Shown in pieces: positions 1 through 64,000 of a stretch of 64,000 bases of DNA (position 1 is its first letter; every line of letters starts with the position of its first letter). A program made the translations under genes and the position numbers. The notes under the pieces are model-generated. The model saw nothing but the letters and a program-made list of their open reading frames with translations. It had not been told where the DNA came from and searched no databases. Source of the DNA: Dehalococcoidia bacterium. Lineage in GTDB: Bacteria; Chloroflexota; Dehalococcoidia; SpSt-223. The stretch covers positions 172,145 to 236,144 of the forward strand of contig JANWZD010000002.1 of assembly GCA_025054935.1 (NCBI GenBank). The letters are read 5' to 3'.

Positions 1-1
1 C

Positions 2-1120
2 TACACCGAATTCCAACGCTACGGCGGTGTCAGCGTTCTCGGCTATCCCATCTCGCGCCGCTTTCTCCTTGACGGCTTTCCCTCGCAGGCGTTCCAGAAA
101 GGTATCCTGCAATGGCGGAAGAATGAAAACCGGGCCGTCTTCGTTAATGTGTTCGATAAGCTGAGCGAGGCGGGCTACGATGATTGGCTGCGGACGGTTC
201 GTCTTGTGCCAAACCGCACGATCCCGGAGGAGCCGAGAAACGTTCCCTTCGAACAGATCATTGTCACCCGCCAAGCAGTCCTCAACGACAATCCGCAAAT
301 CCGCGCTGCCTACTTTGCCGCGAGAGACCCCCTCCTTCAGTACGGTCTGCCGACCTCGCGCATCGAAGACCTGGGACCGGTTTATGTGGTCCGTCTGCAG
401 CGGGCTGTGATCCAGCTCTGGAAGACCGACCAGCCGTGGGCACGGGCGGGGCAGGTGACGATCGCCAACGGCGGCGACATCTTCAAAGAGGCGGGGATGA
501 TTGAGAGCGGCCCCGCAACCCCGCATCCCGCCCCGGGATATGAGGGTCACGGTCCGGCCCCTGTGCTGCGCGCTCCCGCCGTCACGCCGCGCCCCGCTCA
601 ACCGGCCGACCGCGCGGCCGCGGCCCGTCCCGCCGCGTCGGCGACCCCCGTCCCGAGCAGTGCGGGCACAATTGTGCGGCAGATCGACCCGCGTCGCCGC
701 ACCCAGCCCGCCTACCTCCAAGAGGTGCCGAACGCCGACTTCATCATCATCAAATTACGCCAGCGCACGGCTTGCGAAAACGCCTGGATGGGCCACGGCT
801 TCTTTGAAGTGCAGGATAAAGACGGTCGCCCTCTTGACAAGGTGACGATCGTCACCCAGAGCGGCGACACGATCGTCCGGCACATCTCGGGAACCAAAGC
901 GCCCGGCAAGGTCGAGGCCTATTTCTACCGCGGCAATTGGACTGCTTGGGTCGAGAAGGATGAGAACGGCCGCCCCGTCACCTCCGACCGCGCCGTGAAT
1001 ATGGACACGATGATCTTTACGATCACCCCTGAGGAGCACGCGGAGCGCTTCTGCAACGGCGTCGAGACCATCACGGTCGGCCACTACTCCTATGACGTGA
1101 CGTTCCGCAAGGTGCGCTAG
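2..1120 (+). CDS. hypothetical two-domain protein with Pro/Ala-rich linker; 5' end probably truncated by the window edge
   Basis: The track lists 149..1120 from a GTG, but the same frame is open back to nt 2 with no stop. It translates to a protein-like peptide (YTEFQRYGGVSVLGYPISRRFLLDGFPSQAFQKGILQW...), so the gene most likely starts upstream of the window. No recognisable family motif. Confidence 0.5.
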   Translation, partial: YTEFQRYGGVSVLGYPISRRFLLDGFPSQAFQKGILQWRKNENRAVFVNVFDKLSEAGYDDWLRTVRLVPNRTIPEEPRNVPFEQIIVTRQAVLNDNPQIRAAYFAARDPLLQYGLPTSRIEDLGPVYVVRLQRAVIQLWKTDQPWARAGQVTIANGGDIFKEAGMIESGPATPHPAPGYEGHGPAPVLRAPAVTPRPAQPADRAAAARPAASATPVPSSAGTIVRQIDPRRRTQPAYLQEVPNADFIIIKLRQRTACENAWMGHGFFEVQDKDGRPLDKVTIVTQSGDTIVRHISGTKAPGKVEAYFYRGNWTAWVEKDENGRPVTSDRAVNMDTMIFTITPEEHAERFCNGVETITVGHYSYDVTFRKVR

Positions 1121-1794
1121 CGCGGCGCTTCCTGCTCGAGCGCAGGAGTGGCGGCCGCTTTGCTCGGGCGCCCCGCTGCGCTCTCGCCGCGGGCCGGCGT
1201 CTGGGGTGAAGAGCGGCGCCGCCGCTTCGGCTGCCGTCCTAGGCGCGGTTTGGGCGGGGTCGGGATGCTTCCTTCAAGCGGTTCGGCGATCAACACCCCC
1301 GCCTCGAGGTCGATCGCGAGCACCACATCCTCGATAGCAGGGAGATAGAGCAAACCGTGCGGCGTTGCGACGACATAAACGTCGTTGGCGCCGGTAAAGA
1401 GCACATCAGTGACCGTGCCGAAAACCCGGCCCTGCCGGTCTTGGACGCGAAGCCCCACGAGCTGATGAATGTAAAATTCGCCCTCCGGCAGCGGGGGGAG
1501 TTCTGCTTTCGGGACGAGCAGAAACTCGCCGCGCAGCGCTTCGGCAGCGGTGCGGTCAGTGACCTCTTCGAGCGTGATCGTTGCGTTGGCGCCCATGATG
1601 CGTGCCTCGCGGAGGCGCATGCGGCGGCTGGCGACGATAAATTCGCGGCCGGGAACCAGCCGCTCAGGGAAATCCGTCTCGAGGCGCACCCGCAGCGCAC
1701 CTTTCAGCCCGAAGGCGCCGACGATCTGGCCGACAGCGACGAACTCGTCCGGCACCTCTCGCGGTCGCCGGGGCGGCGCGGGACGATCGGTCAC
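1117..1794 (-). CDS. rimM: 16S rRNA processing protein RimM with Arg/Lys-rich C-terminal tail
   Basis: N-terminal RimM signature ([18 protein letters not shown]) and PRC-barrel-like C-terminal half. Sits downstream of rpsP and a KH gene in the conserved rpsP-KH-rimM order. Confidence 0.85.
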
Positions 1795-2024
1795 TCGATT
1801 TCGAGAACGTACCGGCCGCCGGAGCGGGTGGCCGCAGCCTTAAGCAGCGTCCGCATGGCGCTTGCGATGCGGCCCTGTTTGCCGATGACCCGCCCCATAT
1901 CATCCGGGGCGACCCGGAGCTCGAGGATGGTCGAGTTGCGGCCCCGCACTTCGCGCACCTGCACCTGCTCGGGGTGGTCAACAATCGACGAAGCGATATA
2001 TTCGATCAGTGCTTTCATCGTCAT
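1791..2024 (-). CDS. KH-domain RNA-binding protein (YlqC/UPF0109-like)
   Basis: 77 aa with a KH motif ([16 protein letters not shown]). 4-nt overlap with rimM; lies between rpsP and rimM as in many bacteria. Confidence 0.8.
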
Positions 2025-2030
2025 CGGCGG

Positions 2031-2303
2031 CTACGCCTTATTGGCGGCAAGCTGCTTGAACTTCTCCGTGATGCCGGTAATAGCGAGCAGCTTCGCGACT
2101 CGATCGGTCGGTTGAGCGCCGTTGCGGAGCCAGCGCAAGGCTTTCTCTTCGTCGATGACAATCGTCGACGGTTCGGTGCGCGGGTTGTAGTGGCCGATTA
2201 TCTCGATGAAAGCGCCATCGCGCGGAGAGTGCGCGTAGGCGGCGACGACACGGTAGGTTGGTTTCTTCTTCGACCCCATGCGGCGAAGACGAAGTCGTAC
2301 CAT
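2031..2303 (-). CDS. rpsP: 30S ribosomal protein S16
   Basis: The C-terminal 90 aa of ORF 2031..2732 read [42 protein letters not shown]..., the S16 family signature. The internal ATG at 2303 is preceded by GAGAGG. The upstream 143 codons of the track ORF are not S16-like and are discarded. Confidence 0.9.
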
Positions 2304-2371
2304 AACGTTCCTCTCAGCTGTTGCAGCAGAAAAGTATAGAACTGTTTCGCGCCCGGGGCGAGGAGAGGGCG

Positions 2372-4051
2372 CTACTTCGGAGTAGGGATGTAGGCGCCCG
2401 TCGGCTTTCTGCCGAGCGCATACGCAGTCGATGTTTTGAGGCCGGCGACGCCGGTAATGATCGGCAGCAGCAGCGGCATCATCACGTAGAAAAGCGCCAT
2501 TTCGACGACCCGGCGCCAAACCGGCGCGCGATCGGGCACGTAGAGCGGGGCTGCAAGCAGCCGCCAGAAGACGACAAGGCCGAGCACCGTAACGATCGAG
2601 AGGAAGAACGGCAGCCCCATCTCGAGCGGGGTTAAGTCGTAGCGAGGATAGAGCGTCTCGACCACGCTGCGCGCAGCAAGAAATCCCCAGCCCGGCAGGA
2701 TGGTCAGCGTATCCCGCTCGATCCCCGCCCACAGTTTCCAGGCGGTGAAATAGGGCGCGCCGGCTTTCACCGACTCAATGAACTCGTCGAGCGGCCCTTC
2801 TCGCCACCGCGCGCTCTGCCGGAACAGAACGCGGAAGCTCGTCCAGTAATCCTGCAGCCGGGCCCAGACGGTTCGGCCCGTCTCAAAGATCATCACCGGA
2901 TAGACGTAGGTGGGCACTGGGAGGCCAGTCACCGCAAAATCGTCGCCATACCGCATCCGGAGCCGCAGCTCGACCCCGCTGTCCTGACTGTGGGACTGGG
3001 TCGGCCAGAAGTCGACCGAGTGCAGCAGCTGCAGGCTCGCAGCGGCGCCTGTGAAAGCGACTTCCGGCCAGCGGTTCCACCCTAAAGTCAGGGCGGAGGT
3101 CCCGAGCGCCGCGATCCGGCTATGGAGCGGCGCTGCCCAATAATCGATCGTGAACATGACGACCGGCTGATAGACGCGTTTGTGCCGGTTGGGGTCGCGA
3201 AGGAATGTCGTCAGGAGACAGGCGAGATAGTTCGGATGGAGGCGAGTATCGGAGTCGAAATCGGCCACGATCACTTTCGCCGGGTCGCCGCCCGCGCGAA
3301 CGACCTCGTCGTACAAGATCCGCCCGGTGTAGTGCATCGCGCTGCTGGGCCCCGGCAGGACATCCGGCTCGACCGGATGGAGGATCTGGCGGACCCGAAG
3401 ACGGCCGGCGAATTCGGCCGCGAGGCGTTCGATCAGCGGCGGCGTGATCGGGTCGGTCACCTCGGTTGCGTACACGACCTCCACCTGGCGGAGCCCCGCT
3501 GGGTCTGGCCAGGCGCTGTTCAGCACCGACTGCAGCGAGGCGCGCAGCATCTCGACATTCTTCTCGCGGAACGCCCGCACGAGAAGGATGAGCCGATAGT
3601 CCTGCCAGCCATCGCATTGGGCGAGCTGGGCAGCCCAGTCTTCCGCAGCGGCACGCTGGACCGGGGCGTAGTTCCGGATCGCCCCGAGCCCGAAGCGAAG
3701 GACTTTGAAGAAGAAGATCCCCGTCGCGATCAGCACAAACGCGAGGCCCGCCATCGGGTGGATCGCCGTCAGCCATATCGGCGCAAGGACGATCAGCCAC
3801 GCGAAAAGCCCGGGGTAGGCCTCAATAAACCGATCGCGGAGCGAGACATGTGCTCGCGCGGCGGCCGCGCTGGCAAGTCGCTCTTCGCGAGGGCGGACTG
3901 AGTTTTCCATCTCAAGACGTCCTTCGAGCGGCAATTGGAACAATTGCGTCGCGCTGCCTGAGAGTCTCGCCACTGTCACATGGGAGCCGAGGCGCGACAC
4001 AGCAAGAGGGGCGCCCGCGCGTGCCGAGTCCGCCGGCAGTATATCAATCAC
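2372..4051 (-). CDS. family 2 glycosyltransferase, multi-pass membrane protein (processive, cellulose-synthase-like GT2)
   Basis: D,D motifs ([12 protein letters not shown]) and a QxxRW motif ([10 protein letters not shown]) flanked by N- and C-terminal TM segments. An alternative start is Met48 (ATG at 3910, preceded by GAAGGA), which would remove a low-complexity N-terminus. Confidence 0.7.
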
Positions 4052-4173
4052 TCATTTCTTCAGCAACCGCTCGCCTGCCTGACTGCTCGATCAGCGCGAG
4101 CCGTTAACCGTTCTCTCGCCGTGCCGCCTTCCATCGTCGCCCGCTGAGCAATTGGGTACACTTCGGTAGCGAT

Positions 4174-5880
4174 GTGCAGCACGTTCGCGCGGCGAAAGAC
4201 CCCGCTTCTCGTTGGGCTCAGCCGACCTCGGCGCGGGAGCGCGGGGGGGTGATCGGACGCCGTCGTTTTCTCCAGTTGGCGGGCGCGGCTGCGGGGCTGG
4301 CGTCGGTCCGCTGCGCGCCGATCCTGCCGGCCAGCACCGACATCGGCCCGCCGCTTATCCAGCCGGGGGGGATGCTGCGCGTGGCGGTTGCTGGTGAACT
4401 GCCGAGCGGCGACCCGCTGGTGACAACGCCCGCGAACCAGGTCCTGTGTGGGCTGCTCTACAGCCGGCTTCTGCGCCCCCGCGCGGGCGCTGGAGTGCCC
4501 TACGACTCGGCCGAGATTATCGAAGACCTCGCCGAGAAGTGGGAACAGGTCGATGACTATGTCTACATCTTCTATCTGCGCCGCGGGGTCCGCTGGCACG
4601 ACCTCCCGCCGGTCGCTGCCCGGGAGGTCGTCGCTGATGATGTCCGGCTGACCCTCGAACGGCTGATCGCGCTGCGGCCTGCCGCCGCCCCGCTCGCCTT
4701 CGGCGCCATTGACCGGATTGAGCTGCCCGACCGCTACACCCTCAAGCTGACGCTCCGCGAGCCCCTTCCGTCGATCATCGCGGCGATTGCCAGTCCTCTT
4801 GCGCGGATTGTGCCGGCGGAGCTGATCGATCGCGAAGTCGACCTGCGGCGTCATCCCGTCGGCTCGGGCCCCTTCCTGCTGCCGCGTCCCGACCGCAGCG
4901 GCCGGATTGTGCTCCGCAAAAACCCCGGCTATTTTCGCTCCAGCCAGCCCTATCTCGAGGCGGTGGAGCTGGTCTTGGTGCCGGACCGCGCCACAGAACT
5001 GGCGCTGCTCAAAAACCGAGAGAGCGACCTCGGCATCGAACCGGCCGGGCTGCTGCAGAGCGAGGCAGACGCGCTGCGCGCCGCGAACCCCGACCTCGTC
5101 ATCAGCCGCATCCAGCGGCCGACCGTCATCCTGCTCGGCTACAACGACGCCCGCGCGCCGTTCCACGACGTCCGCCTCCGTCAGGCAGTCTCGCTCGCGC
5201 TCGACCGGCGGCGCCTGGCGAGCGAGGCGTATGGCGAGAATTATGTCTTGTCTGGGCATGTCCCGCCGTCGGTAGCGGACTGGGCGCTTTTCCCGGACGA
5301 GGTAGAACGGTTGTGGGGGCGCCGAGACATCGCCCGAGCGCGCGCGCTCTGGGCAGAGGCGGCCGTTGTCGACCCGGGCGAGCTGACGTTGCTGGTGCAT
5401 CCCAGCGCTGACCTTGGCGGGCTCGCCGACGGGATCGTGGAGCAGCTTCGGGAGGCGGGGATCCGCGCTCGCCTCTCTCGTCTCGAGCCGGTTCTGCTCG
5501 GGCGGGCGCTTGCTGACCGCGCTTTCGACCTCCTACTCATCCAGCCCGCGCCCTCGACCGAATTCGATGACTGGACCGGCGCGCTCTACAGCGCGGCCTC
5601 CCCGCGCAATCTCTGGGGCTATGTCGACCGCCGGTTTGAGGAGCTGCTCCTTCGCACGCGCCGCGGCCCGGACCGAGAAGGACGCCGTCGCGCGGCGCTC
5701 GACCTCCAGCGCTACCTTGCCGATAAGGTTCCGGTCGCCCCCCTCTTCTCGCCAGTGCACTACTATGCTGTTGCCGCGAACGTGAAGGGCTGGGCGCCCC
5801 ATTGGTCCGCCGGCTTGCCCGGCCTCGATGAGGCGTGGCTTTACCGCCCGCCGCTCCCGACACCGACCGGGCGGGGATAA
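4174..5880 (+). CDS. ABC transporter substrate-binding protein, family 5 (peptide/nickel/oligosaccharide type), Tat signal
   Basis: Twin-arginine signal (GRRRFLQLAGAAAGLA) followed by the SBP_bac_5-type core (GGMLRVAVAGELPSGDPL...). The start is uncertain (GTG at 4174 or downstream GTG at 4249). Confidence 0.8.
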   Translation: MQHVRAAKDPASRWAQPTSARERGGVIGRRRFLQLAGAAAGLASVRCAPILPASTDIGPPLIQPGGMLRVAVAGELPSGDPLVTTPANQVLCGLLYSRLLRPRAGAGVPYDSAEIIEDLAEKWEQVDDYVYIFYLRRGVRWHDLPPVAAREVVADDVRLTLERLIALRPAAAPLAFGAIDRIELPDRYTLKLTLREPLPSIIAAIASPLARIVPAELIDREVDLRRHPVGSGPFLLPRPDRSGRIVLRKNPGYFRSSQPYLEAVELVLVPDRATELALLKNRESDLGIEPAGLLQSEADALRAANPDLVISRIQRPTVILLGYNDARAPFHDVRLRQAVSLALDRRRLASEAYGENYVLSGHVPPSVADWALFPDEVERLWGRRDIARARALWAEAAVVDPGELTLLVHPSADLGGLADGIVEQLREAGIRARLSRLEPVLLGRALADRAFDLLLIQPAPSTEFDDWTGALYSAASPRNLWGYVDRRFEELLLRTRRGPDREGRRRAALDLQRYLADKVPVAPLFSPVHYYAVAANVKGWAPHWSAGLPGLDEAWLYRPPLPTPTGRG

Positions 5881-5883
5881 GCA

Positions 5884-6834
5884 ATGCCCACGGAGACAAT
5901 CCTTGGTCGGCACGCGGTCAGCGAGGCGCTTCGCGCCGGGCGTCCCATCCGTCGGCTGCTGGTGGTCGGCGCGCGGGGGCTTGTGCCTCCGTCGTACCAC
6001 GATCTCGCCGCGCTCGCCCGGCAGCACGACATCCCGGTGCACATCGTTAACCGCCAAACGCTCGACCGGCTCGGCGCTCAGCATCAAGGAATTGCGGCGG
6101 AGGTGGAGCCGTTCGCCTACGTTGAGCTCGACGCGCTCTTCGAGGCGGCAGCCGCAAGCGGGCGCCCCTTCTTGGCCGTCGTGCTCGACTCGGTTCAAGA
6201 TCCCCAGAACTTCGGAACACTTCTCCGCACTGCTGCCGCGCTTGGCGCCCACGGCATCCTTCTTCCGAAGCACCGGTCGGTAGCCGTCACCCCGGCAGTG
6301 GAGCGCGCCTCTGCCGGCGCCGTATCGCGGCTGCGTATCCACCGCGCCACGAACCTTCCCCGAGCGCTCGACCAGCTCCGAGAGCGGGGAGTGTGGGTGT
6401 ATGGGATCGATGCTCGCGCTCCCCTGCGCTACGATCAGGTGGACCTGACCGGGCCGATTGCTCTTGTCGTCGGCTCGGAGGGAGCCGGGATCAGTCGTCT
6501 CGTCGGCGAACACTGCGACCGGATGCTCCGCGTGCCGATGGCCGGCGAATTCGACTCCCTGAACGTCGCGGTCGCCGGCTCAATCGTCTTGGCCGAAGTC
6601 TTCCGCCAGCGCGAGCGAGTAGGCGAAGCGGCGGAAGGGCCGCTCCCCCCGAAGCAGGCCAAGGCGAGCTCCGCCGCCGGCGCGCGCGAGACCGCGCCAG
6701 TCTCTGCTCCTCCGACGCCCGGCCTGCCCCGGCCGACCCCTGACCGCCAGCCGACGCGGGCTCAGGGCGGGAAGCGACGCTCCGGTCGGCCGCCGGGCAT
6801 GGGCGGGCGGGGACGCCCCGGCCGCCGGAAATGA
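5884..6834 (+). CDS. rlmB: TrmH/SpoU-family 23S rRNA 2'-O-methyltransferase (RlmB-like) with basic low-complexity C-terminal tail
   Basis: SpoU methylase motifs (LDSVQDPQNFGTLLRTAAALGA; LVVGSEGAGIS; EFDSLNVAVAGSIVL) and an N-terminal substrate-binding-like domain. About 70 aa of Pro/Arg/Gly-rich tail. Confidence 0.8.
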   Translation: MPTETILGRHAVSEALRAGRPIRRLLVVGARGLVPPSYHDLAALARQHDIPVHIVNRQTLDRLGAQHQGIAAEVEPFAYVELDALFEAAAASGRPFLAVVLDSVQDPQNFGTLLRTAAALGAHGILLPKHRSVAVTPAVERASAGAVSRLRIHRATNLPRALDQLRERGVWVYGIDARAPLRYDQVDLTGPIALVVGSEGAGISRLVGEHCDRMLRVPMAGEFDSLNVAVAGSIVLAEVFRQRERVGEAAEGPLPPKQAKASSAAGARETAPVSAPPTPGLPRPTPDRQPTRAQGGKRRSGRPPGMGGRGRPGRRK

Positions 6835-7415
6835 TGCGGCTGCTGCTCCTCTCGGCGTCGCCGCGCCGGCGCGACCTCCTTGCTGCAAGCGGCCTCTCTT
6901 TTGAGGTCTGCCCAGTCGCCATCGACGAGACCCCCCGCCCCGGGGAGTCCCCCGCGCAGCTCGCGGAGCGGCTGGCCCGCGAAAAAGCGGCCGTGGCCCC
7001 GGTGCGCGACGCTTGGGGCATCGCCGCCGACACCGTCGTTGCCCTCGAAGGCGAGGTGTTCGGCAAGCCGGCAACCCCCGAGGAAGCGGTCGCGATGCTT
7101 CGCCGGCTGCGCGGCCGCTGGCATGAGGTGTATACCGCAGTCGCCGTTCGCCGTCCGGATGGCGTTCTCCTCTCCGCGGTTGACCGCACCCGTGTCCTCA
7201 TGCGCTCGTATAGTGACCAGGAGATCGCCGCCTACGTCGCGAGCGGCGACCCGCTCGACAAAGCGGGAGCGTATGCAATCCAGCATCCGGGCTTCCGGCC
7301 GGTCGAGCGGATCGAAGGGCGATACGATACTGTCGTCGGGCTGCCGGTACCCCTGGTCATGCAGCTGCTCGATGCTGCCGGCTGGCCGCTCAGGTCAGCC
7401 GCAAGTCCGCAATAA
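6831..7415 (+). CDS. maf: Maf-like nucleoside triphosphate pyrophosphatase
   Basis: Maf family motifs (LLSASPRRRDLL ... AYAIQ) over 194 aa. ATGA overlap with the preceding gene. Confidence 0.85.
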   Translation: MMRLLLLSASPRRRDLLAASGLSFEVCPVAIDETPRPGESPAQLAERLAREKAAVAPVRDAWGIAADTVVALEGEVFGKPATPEEAVAMLRRLRGRWHEVYTAVAVRRPDGVLLSAVDRTRVLMRSYSDQEIAAYVASGDPLDKAGAYAIQHPGFRPVERIEGRYDTVVGLPVPLVMQLLDAAGWPLRSAASPQ

Positions 7416-8061
7416 GGTCGGTCTCGCTCGTCTGGATCGCGAGGATTCGAAAGCCGACAGCATTCCGGTAGGCGTTCATGCGGGTGTTGATCGCCTCCTC
7501 AACGACCTCGGCAATCTGCCCCCGAAACGGCAGGAGCAGGAGTGAGGAGCTGAGAGGCGTCACCGCAATGCGGTTTCCCGCCAAGGAAAGCTGCCCCGTA
7601 AACGAGAGGGCGAGGTCGCGCGCGCCGACCGGACGCGCGCGCAGGACGATGATGTTGCCAGGGCGGATGTCGAGGTCAACGGTGTCGATGCCGGCGCCGA
7701 TCCCGCTGGTCGGGATCGACTGGTTGGCAACGGAATTGAGATACGCCTCTGAGATCCGAAGCTGCACGTCATAGCGTCCCGGTGGGCGGGGCGTCGGCTC
7801 GGGGAGCAGCTCCGGAAAAGGCGTCGGCGTTGCGGCGGGAACGAGGACCGGAAGTTCGGTAGGGGTCGGCGCTGCTGGGCTCGCGCCGAAGGTGACCGGC
7901 TCGGCGAACTGGGCGACGATTGTCGCCGCCGCCGCGTAGCCGAGAAGGAGCAGCAGCGCGAGGGTTCCTACCGCGCCGAGCGCCATCATGCCGAGGGAAT
8001 AGAGACATGAATGGACCGGGGGACTAAGGGTCGGGTCGGGTCGGCGGCCCGGCTTGATCAC
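7390..8061 (-). CDS. hypothetical membrane-anchored protein (N-terminal TM, Pro/Thr-rich linker, C-terminal globular domain)
   Basis: ORF with a hydrophobic N-terminus (MMALGAVGTLALLLLLGYAAAA) and a PTPT linker, convergent with maf. No family motif recognised; a start at Met25 (7989) is possible. Confidence 0.4.
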   Translation of the reverse strand: MIKPGRRPDPTLSPPVHSCLYSLGMMALGAVGTLALLLLLGYAAAATIVAQFAEPVTFGASPAAPTPTELPVLVPAATPTPFPELLPEPTPRPPGRYDVQLRISEAYLNSVANQSIPTSGIGAGIDTVDLDIRPGNIIVLRARPVGARDLALSFTGQLSLAGNRIAVTPLSSSLLLLPFRGQIAEVVEEAINTRMNAYRNAVGFRILAIQTSETDLIADLRLT

Positions 8062-8186
8062 GCCTCATCTCCTACAGTGATGTTTTAACGCCGTCGGCCA
8101 GTGTTCGTTCCGCCTCCTTGACTCCTTGCTGCTCGCGCTCGAGAATCGCGTCGGACCCGGACAGGATGGCCGAAAGGGGGCGTGCC

Positions 8187-9521
8187 ATGCGGATTCTTTG
8201 GGTGCTGGCGCTTGCGCTGGCGCTGATCATTCCGGCGAACGTGTCGGCGCAGGAGCCGAGAGCGGGGCGGATCGCGTTTGCCGGACCGTTCGGCCTCTGG
8301 ACGATCGGGAGCGACGGGCGCGGTGAACAGCTGCTTCCCAGCGGGGTGGGCGCCGACATGCCGGCGTGGTCCCCGGATGGCCGCCGCCTCGTCTACGTCA
8401 TCAGCGGCACGCCGGAAGCAGGGGTCTGGCTGCTCGACCTGCAGGACGGCTCCCGCCGCCTCCTGACGCGCGATCTCTGGCGCTGGCCGGCCTGGTCTCC
8501 CGATGGCCGCGCGATCGCGTTTACGCTGCCGCATCCGTTCGGCTCTGACCTCGGCATCTGGGACCTCCAAGTAGGCGCCGGCGTCATCATCGCTACTGGC
8601 GGGTTCAATGAAGCGCCCTCGTGGTGGCTCGACGGCTCGCGCCTGCTTTTCAGCCGGAATGGCGAAATCTGGAACATTCGCGTTGATGGCGGCGAGGCCG
8701 GGCCCCTGCCGGGGCTCGCGGGGATACGAGCGCTGCAGGCTGCTTGGTCGCCGGACGGCTTGCGGCTTGCCTACCTCACGACACCCAGAGAACGCAGCTT
8801 CGACGACCCGACCGCGCCGGTCCAATTGTGGGTCGCAACGAGCGAAGGGTTTGACGGCCAGTGGATCGCCCAGGGCGCGATCGACCGGACGCAGCGGATC
8901 AGCTGGTCGCCGGATGGCAACCAGATCGCTTTCGCGGTCCTCTCCGGCCTCGGGTCGGATATCTACACCATCTACCGAACGGGCGGAGAGTGGCAGCGCC
9001 TCTCGGACGGACGCAATCCGGCGTGGCGGCCGGCGGTGCCGGACGTGACGCGCCCTGTCTCACCGGTGTGCGCGATCGCTCCGGAACGGCTGTATGCCGA
9101 CGCCTTCCGGAAAGTGCCCGCGCTCCAACAGTATATCGGCTGCCCCACCGACCAGATCTCCTCGGTGTATGGGGTGATGCAGGAGTTCGAAGGCGGGTTC
9201 CTCTACTACCGGACCCTGCCGAGCGGCACGACGACATGGGTGTTCTTCAACGACGGCACGTGGACTGCCGGCGACCCCCGTCCGCTGCTCGCAGCGCCGA
9301 TCGTTCCGCCGCCGCCCGGCCGCTTCGTGCCGAGGAATGCCTTCTTCAACGTGTGGGTTGCCCTTGGCGGCCCCGTGTCGCGGCTTGGCTGGGCGACGAC
9401 CGAAGAGACGGGCTTCCCGAGCGACGGGCAGCCGTATGAACGCGGCCTCGCGTTTGCGGGGAACAATCGCGTTATCTTCCTCAACGTCGACGGGACGTAC
9501 CAGATGGTGCTGCTGCCCTAG
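8187..9521 (+). CDS. TolB-like periplasmic beta-propeller protein (PD40/WD40-like repeats) with extra C-terminal domain
   Basis: Signal peptide (MRILWVLALALALIIPANVSA) at the internal ATG 8187, preceded by AAGGGGG. Repeated WSPDGRRLVY / WSPDGRAIAF / WSPDGLRLAY / WSPDGNQIAF PD40 motifs. The track ORF start at 8118 is probably too far upstream. Confidence 0.7.
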   Translation: MRILWVLALALALIIPANVSAQEPRAGRIAFAGPFGLWTIGSDGRGEQLLPSGVGADMPAWSPDGRRLVYVISGTPEAGVWLLDLQDGSRRLLTRDLWRWPAWSPDGRAIAFTLPHPFGSDLGIWDLQVGAGVIIATGGFNEAPSWWLDGSRLLFSRNGEIWNIRVDGGEAGPLPGLAGIRALQAAWSPDGLRLAYLTTPRERSFDDPTAPVQLWVATSEGFDGQWIAQGAIDRTQRISWSPDGNQIAFAVLSGLGSDIYTIYRTGGEWQRLSDGRNPAWRPAVPDVTRPVSPVCAIAPERLYADAFRKVPALQQYIGCPTDQISSVYGVMQEFEGGFLYYRTLPSGTTTWVFFNDGTWTAGDPRPLLAAPIVPPPPGRFVPRNAFFNVWVALGGPVSRLGWATTEETGFPSDGQPYERGLAFAGNNRVIFLNVDGTYQMVLLP

Positions 9522-9666
9522 CGTCCGCTGCCCCTATAGCGGCGGGGGCGCTGCTCTCAGCGCTCAGCAGCCGCCTTCCCGCTGCGTCGCGGTGAAGCCG
9601 CGCGCATTCTGATATGATCCTTCGCGATTCTCTCAATACCGCGCCCAGCGCGCCACAGGAGACGAG

Positions 9667-11277
9667 GTGCAGGAGCTTCGCGGGGTTCAGCTCGGCCCCT
9701 ACGTCCTCGAACGCGAAATTGGCCAGGTCGGGGCGGCGCGTGTCTTTGTCGGGATGCAGACGACCCTCGGCCGTCGCGTTATGGTGAAAGTCCTCAACCT
9801 CTCTGGCGCTGTCAGTCCGACGGTTATCGAGCGGTTCAAACGCGAAGCGGCCGCGATCTCGCGGCTGCGCCATCCGCATATCGTTACTGTCCACGACTTT
9901 GGAGAAGAGAGCGGTCTGCTGTACCTCGTGACCGAGTATGTCGAGGGCGGCACCCTCGCCGAGCGCCTCGGCCAGCCGCTGCCGTTCATCCAGGCCTACC
10001 TGATCATTTCCCAGGTTGCGAGCGCCCTCGACTATGCCCACTCGCGCGGGGTGATCCACCGCAACGTCAGCCCCGATACCTTGCTGCTCGTTGAGCGGGG
10101 CGGCCCGCGGAGCCTCCTCGACGGCAATGCCCATCCGTGGGTCCTGCTCTCTGACTTCAGTCTCGTCAAGCTGACCGACCTGCCGACGGTGACAGGCAAT
10201 GCCGCGCTCTTCGGCGCACCGTATTACATGAGCCCCGAACAGGCCCAGGGCTTGCCTGTCGATAAGACGACCGACATCTACTCCTTAGCGATCGTCGCTT
10301 TCGAGCTGTTGACGGGCCATGTGCCTTTTGGCGGCAACACCGCCTTCGAGGTAGCGAATAAGCACATCACCGAGCCGCTGCCGAGCGTGCGTCTTGTCGT
10401 CCCCGACCTTCCTCCCGAGATCGATCGCGTGCTCCAGACCGCGGCGGCCAAGTACCCGCGCGAGCGCTATCAGTCAGCCGGAGACTTCGCCGACGCGTTC
10501 GCGCGAGCGGGAGGGATCGAGCCGACCGGGCGCGACGCGTCTCTCATCACGCCTAGCGTCGGAAACGGCGTTGCGCCGGCCTTCCCGGCGGGCGAGCCGG
10601 TCGACGACGAAGACGAAGCGCCGATCCGGCCGCTCCCCTCTTGGGCGATCCCCGCTGGGGGCGCGACGATCGGTTTGCTCTTTATCTGCCTCGCCATATT
10701 CTGCGGCCTTAATATCGTGGGTCCGGCGGTCAGCCGCGCTCTCGGGCTGACGACGACCCCAACTCCCACTGCGACCCCAACTGTCCGCCCGGTGCTGCCG
10801 GCAGCAACCGGCACCGTGACTGGCACGGCCGGAACAGCGGCGACGCCGACGATCCCCGTGCCGACGGTTGTTGTGACGGGGGCAGTCATCTTTCCTTCCG
10901 ACGCCGAGGCCGTCCAGAATGTTGTCCGCCAGAGCAACGTTGTTTGGGCGAGGGCAGTGGGCAAGGGCGGCACTACTGATGAACTGAGCACGGTCTTCGC
11001 CGGACGCTGGCTGAACCTGATCACCAGCCAGGTCCGCGCTCTGCGCAGCAATCAGCAATACCGCGACGCCCAGCTGCTCGACCTCCGGATCGAGTCCATC
11101 GAATTCCAGAGCAATACCTCGGCGACCGTGCGGACCGTCGAGCGGTGGAACGACACGCTGCGGGCCGAGAACGGAACGCTCATTACGACCAATCCATCCA
11201 ATCTTCGTCAGGAGTACGATCTCGAGCGGATCAACGGGAGATGGTACGTCGTTGACTCTCGGATCCAGCGCGGCTAG
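9667..11277 (+). CDS. Ser/Thr protein kinase homologue with degenerate catalytic motifs (putative pseudokinase), single TM, Thr/Pro linker and C-terminal NTF2-like domain
   Basis: Kinase fold is recognisable (VMVKV lysine, ERFKREAAAISRL, HxVIHRN, DFS, SPE). However the catalytic-loop Asp is Asn (HRN instead of HRD), LKPxN is VSPDT, DFG is DFS and the Gly-rich loop is GQVGAARV. It is followed by a TM helix (IGLLFICLAIFCGL), a TPTPTATPT linker and a C-terminal domain. Confidence 0.8.
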   Translation: MQELRGVQLGPYVLEREIGQVGAARVFVGMQTTLGRRVMVKVLNLSGAVSPTVIERFKREAAAISRLRHPHIVTVHDFGEESGLLYLVTEYVEGGTLAERLGQPLPFIQAYLIISQVASALDYAHSRGVIHRNVSPDTLLLVERGGPRSLLDGNAHPWVLLSDFSLVKLTDLPTVTGNAALFGAPYYMSPEQAQGLPVDKTTDIYSLAIVAFELLTGHVPFGGNTAFEVANKHITEPLPSVRLVVPDLPPEIDRVLQTAAAKYPRERYQSAGDFADAFARAGGIEPTGRDASLITPSVGNGVAPAFPAGEPVDDEDEAPIRPLPSWAIPAGGATIGLLFICLAIFCGLNIVGPAVSRALGLTTTPTPTATPTVRPVLPAATGTVTGTAGTAATPTIPVPTVVVTGAVIFPSDAEAVQNVVRQSNVVWARAVGKGGTTDELSTVFAGRWLNLITSQVRALRSNQQYRDAQLLDLRIESIEFQSNTSATVRTVERWNDTLRAENGTLITTNPSNLRQEYDLERINGRWYVVDSRIQRG

Positions 11278-11294
11278 CCGCTACCCCCCGAACC

Positions 11295-14114
11295 GTGGTG
11301 ACGTCCTCCTCCCGCGTTGATACTCCCCGCATGCTGACGAGGTTCCCAGGGCGCTTGCAGCGGTCTCAGCCGCCTGCTGCGCTCAGCGTCGGCGACTGGA
11401 TCACGGCGGCCTTCCTCGCAGTCGCGGCGTTTCTGCTCTACCGCCAGACCCTCGCGCCCTCGGTCGTCGCCCTCTTCGATGACACGCTCGAGTTTCCCCT
11501 TGCTGCCCACCAGTTCGCCATCCTCCACCCAACGGGCTATCCGCTCTATGCGCTTTTGCTGGGGCTCTTTGCCCTTCTGCCGGTAGGCGAGCTCGCCTAC
11601 CGTGTCAATCTCCTCTCGGCTGTCGCCGGCGCGGCGGCCGTCGGCGGAATGGCAGTGCTCATCCTCGTCCTCGCTGTCGGCTCGCGGCGGGCGAGCGACC
11701 GCGTGGGGGCAGCGGTCGGCGCGCTGCTGCTTGCCGGCTCGAGTGTGTTCTGGTCGCAGGCGATCGTCGCCGAGGTGTACACCTTGGCGGCGGCGCTTGC
11801 GCTCTTCGCTGTCCTCGCTACCCTTCGCGCTCTCCGCTGCGGCCGGGGCTGGAGCTGGGTCGCGTTTGCAGTTGGGCTGGGCCTTGCGCATCACCGCACC
11901 TTCGTCCTCCTCCTGCCTGCCCTTGCGCTCGCGGCGGCGGCGGCCGGCGCGCTCCCTCCTCCTCGCCGGTGGTGCCCGAGCGTGCTCCTGCGAACATGGT
12001 GGCCGCTCGCTCTTGGGCTGCTGCTCTATCTCTACCTCCCGCTTCGAGCCTCGGTCGGCTCAATCGACGGAACCTACCGCAACGACCTCCCCACCTTCCT
12101 TGGGTGGGTGACCGGCGCGGTCTACGGCGGCTTTCTCGGGGAGAACCCGCTCGCGCGTCCGGGCAACCCGCTCCTTGCGTATGCGCAGCTTGTGATCAGC
12201 CAGTTGACGCCGCTCGGCCTCATCTTGGCCGCGCTCGGCTTCGGCTGGCTGCTCGCGCGCTCGTGGCCGCTCGCGCTGCTGCTTGGGGCGTGGTATGTCC
12301 CGACAGCGCTCTTCGCGCTCCTCTACCGCGTTGCCGACCCTGAGGTTTTTGCGCTGCCCTCCTTGCTTCCGCTCGCTGCGGCGGCGGGCGTTGGCGGGGT
12401 CGCGCTCGGGCGCGGCCTCGCGAATGTCGTCCTCCGCTGGAGCATGCCGTGGCGGGCGATTGCTCGCGCCGGAGGCGGCATCGTGCTCGCCGCGCTCGTG
12501 GTGGCGCCAGCGAGCGCGGTGATCGCGAACTACGACGATGTTGACCTGAGCAGCGAACTGACCGCGCGCGCGTACGGGCTCGACGCCCTCGCCCAGCCGT
12601 TGCCGGCGAGCAGCGCCATCATCGCATTGCTCGGCGAAGCGTCGCTGTTCCGCTACCTCCAAACTGCTGTCGGAGCGCGCCCGGACATCGCCGTCCGCTT
12701 TGCCGACCGGGAAGAAGCGCGGCTTGCTGCTGTTCAAGCTGCGCTCGACGAAGGCCGCGAGGTGTACGTGACGCGGCCTCTTTCCGGACTGGCTGAGCGC
12801 TACCATCTCAGCGGCGTCGGCCCGCTAATCGCTGTCGAGCGTCTGCCCGCGGAGACCCTGCCGCCAGGGGTGCGGCCGGTCAACCGGCTTCTCGGCGAGA
12901 TCGAACTGCTCGGTTACACCAGCGAGATCATTTTCGGCTATGGCCTCGGCCCGGGGGGGCCGTCAGACCTTCGTCCCGCCGCTCGGTCGGTGCGCGTGAC
13001 CCTCTTCTGGCGGGCAAGCGCGCCGATTGCCCAAGACCTCGTCACCTTTGTCCACCTCCAGGAGCCCTCTGGCGAGCGCTGGGCCCAGTCGGATAGCCGG
13101 CCGGTTCGCGGAGCGTATCCCGCGCCCCTGTGGAGACCGGGCACCATCGTCGCCGACGTCCACGACCTCCCGCTGCCGCTCGGCACGCCCCCCGGCGACT
13201 ACATCCTCGTTGGCGGGCTCTATCAGGCGGCAGGCGAAGGGAGGGTGGCGCCCCAGAGTGTCCGCGAGGTGCGCCTTGGCCCTCAGTTTCTCGACCCCCG
13301 CCCTGGCGGCTACACCCGCGCTCGGCTCGACCTTGACCCAGCGTTCGCGCGCTTCAGCGGTGTCACCCTAATTGGCCAGCGCCTGCCGAAAGGGTCGGTG
13401 CCGCCGGGGGGGCAGTTGCCGCTGGAAACCCTCTGGCGCAGCGAGCGCGAGATGGCTTCCTCGCTCACCCTGACGGCAGAGCTGCTCGGCGAGGGCCGAA
13501 CGGTGCCGCTCGGCAGCGCGCCGCTTGGCGGACGCTACACCACGGTTCGCTGGCAGCCCGGCGAGATCGTGCGCGACCGCGAGACGTTTCGGCTCCCGCC
13601 CGACCTGCCCGATGGGCGCTATCAGCTTCGGATCTCGCTCGGCGAAGGAACGCGCCATGTCCTCGGGTCGATTGAAGTCGTCGGCCGCCAGCGGCTGTTC
13701 CAGCTGCCGGCGCCGCCTCCCAATCGAACGGCTGTCCGCTTCGTCGGAGGGCCGGAGCTGCTTGGCTGGACGGCGAAACGCGTGGGCAGTGCGCCGGAAC
13801 AGCGCGCCGAGATCACGCTCTACTGGCGCTCGGCCGGCCCGCTCGACAGGGACTACAGTGTCTTTGTCCATCTCGTTGCAATGAACCGGATCGTGGCCCA
13901 GCACGACGGCCAGCCGGCAGACGGCACCGCCCCAACGACGGGCTGGGTGCCGAACGAGTACATCATCGACCGTCACCGTGTTCCGCTCCCTGCCGGCCTT
14001 CCGCCCGAGCAGCTTCGGCTCGTCGTGGGGATGTATGACCCCGTGACCGGTCGCCGTCTCCTCTCTCCTCGCGGCGACGCGGTCGATCTCGGGCCGCTCC
14101 GGTTTGAGCCATGA
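11295..14114 (+). CDS. GT-C superfamily membrane glycosyltransferase (GT39/PMT-like, DUF2723-type) with three tandem C-terminal ~120-aa repeats
   Basis: About 440 aa with 11+ predicted TM helices and PMT/ArnT-like loops (FDDTLEFPLAAHQFAILHPTGYPLY). The C-terminal 500 aa are a threefold repeat (W.PGE..D...LP..LP.G.Y.L..G.Y), seen for example in ...VFVHLVAMNRIVAQHDGQP...LRLVVGMYDPVTGRRL. The start is GTG 11295 or ATG 11331. Confidence 0.8.
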   Translation: MVTSSSRVDTPRMLTRFPGRLQRSQPPAALSVGDWITAAFLAVAAFLLYRQTLAPSVVALFDDTLEFPLAAHQFAILHPTGYPLYALLLGLFALLPVGELAYRVNLLSAVAGAAAVGGMAVLILVLAVGSRRASDRVGAAVGALLLAGSSVFWSQAIVAEVYTLAAALALFAVLATLRALRCGRGWSWVAFAVGLGLAHHRTFVLLLPALALAAAAAGALPPPRRWCPSVLLRTWWPLALGLLLYLYLPLRASVGSIDGTYRNDLPTFLGWVTGAVYGGFLGENPLARPGNPLLAYAQLVISQLTPLGLILAALGFGWLLARSWPLALLLGAWYVPTALFALLYRVADPEVFALPSLLPLAAAAGVGGVALGRGLANVVLRWSMPWRAIARAGGGIVLAALVVAPASAVIANYDDVDLSSELTARAYGLDALAQPLPASSAIIALLGEASLFRYLQTAVGARPDIAVRFADREEARLAAVQAALDEGREVYVTRPLSGLAERYHLSGVGPLIAVERLPAETLPPGVRPVNRLLGEIELLGYTSEIIFGYGLGPGGPSDLRPAARSVRVTLFWRASAPIAQDLVTFVHLQEPSGERWAQSDSRPVRGAYPAPLWRPGTIVADVHDLPLPLGTPPGDYILVGGLYQAAGEGRVAPQSVREVRLGPQFLDPRPGGYTRARLDLDPAFARFSGVTLIGQRLPKGSVPPGGQLPLETLWRSEREMASSLTLTAELLGEGRTVPLGSAPLGGRYTTVRWQPGEIVRDRETFRLPPDLPDGRYQLRISLGEGTRHVLGSIEVVGRQRLFQLPAPPPNRTAVRFVGGPELLGWTAKRVGSAPEQRAEITLYWRSAGPLDRDYSVFVHLVAMNRIVAQHDGQPADGTAPTTGWVPNEYIIDRHRVPLPAGLPPEQLRLVVGMYDPVTGRRLLSPRGDAVDLGPLRFEP

Positions 14115-16891
14115 TGAGCGTCCCGGCGCGGCGTCTCCGCCGAGCGGCCGTGCCGGCAGTTGCCGCTCCCGGCACCTTCCTGCTCGGCGCAGTTGGGGTG
14201 CTGCTGCTGGCTGCAGCTGCGCGCTTCTACAATCTCGGCGCGTCCAGTCTCTGGTATGACGAAGGGTTCAGCGCCTTCGTCGCGAGCGAACCGCTTCCCG
14301 AGCTCATCGCGCATACCGCCCGCGATATCCATCCTCCGCTCTACTATCTCTTGCTTCATGGGTGGATGCAGGCAGCGGGACGGAGCGACGTTGCTCTCGC
14401 ATTTTTCTCGCTCGTCTTCGGTCTGCTCTCGGTTGCGCTCGTCATCGCGCTCGCCCGGCGCTGGTTTGGCGACGGGGCAGGGCTCTTGGCCGGACTGGCT
14501 GCTGCCGTCAATCCCTTCCAAATCTGGTACTCCCAAGAAGTGCGGATGTACACCCTCGCCGCCTTCTTAGGGCTGCTCGTTCTCGCCGCCGCGGGGCGGG
14601 GCGAGCGTCGCGATAGCGCTCTCTACGTCGCGGCCGCAGCCGCTGGCCTCTTCGTCCTCTATTACCTCGCTTTTCTGCTGGTCACGCTTAACCTAGTCAT
14701 GCTGGGAGCGTTCGTCGTGAAGCGGCGGCTGCTTGGGCAGTGGACGCCGCGCCGCTGGCTGATCGCTCAAGTGCTGGTGCTGCTGCTCTACCTGCCGTGG
14801 CTGCCGATCGCGGTGCGGCACGCGCTTGCGCCGGCGGTGCCGCCGTGGCGCGACTTCGTTCCGCCCGACGCGGCGCTGCTGGAGAGTGTCGCGGTCTTCG
14901 CGGCCGGGCAGCTGGCGACGCCGCAGATCCCCCTCACGCTGCTTGTCGTCGGGCTGGTCCTTGCTGCGCTCGGCACGGTGAGCCCGACCGCCGGCCGCAT
15001 GCCGGTTTTCCTCATGCTCGCCGCCGTCGCGGGACCGGTTCTCCTGATCGTGGCAGTCTCCTTCGTCACCCCGCTCTATCATCCGCGCTACCTCTTCCCC
15101 TTCAGCCTCCCGGTGAGCGTGGTGGTCGGCGTGGGGATGGCGCGCCTGCTTGCCGCGGCGCCCCCGCTGGGCGCGGCGGCGCTGGCGGCTCTTCTGCTCG
15201 GCTCGGCAAGCGCCGTGCACGCCTATCACACCGACGACCGGATCGCGCCTGACGACTACCGCGCTGCCGTCGCCTATCTCGCGGAGCGCTGGCAGCCGGG
15301 CGACGCGCTGCTCATGAATGCCGGCTATATCTATGCTCCCTTCGTCCACTACTGGCCGCATCCCATCGGCTGGCGCGGCCGCCTCACCGACAGCCCGCCC
15401 CCGACCGAGGGAGCGATTGTCTACCAGACGGGAACGATTGATGGCCCGCCGGGCCTCGGCGGCGGTGACCCGCGCGCCGATTTCTACTCGACGACGTGGG
15501 CAGAGACTGAAGCTGCTCTTCAGCGCATCGCCGCTCGCCACGCCCGGCTCTGGGTGCTGCGCGGCTACGATACTGTCACCGACCCCCGGGGACAGATCCG
15601 CCAGTGGCTGACCGACCACGGTCGCCCGTTTGAGGATGTCGTCTTTCGCGGCCCAAGCAACATTCGCGTTCAGGGCTGGATTGTCGGCGAGGCGCCTCCC
15701 GAACGCGCTGCGGCGACCGACGGCCCGCTGACGGCGGGATATCGCCCCGTGCGCGGCGATGTGACGGCCGGCGGCTCCGCGCGCGTGGCGATCGCTTGGC
15801 GTCCTGACGCGCCGGTCGATCGCCCGCTGCGCGCCTATCTTGCCCTGGTCGATGAGGAGGGCCGGATTTGGGCGCAGCAGGACGATCCTGCAGTCGGCCC
15901 GGCGTGGACCGCCGCCGCCTGGCGCCGAGGGCAGTGGACTCCAGACCCGCGCGCGTTTCGCATCCCGCCCGGCACACCGCCCGGCGACTACCGGGTTGAG
16001 CTCGGCGCCTACTTCCCCGGCGGCAGCGCGATAGAGTTCGAGACCGCCGCCGGGCGGGCGTGGCGCCTTCCGGTCGGCGAGCTGACCGTTCGCCGCGGCA
16101 TCGGCCTTGCCGACCCGAAAGTGCTGCTCCCGGTCGGCCGAGAGCTCGCGCCGGGACTGTGGCTGGTAGGGGCCGATTTTGGGCAGTTCGAGGTGCGCGA
16201 GGGCGAGACGCTCCGTCCCACCCTCGTCTGGCGGGCGCGCTCTTCCGCGCCGGCAGGGACAATCGCCCTGCGGCTGGTGATGAAAGAAGGACCCGTTGCC
16301 GCGATGACGGCGGGTGAACCGCTCGGCGGGCGCTACCCCCTGCGGGAGTGGCGCGCTGGCGAGCTGGTCCGCGATCCTCGCGAACTGCCGATCCCCGCCG
16401 GCGTCGAGGGGATCGGCACGCTGGAAGTGTCGGCGGGGCAGGGATGGCATCCTCTCGCTGAAGTGCGGGTGGAAGGACGGCAACGACGGTACGATGTTCC
16501 GCGTCTTGGCCAGCCGTTCGGCGCGCGCCTTGGCGACGTCGCCGAGCTTGTCGCCGCAGCCATTGCTGAGGGCAGGCCGGCGCAGGTCACCCTCGTCTGG
16601 CGCGCTGCCGGACGGACCGAGACGAGCTACACCGTCTTTCTCCAAGCGCTGGATGCGGCCGGGCGGATCGTTGCCCAGCGCGACCTTCCCCCCCTCGGCG
16701 GCGCGGCGCTTACCTCAAGCTGGCTGCCGGGCGAAGTGATCGTGGATGAAATCGCCCTCACTCCGCGGCCGGACGTTCCGGCGGGGCCATACCGCCTCAT
16801 CGTCGGCCTCTATGACCCTCGCACAGGCACTCGTCTCCGGCTGCCGAGCGGGGATGATTATGTGGAAATCGGCACCGTGCGTTTCGAATGA
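14111..16891 (+). CDS. GT-C superfamily membrane glycosyltransferase (GT39/ArnT/PMT-like), paralogue of the preceding gene, with the same threefold C-terminal repeat
   Basis: ATGA overlap with the upstream gene. N-terminal PMT/ArnT-like motif (LWYDEGFSAFVASEPL...DIHPPLYYLLLHGWM) and multiple TM helices. The C-terminal repeats are collinear with those of 11295..14114 (YTVFLQALDAAGRIVAQRD...YRLIVGLYDPRTGTRLRLP). Confidence 0.8.
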   Translation: MMSVPARRLRRAAVPAVAAPGTFLLGAVGVLLLAAAARFYNLGASSLWYDEGFSAFVASEPLPELIAHTARDIHPPLYYLLLHGWMQAAGRSDVALAFFSLVFGLLSVALVIALARRWFGDGAGLLAGLAAAVNPFQIWYSQEVRMYTLAAFLGLLVLAAAGRGERRDSALYVAAAAAGLFVLYYLAFLLVTLNLVMLGAFVVKRRLLGQWTPRRWLIAQVLVLLLYLPWLPIAVRHALAPAVPPWRDFVPPDAALLESVAVFAAGQLATPQIPLTLLVVGLVLAALGTVSPTAGRMPVFLMLAAVAGPVLLIVAVSFVTPLYHPRYLFPFSLPVSVVVGVGMARLLAAAPPLGAAALAALLLGSASAVHAYHTDDRIAPDDYRAAVAYLAERWQPGDALLMNAGYIYAPFVHYWPHPIGWRGRLTDSPPPTEGAIVYQTGTIDGPPGLGGGDPRADFYSTTWAETEAALQRIAARHARLWVLRGYDTVTDPRGQIRQWLTDHGRPFEDVVFRGPSNIRVQGWIVGEAPPERAAATDGPLTAGYRPVRGDVTAGGSARVAIAWRPDAPVDRPLRAYLALVDEEGRIWAQQDDPAVGPAWTAAAWRRGQWTPDPRAFRIPPGTPPGDYRVELGAYFPGGSAIEFETAAGRAWRLPVGELTVRRGIGLADPKVLLPVGRELAPGLWLVGADFGQFEVREGETLRPTLVWRARSSAPAGTIALRLVMKEGPVAAMTAGEPLGGRYPLREWRAGELVRDPRELPIPAGVEGIGTLEVSAGQGWHPLAEVRVEGRQRRYDVPRLGQPFGARLGDVAELVAAAIAEGRPAQVTLVWRAAGRTETSYTVFLQALDAAGRIVAQRDLPPLGGAALTSSWLPGEVIVDEIALTPRPDVPAGPYRLIVGLYDPRTGTRLRLPSGDDYVEIGTVRFE

Positions 16892-17087
16892 CCCTCCGCC
16901 GCCTCGGGCGGCGAGGATCGGCCCTCCGCGGCGCAGACCCCGGCGGCGGAACGCGAACGCCCAGCGTGCGCCAGAGCACTGAAATTCTGCTGAGCATCCG
17001 TCGTCCGAAGCGAGACTGTCGCGCTGCTGGGATCGGCCGGCGCTCGGCGGTCCTGCCGGCGCCGCCGTCGAGGGGTGCGCTGGCCGG

Positions 17088-17714
17088 CTATCCTCTCGCA
17101 GCACGGCAGTAGGCGTGCAGCAGGCCGACATCGCGCGGCAGATCACGGTGCCGTTGGAGCATGCGGCGCAGCACTTCTGCAGTTGCGCGCGCATCGGCCA
17201 ACGCCGAGTGGGCGCCGACGTGCTCCCGGCCGCAGTAGTGCCGAACTGCGGCGGCGAGGTTGCGCTTCTGAAGCTGGGCGCCATCCCGCTGGTGAAAGAG
17301 CGTCATAACGTCGATCAGGGCGCGCCCTGCGAGGGGAAACGTTCTACCGCTGCGCTGAAATTCTTTGGTCAGGATCGGCAGGTCGTAGCGAATGATGTTA
17401 AAGCCGGCGAGGTCGCAGCCGCGCAGCAGCGCCTCGACGGTGGGAGCCAGCGCGCTGAACTGCGGGTGACCGATGACATCGCGGTCGGAGATCCCGTGAA
17501 CGCGCACTGCGTCGGCGGGGATGGGAATGCCGGGGTTGACCCGGAAGACGTTTTGCTCCTCGCGCCCGTCCGGGTGGACAAGGAAGAGGGCGATCTCGAC
17601 GATCCGAGAGTGTGCGGTGGAGATCCCCGTTGTCTCAAGGTCAAGAAAGGCGATGGGGCGATGCAGGGGGAGGGTGTCAGTCAGCATGATCGGCTCCCTC
17701 ATGAGACACCGCAC
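17088..17714 (-). CDS. DnaQ-like 3'-5' exonuclease (DEDDh family)
   Basis: Exo I motif (FLDLETTG) and Exo III motif (HSALADARATAEV). Alternative starts are Met5/Met10. Confidence 0.75.
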   Translation of the reverse strand: MRCLMREPIMLTDTLPLHRPIAFLDLETTGISTAHSRIVEIALFLVHPDGREEQNVFRVNPGIPIPADAVRVHGISDRDVIGHPQFSALAPTVEALLRGCDLAGFNIIRYDLPILTKEFQRSGRTFPLAGRALIDVMTLFHQRDGAQLQKRNLAAAVRHYCGREHVGAHSALADARATAEVLRRMLQRHRDLPRDVGLLHAYCRAARG

Positions 17715-17805
17715 GCAGCGAGCGCGTTCTTGGAGCGACGCCTCGCGCCAGTATAATCGCTCTCAGGACCGGTGAGGGCGCGCAGTTTGCGCGGCCGGCG
17801 GAGAG

Positions 17806-20106
17806 GTGATCACCAGAGCGGTGTACTTCCCGTTGCTCTCCTTTCTTCTCGGCGCGGCGGTTGCCGCTCCGCTCGGCTACATCGGCGCGCGCCGCGCCAT
17901 CGAACGGCGCCGCGCCCTGCCGCGGGTGGTCAGCGGGATCAGCGCGCCGGTGGAGATCGTGCGCGACCGCTGGTGGACCCCGCATGTCCGTGCCGCGTCG
18001 ATTGCGGATGCGCTCTTCGGCCTCGGCTTCGTCCACGCGCAGGACCGGCTCTTTCAGATGGACCTGGCGCGCCGTGCCGCGGCAGGGCGGCTGTCAGAGG
18101 TTATCGGCCCGCCCACCGTCGAGATCGACCGCTACTACCGCACGCTCGGCTTGCAGGCTGTCGCTGAGGCCGAATGGAACCGCACGCCGCCCGAATGGCG
18201 GCGCTATCTTGAGGCGTACGCGGCCGGAGTGAATGCGGCACGCGCGATGCTCCCGCCGCCGATCGAGACGTTCCTCCTGCGCTACCGCATCGAGCCGTGG
18301 CAGCCGGTTGACTCGCTTGCGCTCACGCGGCTGCTCTCCACCAGCCTGACAATGAACTGGGAGTCTGAACTCGCGCGCTGGCAGTTGGCGATGCGCTACA
18401 GCGGCCGGAAGGTCTGGGCGAATGAGCAGCCGGAGCGGCGGCCGGAGGAGTCGCTCTTTGTGCCGGCGCTCGGCCTGAGCAACGCCTGGGCGGTCTCAGG
18501 CGCTCGGAGCGTCACCGGTCATCCCCTGCTCTCCGGCGACCCGCATCTGCGTGCTAGCCTTCCCCCAAGCCTGCATCTGAGCCATGTTCAGGGCGGCGAC
18601 CTCGACGTTATCGGCGCGTCGATGCCCGGCGTTCCTGGGATCCTGCTCGGCCATAACCAGCGGATCGCTTGGTCGGTGACCGCGGCGCTGACCGACTGCC
18701 AAGACCTGTTCATCGAGGAGTTCGACCTCGACGGGCGCTACCGCCGCGGCCGTGAGTGGCGGCAGGCGGAAGTTCGTGTCGAGCGGATCCGCGTTCGGGG
18801 CGCGCCGGAGGTGGTGGTCCGCGCCCTCTCGACCGACCGGGGACCGATCATCTCCACGGTGCTTGATGGCGACCTGCCCCCGCTCGCTCTTTCAAGCTCG
18901 GTTCTCGTGAGCGAGCCGAACACCATGCCGGCGCTGCTGGGGCTGAACCTCGCGCGGGATTGGGAGAGCTTTCGCGCCGCCCTCCGCTGGTGGACCTACC
19001 CGCCGCTCAACTTCATCTATGCCGACGTTGACGGGCATATCGGCTACCAGCTCGCCGGCTTCCATCCGCGCCGCGGCGAAGGGAGCGGGGTGCTGCCCCT
19101 CCATGCCGCCGACAGCCCCGGCTGGGAAGGCTGGGTTTCGTTCGATGAGCTGCCCAGCCAATTCGACCCGCCGGAAGGACAGGTTGTCTCCGCCAACCAG
19201 CCGCCAGGCCCCGGCTACCCCTTCCTCGGCTTCGATATGTTCGACTCCAGCCGCTATGAGCGGATTGTCGCACTGCTCGCGGAGACCGAGCGGCATTCGA
19301 TCGACAGTTTTCGTCGTCTTCTCGCTGACTGGTATTCTGCGCCCCTCCACCGCTTCGCCGAGGCCTTGCTGGCGGCGCGGCCGCGCCGGGCGCTCGAAGC
19401 ACACGCGCTCGCCCTGCTTCGCGAATGGGACGGCCAGCTGCTCCCCGAGAGCGCCGCGGCGGCAGTGGCCCAAGTTGCGCTGCGCCGGCTGATCGATGAG
19501 CATGCCGATGCGGAATTCGGCGAGCTCGCGCCGCTCTGGCTCGGCTTCGGCCCCCATGTTGCAGCTCCGTTCAACAGCTATTCCTACCGGAACCGAACGA
19601 TCATCCTCGGGATGGTCGAGCAGTGGCGAAAAGAGGCGAGCTGGCCCGAGCGCGCCTCTCGCGTGCTCGCTGCTGCTGTCGAGGAACTGGAGGCGACCCT
19701 CGGGGGTCCTGAGCGCTGGGCGTGGGGCCGGCTGCACGTGCTCCACGTGCGCCACCCGCTCGGGGTGATGCCGGGCGTGGCGCGGCTGCTGAACCGCGGT
19801 CCGTTTCCGCTCGGCGGCGATCAGTCGACGGTGTTTCAGTCGGCGCTCGCGCCCAGCGACCGCTACGGTGCCTCGGCGGCAACGCCGGCTGTCCGCCAGA
19901 TTTTTGACCTTGCCGACTGGGACCGCTCGCGAGCGGTCCTGCCCGGCGGCCAGTCGGGCGCGCCCTTCAGCCCCTACTATGCCGACCAGCTCGACGACTG
20001 GCTGGCAGTGCGTGACCATCCTTTGCCGTTTACTCGCGCCGCCGTCGACAAGGAGGCAGTGGCGCGGCTCCGGCTGACCCCGTCGAACGCGCCGACAACC
20101 CGCTGA
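17806..20106 (+). CDS. penicillin acylase (S45) family Ntn hydrolase
   Basis: 766 aa with an N-terminal anchor/signal, the alpha-subunit region, and a beta-subunit N-terminal nucleophile context (LGLSNAWAVSGARSVTGHPLLSGDPHL) typical of penicillin G / AHL acylases. Confidence 0.85.
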   Translation: MITRAVYFPLLSFLLGAAVAAPLGYIGARRAIERRRALPRVVSGISAPVEIVRDRWWTPHVRAASIADALFGLGFVHAQDRLFQMDLARRAAAGRLSEVIGPPTVEIDRYYRTLGLQAVAEAEWNRTPPEWRRYLEAYAAGVNAARAMLPPPIETFLLRYRIEPWQPVDSLALTRLLSTSLTMNWESELARWQLAMRYSGRKVWANEQPERRPEESLFVPALGLSNAWAVSGARSVTGHPLLSGDPHLRASLPPSLHLSHVQGGDLDVIGASMPGVPGILLGHNQRIAWSVTAALTDCQDLFIEEFDLDGRYRRGREWRQAEVRVERIRVRGAPEVVVRALSTDRGPIISTVLDGDLPPLALSSSVLVSEPNTMPALLGLNLARDWESFRAALRWWTYPPLNFIYADVDGHIGYQLAGFHPRRGEGSGVLPLHAADSPGWEGWVSFDELPSQFDPPEGQVVSANQPPGPGYPFLGFDMFDSSRYERIVALLAETERHSIDSFRRLLADWYSAPLHRFAEALLAARPRRALEAHALALLREWDGQLLPESAAAAVAQVALRRLIDEHADAEFGELAPLWLGFGPHVAAPFNSYSYRNRTIILGMVEQWRKEASWPERASRVLAAAVEELEATLGGPERWAWGRLHVLHVRHPLGVMPGVARLLNRGPFPLGGDQSTVFQSALAPSDRYGASAATPAVRQIFDLADWDRSRAVLPGGQSGAPFSPYYADQLDDWLAVRDHPLPFTRAAVDKEAVARLRLTPSNAPTTR

Positions 20107-20198
20107 AGTGAGCGTGATACAATCCTGCGCGTCCCGCTGGTCAGACGGGAGCAAAGCAGTCCGATCGACACTGGGGTCGATCTGTGGGAGGATGACCG

Positions 20199-21242
20199 AT
20201 GGCCGAACCAATCCAGCGCAACCTCGCGATGGAGCTTGTGCGCGTCACCGAGGCGGCCGCGATGGCTGCAGCCCGATTTATGGGGCGGGGCGATAAAGAC
20301 GCGGCCGACCAAGCGGCAGTGGACGCGATGCGCTACGTCCTCAGCTCGGTGGACATGGATGGCGTCGTCGTCATCGGCGAGGGCGAGAAAGACGAAGCGC
20401 CGATGCTCTATATCGGCGAGGAGATCGGCAACGGGCGCGGCCCGCTGACCGACGTTGCGGTCGACCCGATCGACGGTACCCGGCTGCTTGCCAATGGATT
20501 GCCGAATGCGCTCTCGGTTGTCGCGCTCTCTGAGCGCGGGACGATGCTGCGCGTGCCGCGCGAGATCGTCTACATGGACAAGATCGCGGTAGGAGCGGAA
20601 GCGAAAGGCGTGATCGACATCACGGCGCCGGTCGCGGCCAATCTCAAAGCAGTGGCGCGGGCGACGGGAAAGGCAGTGCAGGAATTGACCGTCGTCATTC
20701 TGGACCGGCCGCGCCATCAGCAGATCATCAGTGAGGTGCGTGCCGCCGGAGCGCGATTGAAGCTGATTACCGACGGCGACGTCGCCGGGGCGATCATGGC
20801 GGCGATGGAGGAGTTCAGCGGCATCGATATGCTCCTTGGGATCGGCGGCGCACCGGAGGCGGTGATCGCGGCGGCCGCTCTGAAGTGCTTGGGCGGCGAT
20901 ATGCAGTGCCGGTTCGCGCCCCGCAACGACGAAGAGGCGCGCGCTGCCGAGGCGGCCGGCTTCTCCCCAAGCCGGGTGTTCCATATCGACGATCTAGTCG
21001 CGGGAGATGACATCTTCTTCGCGGCAACCGGCATTACTGACGGTGAGCTCGTCCACGGCGTGCGCTATCGCGGGAAGCGGCTGACGACAGAGTCGATCGT
21101 CATGCGGAGCCGCTCCGGCACGGTTCGCCGGATCTTCGCCAGTCACGACCTGCGCAAGTTGGCGGCGATCTCCGAAATCCGGTACAGCGGCGACGAATCT
21201 GAGCGCGTTTCGGCGCCCGCGGCGGAGCTGGCGAGCCGCTAA
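20199..21242 (+). CDS. glpX: class II fructose-1,6-bisphosphatase
   Basis: GlpX signature ([20 protein letters not shown]...VAVDPIDGT). ATG preceded by GGGAGG. Confidence 0.9.
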
Positions 21243-21296
21243 GCCCCTTGTCGCGATGCGCTTCTTTTCCTGCTCCCGAACGGGAGACAGCGCGCC

Positions 21297-21758
21297 GTGA
21301 CGGCGGTCGACCTCTTCCGCGCGGCGATCCGGTGGCTCCATGTCCTCGCCGCGGTCGGCTGGATCGGCGGGGGGCTCTTCTATTGGTTGGTGCTGAATCA
21401 CGTCTGGGCTGATGCCGGCGTCAAACAGCGCTCGGCAGAAGTGCGCGCCCTGATCGCGCGCCGTTTCCGCGAGGTGACTGCTACCTGCATTCTTGTCGTC
21501 GTTGTCACCGGAGTGATTATCACCGTCGACCGGCTCACCGACCCGCGGGTCTCAATCGAGTACGTGGTGCTCCTGGCGATCAAGCTGGCGCTGGTCGCCT
21601 TCATGTATGTTGTCTTCCGACAACTCGATGACCGACGCGCTCCCCGGCGCTGGGCGACCCCGGAAGCGATACTCGGCGCGGGCGTGCTGGTGTTTTTGGT
21701 GACGGTCGTTCTTCGGCTGGTCTATGAGGCGGCGCTCCGTGCCGCGATCATCGGCTAG
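21297..21758 (+). CDS. hypothetical 4-TM membrane protein
   Basis: 153 aa with four hydrophobic segments (LHVLAAVGWIGGGLFYWLVL...). No CrcB or other family motif identified. Confidence 0.5.
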   Translation: MTAVDLFRAAIRWLHVLAAVGWIGGGLFYWLVLNHVWADAGVKQRSAEVRALIARRFREVTATCILVVVVTGVIITVDRLTDPRVSIEYVVLLAIKLALVAFMYVVFRQLDDRRAPRRWATPEAILGAGVLVFLVTVVLRLVYEAALRAAIIG

Positions 21759-22116
21759 ACGGCTCCGGCGGCGGGTCGACCATCGGCAGGAGCGTTTCTG
21801 GCGCCGGCCGGCGCTTGCGGCTGCCCGGCTCGAGCAGGCCGGTCAAAAAGCTGTGCAGCGCTGCTGCTGTCTGGTGCGTCAGGACGAGCGTGAGGGCGCC
21901 GATGTTCTCGAGGCCGTCGCCCGCTTCGCTGCGCGGCTGCTTCATCGAAACGACGCCCAGTTCGATCGCCCACGCTCCCGCAAGGCGCCGAACCCCGGGC
22001 TCGGGGACAAACTGTTCCGGCGCAGCGATCACCGCCACCTCAAGCGGCCCGTGCCGCTCGGCGAGGAGGTCGAGGTCGCGTTTGATCGAAGACTCGCTCA
22101 TGCTCCCGCTCGGCAC
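21748..22116 (-). CDS. hypothetical small protein (low confidence)
   Basis: 122-aa ORF in the gap between the membrane gene and dapB, with very high third-position G+C (about 85% by eye) consistent with real coding in this genome. No motif; an alternative start is Met6. Confidence 0.35.
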   Translation of the reverse strand: MPSGSMSESSIKRDLDLLAERHGPLEVAVIAAPEQFVPEPGVRRLAGAWAIELGVVSMKQPRSEAGDGLENIGALTLVLTHQTAAALHSFLTGLLEPGSRKRRPAPETLLPMVDPPPEPSSR

Positions 22117-22160
22117 GATTCTATCACCCGGCTATACTCGCAGCAGCGAAGGAGGGGAGA

Positions 22161-22946
22161 ATGCCGGAACGAGTGCGCGTGGTCGTCTCTGGCGCGGCGG
22201 GGAAGATGGGACGGGAAATCTGTGCGGCAGTCGCCCGAGACCCGGAGCTGGAACTGGTCGGCGGGATCGACATCGCGCCCCCGCCCGCCGGGAGCGCTCT
22301 CCCGTGGTCAGCTGACCCGTTCGCCCTCGTCCGCAGTGTGCGTCCGCGGGTCGTCGTCGACTTTTCTACCGCCTCGGCGACGCTTGGGGTGGTTCACGCC
22401 GCCCTAGAGGCGGGCGCCTCGCCCGTGGTCGGGACAAGCGGGCTGACCGAGGCGATGGTCGCGGAGATCCGCGACGCCGCGGCGGCGCGCGGGGTCGGCG
22501 CGGCAGTCGTTCCGAACTTTGCCCTCGGCGCGGTGCTGATGATGCATTTCGCCGCGATTGCTGCCCGCTATTTCGACGCCGTCGAGGTCATTGAAGCGCA
22601 TCATGAGACCAAGCAGGATGCGCCGTCAGGCACCGCCCTCGCGACGGCGCAGCACATGGTGGCAGCGCGCGGGCGCGAGTTCCTCCGCGCTATCCCGGAG
22701 AAGGAGACAATCCTCGGCAGCCGCGGCGCCCATTACGCTGGCGTCTCGATCCACAGTTTGCGGCTGCCAGGGGTAGTCGCGCGCCAAGAGGTGATCTTTG
22801 GCGCCTTGGGCCAGTATCTCACGATTGCACACGACACGACGAGCCGTGAGGCATATTTACCGGGGGTCATGCTCGCCATTAAGGCGATCGTTGGCCGGAA
22901 CGATTTTGTCTACGGCCTTGCGCCCCTGCTGGGGCTAGGCAGCTAG
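22161..22946 (+). CDS. dapB: 4-hydroxy-tetrahydrodipicolinate reductase
   Basis: N-terminal Rossmann (VVVSGAAGKMGREI) and DapB C-terminal motifs (EVIEAHHETKQDAPSGTA). AAGGAGGGG RBS. Confidence 0.9.
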   Translation: MPERVRVVVSGAAGKMGREICAAVARDPELELVGGIDIAPPPAGSALPWSADPFALVRSVRPRVVVDFSTASATLGVVHAALEAGASPVVGTSGLTEAMVAEIRDAAAARGVGAAVVPNFALGAVLMMHFAAIAARYFDAVEVIEAHHETKQDAPSGTALATAQHMVAARGREFLRAIPEKETILGSRGAHYAGVSIHSLRLPGVVARQEVIFGALGQYLTIAHDTTSREAYLPGVMLAIKAIVGRNDFVYGLAPLLGLGS

Positions 22947-22995
22947 GCGGCAGCCGCGACCCGCGCGGCAAGGACGCATTCCGTTGGAGGTAACG

Positions 22996-23898
22996 ATGGC
23001 CACCATTGGCAGAGTGCTGACGGCGATGGTCACTCCCTTTTCCCCCGACGGGTCGATCGACGAAAAGCGGACGGCCCAACTGGCGCAGGCCCTCGTCGCA
23101 AGCGGTTCCGACGGCCTCGTCGTCACCGGCACCACCGGCGAGTCGCCCACCCTGTCCCATCGCGAAAAGCTCCGTCTCTACGAGATCGTGCGCGCCGCGG
23201 TTGGCCCGGAGACGGCGGTTATCGCCGGCACCTCCACCTACAACACTGCCGAAAGTGTCGAACTGACGCGGGAAGCCGCTCACCTGGGGGTCGACGGATT
23301 CCTCCTCGTGGTGCCGCCCTACAACAAGCCGACCCAAGAAGGAATGTACCGCCACTTCGCAGCGATCGCCTCGGCGACGACGCTCCCCTGCATCCTCTAC
23401 AACGTTCCCGGCCGCACGGGCTCAAACCTGCTGCCGAGCACGGTGCTCCGCCTCCGCCAGTTCGCCAACATTGTCGGCATCAAGGAAGCCAGCGGCGACC
23501 TCGAGCAGATCGCCACGATCATCGAAGCGGCAGGACCAGAGTTCCGCGTTTGGAGTGGTGATGACAATCTGACCCTGCCGATCTTGGCGGTTGGCGGCTA
23601 CGGCGTGATCAGTGTCGCCTCTCATCTCGTCGGACGCCAGATCCAGGAGATGATCCACGCGTTTCTCGCCGGCCAGAATGCCCGTGCCGCGGCGATCCAT
23701 CGCCGCCTCCTGCCTCTCGTCAAGGCGCTCTTTGTGGTCGGAAACCCGGTTCCGGTGAAATATGCCCTCGGCGTCGCGGGGTTTCCGGTCGGCGAATGCC
23801 GGTTGCCGCTCTACGGGCCCGATGAAGAGACGGCGCGGATTATCCGCCATGCGATCGAGCGCCAGCAGATCGACTTGCCGATGGCGACAACCGCCTAG
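22996..23898 (+). CDS. dapA: 4-hydroxy-tetrahydrodipicolinate synthase
   Basis: DapA family motifs (GRVLTAMVTPF...GLVVTGTTGESPTLS). ATG 22996 is directly preceded by GGAGG; the track start 22984 is a TTG. Confidence 0.9.
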   Translation: MATIGRVLTAMVTPFSPDGSIDEKRTAQLAQALVASGSDGLVVTGTTGESPTLSHREKLRLYEIVRAAVGPETAVIAGTSTYNTAESVELTREAAHLGVDGFLLVVPPYNKPTQEGMYRHFAAIASATTLPCILYNVPGRTGSNLLPSTVLRLRQFANIVGIKEASGDLEQIATIIEAAGPEFRVWSGDDNLTLPILAVGGYGVISVASHLVGRQIQEMIHAFLAGQNARAAAIHRRLLPLVKALFVVGNPVPVKYALGVAGFPVGECRLPLYGPDEETARIIRHAIERQQIDLPMATTA

Positions 23899-24187
23899 CA
23901 TCGCTTTCCCTGCGGGGGCGGCTGTGAGGTGCCCCGCGTCTGCGGCCGTGACCATCCTCACCCGGCTGTTCTCCTGCAGCCGCCCTGCGCTTGGGATACC
24001 GTGTCGCTGGAGCGAGCGGGACGCGGCAGAGGGGCGGCGGGCGCGCTGGTGAAGCTGCGTGGCGGCGTGGCCCGGCATCTGCTTCCACGGCGGGCGCACT
24101 CCTCGTTCGCCCGGCAGGTCGGCGCCGCGCGAACGAAGGCAGCATCTTCATTCGAGCAGCCGAGCGCCGTGCTAAGATTGAGACGCA

Positions 24188-25948
24188 ATGCTCGGCGTCT
24201 TGCTCGGTGGCCGCTACCGTCTCGAACGAGAAATCGGCGCCGGGGGCATGGCGCAGGTCTTCCGAGCGACGGATGAGGCACTCGGCCGGGTGGTCGCGAT
24301 CAAGATGCCGCGCGACCAGTATGCCGAGGACCCTCTCTTCCGCGAGCGGTTTCTCCGCGAGGCGCGCGCGGCGGGCCGGCTCTCCCATCCCAACATTGTC
24401 GCGGTCTATGACGTCGGTGAGCAGGGAGGGCGGCCGTTTCTCGTCATGCAGCTGGTCGAGGGGCCAACGCTGCGCGAGGAGATTGCGCGCCGGGGGCCGT
24501 TGCCGATTGCCGAGGCGGTTGCCTATGCCCAGCAGGTCGCTGAGGCGCTGGCCTACGCCCATCTCAACGGCATTGTCCACCGCGATGTCAAACCAGCAAA
24601 TATTCTGCTGACGAATCCTCTCGGGAGCGCCAGCCCTTCCGCCCGCCGAGCGCTCCTCTCCGACTTCGGGATCGCCCGCTCGATCGGCGAAGCGGGACTG
24701 TCATCAAGCCACGAAGTGTTCGGCACCGTTCACTATCTTGCCCCCGAGCGAGCGCTCGGCCACGAGGCGACGCCCGCTAGCGATGTCTATGCGCTCGGCG
24801 TCGTCCTCTACGAGATGCTGACCGGCCGGGTCCCGTTCAGCGCCGATACGCCCATCGCCACGGCGCTCGCCCACGCGCGTCAGCCGGTTCCGCCGCCGCG
24901 CGCCTTCAATCCCGCTCTCCCCGCCGCTCTCGAGCGCGTCCTCCTCCGAGCGCTTGCTAAGAACCCTGCGGAACGCTTCCGCACGGGCGCCGAGTTCGCG
25001 GCCGCGCTTGCGGCCATCCGCAGCGGCGCCCTCAGCGACACCGAGCGCTACGCTCCGGTGGCTCAGCCAGTGGATGCCGCTGATGCCCGGACCGTCGCTG
25101 CTGTGCCTGTCGTTGCCGCTGCGGCCGCCGACGGCGAGCGCGGCGGCGGGTGTCTCTGGCTGTGGGCAGCGCTCGGCGTCTTGGTCGCCGCCTTCCTCTT
25201 TGCGCTTGGGCTGCTTGCTGTTGCCAATCGCCACCAGCTAGGCGCGGCGGCGCCCGTTGCGCTGCCGACACGAACTGCCACCCCCGCTCCTCCTACCCCT
25301 ACCGCCATTCCGCAAGTGCGCGTTCCGGCCGTCGAGGGGATGGACGCCGCGGCGGCGCGAACGGCGCTCCGCCAAGCGGGGTTCGAGGTTCGGGAGGGGG
25401 CCCAGGAGTTTCATCCGACGGTTCCAGCCGGCCGGGTGATCCGCACCGCTCCCCCGGCGGGACGCCTCGCCGCCGCAGGCTCGACGGTAGAACTGGTGGT
25501 GTCGAGAGGCCCTGAGCTGATCGAAGTGCCTGCGGTGCAAAATCTCCTGCTCGCCGACGCCAAGAAACGCTTGGAGGAGGCGGGGTTCGAGGTGGTCGAA
25601 ATCGGGGAATGGAACAGCGCCGTTGCCCGCGACACCGTGCTCCTCCAAACCCCCCGCGCAGGCGAGAGGGTACCGCGCGGTTCGCGGGTAACCATTACCT
25701 ACAGCCTCGGGCGCGAGCGGACCCGGGTGCCCAATGTTGTCGGCATGCGCGAGGAGGAGGCAAAACGGGCCATTGAGCAGGCGCGGTTGCGCAATGCGCC
25801 CTATGTCAACTATCAGACACGGCGTGACCTGCCCGAGTCGGTGCTGAGCCAAGTCTGCGTTGGCTGCGTTCTGAGCAGCACGCCCGCGCCGGGGACCGAA
25901 GTCGATCTCGGCACCGAGGTATTCATCGCGGTGCGCGGCCGCGACTAG
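24188..25948 (+). CDS. Ser/Thr protein kinase with three C-terminal PASTA domains (PknB/PrkC-like)
   Basis: Canonical kinase motifs (GAGGMAQVF, VAIKMPR, HRDVKPANILL, DFGIAR, APE), a TM segment, and three PASTA-like modules (VRVPAVEGMDAAAARTALRQAGFEV; IEVPAVQNLLLADAKKRLEEAGFEV; TRVPNVVGMREEEAKRAIEQARL). Confidence 0.85.
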   Translation: MLGVLLGGRYRLEREIGAGGMAQVFRATDEALGRVVAIKMPRDQYAEDPLFRERFLREARAAGRLSHPNIVAVYDVGEQGGRPFLVMQLVEGPTLREEIARRGPLPIAEAVAYAQQVAEALAYAHLNGIVHRDVKPANILLTNPLGSASPSARRALLSDFGIARSIGEAGLSSSHEVFGTVHYLAPERALGHEATPASDVYALGVVLYEMLTGRVPFSADTPIATALAHARQPVPPPRAFNPALPAALERVLLRALAKNPAERFRTGAEFAAALAAIRSGALSDTERYAPVAQPVDAADARTVAAVPVVAAAAADGERGGGCLWLWAALGVLVAAFLFALGLLAVANRHQLGAAAPVALPTRTATPAPPTPTAIPQVRVPAVEGMDAAAARTALRQAGFEVREGAQEFHPTVPAGRVIRTAPPAGRLAAAGSTVELVVSRGPELIEVPAVQNLLLADAKKRLEEAGFEVVEIGEWNSAVARDTVLLQTPRAGERVPRGSRVTITYSLGRERTRVPNVVGMREEEAKRAIEQARLRNAPYVNYQTRRDLPESVLSQVCVGCVLSSTPAPGTEVDLGTEVFIAVRGRD

Positions 25949-26017
25949 GCGAGCAGCGGCTCCCACAGCTTCCGGCAGGAACGAACCCGGGCGCGCTCGC
26001 GAGAAAGAAGAAAGCCG

Positions 26018-26413
26018 TCACTCCGGCGGGGGGGGCGTTTCGGGCGGGACATGCCGGTTCGCGAGCAGGGCGGCAAGAAGCGCTTGGCGTTCTCCGGCAG
26101 AGAGCGACGCGATCGAGCGGCGCTTGCGCCGCCGCGAAGGGGGCTCTTCCTCAGCGAGGTGAAACAGCTTAAAGCCGGCTTCGAGGCTCGCGAAGACCCC
26201 TGCGCCCCGGTCCGCCCAGAGGATTGCGGCGATGCGCTCGGTCTCGGCATCGGAGAGCGGCACCTCGCTGGCAGCGCGGATCAGCTGATAGAGACGCTGG
26301 CGCTCGGCGTCGGAAAGAGAAGCGATCTCCTCGGAAGCGCGCGCCAACTCCTGGGCGAGCGCTTCCCTGGCTGGGCGCCCAACATCCTCGCGACCCCGGC
26401 CCTTGCGTGGCAT
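26018..26413 (-). CDS. hypothetical protein (131 aa), acidic/helical, no family assigned
   Basis: Internal ATG at 26413 is preceded by GGAGAAAGAGGA; the 47 upstream codons of the track ORF read through the promoter island and are discarded. Confidence 0.45.
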   Translation of the reverse strand: MPRKGRGREDVGRPAREALAQELARASEEIASLSDAERQRLYQLIRAASEVPLSDAETERIAAILWADRGAGVFASLEAGFKLFHLAEEEPPSRRRKRRSIASLSAGERQALLAALLANRHVPPETPPPPE

Positions 26414-26453
26414 TGTCAGAACGTCCTCTTTCTCCCGCAACCGACGACAATGG

Positions 26454-26481
26454 ATCGTACCCATTCTTGCCAAGAAGTCAA
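26454..26481 (-). promoter_or_regulatory. sigma70-like promoter (TTGACT-16 nt-TACGAT on minus strand) for the 26018..26413 gene
   Basis: Read on the minus strand: TTGACT (plus 26476..26481), 16-nt spacer, TACGAT (plus 26454..26459), about 40 nt upstream of the ATG. Lies within the only markedly AT-richer stretch of this region. Confidence 0.5.
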
Positions 26482-26502
26482 GCAATTTGCCTGCCTGCTT
26501 CC

Positions 26503-26544
26503 CAAGATATTGCGAACAAGCTAGCAGATAGCCACAAGATATTG
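26503..26544. repeat. two copies of a 10-nt direct repeat CAAGATATTG (26503..26512 and 26535..26544) upstream of the -35 element
   Basis: Exact 10/10 identity with 22-nt spacing, immediately upstream of the predicted promoter. Candidate transcription-factor binding site. Confidence 0.45.
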
Positions 26545-26581
26545 GTAATAACACGTATTAGACCCAGCTGAACCTGCCGCG

Positions 26582-27892
26582 CTAGGGGATGGTCGTTCGA
26601 GTCCACGCCATCGGGTCGACCGCTTCGCCCCGAACGCGCACCTCCCAGTGGAGATGCGGCCCCGTGACCGCGCCGCTCGCGCCGCTCAGTCCAATCCGGG
26701 TGCCCCGATCGACCGCTTGCCCGAGGCGGACATCGGCCCGGCTCAGGTGGTAGTAGCAGCTGAACACCCCGAGGCCGTGGTCGAGAATGACGGCGAGCCC
26801 GCGCACTGCCAGCGTGTCGGCAAGGACGACTGTTCCCGCGGCGGCAGCAGCAACCGGGGTCCCGACGGGACAGTCGAAATCGGTTCCCCAGTGGCGGCTG
26901 GTGATGGGGCCCCCATTGTAGCTGCGCCCGGTGGCGAACTCCGACACAATCGGATGGGGCACGGGAACGAGGAACGGCCCCTCCCACCGCTTGACCGGGG
27001 AGATGCCGGCAAAAATTCGGTCGAGCCGCGCGATCTCCTGGGCGTTGACGTTCGACCCGATCAGTCCGCTTGTCGCGGGCGGGAGCCACACCTCTTCGTT
27101 GGGATAGCGGACGGGGGTGACGGCGACGTCGAATGCGGCCTCGCTCCGGTTGCCGAGCTCATCGACTGCCGCAAGCGCAAGCCGCAGCCGGCCGGGACGC
27201 GTCATCGCGTCGAAGCCGGCGAGCGCCCAATTGAGCAGCCCATCGGCGACGAAGTGAAGCGGCCAGCCGTCGAGCGTTCCCCGCACCTCTGCCGGCACGT
27301 CTGTCCGCACCCGCACCACGAGGGTCTGCCCTTGGCCGACCTGGGTCGAGCGCGGGTCGAGGTCGAGGCGCGGGCCTGAGTTCCGGCTGACAAAAGAAGC
27401 CTGAGCGATTGTCTCGTTCGCGGCTGCAGAGCGGTCGCGCGCGCGCACGGTGACAACGTGCGCTCCGTCGGGGAGAGCAGCGGTGTCGATCCAGTGTTCG
27501 CCTGCCGCTGCCGGCAGCGGCGTCCCGTCGAGGTCGATCGACTCGATTGTCCAATCGTGCGCGTCAGCGACTTCGACAACGACGACCGCGACGCCGCGAA
27601 CCGGTCGCTCGGGGACGCGGATTGTCACCGTTGGGGGCGCGGTGTCCTGGTACCACGCCAGCGTTCGGCCTGCCCGGTCGCGCGCGGCGGGCCAAAGCGC
27701 GCTGATCCCGAGCGCGCCCAGGAGCGCTGGCGGCGCGAGGAGGAGGCAGCCCCGGCGGCTGATCGACCTCAAGCTCATCCCAACGCGCGTATTGTGCCCG
27801 CTTTGCGGCGAGAACACAATCGGCTGGCCGCTCATCCTTGTCTCGTCGGCTGTTTCTGCAGGGTGCACCGGCAGCAGCGGCCGCTCCCGCAC
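26582..27892 (-). CDS. M23 family metallopeptidase (LytM-like) with N-terminal signal and beta-rich N-domain
   Basis: C-terminal M23 motifs (GTDFDCPVGTPV...DHGLGVFSCYYHLSRADV...GPHLHWEVRV). A signal-like segment at Met39 (start 27778) is an alternative start. Confidence 0.8.
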   Translation of the reverse strand: MRERPLLPVHPAETADETRMSGQPIVFSPQSGHNTRVGMSLRSISRRGCLLLAPPALLGALGISALWPAARDRAGRTLAWYQDTAPPTVTIRVPERPVRGVAVVVVEVADAHDWTIESIDLDGTPLPAAAGEHWIDTAALPDGAHVVTVRARDRSAAANETIAQASFVSRNSGPRLDLDPRSTQVGQGQTLVVRVRTDVPAEVRGTLDGWPLHFVADGLLNWALAGFDAMTRPGRLRLALAAVDELGNRSEAAFDVAVTPVRYPNEEVWLPPATSGLIGSNVNAQEIARLDRIFAGISPVKRWEGPFLVPVPHPIVSEFATGRSYNGGPITSRHWGTDFDCPVGTPVAAAAAGTVVLADTLAVRGLAVILDHGLGVFSCYYHLSRADVRLGQAVDRGTRIGLSGASGAVTGPHLHWEVRVRGEAVDPMAWTRTTIP

Positions 27893-27939
27893 TGGGGGGA
27901 GACGGTCAGGCAGGGGAACGCGCTCTTCTCTTCTTTACG

Positions 27940-30276
27940 TTACGGCACCGTGTAGCGCAGAATGACGCCGTCGCCGGCGGCCCACGCCTCGTTCGCGTTC
28001 AGGATCCAGACCGAGCGCAGGTTCGCGTTCGGCGGCGAGACCGACCCGATCCCCGTGTAGAGCGTCCACGTGCCGCCGGAGAGACGCAGGATCGTCAAGT
28101 TGTCGCCGACGGCCCAGCCTTCAGTTGCGGAGAGGAGCGCAACCGCGTTCAGCCGGTTGCCGGTCGGCGAAGGGATCTGGCTCCACGAAGCGCCGTTGAA
28201 GCGCATGATTACGCCTGCATCGCCGACGGCATACGCTTGCCCGAGCGTCGCGCCGGACAGCACCCCTGCCACCCCGTTCAGCGGCACGAGCGCGGTCGCG
28301 ACGGGCTGCCAGACAATCCCGGTCCACTGAAAGATCGAGTTGTCGCCCGGGTCGACCGTTGCATCCGCATTGCCGGAGACGGCGAGCGCGACGGTATCGG
28401 CGAGCGAATGCACGCCGCGGATCGGCGACCCGACCGCAGAGAGCGTGCTCGCGCCAAGGAAGCCCGTGCCGTTCCACGGGTAAGCGCGGCCGAGACTATC
28501 CACCATCCATCCTCGGGTCGCGCTGTGGAGGCTGACGCCGAAGAGATCGACGCCGGGAAGCGGCGCGGGAAGCGGTGCATCGCTCCACGCGCTCCCATTC
28601 CAGCGCTTGGCGGTGCCGTTGCTGCCGACGGCAAGCGCGAGGTTCGGGGCGACGGCGAAGACCGAATGCAGCGTCTCGGAGGTTCCTGCCGCGGTGAGGA
28701 GCCAGCCGTTGATACCGCCTCGAAGCGCCGTTCCCCCATTGCCGACAGCAAAGCCCTCGTTGCTCGACAGCATCGAGATACCGCGCAAGGTGCTGCCGGA
28801 GAACACCTGACGCCAAGTTCCCTGCCCGCTGGGAGGCGGTGTGGGGCACGTCGAGCAGCGAATGATGACGCTCACCGCCTCGATCTGGCGGGAGGCCGGC
28901 GGCGGTCCCTGCTGGCCAACCACGTTCGAGGTGCGCCCGTCCACCCTCGCGACCAGAGCCCGCCCCGCTTGGATGGGAGGCACCGTGAAAGAGAAGTTGC
29001 CGTTGGCATCGACCGTCCCGCTGGCGATCACTTGACCGGTGTCGACGTAGGAGACAGTCACTGGGGTCTGCGGCGTTCCCTGTCCGCTCACAGTCGTCGA
29101 CCCTGGCGTCACCTCGTTCAAGACCGGCCGCGGGTTGAACGCCATGAAGATGAGGAAGTTGTTCGGCCGCTGCCGCCCGACGAACCACATCCACCAGTTG
29201 CCGAATTCATCCTCCACCACCGCGGGGTCGTAGGCGTTGCCGTCGAGAACAGCGTCGTTCGGCAGCGTCATCACGACGCCCCCGTTGAAGCCGTACTTGG
29301 TCCAGTTCACGCCGTCGGTTGAGGTGGCATAGAGGATGCGGCTGGTGTTGGCGGAGTCGTCGCCGCGATACCACATTCGGAAGATCCCGTTGCGGTCTTT
29401 GATCACCATCGGCTCGCCGACGAAATTCGAGTCGGGAGCGCCGGGACCGCCGCGCTCTAGGACGGGGCGATTCCGAATGTTCCAAGTCAAGCCGCCGTCG
29501 AGCGATTCCCCATAGCCGATGGATGTGCGTCCCTCGCTATCGACCGCCGTGAACCAGACTTTATAGACATTGCCGTCTTTCAGCCAGGTGGGGTCGCCGA
29601 CCTCGGCGGCCATGTAGGGAAAGAGGCCGCGGCGGATGACGGGGTCGTCCGGGCGGATTGCGCCGGGGTCGCGGTCGGTCGGCTGAAAGTCGACGAGGGT
29701 GGTGGTGGTGGCGAGGCCGATCTGGGAGACGTTGTTCCTGCGCCCTTCGTAGAGCACCCGATAGCAGCGGCAGTCGCTCGCTCGGTCGTCGATCACCGAC
29801 GGCGCAATCACGCGGCTGTCGAAGCGGCCGGCCCGGGGGTCCATCACCGGGTTTTCGCAGCCGGCGCAGTCGCCGCCGATCACATACTTGCCCCAGACAA
29901 TCCCGTCGCCCGAAATGGCCATGTTCATGTTCGAGTTCGTGTTGCCTGTATCCGGGCATTCGCCGGTGTAGTACATCAAGAAGTTGTACGGTGCCGGGCC
30001 GCCGCCGGGACCCATCCGCGGAAAGGTTGAATTCGGCTGGTAGAGCACCGTCGGGGCGTAGGCGTTGGCGCAGTCGCCTTGGTTGCCCGATTCGCTCGGG
30101 TTGCCCGGAGCGAGCGACGGCCCGCCGTCAGTCGGCAGCCGCGTAAAGACCCCCGGTCTCGTCTGGTAGATCGGCGGCCCCTGCGTATCGGTTGCCCAGG
30201 CCGGGCGCGGCACGCTCATGACGGAGCTGAGCGCCACGGCTGCTGCGAGCAGGAGGGAGGGTAGGACACGAGGCAT
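27940..30276 (-). CDS. secreted multi-domain protein: N-terminal GH43/GH130-like beta-propeller-like region, Ig-like domain, C-terminal Ycf48/BNR-like beta-propeller
   Basis: Signal peptide (MPRVLPSLLLAAAVALSSVMSVPRPAWA). The middle Ig-like segment is VTPGSTTVSGQGTPQTPVTVSYVDTGQVIASGTVDANGNFSFTV. The C-terminal repeats (GTWRQVFSGSTLRGISM..., GTAKRWNGSAWSD..., GVIMRFNGASWSQ...) are typical of Ycf48-like propellers. Confidence 0.7.
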   Translation of the reverse strand: MPRVLPSLLLAAAVALSSVMSVPRPAWATDTQGPPIYQTRPGVFTRLPTDGGPSLAPGNPSESGNQGDCANAYAPTVLYQPNSTFPRMGPGGGPAPYNFLMYYTGECPDTGNTNSNMNMAISGDGIVWGKYVIGGDCAGCENPVMDPRAGRFDSRVIAPSVIDDRASDCRCYRVLYEGRRNNVSQIGLATTTTLVDFQPTDRDPGAIRPDDPVIRRGLFPYMAAEVGDPTWLKDGNVYKVWFTAVDSEGRTSIGYGESLDGGLTWNIRNRPVLERGGPGAPDSNFVGEPMVIKDRNGIFRMWYRGDDSANTSRILYATSTDGVNWTKYGFNGGVVMTLPNDAVLDGNAYDPAVVEDEFGNWWMWFVGRQRPNNFLIFMAFNPRPVLNEVTPGSTTVSGQGTPQTPVTVSYVDTGQVIASGTVDANGNFSFTVPPIQAGRALVARVDGRTSNVVGQQGPPPASRQIEAVSVIIRCSTCPTPPPSGQGTWRQVFSGSTLRGISMLSSNEGFAVGNGGTALRGGINGWLLTAAGTSETLHSVFAVAPNLALAVGSNGTAKRWNGSAWSDAPLPAPLPGVDLFGVSLHSATRGWMVDSLGRAYPWNGTGFLGASTLSAVGSPIRGVHSLADTVALAVSGNADATVDPGDNSIFQWTGIVWQPVATALVPLNGVAGVLSGATLGQAYAVGDAGVIMRFNGASWSQIPSPTGNRLNAVALLSATEGWAVGDNLTILRLSGGTWTLYTGIGSVSPPNANLRSVWILNANEAWAAGDGVILRYTVP

Positions 30277-30483
30277 CGATCCTCCGTTTTAGCCGTGATC
30301 AGGACGCGGCGAGACCGGCCACTGCGCTCTGGCATCGGGCGGACACCCCAAGCGCGAGCGGCGCGGATTATACCGGATGGGCCGCCGCTCTTCCCCGCAT
30401 TCTGGTCGTCTGCCTGGTCAACGAATGAAAGCCGGCGCGGTTGCGTCGGCCTATACTTGCGGCAGAGGGCGCGAGTTTCACAG

Positions 30484-31602
30484 GTGAATGTCGCTATCGA
30501 TGCCCGGCCGCTTTCCGATCGCTTTCCCGGGATCGGCCGCTACTTGGCCGGACTGATCCCTGCCCTGCTCGAGGCGGAGCCGGCGCTTCGTCTCACGCTG
30601 TTCGCCGACCCGGCGGCGCGGGGAGGGCGCCATGACCCCTTTGCGCTCGCGGGCGAGCGGTGCGTCGTTGTGCCGCTTGATGCGCCGATCTTCTCGCTGC
30701 GGGGGCAGCTGCGGGCGGCGCGCGCTATCGACCGCGGGCGCTTCGACCTGCTGCACGCCCCGTACTTTCTCTCCCCGCTCGGCGTGCGGACGCCGGTGGT
30801 CCTGACGATCCACGACCTGATCCCGCTGCACCATCCTGAGATTCTGCCGAGCCGGCTCGCCCGGCTGGTCACGCCCTTCCTTCTCGCCGCGGCCGCGCGG
30901 TCGGCGCGGCGGGTGATTGCGGTGTCGCAGTGGGTCGCCGACGATCTCGTCGCGCGCGGGCTGGCCGACCGGGTGGCGGTCGTGCATCACGCTGCCGACC
31001 AGCTGCTCGCTCGAGCCGCCGCCGAGCGTGACCCGAACTGGCCGCCGCCGCCATACCTCCTTTTCGTTGGCGCCGACAAGCCGTTGAAGAACCTTCCTCT
31101 CGTCGTGCGCGCCTATGCGGCAAGCCGGGTGACGGTGCCGCTCGTCATCGCCGGACCTGCCGACCCACGCCATCGCGCCACGGCGGAGACGATCGCGGCG
31201 CTCGGTCTCGCCGGCCGTGTCCTGATGCTCGGGCCGGTCCCGGAGGAGCGGTTGGTGGCGCTCTACCGGGGCGCGCTCGCGCTGCTCTTCCCCTCGCGCG
31301 CAGAAGGCTTCGGCTTGCCTCCCCTCGAAGCGATGCAGCTCGGCGTGCCGGTCGTCTGCTCGACGGCGATGGCACTGCCGGAGGTCGTCGGCAACGCTGC
31401 GCTGCTCGTTCCCCCCGACGATGAGGCGGGCTGGGCGCGCGCCATCACGCGGATCGTCGAGGATGGAGCGCTGCGCGCTGCGCTTGCCGCGGCCGGGCGA
31501 GCGCGCGCAAAACAGTTCTCCTGGGCAGCGGCCGCCCGCCAGACGCTCGCCGTCTATCGGGAGGCGGCGCGTGGGGAGGCAGCGCGGAGCGCGTTCCCGT
31601 GA
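30484..31602 (+). CDS. glycosyltransferase family 4 (GT-B, GT1-superfamily)
   Basis: GT4 motifs (LLHAPYFLSPLGVRTPVVLTIHDL; LLFPSRAEGFGLPPLEAMQLGVPVV). The start is assigned to GTG 30484; the 63 upstream codons of the track ORF are low-complexity and span a divergent promoter region. Confidence 0.75.
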   Translation: MNVAIDARPLSDRFPGIGRYLAGLIPALLEAEPALRLTLFADPAARGGRHDPFALAGERCVVVPLDAPIFSLRGQLRAARAIDRGRFDLLHAPYFLSPLGVRTPVVLTIHDLIPLHHPEILPSRLARLVTPFLLAAAARSARRVIAVSQWVADDLVARGLADRVAVVHHAADQLLARAAAERDPNWPPPPYLLFVGADKPLKNLPLVVRAYAASRVTVPLVIAGPADPRHRATAETIAALGLAGRVLMLGPVPEERLVALYRGALALLFPSRAEGFGLPPLEAMQLGVPVVCSTAMALPEVVGNAALLVPPDDEAGWARAITRIVEDGALRAALAAAGRARAKQFSWAAAARQTLAVYREAARGEAARSAFP

Positions 31603-32786
31603 CCCCACCCCCGATCGACGTCGTGCATGTCTACAAGGACTTCTGGCCGGTTGTCGGCGGGATCGAGAACCATGTGCGCCGCCTCGCCGCTGGTCTCGCG
31701 CGCGACCCGGCCTTCCGCGTTCGGGTGCTGGTCACGAATACCGGGCGGAAGACGGTGCGGGAGGAGATCGACGGCATTGAGGTGATCAAAGCAGGGCGCC
31801 TCGCGACGGCCGCCTCGACGCCGCTCTCGCTCGCCCTTCCTTGGGAGCTGTCGCGGCTGCGGCCTGACCTGATCCATCTGCACTTTCCCTATCCGGTCGG
31901 CGAGGTGTCGTCTCTGCTTGCAGGCCGGGGCGCTCCGCTGCTCATCAGCTATCACAGCGACATTGTCCGGCAGCGGCGGCTGCTGCGGCTGTATCGTCCT
32001 TTGCTCCGGCGTGTTCTCGAGCGTGCCGATGCGATTATCGTCTCAAACCCGCGCTCTGCGGCGAGCTCGCCGTTTCTGCGCGCCGCGCGCGCCAAGCTCC
32101 GGTTCGTTCCTTTTGGGATCGATCCCGCGCGCTACGCTCTCACGGAGGCGCGGCGGGCGCAGGCGGCGGCGATCCGCGCTGCGCTGCCTGGCCCGATCAC
32201 GCTGTTTGTGGGGGTGCTGCGCTATTACAAGGGGGTCGACGCGCTGATCGACGCAATGCGCTGGGTGCCGGGCACGCTCGTGATCGTCGGCGACGGGCCG
32301 GAGGCAGCGCGGTGGAGGGCCCGAGCGGATGCGATGCCCTACCGCGACCGCATTGTGTTCCGCGGGCGCCTGTCGGACGAAGAGGTGGCGGCGCACTATC
32401 ATGCGGCAGATGTCTTCGCGCTCCCGTCGACGCTGCGGGCAGAGAGCTTCGGGATCGTGCTGATCGAGGCGATGGCCTGCGGAGTGCCGCTCGTCACCAC
32501 GGAGCTCGGCACTGGGACCTCCTATGTGAACATTCACGGTGAGACGGGGATCGTGGTCCCGCCGGGCGACCCGCGCGCTCTCGCCGCTGCCCTTCGGGTG
32601 ATCCTCGACGACCCCGTGCGGCGAAGGCGGTTCGGCGAAGCGGCGCGCCGGCGTCTCGAGCAGCAGTTCAGCGAGACAGCGATGATCGAGCGGATAAAAG
32701 CGCTCTACCGCGAGGTGCTGGCGGCGCGCGCCCGGTGGCGGGGGCGTGCTCCCTTTTCCGCTGAGAGCGAGCGCGACGGTGAATGA
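31599..32786 (+). CDS. glycosyltransferase family 4 (GT-B)
   Basis: GT4 motifs (VVHVYKDFWPVVGGIENHV; FALPSTLRAESFGIVLIEAMACGVPLV). GTGA overlap with the upstream GT4. Confidence 0.8.
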   Translation: MTPPPIDVVHVYKDFWPVVGGIENHVRRLAAGLARDPAFRVRVLVTNTGRKTVREEIDGIEVIKAGRLATAASTPLSLALPWELSRLRPDLIHLHFPYPVGEVSSLLAGRGAPLLISYHSDIVRQRRLLRLYRPLLRRVLERADAIIVSNPRSAASSPFLRAARAKLRFVPFGIDPARYALTEARRAQAAAIRAALPGPITLFVGVLRYYKGVDALIDAMRWVPGTLVIVGDGPEAARWRARADAMPYRDRIVFRGRLSDEEVAAHYHAADVFALPSTLRAESFGIVLIEAMACGVPLVTTELGTGTSYVNIHGETGIVVPPGDPRALAAALRVILDDPVRRRRFGEAARRRLEQQFSETAMIERIKALYREVLAARARWRGRAPFSAESERDGE

Positions 32787-32816
32787 GCTGGAACGCCCCT
32801 TTGATACAATCGAAAC

Positions 32817-33827
32817 ATGCCCTTGGCTTCTGAGGAGCGTGCCGTGACCCTCGGCGGCTCCGGCCGGGCGCTGGTGACAGGCGGCGCCGGCTTTATCGGC
32901 TCTCATCTCGTTGAGCGGCTCCTCGCCGAGGGATGGGAGGTGGTGGTTCTCGACGACTTCTCGACCGGCCGCCGTGCCTGGCTGCCGGGGCACCGCCGGC
33001 TCCTCCTGCACGAAGGCGATGTGCGGGATGCCGCTCTCGTCCGGCGCGCGATGGACGGCTGCTCGGTGGTCTTCCACCTTGCGGCGGTGGTCGGTGTCCG
33101 CCGGGTGGTGGCCGACCCGCTGCGCGCGCTGCAGGTCATTGTCGAGGGAACGGAGCGGGTGCTTGCGGCGGCGCTCGACGCGCAGGCGCGGGTCGTTCTC
33201 GCCTCATCGTCGGAAGTGTACGGCGTGAGCGACGCGGTGCCGTTTGCGCCGGACGGCCGCCGCGTGCTCGGCTCGACCCGCGTTCACCGCTGGGCCTACG
33301 CGACCGCGAAGGCGCTCGATGAGCATCTGCTCTTTGCCTATCGCGAGCATGGCCTGCGCGGGGTGGTCCTGCGCTATTTCAACACGTATGGGCCTCGCCA
33401 AGATGCCGAGGGCTACGCCGGCGTCCTTGCCGCTTTCTGCGACGCTGTCGCGCGCGGACAGCCGATGACGATCCACGGCGATGGCCGTCAGACCCGCTGT
33501 TTCCTCTACGTTGACGATACCGTGCTCGCCACGATCCGTGCTGCAGTCGCTCCCGAGGCAGAGGGAGCGATCCTGAACGTCGGGTCGACGGAGGAGGTGT
33601 CGATCGTCGAGGTGTCGCGCCTTGTGGCGGAGATAGCGGGCGTTCCGCACAATGTCTGCTTCGTTCCGTTCGAAGAGGTGTTCGGCGCCCGCTTCGAAGA
33701 CCCGCGGCGGCGAGTGCCCGAGATTAGCGAGAGTGAGCGGCTGCTCGGCTTCCGGCCGACTGTTTCGCTTCGCGAGGGAATTGCGCGCACGCTCGAATGG
33801 AGAATGCGTCCGAGGGGAAGGGGCTAA
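32817..33827 (+). CDS. NAD-dependent epimerase/dehydratase (extended SDR; UDP-sugar 4-epimerase / UDP-glucuronate decarboxylase-like)
   Basis: TGGAGFIGSH Rossmann motif, YATAKALDE catalytic YxxxK, RYFNTYGPRQ. Confidence 0.85.
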   Translation: MPLASEERAVTLGGSGRALVTGGAGFIGSHLVERLLAEGWEVVVLDDFSTGRRAWLPGHRRLLLHEGDVRDAALVRRAMDGCSVVFHLAAVVGVRRVVADPLRALQVIVEGTERVLAAALDAQARVVLASSSEVYGVSDAVPFAPDGRRVLGSTRVHRWAYATAKALDEHLLFAYREHGLRGVVLRYFNTYGPRQDAEGYAGVLAAFCDAVARGQPMTIHGDGRQTRCFLYVDDTVLATIRAAVAPEAEGAILNVGSTEEVSIVEVSRLVAEIAGVPHNVCFVPFEEVFGARFEDPRRRVPEISESERLLGFRPTVSLREGIARTLEWRMRPRGRG

Positions 33828-33830
33828 GCC

Positions 33831-36593
33831 GTGCCGACGCGATTTGCCGCCCAGCTCGACCGGCTGCTTGAAGCAAGCTGGCTCATGGTCGCGATCGTGG
33901 TTCCCCTCTTCTTCAATGTGTTCAGTTCGCGGGTGTTCGAGCCCGACAAGCTGACCGCCTTCCGCGGGATCATGATCTTTGCGCTTGCCGTCTGGCTGCT
34001 CCGCGAACTCGAGCTGCCCGGCGCGCCGGGCAGCCTGCCGCGCCGCTGGATCGCGGGCTTCAAAGCGAACCCGCTTGCTGGGCCAGTGGCGATTTTGGCG
34101 CTCTCCTACGTCATCTCGACGATCTTTTCGGTTCAGCCGCTCGTCAGTATCTTCGGCTCCTATCAGCGGCTGCAGGGGACGCTGAACAATTTCTTGTACT
34201 TCGCGCTGTTCTTCCTCGTTGCGGCTGGGCTTCGCGATTGGGGCCGTCTTGATCGGCTGATCACGACGTTCATCATCGTTAGCGTGCCGGTCAGCTTGTA
34301 TGGGATGTCGCAGCGGCTCGGCCTCGATCCGCTCCCGTGGGGGGCCGATGTCCAGTCCCGTGTCGCCGGCTCGGCCGGCAACCCGATCTTTCTCGGCGCC
34401 TACCTCATTCTCGTTCTCCCCTTCCTCCTCGCCCGCCTTGTCGATGTGGCGACACGGTTCCGGGCCGGAGCACGCGATGGCCGCACGATCGCGCTGCTTG
34501 CGGCCTACAGCGGGGCGCTGCTCGTTAACCTGATCTGCCTCTACTGGACTGGCAGCCGCGGCCCGTGGATGGGGTTCGCTGCCTCGCTGGTGGCGATGGC
34601 GTTCTTCCTTGGGGTCGCCCTGCGCCGGCGGCTGCTGCTGCTCGCCCCGGTGGCGGGGGTCGTCGCTTTCGTTGGGGTGATGGCCTTTCTCAACTCGCCG
34701 CTTGGGGCGCCGCTGGTCGAGGCGAGCGCCTTCGCGGAGCGGCTTGCCAGCATTGACGACGTGACCACGGGGACGAACCGGGTGCGGATGCTCATCTGGT
34801 TTGGCGACGGGGTGGCCAAAGGGGCTGCCGGCATGGTGACCGACAATCTGTTTCGGACGATCGTCGGCTACGGCCCCGAGACGATGTACGTCGCCTACAA
34901 CCGCTTCTATCCCCCCACCCTCGCTCACTACGAATCGCGGACGGCAACGCCCGACCGTTCCCATAACGATTTGATCGACTTTCTCGTCACGAACGGCGTG
35001 ATCGGTCTCTTCGCCTACTTGCTGATCGTCACGACGTTCTTCAGTCTCGCCTTCCGCTTTGTGCGTGACGCCCCGCCCGGCTATCGCCGGCTGATCGCCG
35101 TGGCTGTGGTCGGCGCGGTTGTCGCCCACCTTGTGGAGGCGCTGCTGGGGATCCCGATCTCGTCAACCCGCACCCATTTCTGGATGATCATGGGCATGGC
35201 GACGGCGCTCCCGGTGCTGCTGGCACCAGCCCCCGCTCCCGCTGCCGCGCCGACCCCCGCAAAGCCCAGTTCTGCCGCGCAAGCGCGCGGCCGGCGCCGG
35301 CGGCCGGAAGGGCGGCCCTCCCCGGCGCCGGCACCGCCGCCGGCGAGTCCTACCTGGCTTGCAGCAGCCGCGTGGGTTGTCGTCACGGTCGTCGTGGTCT
35401 ACCTGCTGTTGTTCCAGCCGCGCCTTGTCCAAGGGCTCGTCGGCCAAGACAGCTTTCCCACGCTCGTTGTGCTCGGCGCGTTCGCGTGGGTCTGGGTCGG
35501 CATCGTTGCGCTCGCCACGGCGCTGCCTCTGCCGCCGAGCGGAACCCTGACCCGCACCAACCGCTCGCTCTGGATGGTTGCTCCGTCGCTCGCTTTCCTG
35601 GTCATCCTCCTTGCGGTCAGCTTCGCGAACCCCATCATCGCCGACATTCGCTTCAAGCAGGCGCAATCGCTCGACCAGATCGGGCGCTTCGACTTGAGCA
35701 TTCCGGTCTATTTGAAGGCGATCGAAGCTGCGCCCGGCGAGGACTTCTATCACTTGTTCCTCGGCCGAGCGTATCTCGAGGCGGCGAAGCGCGCGCCGGA
35801 GCAGGGCGCAGCCGTCGTGCCGCGCACGATGGCCGATCTGCAGCGGTTGGCATCCGTCGCCGGCGTCAGCCGCGAGTCGCTCTACTATGCGAGTAAGGTC
35901 GCGCTCGACCAGGCCTACGCCTTAAGTCCGCTCAACACGGACCATTCGGCGAACCTCGGGCGGCTCCATCGCTTCTGGGCGGAGGCCAGCCCCACCCCCG
36001 AGCTGCGCCGCCAGCGGCTTGAGGAGTCGGACCGCTGGTACGAGAGCGCGCTGCGGCTCAGCCCGAACGCCGCCCATCTCTGGACAGAGTGGGGATTGAC
36101 CAAAGAGGCGCTCGGACAGCCGAACGAGGCGGTCCAGAAGTACGAGCACGCGGCGCGGCTGGACAACCGCTATCTCCCGACCTTCCTGCAGCTAGGCAAT
36201 CTCTACTTGAATCAAGCGAACGCGAAGCTTCAGGAGGGCGACCGCGACGGTGCGGCGCCGCATCTCGAGGCGGCTAAGGGCTACTACCAGCGCGTGATTG
36301 AGCTCGATCCGAACCAGCCGATTGCCCACAGCGCCCTCGGGTTCATCTATAACGCGCAGGGCGATACGCGGGCAGCGATCGAGGCGAACGAGCGCGCCGC
36401 TGCCATTGTCCCGAACGACCTTCCGACGCGCCGCAACCTTGCGCTCCTCTACCGCGAGCTCGCGCTGCAGACGAACGACCCCTCCGCACGAGCAAAAGCG
36501 ATCGAAGAGGCGCGGCTGGCGATGAGCCTCGCCCCGGACAATGAGCGCGTCGCGCTCGCGCAGCTGATCGCCGAACTTGGAGGGCGCCCCTGA
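33831..36593 (+). CDS. O-antigen ligase/polymerase-like (Wzy_C) integral membrane protein fused to C-terminal TPR repeats
   Basis: About 450 aa with more than 10 TM helices and a large periplasmic loop. This is followed by an Ala/Pro-rich linker and a roughly 400-aa TPR region (AYLEAAKRAPEQG...LGNLYLNQANAKLQEG...ALGFIYNAQGDTRAAIE). Confidence 0.8.
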   Translation: MPTRFAAQLDRLLEASWLMVAIVVPLFFNVFSSRVFEPDKLTAFRGIMIFALAVWLLRELELPGAPGSLPRRWIAGFKANPLAGPVAILALSYVISTIFSVQPLVSIFGSYQRLQGTLNNFLYFALFFLVAAGLRDWGRLDRLITTFIIVSVPVSLYGMSQRLGLDPLPWGADVQSRVAGSAGNPIFLGAYLILVLPFLLARLVDVATRFRAGARDGRTIALLAAYSGALLVNLICLYWTGSRGPWMGFAASLVAMAFFLGVALRRRLLLLAPVAGVVAFVGVMAFLNSPLGAPLVEASAFAERLASIDDVTTGTNRVRMLIWFGDGVAKGAAGMVTDNLFRTIVGYGPETMYVAYNRFYPPTLAHYESRTATPDRSHNDLIDFLVTNGVIGLFAYLLIVTTFFSLAFRFVRDAPPGYRRLIAVAVVGAVVAHLVEALLGIPISSTRTHFWMIMGMATALPVLLAPAPAPAAAPTPAKPSSAAQARGRRRRPEGRPSPAPAPPPASPTWLAAAAWVVVTVVVVYLLLFQPRLVQGLVGQDSFPTLVVLGAFAWVWVGIVALATALPLPPSGTLTRTNRSLWMVAPSLAFLVILLAVSFANPIIADIRFKQAQSLDQIGRFDLSIPVYLKAIEAAPGEDFYHLFLGRAYLEAAKRAPEQGAAVVPRTMADLQRLASVAGVSRESLYYASKVALDQAYALSPLNTDHSANLGRLHRFWAEASPTPELRRQRLEESDRWYESALRLSPNAAHLWTEWGLTKEALGQPNEAVQKYEHAARLDNRYLPTFLQLGNLYLNQANAKLQEGDRDGAAPHLEAAKGYYQRVIELDPNQPIAHSALGFIYNAQGDTRAAIEANERAAAIVPNDLPTRRNLALLYRELALQTNDPSARAKAIEEARLAMSLAPDNERVALAQLIAELGGRP

Positions 36594-36598
36594 CGCCG

Positions 36599-36859
36599 GT
36601 GACCATCTATACCCGCGCCGACTCTGCGGATTGCCGCGCGCTCAAGCTGTTCCTCGACGCCCGCGGTGTTCCCTACCGCGAACTGGACGCCCGCCACCCC
36701 GGCGTCCGCCATCAGATGTTCCAGCGCTACGGTGTGCTTGTTGTCCCGATCGTCGTCATCGGCCGGCAGGCGTTCTTCGGCTTTGCCGAGAACCGCGCCG
36801 CAATCGAGCGCGCGCTCCGCGAGGGAGTGCTCAGGCCCACGGAAGAGGACCGTACTTAA
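36599..36859 (+). CDS. glutaredoxin-fold protein with atypical SxxC active-site position
   Basis: 86 aa with thioredoxin-fold landmarks (IYTRADSADCRALKLFLDARGVPYRELD ... VPIVVIGRQAFFGF). SADC occupies the canonical CPYC position. Confidence 0.6.
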   Translation: MTIYTRADSADCRALKLFLDARGVPYRELDARHPGVRHQMFQRYGVLVVPIVVIGRQAFFGFAENRAAIERALREGVLRPTEEDRT

Positions 36860-37697
36860 ACACCCACGCCAGCAGTTCGTCGCTCAGCGCTTTGAGGCGC
36901 CGCCGCTCCTCGTTGGTCGGGCGCTGCGACGACCGGAGCAGCGCTTCGATGGCCGCGATCGCGCGCTGCGCCGGGCTCACCTCCGGGGGCGGCGGCTCGG
37001 CTGCTGGCGCGGCCTCGCGGCGGACGAGCGCGCGCGCTGTTTGCTGGTCGAGGTCGCCCTGCAGGATGCGTTGGCGGATGCGGGCGCGCATCTCGGGCGA
37101 CTTCACCGAGAGCAGACGTTCGGCGGTGGAGACGGCGATCTTGCCGGAGCGCACGGCTTCGCCCAGCTCGGGGTCCTCGTAGACCCGGACGCGGCGGCTG
37201 ACGTAGGAAGGGTCCTTATGGATCTTGCGGGCGAGCTCGCGCACGCCGAAGCCGCGCTGCCGCATCAGGGCGTCGAAGGCTGCTGCTTCTTCCTCCGGCG
37301 GAATGTTCTCGCGCTGGAGGTTCTCAATCAGGGCGGCAACGACCGCCTGCTCTTCATCAAAATCCCGGATCACCGCCGGGATCTCTCGCAGCCCGAGCTG
37401 CTGCGCCGCGCGATAGCGTCGCTCTCCCGAGATGAGGATGAACCCATCTTCGGCACGGCGGACGACAACTGGCTGCAGGAAGCCGACATCTTGGATGCTT
37501 CTCGCAAGCTCTTCGAGAGTGGCCTTGGGAAAACTCTTGCGCGGCTGCTGGGGGTCGGGACGGATCTGGTCGATGGGGACCATCTTCGCGCTCGGGTCGG
37601 GGCGGGTTGCCCGTTCGCCGACGATCGTGAACAGCATGCGGTCGCTCACCTCGGACGCATCGCGGGCAAACGTCGGCTGAACTCGGCTAGACGGCAT
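36831..37697 (-). CDS. parB: chromosome partitioning protein ParB (Spo0J)
   Basis: ParB box ([21 protein letters not shown]) and an HTH region. The ATG at 37697 overlaps the parA stop (ATGCCGTCTAG); the longer track ORF (to 37775) would overlap parA by 89 nt. Confidence 0.85.
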
Positions 37698-38460
37698 AGC
37701 GGACCATCCCCATTCGTTCGAGCAGGGTCTCAGCGAGCGCGCGGTAGGTGGCGGCGAGCTCACTGTTCGAGGCATAGTCGAGCAGGCTGAGGCTGCGCTC
37801 CTGCGCCTCGAGCACTTTCACGGTCTGCCGGATGGGCGGCGCGAGAACAAGGTCGCCGAGCGCGTTGCGCACGTCGGCGAGCAGTTCGCGGTCGTAGAGG
37901 CGGCGCGGGTCGAAGAACGTCGGCAACACGCCGATCAGGTCTAAGGCGGGATTGAGATGGCGGCGGACGGCCGCGATCAGCCCCCGGAGATGGTTCAGGC
38001 CGAGAAGAGGCAGTCGCGCCATCTGAACTGGAACGAGCGCCCAGCGAGCGGCAGCGAGGGCATTGACTGTCAGCAGGCCAAGCGACGGCGGGCAGTCGAT
38101 CAGGACGATCTCCCACTCGGCGCGGTCGGCGAGTTCGTCCCGAAGGATCGTCTCGCGGGCGAGCGCCTGCTGAGCAGCCACCTCCGCTGCGGCGAGGTCG
38201 AGGTGTGCCGGCGCGACGGCAAGGTTCGGCCTGAGCGCGCGGACAATCGCTCCCAGCGAGCGCTCGCGGCTGAGGAGGGCCGCTGTCGACTCGCCGGCGT
38301 CGATCGTCTCGAGCCCCAGCGCCGCGGTCAGGTTTGCTTGCGGGTCAAGGTCGATTAGGAGAACCCGCGCTCCCTGCTCTGCGAACGCCGCGCCCAAGTT
38401 GAGCGCCGTCGTCGTCTTGCCGACGCCCCCTTTCTGATTGGCGATCGCGATCACCACCAC
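37687..38460 (-). CDS. parA: chromosome partitioning ATPase ParA (Soj)
   Basis: Deviant Walker A ([20 protein letters not shown]), 257 aa, immediately upstream of parB. Confidence 0.9.
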
Positions 38461-38594
38461 CGGTATGCTCCTTGCCCGCCAGTGTAGGTCGGCTCGCTCC
38501 TCTGCTCCAAGGAGTTAGTAGAATTGCGGCGAGGAAACAGCCGCCAGCGCAGGAGCCCCTCAGCTGCGCGCGGTTTTACGGACAAGGAGTTCCC

Positions 38595-41171
38595 ATGTCG
38601 TCGGTCGCGCCCTCGATCACCCCGGCGGACGAGACCTCGTATCGGCTTCCCCGCACCGTTATCCCGCACCGCTATGCGATTCGTCTTGTCCCCGACCTTG
38701 CAGCCGCAACGTTCTCCGGCGAGGAGACGGTCGAGGTGACTGTGCGCGAGCCGGTGCGCGCCATTGTTCTCAATGCCGCCGAACTGGAGATCACTGCGGC
38801 CGAGCTGGTCAAGGAAGGGCGCGCGCTTCGGGCAGCGCCCGACTACGACGAACCGCTCGAGCGGGTGACGCTCGCGCTCGACGCGGAGGCCGAACCGGGC
38901 GAATGGCGTCTCCATCTCCGCTTCACTGGCACTCTCAACGATAAGCTGCGCGGCTTTTATCGCAGCACGTTCAAGGACGAGCAGGGCCAGCAGCAGGTGA
39001 TCGCGGCGACCCAGTTCGAATCGACCGACGCGCGGCGCGCTTTCCCCTGCTGGGACGAGCCCGATTTCAAGGCGACGTTCGCAGTGACGCTCGTCGTCGA
39101 TGAAGGGATGATGGCAATCTCGAACGGACCGGAGGTCCGGCGAGAGCCTGTCGGAGCGGGCAAAGTCGCGGTCACGTTCGCTGAGACGATGAAGATGTCG
39201 ACATATCTCGTGGCGTTTGTCGTCGGGCCGTTCGAGGCGACCACGCCAGTGGATGTCCGCGGCGTGCCGCTGCGGGTCGTCGCCCCGCGCGGCAAGCTCC
39301 ACCTTGCGAACTACGCCCTCACGATCGGGCAATTCGCTCTCACCTTCTTCGCCGACTACTTCGGCATCCCCTACCCTGCCGAAAAGCTCGACCTGATCGC
39401 GATCCCCGACTTCGCCTTTGGAGCGATGGAAAATCTCGGCGCCGTCACCTTCCGCGAGACGGCGCTCCTCGTTGATGAGGCGAACGCCTCCCAGTCCGAG
39501 CTCGAGCGGATCGCCGATGTCGTCGCGCACGAGATCGCCCATATGTGGTTTGGCGACCTCGTTACGATGCGCTGGTGGAACGGCATTTGGCTGAATGAAG
39601 CGTTCGCCACCTTTATGGAGATGGTCGCGGTCGATGCCTGGAAGCCGGAGTGGCGGCGCTGGGACAGTTTTGCGATCGAGCGGAGCGCCGCGATGGCGGT
39701 CGACGCCCTCGAGTCGACCCGTCCGGTCGAATACCCCGTTCGGTGGCCCGCTGAAGCAGCGGACATGTTTGATGTCCTCACCTATCAGAAGGGCGGCGCT
39801 GTGCTGCGGATGCTCGAGCAGTATCTCGGCCCTGAGCGGTTCATGGAAGGGATCCGCCACTACCTCCGCGTCCATGCTTACGGCAACACCGAAACCACCG
39901 ACCTGTGGGATGCCATTGAGGCGACGACCGGCGAGCCGGTGCGCGCGATCATGGACAGCTGGATCTTTCAAAAAGGGTTTCCGCTGATCACGGTCTCGCG
40001 CGGCGACGATGGGCGGGTCTGCCTCCGCCAGCAGCGTTTCCGCTATCTGCCCGTTCCTGAGGAGACTACGCGCTGGAAGGTGCCGATCCTCCTGCGCGCA
40101 GAAGCCGCCGGGCAGACGACCCACTCCAAAGTGCTGCTCGAGGAAGAGACGCTCGCCCTTGACCTCGGCCAGCCGGAGCGGGTTGTCGTCAATAGCGGCG
40201 GCAGCGGCTTCTACCGCGTTCACTACGAGAGCGGTCTGCTCGCGGCGCTTCTGGAGCAGGTGGGCGCGCTCAATCCCGTCGAGCGCTACCAGCTGGTTGA
40301 CAACACGGCTGCGGCGATGGTCGCCGGACGAGCGACGCCAGCCGACCTAATGGCGCTCGCCCGCGCCCTCGCGAACGACGACGACCGCAATGTCTGGGAG
40401 GCGCTGATCAGCGCGCTCAGCTATCTCCACCGCGCCGCCGACGACGACCTGCGGCCGGCGGTGCGGCGGCGGATTCGCGAGCTGCTCAAGCCGAAGGCTG
40501 ACCAGCTTGGCTGGGACCCGGCCCCGAAGGAAAGCGACCTCACCCGCGCCCTCCGCGGCCAGCTGATCCAGGCGCTCGGGACCCTCGGCGACGATGAGGA
40601 GACCCGCGCTCACGCCCGTGCTCGCTACGCGCGCTACCTCGACGACCGCGCTTCGCTCGACCCGAACCTCATAACGCCGGTGGTCGAAGTTCTTGCTTAC
40701 ATCGGCGGCGCCGAAGAGTACGCGCAGTTCGTCGACCGCTACAAATCAGCCGCCACGCCGCAGGAGGAGATGCGCTATCTGCTGGCGCTCGGCGCGTTCC
40801 GCGACCGCGCGCTCGCCTCGCGCACCCTCGAGATGACGCTCAGCGGCGAGGTCCGGTCGCAGAACTCGGCGCTGGTGATCAACCGCGTCCTTGCGAACCT
40901 CACGGCGAGCGACCTCGCGTGGGAATTTATCAAGGGGCACTGGGACGAGATCCTTCAGAAGCTGCCTGCCAACATGGTCCCCCGCACCGTGAGCAGCCTT
41001 GCGGTGGTGATGGACCGCCAGATCGCCGAGGACGCGAAGCGGTTCTTCGCGACGGCGCCGCTGAAGGAGGGGCGGAAGCTGATTGAGCAGACGCTGGAAC
41101 GGCAGGAAACTGCCGTCGCCTTCAGAGAGCGCGCTGCCGGTGTGCTCCGGGAGCTGTTTGGCGGTTCGTGA
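38595..41171 (+). CDS. pepN: aminopeptidase N (M1 family)
   Basis: GAMEN motif, HEIAHMWFGDLVTMRWWNGIWLNEAF zinc site, ERAP1-like C-terminal helical domain. ATG 38595 is preceded by AAGGAG; the track ORF begins 41 codons earlier. Confidence 0.9.
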   Translation: MSSVAPSITPADETSYRLPRTVIPHRYAIRLVPDLAAATFSGEETVEVTVREPVRAIVLNAAELEITAAELVKEGRALRAAPDYDEPLERVTLALDAEAEPGEWRLHLRFTGTLNDKLRGFYRSTFKDEQGQQQVIAATQFESTDARRAFPCWDEPDFKATFAVTLVVDEGMMAISNGPEVRREPVGAGKVAVTFAETMKMSTYLVAFVVGPFEATTPVDVRGVPLRVVAPRGKLHLANYALTIGQFALTFFADYFGIPYPAEKLDLIAIPDFAFGAMENLGAVTFRETALLVDEANASQSELERIADVVAHEIAHMWFGDLVTMRWWNGIWLNEAFATFMEMVAVDAWKPEWRRWDSFAIERSAAMAVDALESTRPVEYPVRWPAEAADMFDVLTYQKGGAVLRMLEQYLGPERFMEGIRHYLRVHAYGNTETTDLWDAIEATTGEPVRAIMDSWIFQKGFPLITVSRGDDGRVCLRQQRFRYLPVPEETTRWKVPILLRAEAAGQTTHSKVLLEEETLALDLGQPERVVVNSGGSGFYRVHYESGLLAALLEQVGALNPVERYQLVDNTAAAMVAGRATPADLMALARALANDDDRNVWEALISALSYLHRAADDDLRPAVRRRIRELLKPKADQLGWDPAPKESDLTRALRGQLIQALGTLGDDEETRAHARARYARYLDDRASLDPNLITPVVEVLAYIGGAEEYAQFVDRYKSAATPQEEMRYLLALGAFRDRALASRTLEMTLSGEVRSQNSALVINRVLANLTASDLAWEFIKGHWDEILQKLPANMVPRTVSSLAVVMDRQIAEDAKRFFATAPLKEGRKLIEQTLERQETAVAFRERAAGVLRELFGGS

Positions 41172-41186
41172 GCGTGCCAGGCGGCG

Positions 41187-41942
41187 CTACCAGCGCCACC
41201 ACAGCTGACGAGACGGGGAGAGCAGAGAGAAGAGGCTCGGCGGCGCCGCGGGAGCGACGACCGGGTTGCCTTGCCGGTCGAGGACCCAGCCGCGCGCGAG
41301 ATACGCGTTGATCGCCCCGGCCGGCGTGGAAAGAAGCGTGGGTGCGCTGCTGGTCGCCAAGCCGCCGCGGACGATCCCCATCAGCTTGCCGTCCGCATCG
41401 AGCACCGCACCGCCAGAGTCGCCGAACGACGCGGGGGTGTCGCTCGAGATGAGCGGCCAATCGCGGCCGTCGGGACCGAGAGCGCCGGGAGTGACGAAGC
41501 CGGTCACGCGCCCCGATTTCACGCTCGGCTGCTCAGCGGCATCTTGGCGATAGCCGATGACGGTCTGCGCTTCGCCGAGGCGGACGGGAGTATCGCGGAC
41601 AACGAACGGCCGCGCCGGGAGCGAGCGGTCGGCGCGAAGGACGGCGAGGTCGGCGGCTGGCTCGAGCAGCACCGGACGGGCCGGCGCTATCGTCCCGTCG
41701 AGGAAGACAAGTGTGATCGACTTCGCCTCCGCCACCACATGGTAGGCCGTGATCGCAAGCCGGTCGCCGATCGTCGCCGCTGACCCGAGGGTGATCCCAG
41801 ATCCCCCGTTGCGGCTGCCGACCACCTTCGGCACCGCCTGACGGTGGGACGAGGCCGGCTGCCACGCCGCAGCAGGCGCAGCCGCGATCGCGGTGAGGGC
41901 GAGGACGAGAAGAGGAAGGAGGAGGCGGCGGACCGAGCCCAT
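41187..41942 (-). CDS. secreted trypsin-like (S1) serine protease
   Basis: Signal peptide (MGSVRRLLLPLLVLALTAIAAAPAAA) from the internal ATG at 41942. His (ITAYHVV) and Ser (GDSGGAVLD) catalytic motifs. No PDZ domain. Confidence 0.75.
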   Translation of the reverse strand: MGSVRRLLLPLLVLALTAIAAAPAAAWQPASSHRQAVPKVVGSRNGGSGITLGSAATIGDRLAITAYHVVAEAKSITLVFLDGTIAPARPVLLEPAADLAVLRADRSLPARPFVVRDTPVRLGEAQTVIGYRQDAAEQPSVKSGRVTGFVTPGALGPDGRDWPLISSDTPASFGDSGGAVLDADGKLMGIVRGGLATSSAPTLLSTPAGAINAYLARGWVLDRQGNPVVAPAAPPSLFSLLSPSRQLWWRW

Positions 41943-42022
41943 CGCCACCAGTGTGGCAGATTTGGCCGTCGACCGGCAAATGGGGTTTTCCCTAATCCTG
42001 GCCCTCTGCGTTCCGCAACACG

Positions 42023-44923
42023 TCAGCGGGCGCCAACCGCAGTCCGCGCGCGCCCGCGGAGGATTTTCGCCAGGAACTGGCCGGTGTATGAGTTCGGATT
42101 GGCGGCAACCTCCTCGGGCGTGCCGACCGCGACGACGGTACCGCCGCGCGTGCCGCCGCCAGGCCCGAGGTCGATGATCCAATCGGCGGCTTTGATCATG
42201 TCGAGGTTATGCTCGATCAGCAGCACCGTATTGCCGGCGTCGACCAGCCGCTGGAGGACGCGCAGGAGCGCAGCACAATCCTCGAACGACAGCCCTGTCG
42301 TCGGCTCATCGAGGACATAGAGCGTTCGTCCGGTCGCGCGGCGCGACAACTCGGTGGCGAGCTTAACCCGCTGCGCTTCTCCGCCCGAAAGCGTGGTTGC
42401 CGGCTGCCCAAGCCGGATGTATCCCAGCCCGACATCGAACAGGGTTTGCAGCTTGTTGCGGAGCGCCGGCACGGCGTCGAAGAACGCCAGCGCTTCGGTC
42501 ACCGTCATATCGAGCACGTCAGCGATACTTTTTCCCTTATACCGCACTTCGAGCGCTTCGCGGTTGTAGCGCTTCCCTTTGCACACCTCGCACGGGATCG
42601 TGATGTCCGGCAGGAAGTGCATCTCGATCTCGACGTAGCCTTCGCCTTTGCACGCCTCGCAGCGGCCGCCTTTGACATTGAAGGAGAACCGCCCCGGGCC
42701 ATAGCCCCGCGCCCGCGCCTCGGGCACTTGGGCGAACAGCTCGCGGATGGCAGTAAACGCTCCGGTGTAGGTAGCGGGGTTCGACCGCGGCGTGCGGCCG
42801 ATCGGCGACTGGTCAACGTTGACGACCTTGTCGAGATGCTCGATGCCCAGGATCTCGGTGTGCGCGCCGGGCTTCTCCTTCGCCCGATAGAGCGTTTGAG
42901 CGAGCTTCCGGTAGAGAATGTCGTGGATGAGCGTGCTCTTCCCGCTGCCGCTCACCCCCGTGATGCAGACGAGGAGCCCGAGCGGCAGGGTGACGTCAAT
43001 GTTGCGCAGGTTGTGCTCGCGCGCGCCGCGGATTTCAAGGACCCGGCCGCTCGGCCGCCGCCGTGTCGCAGGAACCGGGATTTCGCGCGCGCCGGAGAGG
43101 TATTGACCGGTGAGCGACCGCGGGTTCGCCATAATCTCGTCCGGCGTTCCGGTCGCAACCACTTCGCCGCCGAACTCGCCTGCTCCGGGTCCCATGTCGA
43201 TGATGTAATCGGCGGCGCGGATCATCGCCTCGTCGTGCTCGACGATCAGCAGCGTGTTGCCGAGGTCGCGCAGCCGCTTCAGAGTGCGGATCAACCGCTC
43301 GCCATCGACAGGATGGAGGCCGATCGACGGTTCGTCGCAGATGTAGAGGACGCCCATCAGGCCGCTGCCGATCTGGGTGGCGAGCCGGATGCGCTGCGCT
43401 TCGCCGCCCGACAGGCTCGAGGCCGGCCGGTCGAGCGTCAGGTAGTCGAGGCCGACGTCCATCAGAAAGCCGAGCCGGCTCCGGATCTCTTTCAGGATCT
43501 GGTGGGCGATCGCCCGCTCGCGTTCGGTCAGGAGCGGCGGACCGTCGGCTGGCCGCTCGTCGCTCAGCAGCGTGAAGAAGCAGATTGCATCGGCGATCGA
43601 CATCGAGACGACCTCGTCGATGTTCTTGCCGCCGACCCGGACAGCGAGCGCTTCAGGCCGCAGCCGCTTGCCGCGGCAGGTCGGGCATTGGCGGGTCGTC
43701 ATGTACTGCTCGATGTCCTGCTTCACCCAATCGGAGTCGGTCTCGCGGTAGCGCCGCTCGAGGTTCGGAATGACCCCCTCGTAGGTGGTGGTGTATTCGC
43801 GGACCCGGCCTTGGGCGTTGCGATAGCGGACGACGATCGGTGTCGGCCCCGTTCCGTAGAGGACGATGCGTCGCGCCTCGTCGCTCAGCTCCGCCCACGG
43901 CGTTGTGAGCGAGAAGCCGATATGCTCCGCCACTGCCCCCAGCAGGTTGCGGTACCAAGTTGCCTCGCTCGTGCGGCGGGTGTAGGGGACAATGGCGCCG
44001 TCGGCGATTGAGAGGCGCGGGTCGGGAACGACGAGGTCGGGGTCGATCTCAAGCCGCGTCCCGAGGCCGGTGCAGTCGGGGCAGGCACCGTGGGGGCTGT
44101 TGAACGAGAAGGTGCGGGGCGCGATCTCGGCGAGCGAGACATGCCCTTCCGGGCAGGCGAGCCGCTCCGAAAAGAGCAGTTCCTCTCCTCCGACGACCGA
44201 CGCGATCATCACTCCTTCGCCGATCTTGAGCGCCGTCTCGACGGAGTCGGCGAGGCGGGCAGCATCGACGAGCACGCCGTCCTCCTGCTGAATGACCAGC
44301 CGGTCGACGACGACTTCGATCGTGTGGCGTTTGTTCTTGTCGAGGGTGATGGGCTCGCTCAGGTCGCGCATCTGGCCGTCGACACGCACGCGGACGAAGC
44401 CCTGTTTGCGCACTTCATCGAGCAGGGCGACATGCTCCCCTTTCCGGTCCTTGACGAGCGGCCCGAGGATGAGAATGCGCGTGCCGCTCGGCAGCTCGGC
44501 AAGAGCATCGACGATCTGCTGGACCGTCTGGCGCGCGATCGCCCGGCCGCACACCGGGCAGTGCGGCCGGCCGACGCGGGCGAAGAGCAGACGGAGGTAG
44601 TCGTAGACCTCGGTGATCGTCCCGACAGTCGAGCGCGGATTGCGGCTCGCCCCCTTCTGGTCGATCGAGATCGCAGGAGAAAGCCCGTCGATGTGATCGA
44701 CGTCCGGCTTCTCCATCTGCCCGAGAAACTGCCGCGCATAGGCCGAGAGCGACTCGACGTAGCGGCGTTGGCCTTCGGCGTAGATGGTGTCGAAGGCGAG
44801 GGAACTTTTCCCGGAGCCGGAGAGGCCGGTGATCACCACCAGCTTGTCGCGGGGGATCTCGACGTCGATGTTCTTGAGATTGTGCTCGCGCGCGCCACGG
44901 ACCACGATCCGGTCAAGAGGCAT
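42023..44923 (-). CDS. uvrA: excinuclease ABC subunit A
   Basis: 966 aa with two ABC ATPase modules ([12 protein letters not shown]; [10 protein letters not shown]), zinc-finger cysteines ([15 protein letters not shown]) and UvrA-specific insertions. Confidence 0.95.
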
Positions 44924-45059
44924 GTTGTCGCGGCTCCATCCAGCATGCTGACGCCCTCTGCTGCCGCGTTGCGGGCGAAAACTGGGTCATAATCATGCGG
45001 AGTCTACACGAACAGACGTGCGTCCCAACAGCAGTTGGCGGATGAACGGTCCGTCACGA

Positions 45060-45089
45060 TTGAAGGGCAAGCGGAGCGGCGGTTATACT
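45060..45089 (+). promoter_or_regulatory. sigma70-like promoter for tRNA-Thr (TTGAAG-18 nt-TATACT)
   Basis: TTGAAG at 45060..45065 and TATACT at 45084..45089; the tRNA 5' end lies 13 nt downstream of the -10 element. Confidence 0.55.
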
Positions 45090-45101
45090 AGCTTCGTGCT
45101 T

Positions 45102-45176
45102 GCCGACATGGCTCAGCGGTAGAGCAGCCGCCTCGTAAGCGGCAGGTCCCCGGTTCGAATCCGGGTGTCGGCTCCA
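45102..45176 (+). tRNA. tRNA-Thr: tRNA-Thr (anticodon CGT), CCA encoded
   Basis: 75 nt: acceptor GCCGACA/TGTCGGC, D-arm GCTC-AGCGGTAG-AGC, anticodon arm GCCGC-CTCGTAA-GCGGC (CGT at 45134..45136), T-arm CCCGG-TTCGAAT-CCGGG, discriminator T and CCA. Confidence 0.9.
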
Positions 45177-45217
45177 TCTCTCTCACCGTTGTACCCGCTG
45201 GGCAGGTCGCTTCCGCA

Positions 45218-46387
45218 TCAGCGCGGCGGTCGTCCTTCGCTGAGCGCGTGCTTTCCCAGAAGTTCCGTCGCCGCCAGATGATTCAGCGGGTGAACGGTGG
45301 CGCTGCGCACGTCGCGGTACAGCTTTTCGAGCCCGGTTCGGCGATAGAGCGCGACGCCGCCCAGGATCTCCATCGCCCGCGTCACGACCTCAACCGCGGC
45401 GTGCGACACGTAGTCCTTCATCGCCATCGCTTCGAGATGCTCTGTCGCCCCCCAGCCGGCTGCGGTTGGGTGGCGCATGATGAGCAAGTCGAGCCACGCA
45501 TTCGCCGAGCGCCAAATGATCTCCACTTCGCCGACGCGGCTCGGCAGGCGCGGGTCGGCGGCGAGCGGCTGGGTGGAGCCGAATTGTGTTCGCGTCGTCA
45601 GCGTGTCGATGAGGATGCGCCGGGCGGCGTCGGCGACCCCCAAATAGAGCGACATCATGAACAGGACGCCGTAGCTGAACGCGAGGAAGTTCAGGTTGTT
45701 GGGGTCAGGGCTGAGGCGGTCGCGGTCAGGGATCAGAGAGAAGACCCGTTCGTCTGGGACGAACACGTTCTCAAAGACTAGGTCTTGGCTGCCGCTCGCC
45801 CGCATCCCCAGAGCGTCCCAGTCGTTCTGAGGCTTGACGCCGGGGTCGGAGAAGGAGAAGAGTCCGCTGACAGCAATCGGCTCGCTGTCGATCAGGGCCG
45901 GGCAGGAGAGGATGCCGAAGTCGGCCGCCGGACTGAGCGTTCCCCAGCCGGCGCGGCCGTTGAACAGCCAGCCGCCTTCAACCCGCGTTGCCGAGCGAGG
46001 GACGCGGCCTTCGAACTCGGGCAGCCCCCCGTAGAACCCGATCACCCATCGGTTCGCCGCAACTTCCCGCAGAAAGGCGGCGCCGTCCCACGCGCCGCGC
46101 CGGACCAGTTCGCCGAGGAGGTAGAGCGAAAGCTGATGCTGCAGCAGCCCGAGCGTCGTGCTCGGGCAGCCGCGGCCGAGGATGCGGATCGTCCGGCACA
46201 GGTCGGGCACGCCGACGCCCCACCCGCCGAACTCTTCCGGCAAGCCCGCCAGCACGTAGCCGGTCGCTTTCGCCGCGGCGATGTTCTCGTGAGGAAATCG
46301 GCTCGTGCGGTCGGTCTCGTCGGCAAGCTCGGCAAAGCGTGCCGACAGCTCCTCGGCGACCCGATAGACATCGGTTGCAGTCATCAT
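45218..46387 (-). CDS. acyl-CoA dehydrogenase family protein
   Basis: ACAD-like motifs (EGGWLFNGRAGWGT; WDALGMRASGSQDLVFENVFVPDERV), 389 aa. Confidence 0.8.
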   Translation of the reverse strand: MMTATDVYRVAEELSARFAELADETDRTSRFPHENIAAAKATGYVLAGLPEEFGGWGVGVPDLCRTIRILGRGCPSTTLGLLQHQLSLYLLGELVRRGAWDGAAFLREVAANRWVIGFYGGLPEFEGRVPRSATRVEGGWLFNGRAGWGTLSPAADFGILSCPALIDSEPIAVSGLFSFSDPGVKPQNDWDALGMRASGSQDLVFENVFVPDERVFSLIPDRDRLSPDPNNLNFLAFSYGVLFMMSLYLGVADAARRILIDTLTTRTQFGSTQPLAADPRLPSRVGEVEIIWRSANAWLDLLIMRHPTAAGWGATEHLEAMAMKDYVSHAAVEVVTRAMEILGGVALYRRTGLEKLYRDVRSATVHPLNHLAATELLGKHALSEGRPPR

Positions 46388-46415
46388 GAGCGCTCTCCCG
46401 AATGGGCGATCACAT

Positions 46416-46445
46416 TGCTGCCCGTCGGCTCTTGACTGGGCAGCA
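46416..46445. promoter_or_regulatory. inverted repeat TGCTGCCC-N14-GGGCAGCA in the divergent intergenic region, 29 nt upstream of the ACAD start codon
   Basis: 8-bp perfect arms (46416..46423 / 46438..46445). The spacer contains TTGACT. Candidate operator (for example TetR-type) for the ACAD gene or the divergent operon. Confidence 0.35.
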
Positions 46446-46852
46446 GGCGGCCGCGCGCTCCGAGAGCGGGCGCAGAGGGGGAAGCGCCCGCCTCCCGCGC
46501 GGAGCGCTGCGGACCTCAGCCGGCGGTCTGGTCGAGGATGAGGCCGGTGCTCGCGATGCCCGAGCGCGTTCTCGGCGTGAGGGGGAGATCGCGCAGCGCC
46601 GACCTCGCCGCCCGACCGCGCCAGCAGCGAGGCCGGCGCGCTGCGAAGCAGCGTTGGCTCCGCTTCTGTCCCACCGGCAGGGGCACGAGCGGGGGAAACG
46701 CCGTCTCAAGACCTCGGACAGGAGCACAAGCTGGGAAACCGCGGTATCAAGCATCTGTTTGCGCTTCTCCGCGGCCTATTCTACGCTTCGCGCCAGCATT
46801 TGCGAGTGCGTCCTCAGCGGGCGCAGAGACCTGCACGAAGGTGGAAGAAACG

Positions 46853-47299
46853 ATGACCGACCATGCTGGCTGTCTTCCCGCCCTAACGCTCGCCGATGCG
46901 CTCCGCTTGGTCGAAGCGGCTGAAGCGCGGGCGCGCGAGATCGGCGTGCCAATGGCGATCGCCGTCGTCGACGCCGGCGGTCACCCGATCGAAGTGCGGC
47001 GGATGGACGGCGCTCCCGTGGCGGCGATGACGACGGTCGTCGCCAAGGCGCGCACTGCGGTCCACTTCCGGACGACGACCGAGGCGCTGGTTGAAGGGGC
47101 GAAAGCCTGGCCCGAGGTATACCAGTCCTGGATCACGGTGTCGGGCGGGCAATGGGTGCTGTCCAAAGGCGGCGTTCCGCTCTGGAAGAACGGCCACGTC
47201 GTCGGCGGCATCGGCTGCAGCGGCGGCACCGGCGCCCAAGACATCACCTGTGCGGAGACCGCTCGCGACCGCGCCGGCTTTGCCGCTGGGCCCGAATGA
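46853..47299 (+). CDS. GlcG/HbpS-like (DUF336) heme-binding protein
   Basis: ATG 46853 is preceded by AAGGTGG. Motifs AIAVVDAGGHPIEVRRMDGAP and GGVPLWKNGHVVGGIGCSGGTGAQD. The upstream 105 codons of the track ORF are Arg-rich junk. Confidence 0.7.
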   Translation: MTDHAGCLPALTLADALRLVEAAEARAREIGVPMAIAVVDAGGHPIEVRRMDGAPVAAMTTVVAKARTAVHFRTTTEALVEGAKAWPEVYQSWITVSGGQWVLSKGGVPLWKNGHVVGGIGCSGGTGAQDITCAETARDRAGFAAGPE

Positions 47300-48237
47300 C
47301 CGCGCGGCTGCTCGGCGGGATCGATCAGGTGTGCGTCGGTGCGCAGGACCTCGAGGCGACGACCCGCTTCTTTGTCGACGGCCTTGGGCTCCACGTGGTG
47401 GACGAGGGGCAGGTCGGCGGAGCGGGCTACGCCGCGCTGTGGGGGATCCCCGCCGATCGAGCGCTCCGTCTCCGGGTCGTTGGCCATCCCGCCGTCCCGC
47501 GCGGGCGGGTGCGAATCGCCGAAGCGCTGCTGCCGGCGCCGCCCCCGACGATGCTGACCGACCTCGGCATCTTCGACGTCGATTTCCTCGCGCGCGACCT
47601 CGATGGCATATGCGCGCGGGTGCGCGAGGCCGGCTTTTCGCTCTGGTCCGCCCCCCTTGCCTATCAGATAGGGGCGATCACCGTCCGCGAAGCGATCGCC
47701 GAGCCGCCCGACGGCCTGCGCTCGGCGCTCATTCAGGATACCGGCTCGGCAAGCGCCCTGCGCGACCAGCCGCACCTCGCCGTCTCGGAGGCGGTGATCA
47801 CCGCGGTCGGGGTCGACGATGTCGAGCGCGGACTGGCATTCTACCGCGCGGCATTCGGGCTAGCGCCGCTGCGCGTCTTCGACATCCGCAGCCGCGAACT
47901 GAACGCTCTCCTTCTCCTTCCCGGCGAGGTTGCGCTGCGCGTTGCCCTGCTCGACATGCCGCCGGCTCGCCTCGAACTGATCCAAGTCGTTGACGGCCCC
48001 GCGCCCTGCCGCGACATCCGCCCGCTCCAGCGGCCGCCCCGCGCCGGCTTCCAGGGCAACGCGTATTGGATCGCCGACCTCGACGATGCCGTCGCTGCCT
48101 GCGTCACGGCGGGCGCGCGGCTCCTCGCCGGGCCGGTTGCGCTGCCGGCGGACGTCCTTTCCCCGCGGCCACGCCGCACTGTCCTCCTCGTCGACCCCGT
48201 CGGCACGGTACTTGAACTGTCGGAGCGTCGAGGCTGA
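47296..48237 (+). CDS. VOC-family (glyoxalase/bleomycin resistance/dioxygenase fold) protein, two tandem VOC modules
   Basis: ATGA overlap with the GlcG-like gene. Two betaalphabetabetabeta modules (IDQVCVGAQDLEATTRFFVDGLGLHV...; ITAVGVDDVERGLAFYRAAFGLAP...). Confidence 0.7.
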   Translation: MTARLLGGIDQVCVGAQDLEATTRFFVDGLGLHVVDEGQVGGAGYAALWGIPADRALRLRVVGHPAVPRGRVRIAEALLPAPPPTMLTDLGIFDVDFLARDLDGICARVREAGFSLWSAPLAYQIGAITVREAIAEPPDGLRSALIQDTGSASALRDQPHLAVSEAVITAVGVDDVERGLAFYRAAFGLAPLRVFDIRSRELNALLLLPGEVALRVALLDMPPARLELIQVVDGPAPCRDIRPLQRPPRAGFQGNAYWIADLDDAVAACVTAGARLLAGPVALPADVLSPRPRRTVLLVDPVGTVLELSERRG

Positions 48238-48240
48238 GCG

Positions 48241-49254
48241 ATGGCGATCGCGATGGGGATCGGGATGTCGGGCGACGGCGTGACCGGCCGCCGGCTGGTC
48301 GAGCTCGGACGCCGGATGGACGAGGCCGGCATGGATGCCATCTGGCTTGGGGAAGTGCTGTATGACATCTTCACCGTCTACGGCGCGCTCTCCCAAGTGA
48401 CGCGGCGGCTGCGGCTTGGTGTCTCCGTTGCGACGTGGGCGCGGACGCCGCCCCTGATGAGCGTCTCCGCCTCGACGCTCGATGCCCTCGCGCCCGGGCG
48501 GATGATCCTCGGCCTCGGGACGATGCCGAAGTTTCGCAACGAGCAGCATCACGGCATCTCCTACCATCGGCCCGTCGCCCGAATGCGCGAGTACCTGACG
48601 CTGATGCGGCTGCTGTGGAAGGCCGTGCCGGGCTCGCCGCTCGACTTCGAGGGCGAGTTCTATACCATCCGCCGCTACGAGCGCTGGAGCGCGCCCGAGT
48701 CGCCCGACCTGAAGGTCTATCTCGGGGCGGTCGGGCCGAAGATGCTGGAACTGGCGGGGGAGCTGGCCGACGGCGTCATCCTTCATCCGGTTCACTCCTA
48801 CCGCTCCTACGCCGAGCTGACCCTCCCCGCTCTGCGCCGCGGCCTCGCCAAGCGCGACCCGAGCCTCGGCCCATTTGAGGTCGTCGGCTCGTTCGAATGC
48901 TCGATCGACGATGATCCCCGCCGCGCGATCGCGCGCGCCCGCAACGGGATCATGTTCTACTTCCGGACGCCCTACATCACGCCGGTGATGGAACTGCACG
49001 GCTTCGTCGAGGAGCAGGCGGCCATTCGTGCCGCGCTCGAAGCGGGCGACCTCGCCAAGGCGGCGCGGATGGTGACCGACGAGATGGTGAAGGTGCTCGC
49101 CATCGCCGGAACAGCCGACGAGGTGCGCGCCGAGGTCGCCCGCTATGAGGGCATGGTCGATGCCGCTGCCCTCGCTGTGCCGACGGCCGGCCTTCCGCCG
49201 GATGAGGTGTGGGAGCAGTACGAGCGTGTTATGCAGACGTTCGGCGCTTCCTGA
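48241..49254 (+). CDS. luciferase-like monooxygenase (LLM class, probably F420-dependent) oxidoreductase
   Basis: LLM TIM-barrel motifs (AIWLGEVLYD; RLRLGVSVATWARTPP; GLGTMPKFRNEQHHGISYHRPVARMREYL). Starts 3 nt after the VOC gene. Confidence 0.8.
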   Translation: MAIAMGIGMSGDGVTGRRLVELGRRMDEAGMDAIWLGEVLYDIFTVYGALSQVTRRLRLGVSVATWARTPPLMSVSASTLDALAPGRMILGLGTMPKFRNEQHHGISYHRPVARMREYLTLMRLLWKAVPGSPLDFEGEFYTIRRYERWSAPESPDLKVYLGAVGPKMLELAGELADGVILHPVHSYRSYAELTLPALRRGLAKRDPSLGPFEVVGSFECSIDDDPRRAIARARNGIMFYFRTPYITPVMELHGFVEEQAAIRAALEAGDLAKAARMVTDEMVKVLAIAGTADEVRAEVARYEGMVDAAALAVPTAGLPPDEVWEQYERVMQTFGAS

Positions 49255-49264
49255 ACCCTCGTCC

Positions 49265-52200
49265 TTATTCCCGGACCTCGAAGCGCGCGCTGCCGCTTCG
49301 GCCCCACACCTCCGGGAAGTACATCAAGCTTGCCCGCGCCGGCGGGACGACGAAGTCGCCGGCCGTCGTCACGCGGACGAGGTAGGAGAACTGGTAGGTT
49401 CCCCGCGGTAGAGCGCGCGCGAAAAGGGCGACCCGGTCATCGCGGATATCGATATGCGAGAAGCGCCAGGCCGATCGCCCGCCTCCTCGCTCGAAGATAC
49501 TCGCCGTCGCAAGGTCGGGGTTCACGGCCTCGGCGCCGGCGAACAACGGGTCGTCCACCACCACGTAGTCGAGGTCGCTCGGGGCGATGATGGTCAGCTG
49601 GACGCGAATGAGGTCGCCGACCCTCGCAGAACGGATCGGGCTTGTGCTGGTCGGGTCAGCGGGCAGGTACTCGCGGGTGATTGCAATCCCCTCCGCGCGC
49701 GGCTCGGCCTGCTCCCCAAGGCGGAAGGTGCGGAGCGACGCCGTGTAATAGAGCCGTCCCGCGGCGCTCGGTAGGCCGCTCGCCTCCCGCTCGAGCACGA
49801 GCCGGTTCGGCGCGTCGAGCAGCAGGTCGCGCACGGGGACAACGAGTGTGCGCGCGCCCGGCGTGTCCTGGGTGACGCGGCCGCTCGCGAGTGCTCGGCC
49901 GTTGAGGGAGACGCGATAGCGATAATCGGGCGACGGCAGAGCAGAGCGAACAGCATAGACAGCAAGCGCGTTCAGCGCGGCGGCGGTGTCGAAGGTGGTG
50001 CCCCACCAGCCGTCGCGCCGCTCGATCATCAGCCAGCGCACGGCCGGGTCAATGAGCGGGCTTTGCGGGTCAGCGGCGAGGAGGGCTTGCAGGACGACTG
50101 CCGTCGATCGGCTCGTTCCGCCGAGTCTGCGTCGGTCGCCGGGGTCGTTCCAGTGGACTCCGGTCGCGCTCCACGTGGCGGTGCCGACAAGTTCGTTCAG
50201 CAGGGTCGCAGTGCGGGCGTCGCCGCGGTCGCCGTTCGCCCGGAAGATGGCGAGGAGGAGGGACGCCTTGGCCCAGTCGGCGAGGGCAGCCCGCCGCTCG
50301 AATAGGGCGTTGAGCGCTCCGGTCGAAGGCCGCCCCGCTTCGGCGAGGACGAAGAGGGCATAGGCGCGGGCGTTGGCATCGTCGGGACTGCCGACGTCGA
50401 CAGGACGCTGCAGCTGCTGCGTCACGGCATCGAGGCCGCGCGCAAGGCTGCTTTCATCGACTGCGTAGCCGGCCTTCTGCGCCCTGATGAGGCCAAAGAC
50501 GGCGTAGGCGGTGAGGAAGGGCTGGCTTGGGTCGCCGCGGAACCAGCCCCAGCCGCCGTCGGTCCGCTGCGCCAGCGCAAGCCGCTGGAGGGCAGCAATA
50601 TTCTGGTCCGCAATCCGGCTGACGAGCTCCGGCGTCAGCGTTCCCGTCGCGCTCAGGACGCGCAGGTAGTCGAGCGAGGAGAGTAGCCGCGAGACGGTTA
50701 CCTCGGTCGGCTCCCACGGGAAGGCGCTCAGTTCGCGGAAGCCGGTTTCTAGGCCGGCGGTGAGTGAGGGAGCGAGTTCGACCGTCAGTTCGCCGAGATT
50801 GGGGTTGACGGGGCTCGGCACCCGGACCGTTTCGACCACTTGGGCGGCGACTTGCCCGCTAGAGGCGACGACCTCGGCGGTCGCGAGCGGATTGACCGGC
50901 AGCGCAATTTCGACGGCGTCGCCGGGGGGGCTGGTCCCGCCGGTGTCGGCGCGGAAACGGAGACGCGCCTCGCCCGGCTGGCCGGCGCTCACCTCCCAGC
51001 GGGCGCTTGCCGTCCCGCGCGCCGGGACGCTCAGCCGCGGCGCCGCGAAGCCGCCAGCCGGCGAGGCGAGATTGCTCACCTCAAGGGTGGCGGTAACCTC
51101 CAGCGGCCGGTCGGTCAGGTTCTGGACGATCGCGCCGACTGTCGCCCGATCGCCGCTGGTCAGGAAGCGCGGCACCACCGGCCGCACGAGGAGGTCCTTC
51201 GTGCTGACGATGTCATGGGTCGCTTGACCGAACTGGGAGTCGCGCGTCACCGCCTTGACAGTCAGCCGCCACGTTGTCAGATTGTCCGGAAGCATGACAT
51301 CGAATGTCGCCTCGCCGTTGCGGTCGGTGACAAGACGGGGGCTCCAGAAGGCGGTATCGGCAAAGCGCGAGCGCACCTCGCGGATCGCGCCGCCGCCTCC
51401 CTTGCCGGCGGCGCGTGAGGCGATGTCGAGGCGGGTCTGCGATGCCGCTAATGTCGCGGCAGTGACGACGCCGAGTCCGCGCTCGCGGTAGAAGCGATCA
51501 AACAGCCACGTCGGCGGCTCGTCGTCGGCGAGCGACAGGACAGCGCGGTCGACGACCGCCGCCGAGAGCTGCGCCTGCACCGGCCGTCCGGCGGCATCGG
51601 TCGCCTTCACCCGGTAGCGGACGGTCTCGCCGGGCTGGTAGCGCGCCTTGTCGCTGCGGATCTCGAGCGTGAGCAGTTTCGCCGAGGCATCCACCCGAAG
51701 ATTGGCGTAGCCGAGCTTGTAGGAAGGCGGCCCCTGGGCGCTGTCGCCGGCAAAGGCGACGACCGAGACGAAAACGTTCGGCAGGTAGTCGGGCTCGACG
51801 GGGATGTCGAGAACGGGGCTGCTGGATGTCAGCGTGACGACGCGGGAGGAGCGCACGCCTTGGCGCTCGATGGTGAGGAGCGCGGTTGAGGTCGCGAACG
51901 GGGTCGGCACGAGCAGCTTCGCGGTCTCGCCCGGCGCGTAGACCGGCTTGTCGAGGACGAGGTCCATCCGGTCGTTGCTCTCCAGCCCCCAGTTGACGAA
52001 CTCGGTTCCGGCAACCCAGAGGAAGGCGACCGTTCGTACCTCGTTGCCGAGTTCATCGCGGCCCGTCGCTTGGATGCGGTAGAGGCCAGGGCGCGGAGGC
52101 GTGAACGCCGCTTGGGCGCGGCCGTTCCTGTCCGTTGTCAGAGTGCGCGCTGCGCCTGGCACCGGCGTGTCCTCGAAGGTCGTGACCCAGACGAGGTCAC

Positions 52201-55057
52201 CCTCGGGCGTGCGCTCCTGCACCGAGTAGTAGCGCCGAGCGGCGAGGTCGAGCGTGAGCGGCACGCTCGGACGCGGCCGCACGTCGATACCGACCGTTGC
52301 GATGTCCCACGTCGCTGTCTCGCCGCTGCGCACGAGGCGCGTCGGGCTGCGCACGCCGATGTAGAAAGCCCCTTTGTGAGCGATGATCTCTGCCCGCCCG
52401 CTGATCTGCTGGGCGCTCTCGTCGCTGACCGACGCCTCGACCGTCAGCAGCCGGCTGCCCTGAAAGCGGTCGAGATCAGCGCGAAAGGCGATGTCGACGC
52501 GGCCTTGGCGGTCGAGTGTCCCGAGGCCGGACGCGAGCGCCTCCGGCCCGCTGCCGACCGGCGGCGGCCGGAGATCGACGACGCCGTAGGTAAAGCCGGT
52601 CCAGTCGGTCCCCGTCGGGCCGCGGAAGATGTAGGGGTCGCTGGCAACGCGCCACGTCACGCGGCCGCCGGCAACCGGCGCTCCGAAGAAGTACTCCGCG
52701 GCGACGGTGACGCTGACCGTCTGGTGGGCGACCACCTGCTCCTCTTGCGGCCGCACTTCGACCTGGAACTCAGGACGACGATACTCTGCCACTTGGAAGC
52801 CGGCCCACGCGGAGAAGTCGGTCGCGGGGTCTCGGAGCGTGATCGACCAATCGCCGGTCGCGGCATTCTCCGAGAGCGGGATCTGGCCGGAGAAGGTGCC
52901 GAAGTCGTCGAGGATGACTGTCTGCGAGAGGACGGAGCGGCCGGTCGGGTCGGTGACTGCCAGCTGGAAAGACGACAGCGCTGTCGGCAGGCTGTAGGCG
53001 CCGTCGTCATCGCGCCGGACGATCCCTTTGAAATAGACAATCTGGCCGGCGCGATAGACCGGGCGGTCGGTGAAGATCGCCGCGCGGTACGGCGAGAGCG
53101 GCAGCTCCCCCTCGATCCCGAATTGCCACGGCTCGATCCCGTCTGACCAGCTGGCCGAGACGACCGATGGCCCGTCCGGCTCGTCGAGAAGCACCCAGAG
53201 ATTGGGCGGCGGCCCCCCCGGGAGGGGAAAGCGGGCGACGCCGTCGGCGCCGGTACGGACTGGCTGGGGCATCGGGAGGGGCTGGGTTGGACCGAAGAAT
53301 GCCTGCACCGGCGCGTTCGCGACCGGTTGGGCCGTCGCCGGGTCGGTCGCCCAGAGCAGCGCCTCGTTCGCGCCGAGCTTCACGGTGAGGGCGCGCCGCG
53401 AGACAGCGAGCAGCTGGGAGTCGCGCACTCCCGCGCCCTCGGCGGTGAGGAAATAGAAGCCGGGCCCAAGCGGCTGGCCGCCGACCGTGAGCGTCTGCGT
53501 GACGACCCGCGTCGCATTCAGTTCCCCGCGCGTATCGACGGTCCATTCGCCGGCAAGCTGGCCCGGCGGCGCGGCCGGATTGTTCCCGCCCGGCCTCGAA
53601 GAGGCAAGGTCGAGATAGGTCCGCTGATCGAGCCGGTAGAGCCGAAGGGTCGCCGACGGGACATTGACAGCCTCGAGCGCGCCCAGCAGCGGTGTCCCGG
53701 CGAGCACTGTCGTCGTCTCGGCAGTGCTGAGGAAGGTGAGCCGCGGCGGGGTCGTCGCGGTGGTAAAAGCGATCCGCTGCGGCGTGCCAATCGCTCTGCC
53801 GAGCCGGTCCCGCGCGTCCGGTCCGACAACGACGCTGTAGGCGGTCGACGGCTGGAGCCGGAAGAAGAAGGTCAGGCGCGTGTTCGACTCGGTCCACGAG
53901 GAGAAAACCTGCGTTGGCGCGGGCACGATCGTCAGGTTCGCCGCCACCGAGGCGGGATCCATCGGCTGATTGAAGGTGAGCGAGAGCTGGGTTGTCGGCG
54001 CGGCGGTGGCGCCGTCGGCAGGGGTCGACGCGACAAGGCGCGGCGGCCCGACGGTCTGGAACGTCCACCGGAACGGCTCGGGTGAGGGGAGCGGCCCGTC
54101 GCTGCCCCGGAGGCCGGCGGCAAGCTGTGCCGCGTAGGTGACATCGGCGGCAAGGGGCTGCGCCGGCACGAACGCAACGCGGCGGTCGCTCTCCCACCGG
54201 AACGTGCCGGCAACAGGCTGATCCGTCGGCCCCGTGAGGCGGAACGCCGCTTCCACGCTCGCGCGGTCCATCGGCTGGTTGAAGACGAGGGTCAGTTCTT
54301 GGGTCGTGGGGACGAAGCGGCTGTTCGCGGTCGGCGTGAACTCGGCGAGTGCCGGCCGAATGGTGCTGAAGGTGGAGCGGACATCGCTCGCCAGCCGGCC
54401 TCCGGTGACATCCTCGACATCGCGGCGAAGAGTGACGGTGTAGACCGACGCGGGACGGAAGCCGTCGCGGCTTTGGAAGCGGTAGACGCTCGGGCTGATC
54501 CAGCGTCCGGTTCCTAGGAGCGACGGCGTGATGACGAGCGGGTCGGGGGTGCTGCTGGCGCCGAGCGCGACGACTGGCCGGTTGAAGGCGACTGTAATCG
54601 CCGCATCGAGCGGAACGTCGAGGGCGCCGTCGAACGGAAAGAAGGCAACAGGAACGAGGTCGCCGGCGGTGGTGAACTCGGCCGAGAACGGCTCGCGCAG
54701 CGGCAGAGCGGCGGCGCTCCGCGCGGTTGTGCCGAGGGTGACGGTGTAGGTGGTATTCCGCGCCAATGGGCGGGACGGCGCGAAACGGACAGTATCGCCG
54801 CTCCACTCGAAGCGGCCGTCGACAGCCGGCTGGAGCTGGAACGCCCGTTCGACCGAGGCGCGGTCCATCGCGGTGTTGAAGGAGATGACGATGGTCGCGG
54901 TGGGCGGGACCTCGCGCTGCTGCTCCGGCTCGTAGGCGATGACCGCCGGAGCGACTGGCGCACGGCGAAGAAGGAGCAGCGTCGCGACGGTGCCCCCTGC
55001 CAGAACGAGGAGGGCGAGGAGGATACCGGCGATGGCGATCCAGAAGCGCGCGCTCAT
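49265..55057 (-). CDS. alpha-2-macroglobulin family protein (1930 aa), N-terminal TM anchor, tandem Ig-like repeats, MG domains; no cysteine, so thioester-less
   Basis: N-terminal anchor (FWIAIAGILLALLVLAGG) and at least four SbsA-type Ig-like repeats (...FNTAMDRASVERAFQLQP..., ...FNQPMDRASVEAAFRLTGP..., ...FNQPMDPASVAANLTIVP...). A2M MG/bait region (REVRSRFADTAFWSPRLVTDRNGEATF...TTWRLTVKAVT), alpha-helical TED-like region and receptor-binding-like C-terminus. The position equivalent to CxEQ reads SAFPWEPTE. The gene is immediately downstream of pbpC. Confidence 0.85.
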   Translation of the reverse strand: MSARFWIAIAGILLALLVLAGGTVATLLLLRRAPVAPAVIAYEPEQQREVPPTATIVISFNTAMDRASVERAFQLQPAVDGRFEWSGDTVRFAPSRPLARNTTYTVTLGTTARSAAALPLREPFSAEFTTAGDLVPVAFFPFDGALDVPLDAAITVAFNRPVVALGASSTPDPLVITPSLLGTGRWISPSVYRFQSRDGFRPASVYTVTLRRDVEDVTGGRLASDVRSTFSTIRPALAEFTPTANSRFVPTTQELTLVFNQPMDRASVEAAFRLTGPTDQPVAGTFRWESDRRVAFVPAQPLAADVTYAAQLAAGLRGSDGPLPSPEPFRWTFQTVGPPRLVASTPADGATAAPTTQLSLTFNQPMDPASVAANLTIVPAPTQVFSSWTESNTRLTFFFRLQPSTAYSVVVGPDARDRLGRAIGTPQRIAFTTATTPPRLTFLSTAETTTVLAGTPLLGALEAVNVPSATLRLYRLDQRTYLDLASSRPGGNNPAAPPGQLAGEWTVDTRGELNATRVVTQTLTVGGQPLGPGFYFLTAEGAGVRDSQLLAVSRRALTVKLGANEALLWATDPATAQPVANAPVQAFFGPTQPLPMPQPVRTGADGVARFPLPGGPPPNLWVLLDEPDGPSVVSASWSDGIEPWQFGIEGELPLSPYRAAIFTDRPVYRAGQIVYFKGIVRRDDDGAYSLPTALSSFQLAVTDPTGRSVLSQTVILDDFGTFSGQIPLSENAATGDWSITLRDPATDFSAWAGFQVAEYRRPEFQVEVRPQEEQVVAHQTVSVTVAAEYFFGAPVAGGRVTWRVASDPYIFRGPTGTDWTGFTYGVVDLRPPPVGSGPEALASGLGTLDRQGRVDIAFRADLDRFQGSRLLTVEASVSDESAQQISGRAEIIAHKGAFYIGVRSPTRLVRSGETATWDIATVGIDVRPRPSVPLTLDLAARRYYSVQERTPEGDLVWVTTFEDTPVPGAARTLTTDRNGRAQAAFTPPRPGLYRIQATGRDELGNEVRTVAFLWVAGTEFVNWGLESNDRMDLVLDKPVYAPGETAKLLVPTPFATSTALLTIERQGVRSSRVVTLTSSSPVLDIPVEPDYLPNVFVSVVAFAGDSAQGPPSYKLGYANLRVDASAKLLTLEIRSDKARYQPGETVRYRVKATDAAGRPVQAQLSAAVVDRAVLSLADDEPPTWLFDRFYRERGLGVVTAATLAASQTRLDIASRAAGKGGGGAIREVRSRFADTAFWSPRLVTDRNGEATFDVMLPDNLTTWRLTVKAVTRDSQFGQATHDIVSTKDLLVRPVVPRFLTSGDRATVGAIVQNLTDRPLEVTATLEVSNLASPAGGFAAPRLSVPARGTASARWEVSAGQPGEARLRFRADTGGTSPPGDAVEIALPVNPLATAEVVASSGQVAAQVVETVRVPSPVNPNLGELTVELAPSLTAGLETGFRELSAFPWEPTEVTVSRLLSSLDYLRVLSATGTLTPELVSRIADQNIAALQRLALAQRTDGGWGWFRGDPSQPFLTAYAVFGLIRAQKAGYAVDESSLARGLDAVTQQLQRPVDVGSPDDANARAYALFVLAEAGRPSTGALNALFERRAALADWAKASLLLAIFRANGDRGDARTATLLNELVGTATWSATGVHWNDPGDRRRLGGTSRSTAVVLQALLAADPQSPLIDPAVRWLMIERRDGWWGTTFDTAAALNALAVYAVRSALPSPDYRYRVSLNGRALASGRVTQDTPGARTLVVPVRDLLLDAPNRLVLEREASGLPSAAGRLYYTASLRTFRLGEQAEPRAEGIAITREYLPADPTSTSPIRSARVGDLIRVQLTIIAPSDLDYVVVDDPLFAGAEAVNPDLATASIFERGGGRSAWRFSHIDIRDDRVALFARALPRGTYQFSYLVRVTTAGDFVVPPARASLMYFPEVWGRSGSARFEVRE

Positions 55058-55071
55058 GGCTCGTCTCCCTC

Positions 55072-57468
55072 TTATCTTCCGTCGACCCGAATGCGCCGCT
55101 CATCGGCAGCTACTTCGCTGCCGTCGCGGAGGAGGGCGGCTCGGACGACATGCTCGCCCGGCTCGAGCGTCCACCATCCTTCAGCGGCTCCGAGCGGAGC
55201 GATCGGGATGCCGTTCACGGTGAGGAGAACAGCGCCGCCGGCGGCGGCAGCCCGGACGCGCAGCCGCTGCATCGCCGTCGGCAGCCGCGGCGAGATGACC
55301 AGTTCGGCGCCGTCGTCGGGCGCGACGAGCCGGACGAACCGAGGTGCCTCGTCGCGCTGACCGGTGAGACAGCTCTCAGTCGGCGGCAGGGGGATGCCGC
55401 GCTCCTGCGCCCACGCGAGCGCCGGTGGCGGGACGATCCAGAACAGGCGCTCGCTGACCGGTCCGCGGCAGCCCGGCTCCCACAGCCGGCCGGTCGCGCT
55501 GTCGATCCGGAGGCGCTGGTAGCTCGTCGACGGCTCGCTCGGCTCGCGGCCGGCGAGAAACGGCTCAAGGACGACCCGCGGGCAGTCGGGCGCAGCGCGC
55601 TTGCCGTCCACCTCGCAGACTGCAGCCCAAACAATCCCCGCCGGGACGGGAAATGCCTGCGCCGGCTCGCCGCGCAGCGCCTCGCTGATGAAGTCGCGCC
55701 AGATCGGGGCCGCCCCGGAGATACCGCTCACCTCGCGCATCGGCCGGCCGTCGCTGTTGCCGACCCAGACGCCGACCACCAGCTGCGGCGTGAAGCCGAT
55801 CGTCCAGTTGTCGCGGAAGCGGCTGGTCGTGCCTGTCTTCACGCCGGCCGGACGGGAGAGCGTCAGCGGATTGTTCATGCCGAAGGACAGTTCGCGGGCG
55901 CGGGGGTCGCTCAGCACGTGGGCGACAAGGTAGGCGATTTCCGGGGCGAGCACCTGCCGCGGCGGCGGCCGCTCGATCGCAACGAGCGTCTGCCCTGCGC
56001 TCGATTCGATCCGCAGCAGGTCAGCCGGGGGAGAGAGAAGCCCGCCGTTTGCAAACGCAGCGTACGCTGCCGTCAGGTCGAGCAGCGTCACCTCGCCGCC
56101 GCCGAGGGTGAGGGCGAGGTCGTAGCGGTCAGCGTCGTGCCATGTCGAGATCCCAAGCCGCTGCCCCATCTCGACCAGCGCCGAAACGCCGATCCGGTCG
56201 AGCAGCTGGACGGCAACGACGTTGATCGAGGCGCCGAGCGCGGTCCGGAGGGATATCGGGCCATGATAGTCGTGGTCGTAATTGACGGGGACGAAGGGCT
56301 CGCCGCGGCGGGTTGTGAACGTCGAGCGGACGTCAAAGAACACATCGGCCGGCGCATAGCCGCGCTCGAAGGCGGCAGCGTAGGTGAGCGGCTTGATCGC
56401 CGAGCCGGGCTGGCGCGGTGAGACGGCGACATTCACTTGGCCGTCGATCGCGGGGTTGAAGTAGTCGGCCGAGCCGGCAAGCGCGAGGATGTCCCCCGTT
56501 CGCGGGTCGATGGCGATGAGGGCAGCGTTGGTGACGTCGTGGTTGGCGAGGCGGGCGAGATGGCGCGCGATCGTCCGTTCGGCAAGCTGCTGCAGGCCGG
56601 CGTCGAGCGTCGTGATCACGCGGCTGCCGCCGTGCTGAGCGGCAAGCGCGAGCGCCCGCTCGCGTGTCCCGACCACAAAGTGCGGCGCAACGACCGGCGG
56701 CGCTGACGGCCGAAGCTCGAGCGGTTCGGCGGCGGCGCGTTCCGCCTCGTCCCGGCTGAGCATGCCGCGCCGTGTCATCAGCGTGAGCACGGTCTGGCGC
56801 CGCTCGAGCGCAAGCGCTGGGTCGTCGCGCGGGTCGTATCGCGCGGGGGCTTGGAGCAAGCCAGTGAGAAGAGCCGCTTGGCTGACCGAGAGATCGGACG
56901 CGGCGACGCCGAAGTACGCCCGGCTTGCGGCGTCGATCCCGACGGCGCGAGCGCCGTAGGGGGCGCGGTTGAGGTAGAGGCGGAGGATCTCGTCTTTCGG
57001 GAAGTGGCGGGCGATCTGGAGCGCGAGGGCCAGTTCCCGCGCCTTGCGCCGCAGCGGGGGGTGGGCGAGCGGGTCGTCGCGGAGCAAGGCCTGCCGTGCC
57101 AGCTGCATTTCGATCGTGCTCCCGCCCGACGGCTCGCCGCGCAGCGACTGACCTGCCGCCCGGAGGAGCGCCACGAGATCAACGCCGGGATGCTGGAAGA
57201 AGCGGTGATCTTCGGTCGCGAGGGTCGCCGCCACGACGCTCGGCGCAATTTCATCACGCCTGACCGGCCGGACGCTCCCAACCTCGGTCTCGATCTCGTA
57301 GAGCAGGCGCCCGTTGCGGTCGAGGATGAGGATGGACGCGGGCGGGTCCGCGAGCATGACGGGCGAGGGCAACTCGGCCAGTGCCCAGCGGAAGGCCGCG
57401 ACAGCCGCGACCCCGACGATCGCGAGGGCGAGACCAGGGTGCTGCCATGCTCGCATTGATGCTGACAA
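55072..57468 (-). CDS. pbpC: penicillin-binding protein 1C (bifunctional GT51 transglycosylase / transpeptidase)
   Basis: TM anchor, GT51 motifs (ATLATEDHRFFQHPGVD; GGSTIEMQLAR), transpeptidase SxxK/SxN/KTG context (GSAIKP; KTGTT), and a PbpC-type C-terminal beta-domain. 14 nt upstream of the A2M gene on the same strand. Confidence 0.9.
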   Translation of the reverse strand: MSASMRAWQHPGLALAIVGVAAVAAFRWALAELPSPVMLADPPASILILDRNGRLLYEIETEVGSVRPVRRDEIAPSVVAATLATEDHRFFQHPGVDLVALLRAAGQSLRGEPSGGSTIEMQLARQALLRDDPLAHPPLRRKARELALALQIARHFPKDEILRLYLNRAPYGARAVGIDAASRAYFGVAASDLSVSQAALLTGLLQAPARYDPRDDPALALERRQTVLTLMTRRGMLSRDEAERAAAEPLELRPSAPPVVAPHFVVGTRERALALAAQHGGSRVITTLDAGLQQLAERTIARHLARLANHDVTNAALIAIDPRTGDILALAGSADYFNPAIDGQVNVAVSPRQPGSAIKPLTYAAAFERGYAPADVFFDVRSTFTTRRGEPFVPVNYDHDYHGPISLRTALGASINVVAVQLLDRIGVSALVEMGQRLGISTWHDADRYDLALTLGGGEVTLLDLTAAYAAFANGGLLSPPADLLRIESSAGQTLVAIERPPPRQVLAPEIAYLVAHVLSDPRARELSFGMNNPLTLSRPAGVKTGTTSRFRDNWTIGFTPQLVVGVWVGNSDGRPMREVSGISGAAPIWRDFISEALRGEPAQAFPVPAGIVWAAVCEVDGKRAAPDCPRVVLEPFLAGREPSEPSTSYQRLRIDSATGRLWEPGCRGPVSERLFWIVPPPALAWAQERGIPLPPTESCLTGQRDEAPRFVRLVAPDDGAELVISPRLPTAMQRLRVRAAAAGGAVLLTVNGIPIAPLGAAEGWWTLEPGEHVVRAALLRDGSEVAADERRIRVDGR

Positions 57469-57586
57469 CCTCGATCAGTCTAACGCCCGCCGGCGCTTGA
57501 CGGTGCAGGAGATTACCCCCGTTCCGATGGCGACGGCAGGACGGTCCTGCTACGATGCAGACAAGAAGACGGAGGGAAGCACGGCG

Positions 57587-58189
57587 ATGGTGCTGAGCGA
57601 CAAACGCATTCTCGAAGAGCTGGAAAAGGGGAATATCGTCATCGAACCGTTCGACCGCCGCCAGCTGGGGACAAACTCCTACGATGTCCGGCTAGGGGAG
57701 TGGTACTACGAGCCGAACCGCAACCTGATGGTCGTCGACTTCTTTGACGAGGAGTCTGTCCGGGCGTTCTGGGGCGAGCCGAAGCGGGCGAAAGACGGGA
57801 TCATTACTATCCGCGCCGGCGACACGATCCTCGCTCACACCCAAGAGGTGGTCGGCGCGCGCAACGGGTTCACGACCTCGATGCGCTGCCGCTCCAGCAT
57901 CGGACGGTCCGCGCTCTCGGTCTGCAAGTGCGCCGGCCTCGGCGATGTCGGCTATATCGCTCGCTGGACGATGGAGATCACCAATCATAGCCAGTCCAAC
58001 ATTCGCCTCCCTGTCGGCGCCCGCATCGCCCAGATCATGTTCTACGAGGTCGGCCCGACCCTGACTGAATACCGCGGGAAATACGGCCAGTCGGAATGGA
58101 CGCCGGAAGAGATGCTGCCGCGCCTCTACCGCGATTGGGATGTCGAACTGTTTCACCCCGCTTTCTCGATGAACGGAGCGCGATCGTGA
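57587..58189 (+). CDS. dcd: dCTP deaminase (dUTPase superfamily)
   Basis: MVLSDKRILEELEKGNIVIEPF...SYDVRLG..., 200 aa. ATG 57587 is preceded by GGAGGG; the track ORF N-terminal extension is discarded. Confidence 0.85.
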   Translation: MVLSDKRILEELEKGNIVIEPFDRRQLGTNSYDVRLGEWYYEPNRNLMVVDFFDEESVRAFWGEPKRAKDGIITIRAGDTILAHTQEVVGARNGFTTSMRCRSSIGRSALSVCKCAGLGDVGYIARWTMEITNHSQSNIRLPVGARIAQIMFYEVGPTLTEYRGKYGQSEWTPEEMLPRLYRDWDVELFHPAFSMNGARS

Positions 58190-58234
58190 TCCGCCTCATT
58201 GCGGCCGCCCAGATGCCGGCTCCTGCGCGGCAGT

Positions 58235-59548
58235 TCACGATTTCGAAGCCGAAGAAGCGCGGGATGTCCCGGCGGGGAGAGGCGGTGAGACGCGTTCGCC
58301 AGCGTTGACCCGGCGGCTGAACTGCTCCCCGCGCGTGACGAGGGCGACGGCGAGCGCGGAGAGCAGGCCGAGCCCAACGAGCAGTGCCCATGGGAGCGCG
58401 GTCAAGCCGGCGGTGCGCTGCGCGTCAAAGGCGAAGCCGGTGAGGGTATTGCCGATTGTGGCGCCAATCCCCGACCACATCCAGAACACGCCGGTGTAGG
58501 TGCCGAGCAGGCGGTCGCCGGCGAGCAGGGGAATGAGGGCCATCTGAAAGGGGCGGACGATGAGAAGCCCGAACGTGAGGATGGCCGCCGCAAGCAGAAC
58601 GGGGCTGGCATTGATCAGCGCGGCAAAAATGCTCTCGCCGGGAAGGGGGAGGAACAACGCGCCGACGAGCGGCGGCACGAATGCCAGCCCCATCACGAGG
58701 ACCCCCCACGGCAGCGACGCCGCTTCTCCCCACCGTTCTTGGCAGAACGAGGTGACCCGCAGCTGGCCGAAAATAGTCATCGCCGAGGAGATGAAGAAAA
58801 TCGCTCCGACAAGCAGTTCGCTCCCCGTCAGGCGGCGGATCTCCAGCGGCAGCCCGATATAGATCTGGTTGAACAGGGTGAAGAAACCGAGCATCGAGAG
58901 CGAATAGAGAAGGAACGGCCGATTGCCGAACACTTCCCGCCAGCTGCTGAACGCTGAGGCAACTCCTGCGCCGCCCCCGCCGCGCGGCGGAAGAGAGAAC
59001 AGCTGGACGACGCCGAGCACGAAGAACACCGCAGCCGCAGAGAGACAGACGAGCTGAAAGCTGAACTGGAGGAGGACCACGCCGACGAGCGGTCCGAGCA
59101 AGGTGCCGGTTTGGGCGAAGACGGCATCGAGCGCGAACACCTCGGCGCGGCGCTTCGGCGCTTCGGCAGCAAGATAGGCGCGCAGGGAGGGGCCGAAGAG
59201 GGCGCCGGCGAGCCCGGTCAGGATCGCGGCGAGCAGCACCCCCGGCAGGGAGGCGGTGACCCCAAAGAGCAGAAAGCCGATCGTTCGCAGCAGGAGACCG
59301 GCGACGATCACCGGCTTGAACCCGATCTGGTCGGCGAGTGTTCCGCCGAGGATTGTCAATCCTTGCTGGCAGAAGACCCGCACCCCGAGGATGATCCCGA
59401 CAAGCCACGCAGGAAAGCCCAGCGTATCGGCGAAGTAGGTGGCGAGATACGGAAAGAGCATAAAAAAGCTGAGGAAGATCGTCAGATCGTTGATGAGGAG
59501 AAGCTGAACCGGCCGGTCTTGAGCGCGAAAGCGGCGAACGATTTCCAC
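58235..59548 (-). CDS. MFS transporter
   Basis: 12 TM helices with MFS loop motifs (GTLADQIGFKP; ...). The alternative-frame 449-aa ORF on the same strand was rejected. Confidence 0.85.
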   Translation of the reverse strand: MEIVRRFRAQDRPVQLLLINDLTIFLSFFMLFPYLATYFADTLGFPAWLVGIILGVRVFCQQGLTILGGTLADQIGFKPVIVAGLLLRTIGFLLFGVTASLPGVLLAAILTGLAGALFGPSLRAYLAAEAPKRRAEVFALDAVFAQTGTLLGPLVGVVLLQFSFQLVCLSAAAVFFVLGVVQLFSLPPRGGGGAGVASAFSSWREVFGNRPFLLYSLSMLGFFTLFNQIYIGLPLEIRRLTGSELLVGAIFFISSAMTIFGQLRVTSFCQERWGEAASLPWGVLVMGLAFVPPLVGALFLPLPGESIFAALINASPVLLAAAILTFGLLIVRPFQMALIPLLAGDRLLGTYTGVFWMWSGIGATIGNTLTGFAFDAQRTAGLTALPWALLVGLGLLSALAVALVTRGEQFSRRVNAGERVSPPLPAGTSRASSASKS

Positions 59549-59719
59549 GCGGACACTCAGCGGGAGAAGATGCGCAGTCGCTGAAGCAGCCTTCAGTATA
59601 CTGGCCGTGACACGAGGACGTCACGTGCCGCCGCTCTTTCAGCGGCCGGACGGCTCGAGCGGAACGCGGCTGACGGACATCCGCGCCCCCCGCTTGATCA
59701 AAGAGCAAGCAGCAAATCG

Positions 59720-59749
59720 GCGAGCCGTCCCCGGTTAGAGACGGCTCGC
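59720..59749 (-). terminator. hairpin terminator candidate downstream of the SBP gene (10-bp stem GCGAGCCGTC/GACGGCTCGC, 10-nt loop)
   Basis: Perfect 10-bp GC-rich stem 59720..59729 / 59740..59749, about 110 nt after the stop of 59857..61416. It is followed on the minus-strand transcript by a moderately U-rich run (CGAUUUGCUGCUUGCUCUU), not a clean U-tract. Confidence 0.4.
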
Positions 59750-59856
59750 GTTGCAGCGGGGGGAGATGAGGCACGCGCGCTGAGCGCCCCGCCTGCCTGA
59801 CGGCGGCCGAGCGAAACCTCCGGGGGAGGCGCCAGCCTTGCTCCCCCGAGAGCGGT

Positions 59857-61416
59857 CTATGCCTTCTTGCGGATGATGTCGAAGCGGGGCTCTTGGTCGC
59901 CGCGCGGGATGACGTTTTCGAGCTTGCTGCTGGCGGCCCAGAGGCGAACCCCGTCGACGAGAAAGAGGAACGGCGGGTTCTCGTACATCACCTCAATCGC
60001 TTTCTGCAGCAGCTCGACCCGCTTCTTCTCATCCATTTCGGTCAGGGACGCGAGGTAGTAGCGGTCGAATTCGGGGTCGTTATGCCGGCGCGCCGGCTCC
60101 GGTTCGTTGCCGCGGAACCAGGTCAGCGCGAAGTCGGCGTCCATTGCCGGGGAGTTGAGCAGCCCCGCGGTGAGGATATGCGCCCGCTGCGTTCGGCCGT
60201 ACCAGTGGTCGAGCAAGAACGCGGAGTCGGCAGACTGTTCGATTGCAGCCTCGATCCCGACATCGCGCAGGTTGCTCTGGATGAGCAGGAAGGTCGGCTC
60301 CGCCGCCGTCGTGCCGAGGGTGACCGCCATCCGGATCCGAAAGCCAGTCGGGTAGCCCGCCTGCGCCAGCAGCTGGCGCGCCCGCGCCGGATCGTACGGA
60401 TACGGCCGGATGTTCGGGTTGTAGCCGACCGTCGTCGTCTGGACAACCTGGCCCGTCGGCCGCGTCAGTCCTTTGAAGATGTCGCGGGCGATCGCCTCCT
60501 TATCAACGGCGTAGTTGATCGCCTGGCGAACCAGCTTGTTCTGTGTCGGCTCGCCGGCAAGGGTACTGAAGATGAACGCGCCGATTGTCTGGCCTTGGTT
60601 GAAGACGATCACCTGCATCCCGGCGCGCGTCACCGCTTCATACTGGTCGATCGGCACATTGTCGATCAGGTCGAGTTCGCCGGTCCGCAGCCCGGCGATG
60701 CGTGCCGACGCCTCCGGAACCGACCGCACCAAAATCTCGCTCGCGCCCGGCTTCGTCGGATAGTGCGGGTTGGCGACGAGCAACAGCCGGTCGGTGCCGT
60801 TGAACTCTTTCACCATGTACGGACCGGTGCCCATCCCTTTGGTGGCGAACTCGGCAGGACCGATCCGCTCGAGATAGGCCTTCGGCACGATCACGACAAG
60901 GGCGACCCGCTTGAGCAGGATCGGGTCCGGACCCTTCGTCGTGATCCGGATCGTCGACGGATCGACGATCGTCGTCTGGTCGATGGTGCCGGTCCGGGCG
61001 AGAATGGCAAGACGGAGCTCGGGGTTGGTCGCTCGGTCGAGACTGTATTTCACATCCTCGGCTGTCACCGGGCTGCCGTCGTGGAACTTGCGGTTCGGCG
61101 CGAGTTTGAACTCCCACGTTGTCGCGTCAACATTGCGCCATGAGGAGGCGAGCGCCGGCTCCAGCCGGCCAGCTTCGTCCTGAGCAACGAGACACTCATA
61201 GAGGCCATAGCGGCGCGGGTTGTTCCCGATCGCCGCGTGCGGGTCGAGGGTGGTGATGCTCGTCGAGATCGCGATGTTCAGCTTGAAGTCTTGAAGCATC
61301 ACTGGGCCGGTGACGCTCCCCGCTGTCTGGGTCGGCGCGGCAGGAGCGCAGGCCACTCCGACGAGAGCGAGCGCGGCGAGCGGTCTGAGCAGGTTCGGAG
61401 GTAGCGGCCGGAACAT
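59857..61416 (-). CDS. ABC transporter substrate-binding lipoprotein, family 5 (peptide/nickel type)
   Basis: Lipoprotein signal (LAALALVGVACAP) and SBP_bac_5 motifs (NIAISTSITTLDPHAA...RKFHDGSPVTAEDVKYSLDR). Confidence 0.85.
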   Translation of the reverse strand: MFRPLPPNLLRPLAALALVGVACAPAAPTQTAGSVTGPVMLQDFKLNIAISTSITTLDPHAAIGNNPRRYGLYECLVAQDEAGRLEPALASSWRNVDATTWEFKLAPNRKFHDGSPVTAEDVKYSLDRATNPELRLAILARTGTIDQTTIVDPSTIRITTKGPDPILLKRVALVVIVPKAYLERIGPAEFATKGMGTGPYMVKEFNGTDRLLLVANPHYPTKPGASEILVRSVPEASARIAGLRTGELDLIDNVPIDQYEAVTRAGMQVIVFNQGQTIGAFIFSTLAGEPTQNKLVRQAINYAVDKEAIARDIFKGLTRPTGQVVQTTTVGYNPNIRPYPYDPARARQLLAQAGYPTGFRIRMAVTLGTTAAEPTFLLIQSNLRDVGIEAAIEQSADSAFLLDHWYGRTQRAHILTAGLLNSPAMDADFALTWFRGNEPEPARRHNDPEFDRYYLASLTEMDEKKRVELLQKAIEVMYENPPFLFLVDGVRLWAASSKLENVIPRGDQEPRFDIIRKKA

Positions 61417-62383
61417 GTTTCTCCTCCCGGTGGCTGCCTGGCGACGCCGTATTCAGGGGCATTGTATCCGGAAAATACTTCAAGGTGAGATATTTCATAC
61501 GAAGCGATCGCTCCGCACTCGGCACGGTCAGCGTGGCTGTCTGACAGGCGGAGCCGGGTTGCCCCGCTGCGCTGCAATGGACGAGCGCGCACCGGGAAGG
61601 GGGCGTCGGTCTGCTGATCGCTGCACGCTCCTCCTGCCGACCTAGCGGACGGGCCAGCTGCCGCTCAGCTGCAACCGTTCCCCCGCCCTACGTTGTGCTC
61701 AGACTGGAAGGCCTTCTTGCCGCCCGCGCGATCACAGCGGCCGACAGTCATCCGTCGGCGAGCCTTGCCGGCATCGCCATCCCGACGCAGGTTCGGGCGC
61801 GTCCTGCCGAACTGTCCCCGGCGCTCGTCTGCGCGCTGCCGATCCCGCCGCATCGCTTCCCGGCCCCCATCGAGGACTACACCCTTCCGCTGGTGCCCCG
61901 CGGCCCGCCGCGGATCGCCGTTCTCGGCAACTCCGCCTGCCGGATCGCGGGGGCGCGCGCAGGCGTGCGCTGATCCTGAGCAGTGGCCCCTCGTGACGGC
62001 TGACCAGAGCGTCGCCAGCGTCTGTCCTGACCGTATCGTGCCCGTCGGCGACTTCTTTTGCCGGGAGGAGCCCTCTTCCTAGCGACCACCCGGGCTGTGC
62101 CGGCAGCCCGTACAGCGCCACCTAGGAGGCGTGGCGCACCGATTGGCTCGCGCCTGCTGCGCCGGCCTTTCTCACCGCGCCGTGGGCACTGGTGCGCAGC
62201 AATCATGCGGTGTGCGAGCGCGGCGGCGAGGGGTGGTTCCGCTACCGCGGCAGGCACTTCGGCTTCATCACCATCGAGCCGTCGGGAACAAGAGCGTGGA
62301 TGGCCGTCGGCGCGACCCGGGGGGAGGCCCGCTGGACGCCTGCGCGGCGGAGGGCAAGCAGCTGGCCAGCCGCTGAGCTGCTG

Positions 62384-62725
62384 TCAGCTGCGGAGGCGGT
62401 CGAAATACAGCCGCTCCGCGGCGATGCGGCCGTCGCGGATTTCGAGGATCGAGACCCATTTTGAGAGGCGGGTGCTGGTCTCGAACACCCCTTCGACCGC
62501 GACATGGCGGCCGTCGTCGCCGATGATGACCAGATGCGCCGTCAATCGCCCGTCGCCGGCGTTGCGCTGATCCTGCGCGACATGAGCGTCGCGGCCGACG
62601 AGCGGCTCGGAGCGGCCCGGCGTCAGATAGGTGACATCGTCGGTGAAACAGTCGGCATAGGCGGCCCAGTCGCGCCGATTGAACGCCTCGATCCAGCGGG
62701 CGACGAGCGCGCGGAGGTCAGCCAT
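62384..62725 (-). CDS. SnoaL-like / NTF2-fold small protein
   Basis: LVARWIEAFNRRDWAAYADCFTDDVTY... (113 aa). Start overlaps the stop of the upstream PBP gene (TGATG). Confidence 0.65.
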   Translation of the reverse strand: MADLRALVARWIEAFNRRDWAAYADCFTDDVTYLTPGRSEPLVGRDAHVAQDQRNAGDGRLTAHLVIIGDDGRHVAVEGVFETSTRLSKWVSILEIRDGRIAAERLYFDRLRS

Positions 62726-64000
62726 CAGTTTGCTACCACGACGGGGATTGTCGTCGTCTGCCGACCGCCGCTGCGGTCGAAGACGTGCAGATAGATCGTG
62801 TAGCTGCCGTTTCGGAACTGCGTGGTTGGGAAAGTCGCGAGAAAGCCGTCGCCGGGTGCGAGCGACTCCCCAATGGCAGTGAACTGGGCGCCGTTCAGCC
62901 CGGGACTGACCTCAACTTTGTAGGCGGCGAAATTTGCCACGTTGGCGATCCCCGAGATCGGCACATTGCCGCGCAGGACGGCGCCGGCCGCCGGCGCGGC
63001 GATCGCGACCCCGAACGGGCCGCGAAGCTGTGGCCCAGGGGTGCCGACCGGCTGCGGCATCACTGGCCCTGGCGTCGGGGTCGGGGTGAAGGCGGCGATC
63101 GCGCAGGGCGCCCAGCGGGTAGGCGGCTGCGGAAGCTCACGCTCTTCTGGAGTGGGGGTGCCCGCGCTCGGCAGCAGGATGTAGAACTCCCGATCCTCGA
63201 CCTCCTCTGGCTTGCATCCTTCGTTGGCGCGCAGGGAGGGGTCGCTCTTCAGAACGAGCACTTTTTCGACCTTGAACCGCGGTGCCGGCGGCTCAAACCC
63301 GCGAATGTAAAGGTCGTTGGAGACGCGGGCGCATTCTGGGGGGAGCCCTTCGGCGACGCAGGTGCGCGGGTTGACCACGCGGGCCGGCTTGTCGTACCAG
63401 AGCTTGCTGACCCAGTGCTTCTCGCCGGCGCCTTCAGCAGGCTGGAAATGGACGCCGTCAAACTCATCCTTCGGGAAATAGCCGAAGGCGCGCTCCATAA
63501 ACTCGTTCCAAATGAGCGCGGGCGTGCGCGACCCGTTCAGCCCCGCCATCGGGCGATTGTCCGAATTGCCGACCCAGATCCCGGTCACAAGGTACGGCGT
63601 GTAGCCCATCGTCCAGCCGTCGCGATGGTCATCTGTCGTGCCGGTCTTGACGGCGGCGGGGCGGCTGAGGCGAAGGGGCGGACCGGTGCCGAACGTCACG
63701 CGGCGCGCCTGCGGGTCGTTGAGCATGTCGGCGATCATGTAGGCGATCTCTTCCGTCAGCACGCGCTCCGGCTGGCGAGCCGGGTCGGTCGCAGCATCGT
63801 AGACCACTTGGCCGTTCTCGTCGAGGATTTTCAGGAACGGCGTGAGCGGCACTTTCAGCCCGAGATTGGCGAACGTTGCATACGCCTGCACGTGATCGAT
63901 CAGCCGCACTTCGCCGCCGCCGAGCGTGATCGCAAGGCCGTACCGGTTTGCATCCTTGAAGCTGGTGATGCCCATCTTCCGAGCGAGCTCGATCATCTCT
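62725..64000 (-). CDS. penicillin-binding protein, PBP1C-like paralogue (C-terminal part only; 5' end beyond window edge)
   Basis: The frame is open to the window end. The visible region aligns motif-for-motif with the C-terminal half of pbpC at 55072..57468 (MGITSFKDANRYGLAITLGGGEVRLIDHVQAYATFANLG vs LGISTWHDADRYDLALTLGGGEVTLLDLTAAYAAFANGG; KTGTT; PbpC-type C-terminal beta-domain). Confidence 0.8.
   Translation of the reverse strand, partial: EMIELARKMGITSFKDANRYGLAITLGGGEVRLIDHVQAYATFANLGLKVPLTPFLKILDENGQVVYDAATDPARQPERVLTEEIAYMIADMLNDPQARRVTFGTGPPLRLSRPAAVKTGTTDDHRDGWTMGYTPYLVTGIWVGNSDNRPMAGLNGSRTPALIWNEFMERAFGYFPKDEFDGVHFQPAEGAGEKHWVSKLWYDKPARVVNPRTCVAEGLPPECARVSNDLYIRGFEPPAPRFKVEKVLVLKSDPSLRANEGCKPEEVEDREFYILLPSAGTPTPEERELPQPPTRWAPCAIAAFTPTPTPGPVMPQPVGTPGPQLRGPFGVAIAAPAAGAVLRGNVPISGIANVANFAAYKVEVSPGLNGAQFTAIGESLAPGDGFLATFPTTQFRNGSYTIYLHVFDRSGGRQTTTIPVVVAN

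Follow-up and report, generated by a model that had tools for sequence, protein, structure and literature searches.

The 64,000-nucleotide stretch of DNA analyzed here (the window) carries two adjacent genes on the minus strand, a PBP1C gene followed by a gene for an alpha-2-macroglobulin (A2M). The first gene of the pair (positions 55072 to 57468, minus strand) encodes 798 amino acids from a TTG start at position 57468, with an alternative ATG four codons in. Its translation matches the Pfam domains Transgly (172 bits), Transpeptidase (75 bits), and BiPBP_C (28.8 bits against a cutoff of 26.8), all above their cutoffs, and contains the catalytic motifs EDHRFFQHPG, RKARE, SAIK, SIN, and KTG. 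On these features, the product is a class A PBP in which a GT51 glycosyltransferase and a transpeptidase are combined with BiPBP_C, the C-terminal domain specific to PBP1C. This three-domain architecture, including BiPBP_C, and the catalytic motifs are shared with Escherichia coli PbpC, to which the protein aligns over nearly its full length (phmmer, 238 bits, amino acids 28 to 761). Unlike E. coli PbpC, however, the window PBP1C falls about 2 bits under the TIGR02073 (PBP_1c) equivalog cutoff (491.9 bits compared to 494.2), although this was by far the best model for the gene.

The A2M gene lies 14 nt downstream on the same strand, as the earlier note on this DNA had stated, and the spacer between the two genes (55058 to 55071, minus strand) contains the Shine-Dalgarno-like sequence GGGAGA. 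Promoter and terminator scans between 48.8 and 58.3 kb gave no matches above shuffle expectation, and no terminator was found at the pbpC-A2M junction. Because no terminator-like site separates pbpC from A2M, we infer that the two genes are co-transcribed. The corresponding genes of relatives either overlap or have 4 to 10 nt between them. The gene order is the reverse of that in E. coli K-12, as had also been claimed, since yfhM there lies contiguous to and upstream of pbpC; the E. coli PbpC is thus encoded downstream of its A2M, whereas the window PBP1C is encoded upstream. Among the Chloroflexota, pbpC followed by A2M is the normal order.

The A2M gene (49265 to 55057, minus strand, as are all of the features of the protein given below) was identified by Pfam and phmmer and is one uninterrupted frame of 1930 codons with an ATG start. 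A residue count agreed with the earlier claim that the protein has no cysteine at all (0 of 1930 residues). Cysteine makes up 0.9% of the other long open reading frames in the window, and the probability of finding none in the A2M is about 2e-8 if a uniform composition is assumed. By comparison, the median among thioester-bearing relatives is five cysteines. A search of the window for a further A2M copy found none. A protein identical to the window A2M is recorded on two contigs or accessions, MCS6801064.1 and MDW8253126.1 (Chloroflexota/Dehalococcoidia MAG), where its deposited name is "Ig-like domain-containing protein."

The window comes from a metagenome-assembled genome, and one relative of the A2M contains frameshifts, both of which could point to a sequencing or assembly artefact or to a false fusion of two genes. 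We give this explanation almost no credence. The cysteine-free site FPWEP[TNV]EV (described below) and a length of 1930 to 1937 amino acids recur in genomes that were assembled independently and come from separate samples, and the same protein stands in the two accessions named above. Furthermore, the gene is collinear with the E. coli macroglobulin ECAM (YfhM) and with more than 100 relatives that show the same full-length architecture, which rules out the frameshifted fusion that the earlier note had raised as an alternative.

Domain architecture and predicted membrane anchor of the A2M

The Pfam matches in the A2M are, in order, four Big_5 domains, bMG3, MG2, bMG5, A2M_BRD, A2M, TED_complement (29 bits), and bMG10. 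An MG ring followed by a bait-region domain, an A2M domain, a thioester domain (TED), and a C-terminal MG domain is the order of the bacterial alpha-2-macroglobulin superfamily, to which the protein belongs. The N terminus has a single segment of about 26 residues that is strongly hydrophobic (approximately amino acids 5 to 30; 54968 to 55045), with a Kyte-Doolittle peak of 2.65 over 19 residues (amino acids 12 to 30). Because the protein has no cysteine and no lipobox, this helix was read as a signal anchor, and the body of the protein would then lie outside the cytoplasmic membrane with the uncleaved helix holding it in place. In contrast, a cysteine occurs within the first 45 amino acids in 98 of 105 thioester-bearing relatives, and a strict lipobox occurs in 80 of the 105. 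The hydrophobic stretch and the lack of an N-terminal cysteine bear out the earlier proposal that a transmembrane helix takes the place of a lipobox.

The helix is followed by four tandem Big_5 Ig-like domains (approximately amino acids 41 to 445; 53723 to 54937; 184 bits over four stretches). The Chloroflexota A2M family described below typically has such an N-terminal extension, and all of the homologs listed showed the same architecture. The N-terminal part of the MG ring (bMG3, MG2, bMG5, and others; amino acids 446 to 1031; 51965 to 53722) aligns to the MG domains of ECAM and Sa-A2M in phmmer searches against the PDB. Next come the bait-region domain (A2M_BRD, 75 bits; amino acids 1032 to 1176; 51530 to 51964), which AF2 modeled with confidence, and a TED homolog without a thioester (approximately amino acids 1421 to 1720; 49898 to 50797; TED_complement match at amino acids 1438 to 1542). 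The TED is an alpha/alpha toroid, and the AF2 model is helical with high pLDDT at the corresponding fragment residues 403 to 675. The C-terminal MG domain is bMG10 (107 bits; amino acids 1790 to 1916; 49310 to 49690).

The AF2 model covers amino acids 1030 to 1930 with a pLDDT of 85, and its one disordered part is the predicted bait loop (amino acids 1196 to 1226; 51380 to 51472; sequence GVVTAATLAASQTRLDIASRAAGKGGGGAIR), which, as fragment residues 167 to 197, is the sole long stretch with a pLDDT below 50. The loop aligns to the bait region of ECAM and contains a GKGGGG motif that is common to the whole family. According to the model, an exposed and flexible bait region is kept in the window A2M.

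ECAM and Sa-A2M gave both the best PDB sequence matches (3e-48 and 2e-42, respectively) and the best fold matches. The best Foldseek matches of the model were native Sa-A2M and ECAM (4u48 and 5a42; E of about 1e-49; TMq of 0.61), and activated ECAM fit less well (TMq of 0.42 to 0.49). These proteins and the window A2M share the same order of MG ring, bait-region domain, bait loop, TED, and C-terminal MG domain, an adjoining PBP1C gene, and a membrane tether, which is predicted in the case of the window A2M. However, there are clear differences. ECAM and Sa-A2M have a lipobox instead of a transmembrane-helix anchor, are only about 21 to 25% identical to the window A2M, and come from proteobacterial rather than Chloroflexota hosts, and the window A2M has about three more N-terminal Big_5 Ig-like domains.

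The thioester site is degenerate, but pocket aromatics and lock residues are kept

In the PDB alignment, the ECAM sequence YPYGCLEQ stands opposite FPWEPTEV in the window A2M (amino acids 1446 to 1453; 50699 to 50722), and in an alignment of 120 family sequences the same segment falls under the consensus YPYEC[VTI]EQ. Both alignments support the earlier note, which had placed the thioester position at this segment, and show that CxEQ is replaced there. The changes include the thioester residues themselves (Cys to Pro1450 and Gln to Val1453) as well as two tyrosines (to Phe1446 and Trp1448), and Pro1447 and Glu1452 are kept. The residues of the thioester pocket of ECAM include Tyr1183, Tyr1185, Cys1187, and Gln1190 (PMC4498604), and both of its tyrosine positions are therefore still aromatic in the window A2M. 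In Sa-A2M, a "lock" is formed by Met1625 and Tyr1626 of the C-terminal MG domain, which pack on the thioester pocket (PMC4498604). The lock residues are also kept; the window sequence LMYFPEVWGRS aligns with EMYFPEVFGRS of the family and SMYVPQ of ECAM, and the Met-Tyr pair is found at amino acids 1912 and 1913 (49319 to 49324). The window A2M has the Met-Tyr lock residues of ECAM and Sa-A2M and aromatic residues at the pocket positions but neither their thioester (CLEQ to PTEV) nor any cysteine.

Relation to Type I and Type II macroglobulins

The two-type scheme for bacterial macroglobulins reportedly goes back to Budd et al. in 2004. In later papers that cite it (PMC5764988, PMC4498604), Type I proteins are those with a thioester and a pbpC neighbor, and Type II proteins are those with no thioester that are encoded in a mag operon. 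The earlier note framed the locus in these terms, and this framing did not hold up; the window A2M is about equally far from YfhM and YfaS and belongs to a separate Chloroflexota family with a thioester-positive root. In phmmer comparisons, E. coli YfhM scored 159 bits (amino acids 622 to 1610 and 1791 to 1924) and YfaS scored 151 bits (amino acids 655 to 1317). Here YfaS represented Type II, and since the yfaS gene of E. coli K-12 has an in-frame stop and is a pseudogene, it was read through for the comparison. YfhM outscores YfaS in only 48 of 120 relatives. Typing as I or II by overall score was rejected because the two scores are nearly equal, and only the alignment coverage of the TED discriminates.

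The closeness of the two scores, the lack of CxEQ as in Type II, and the COG name "YfaS" with which JGI labels relatives could mean that a Type II (YfaS/MagD-like) macroglobulin has moved next to pbpC. Such a move appears extremely improbable. The nearest relatives outside the clade of the window A2M bear a thioester, and the family to which the protein belongs descends from thioester-bearing ancestors, which sets it apart from MagD and YfaS even though they share the lack of CxEQ and a kept bait region. The YfaS alignment ends at amino acid 1317, before the TED, so that the YfaS TED does not align at all, whereas the YfhM alignment extends across the TED and bMG10. MagD and YfaS are also encoded in a six-gene mag/yfa operon, none of whose partner genes is at the window locus; tblastn searches with YfaP, YfaQ, YfaT, and YfaA gave only noise in the window (E >= 0.03) and, in six related loci, no match at E <= 0.01.

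Complement C5 and a frog ovostatin-like tetramer were also among the Foldseek matches of the model. They are similar cases in that the macroglobulin fold often remains after the thioester is lost and then serves noncovalent roles. However, C5 and ovostatin are eukaryotic, secreted, and often oligomeric, and nothing indicates oligomerization of the window A2M. Tetrameric macroglobulins can trap without covalent bonds, as their four subunits form a cage, and complement C5, which has no thioester, acts as a binding platform. The frog ovostatin-like tetramer is a thioester-less relative of A2M (PMC9156758).

Repeated loss of the thioester in a Chloroflexota family

We defined a family of proteins of about 1900 to 2200 amino acids that have several N-terminal Big_5 domains followed by an ECAM-like A2M body. 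A search with the window A2M gave 820 homologs at E <= 1e-10, and those that were named are from Chloroflexota MAGs. The family motifs GKGGGG, LPDNLTTWR, DGGWGW, and MYFPEV are all found in the window A2M. Most members are lipoproteins with CxEQ, and the thioester-positive share in three samples was 105 of 120, 64 of 78, and 56 of 74. A neighbor-joining/parsimony tree of 183 sequences has a thioester-positive root and at least 13 independent losses of the thioester. A literature search on Chloroflexota A2M found no paper and no experimental study.

pbpC adjoins the A2M gene in about half of the family loci with enough flank, and it is usually the first of the two genes; JGI metagenome loci with distant family members were included in this survey. 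The frequency of adjacency was not different between thioester-bearing (26 of 54) and thioester-less (6 of 16) loci (Fisher p = 0.57). In at least six lineages with differing degenerate sites, a thioester-less A2M is encoded directly downstream of pbpC, and the combination that the earlier note had singled out is therefore a recurrent one. For instance, a PBP1C confirmed by BiPBP_C is directly upstream of a thioester-less A2M in four further lineages (L051/L109, L127/L143, and L130). The L051 version comes from a Roseiflexus MAG. The gene upstream of the A2M in both L016 and L096 encodes a PBP1C-like class A PBP; a BiPBP_C scan of the L016 protein gave no match.

Thioesters are heat labile. 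Some relatives come from hot springs (KatS3mg, Roseiflexus), and the IVYWREL proxy for the window is about 52°C, which prompted the idea that thermophily caused the losses. The idea was not supported; thioester-less and thioester-bearing loci showed no difference (Mann-Whitney p = 0.45, with a crude and noisy proxy computed from the flanks of 58 loci).

Synteny and selection in the clade of the window A2M

The clade that contains the window A2M consists of five or six MAG or assembly sequences with 46 to 79% identity. The pbpC-A2M synteny was found in all five members with a readable upstream flank (the window, L081, L082, L086, and L089). A JGI metagenome scan with the window A2M detected only distant family members (<=41% identity) and no new clade member, and the clade is therefore rare. 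The A2M of this clade evolves under purifying selection. In comparison to the 79%-identical relative, dN/dS was 0.145 for the A2M overall, 0.118 for the TED, and 0.171 for PBP1C at a dS of about 0.94, and it was 0.12 to 0.15 in every A2M domain at a dS of about 0.9.

Some trends within the protein were apparent. First, the TED is no longer the most conserved domain, as it usually is; its identity ratio is 1.00 to 1.02 in this clade compared to 1.09 to 1.18 in thioester-bearing pairs. Second, in one clade member, KatS3mg060 (L089), two frameshifts put the TED-CUB part out of frame, and identity is 55% there compared to 73% elsewhere. This could mean that the TED is becoming dispensable. Third, the bait loop is unusually conserved inside the clade, a pattern more in keeping with a specific partner or cleavage event than with a broad-spectrum bait.

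The drop in TED conservation, the out-of-frame TED-CUB part with its lower identity, and the rarity of the clade might be taken as signs that the A2M became functionless after the thioester mutation and is slowly decaying, with its open reading frame kept by chance or by operon polar effects. We consider this very unlikely, because the 5.8-kb frame is unbroken both in the window and in four relatives that span 46 to 79% identity, and a neutral 5.8-kb sequence of 68% GC would not stay open over such divergence. The dN/dS values in every domain, the confident AF2 model, and the kept lock and pocket aromatics also speak against decay. We are highly confident that the window A2M belongs to a Chloroflexota-wide A2M family as a functional member that has secondarily lost its thioester, and that it is encoded in a two-gene unit of pbpC followed by A2M. 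On this view, which is well supported, the ancestral protein was a lipoprotein that bore a CxEQ thioester, and the clade of the window has lost both the thioester cysteine and the lipobox cysteine, with the uncleaved N-terminal helix predicted to hold the A2M in the cytoplasmic membrane beside PBP1C.

Possible roles of the gene pair

When identity and mechanism are taken jointly, we lean, by a modest degree, toward a membrane-anchored, bait-triggered, noncovalent protease trap or shield that works with PBP1C. The earlier note had suggested noncovalent trapping or a purely structural role, which is reasonable; to this the analysis adds purifying selection on the protein and the kept bait loop and lock residues. 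In the trap or shield reading, a foreign or misplaced protease would cut the exposed, disordered bait loop. Second, the cut would free the lock between the TED and the C-terminal MG domain, leading to a large rearrangement like that of ECAM, in which the cut bait and the TED compete for the C-terminal MG domain (PMC4498604). Third, the protease would be retained, or sterically shielded, with no covalent bond formed, as with MagD and the tetrameric thioester-less macroglobulins. Finally, PBP1C made from the same transcript may repair or reinforce the peptidoglycan at that site. MagD holds the protease noncovalently once its bait is cleaved, and it requires MagB and other partners (PMC5764988). 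The repeated losses of the thioester, together with the unchanged pbpC linkage and the ongoing purifying selection, suggest that the core of the pbpC-A2M module lies elsewhere than in covalent capture, which would be an optional addition.

Several observations argue against a noncovalent trap. Monomeric inhibitors of the A2M family (ECAM, Sa-A2M, A2ML1, and rat A1I3) depend on covalent conjugation, and a thioester mutant of Sa-A2M failed to trap (PMC9156758, PMC5764988). The absence of MagD-type partners, the drop in TED conservation, the KatS3mg060 frameshifts, and the conservation of the bait loop also count against it.

In a different role, the A2M would be no inhibitor and would instead serve as a PBP1C-associated scaffold or sensor whose fold, possibly through bait cleavage, acts as a switch that positions, activates, or regulates PBP1C. 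The thioester would never have been essential to such a role and would therefore have been lost repeatedly. Such a role is consistent with the equal frequency of pbpC adjacency with and without the thioester, with recurrent losses after which purifying selection continued, with the reported need of monomeric A2Ms for covalent capture, and with the use of thioester-less relatives such as C5 as binding platforms. The bait loop, which is strongly conserved in the clade and carries GKGGGG family-wide, is also unlike the hypervariable baits of broad-spectrum inhibitors. However, pbpC does not adjoin the A2M gene in roughly half of the members whose flanks are long enough, which means that a linked PBP1C is not required for the A2M to work. 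The thioester, for which covalent capture is the one known use, is also kept by most members, and neither PMC5764988 nor PMC4498604 reports a physical interaction between A2M and PBP1C in any organism. A scaffold or sensor role for the window A2M is possible but, on balance, doubtful. It is unlikely that the argument extends to the pbpC-A2M module as a whole, such that its conserved job would be independent of covalent capture, with a cleavage-triggered sensor or scaffold recruiting or activating PBP1C at envelope damage and the thioester as an accessory. If true, the "periplasmic defence/repair" model would have to be revised, and PBP1C would gain a defined regulatory partner.

A noncovalent trap or shield, the role toward which we lean, would be a challenge to the rule that monomeric A2Ms need covalent binding to inhibit, and the Chloroflexota loci repeatedly break the Type I/II rule. 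Thioester-bearing and thioester-less members of this family alike have retained the pbpC pairing, bait loop, and lock, and the thioester-less forms are under purifying selection. This is an incremental refinement and not a new kind of system; loss of the thioester is well known elsewhere in the superfamily. Two family members, P0015 and P0016, are very close (distance of 0.12) yet differ in the thioester motif, which reads ESTDQ in P0015 and ECTEQ in P0016. Together with the clade of the window, they provide natural matched pairs for studying what the thioester adds, and such pairs could help to show why A2M is paired with PBP1C.

A cysteine-free A2M encoded directly behind PBP1C

The gene pair consists of two consecutive long ORFs on the minus strand. 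In the product of the first (55072-57468, 798 codons), Pfam identifies Transgly and Transpeptidase domains as well as BiPBP_C, which is specific to PBP1C. This protein has a TIGR02073 score of 491.9 bits, 2 bits short of the equivalog cutoff, and other models score far lower. The glycosyltransferase and transpeptidase motifs EDHRFFQHPG, RKARE, SAIK, SIN, and KTG are visible in its translation, and this PBP1C is apparently catalytically competent. The second ORF (49265-55057, 1930 codons) encodes the alpha-2-macroglobulin (A2M) and begins after a 14-nt spacer that includes GGGAGA, so that pbpC lies directly upstream on the same strand, as an earlier note had described. Since E. coli K-12 has yfhM before pbpC, the order is reversed here. 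The two genes are probably cotranscribed; promoter and terminator scans of 48.8 to 58.3 kb of the window returned nothing informative. A luciferase-like monooxygenase gene (48241-49254, plus strand) converges on the A2M gene with a 10-nt gap to the end of the A2M stop (49265), and no terminator-like hairpin was detected between the two (49254-49265). Alternative-frame ORFs of 358 to 698 aa that overlap A2M and pbpC (53007-55103, minus strand; 52070-53146 and 55150-56421, plus strand) were set aside as the shadows expected in 70% GC DNA.

The domain order of the A2M (Pfam) is four Big_5, bMG3, MG2, bMG5, A2M_BRD, A2M, TED_complement, and bMG10. All factual claims of the earlier finding were confirmed. 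First, the protein has no cysteine in 1930 aa. The other long ORFs of the window contain 0.9% Cys, which gives a probability of ∼2e-8 for a Cys-free protein of this length; therefore, this is not a composition effect. Second, E. coli ECAM/YfhM and Salmonella A2M were the top PDB sequence matches, and in the alignment to ECAM the YPYGCLEQ sequence falls on FPWEPTEV. The site of the CxEQ thioester motif is degenerate, and the protein is without any thioester chemistry. Third, the N terminus is a hydrophobic helix with no lipobox, as in three close relatives. By analogy with its lipoprotein relatives and with PBP1C, the protein is probably extracytoplasmic and membrane anchored.

An unannotated Chloroflexota A2M family

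A search of 5.8 billion proteins with the window A2M found 820 relatives at an E value of ≤1e-10. An identical protein has been deposited from a Chloroflexota/Dehalococcoidia MAG, and the identical deposits (MCS6801064.1 and MDW8253126.1) are labeled only "Ig-like domain-containing protein." Public annotation of this Big_5 plus A2M family as A2M is effectively absent; many relatives are labeled "hypothetical protein" or COG "YfaS." Every one of the best 120 of the 820 relatives is 1900 to 2200 aa long with the Big_5 plus A2M architecture, and the named sources among them are Chloroflexota (Anaerolineae, Dehalococcoidia, Chloroflexia, and others). The thioester-site consensus in a MAFFT alignment is YPYEC[VTI]EQTVSRFLPN, and Cys...Gln is present in 105 of the 120 aligned sequences and missing from 15. 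The thioester is absent from the six closest sequences (46 to 100% identity), five with FPWEP[TNV]EV and one with YEFETIEA. In 98 of the 105 sequences that retain the thioester, a Cys is present within residues 1 to 45, and a strict lipobox is present in 80 of the 105. Together, the degenerate site and the helix-only N terminus mean that the window clade, i.e., the window A2M and its closest relatives with a degenerate site, no longer has either of the two functional cysteines that the ancestral protein carried.

The literature draws a strict split between Type I A2Ms (CXEQ and a PBP1c operon) and Type II A2Ms (no CXEQ and a mag operon) (PMC5764988). The window A2M has the PBP1C neighbor of Type I but no CXEQ; it shares the lack of CXEQ with Type II yet lies beside pbpC. 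A relocated Type II A2M is very unlikely. The protein scored 159 bits with E. coli YfhM and 151 bits with YfaS, and through the thioester domain homolog (TED) and C-terminal MG domain it can be aligned to YfhM only. No YfaP/Q/T/A homologs were found in the window or in the relatives' loci. The most fitting view is of a separate lineage that has Type I properties. No mention of Chloroflexota was found in the bacterial macroglobulin literature.

An Anaerolineales MAG (DeMMO6_43) encodes two family members, one thioester bearing (L014), with pbpC convergent downstream of the A2M, and one thioester-less (L052), without pbpC. The pair resembles the E. coli YfhM/YfaS duality, but both copies belong to one family.

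Repeated loss of the thioester beside pbpC

Two surveys were made. The first, covering a single genome from each GTDB species, yielded 80 Chloroflexota loci (CxEQ in 64, missing in 14); the second, of JGI metagenomes, added another 80 with ≤41% identity to the window A2M (CxEQ in 56, missing in 18). The root of a neighbor-joining tree of 183 full-length sequences, rooted with YfhM, is thioester positive, and at least 13 changes are required for its 25 thioester-less tips. Some of the losses are very recent; an example is the pair of family sequences P0015 (ESTDQ) and P0016 (ECTEQ), at a distance of 0.12. Thermophily as the cause was unsupported by a composition proxy, which is crude.

A PBP1C-like gene lies directly upstream on the same strand at many loci, both thioester bearing and thioester-less, and pbpC followed by A2M is the norm in Chloroflexota. 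Where the flank was sufficient, pbpC was adjacent at 26 of 54 thioester-bearing versus 6 of 16 thioester-less loci (Fisher P = 0.57). Where a thioester-less A2M immediately follows a pbpC-like gene, the degenerate site takes at least six distinct forms: FPWEPxEV (window clade, behind pbpC), YQYESAEQ (L016), [TA]PYFSSEA (L051 and L109, Roseiflexus type and also Cys-free), TIYEGSEY (L127, L128, and L143), RPFEDTVY (L130), and YSYESTEK (L096). BiPBP_C scans covered the upstream genes of L016, L051, L109, L127, L130, and L143; the domain was present in all of them but that of L016, which gave no match. Therefore, the combination flagged in the earlier note is a recurring state in Chloroflexota. 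In other branches of the superfamily, thioester loss is already familiar from C5, ovostatin, and Type II. What is new is the large unannotated family, the repeated loss inside a pbpC-linked lineage, and a pbpC linkage that is independent of the thioester. The main use of these loci is as natural matched pairs for testing the contributions of the thioester and of PBP1C pairing.

Selection, predicted structure, and possible function

The dcd (minus strand)/pbpC/A2M neighborhood is common to the clade relatives, and one of them (L086) agrees with the window on both sides of the pair. Nei-Gojobori dN/dS against a 79%-identical relative was 0.145 for the whole A2M gene and 0.118 for TED, and it was 0.171 for PBP1C (dS, ∼0.94); more distant pairs gave 0.19 to 0.35 with dS saturated. 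The A2M is under purifying selection, and its pairing with PBP1C is conserved. Two observations qualify this picture. TED is the most conserved domain in thioester-bearing pairs (identity ratios of 1.18 at 33 to 45% identity and 1.09 at 60 to 82%) but merely average in the window clade (1.00 to 1.02); the thioester-linked extra constraint on TED is gone. The clade ortholog at L089 (6001-11787; GCA_026003895.1, KatS3mg060) carries one frameshift near aa 1520 and another near aa 1853, and its out-of-frame TED-CUB part shows 55% identity compared to 73% in the remainder. Either an assembly error or incipient decay/TED loss in the KatS3mg060 lineage would account for this.

In an AlphaFold2 model of aa 1030 to 1930 (mean pLDDT, 85; pTM, 0.69), the sole long disordered stretch is the bait loop (aa 1196 to 1226). 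Native Sa-A2M and native ECAM were the top Foldseek matches (TMq, 0.61), with activated ECAM lower (0.42 to 0.49). In Sa-A2M, a Met-Tyr pair and two TED tyrosines form a pocket and a lock on TED (PMC4498604). The window A2M keeps the Met-Tyr pair of the C-terminal MG domain, and Phe and Trp replace both tyrosines. The bait loop and lock residues are retained.

In MagD, bait-triggered rearrangement with noncovalent capture or shielding of proteases has been demonstrated (PMC5764988). By analogy, the favored reading is that bait cleavage in the window A2M triggers a rearrangement, after which the protein would hold proteases noncovalently or shield them sterically. However, the monomeric A2M-family inhibitors studied so far require covalent conjugation (PMC9156758), and a thioester mutant of Sa-A2M was unable to trap (PMC5764988). 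Therefore, a PBP1C-linked scaffold or cleavage sensor is kept as a substantial rival. Two features of the bait loop are slightly easier to reconcile with this rival than with a broad-spectrum bait. The loop is highly conserved within the clade, and a Gly-rich GKGGGG(G) motif in its middle (window 51389-51406, aa 1218 to 1223) is nearly invariant across the family, in thioester-bearing and thioester-less members alike. Bait regions are usually hypervariable.

Neighboring genes

In the clade members that are further from the window, the A2M gene is directly followed by two convergent genes, one SnoaL-like and one for a further class A PBP (L081, 13810-16790; L082, 13845-16882; L084, 6435-9460). 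This PBP is ∼880 to 890 aa long with no BiPBP_C, and the A2M therefore lies between two PBPs at these loci. The pair is missing from the window and L086, where the luciferase-like gene directly follows the A2M gene. The C-terminal part of a putative second class A PBP runs off the right end of the window (63118-63996, minus strand); tblastn aligned it to the PBP1C transpeptidase region (aa 431 to 697) at 39% identity (E = 4e-51). Pfam gave no match to ORF 62725-63996 at an E value of ≤1e-5, and the frame and extent of this putative PBP are provisional. The neighborhood is rich in envelope-related genes (11295-16891, 17806-20106, 33831-36593, and 38472-41171, all plus strand), among them two large tandem PMT/TMEM260-like glycosyltransferases, a penicillin amidase family protein (641 bits), a Wzy_C O-antigen-ligase-like protein fused to TPR repeats, and an M1 aminopeptidase. 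A tRNA-Thr (CGT) gene (45102-45176, plus strand) lies between an acyl-CoA dehydrogenase-like gene and uvrA.
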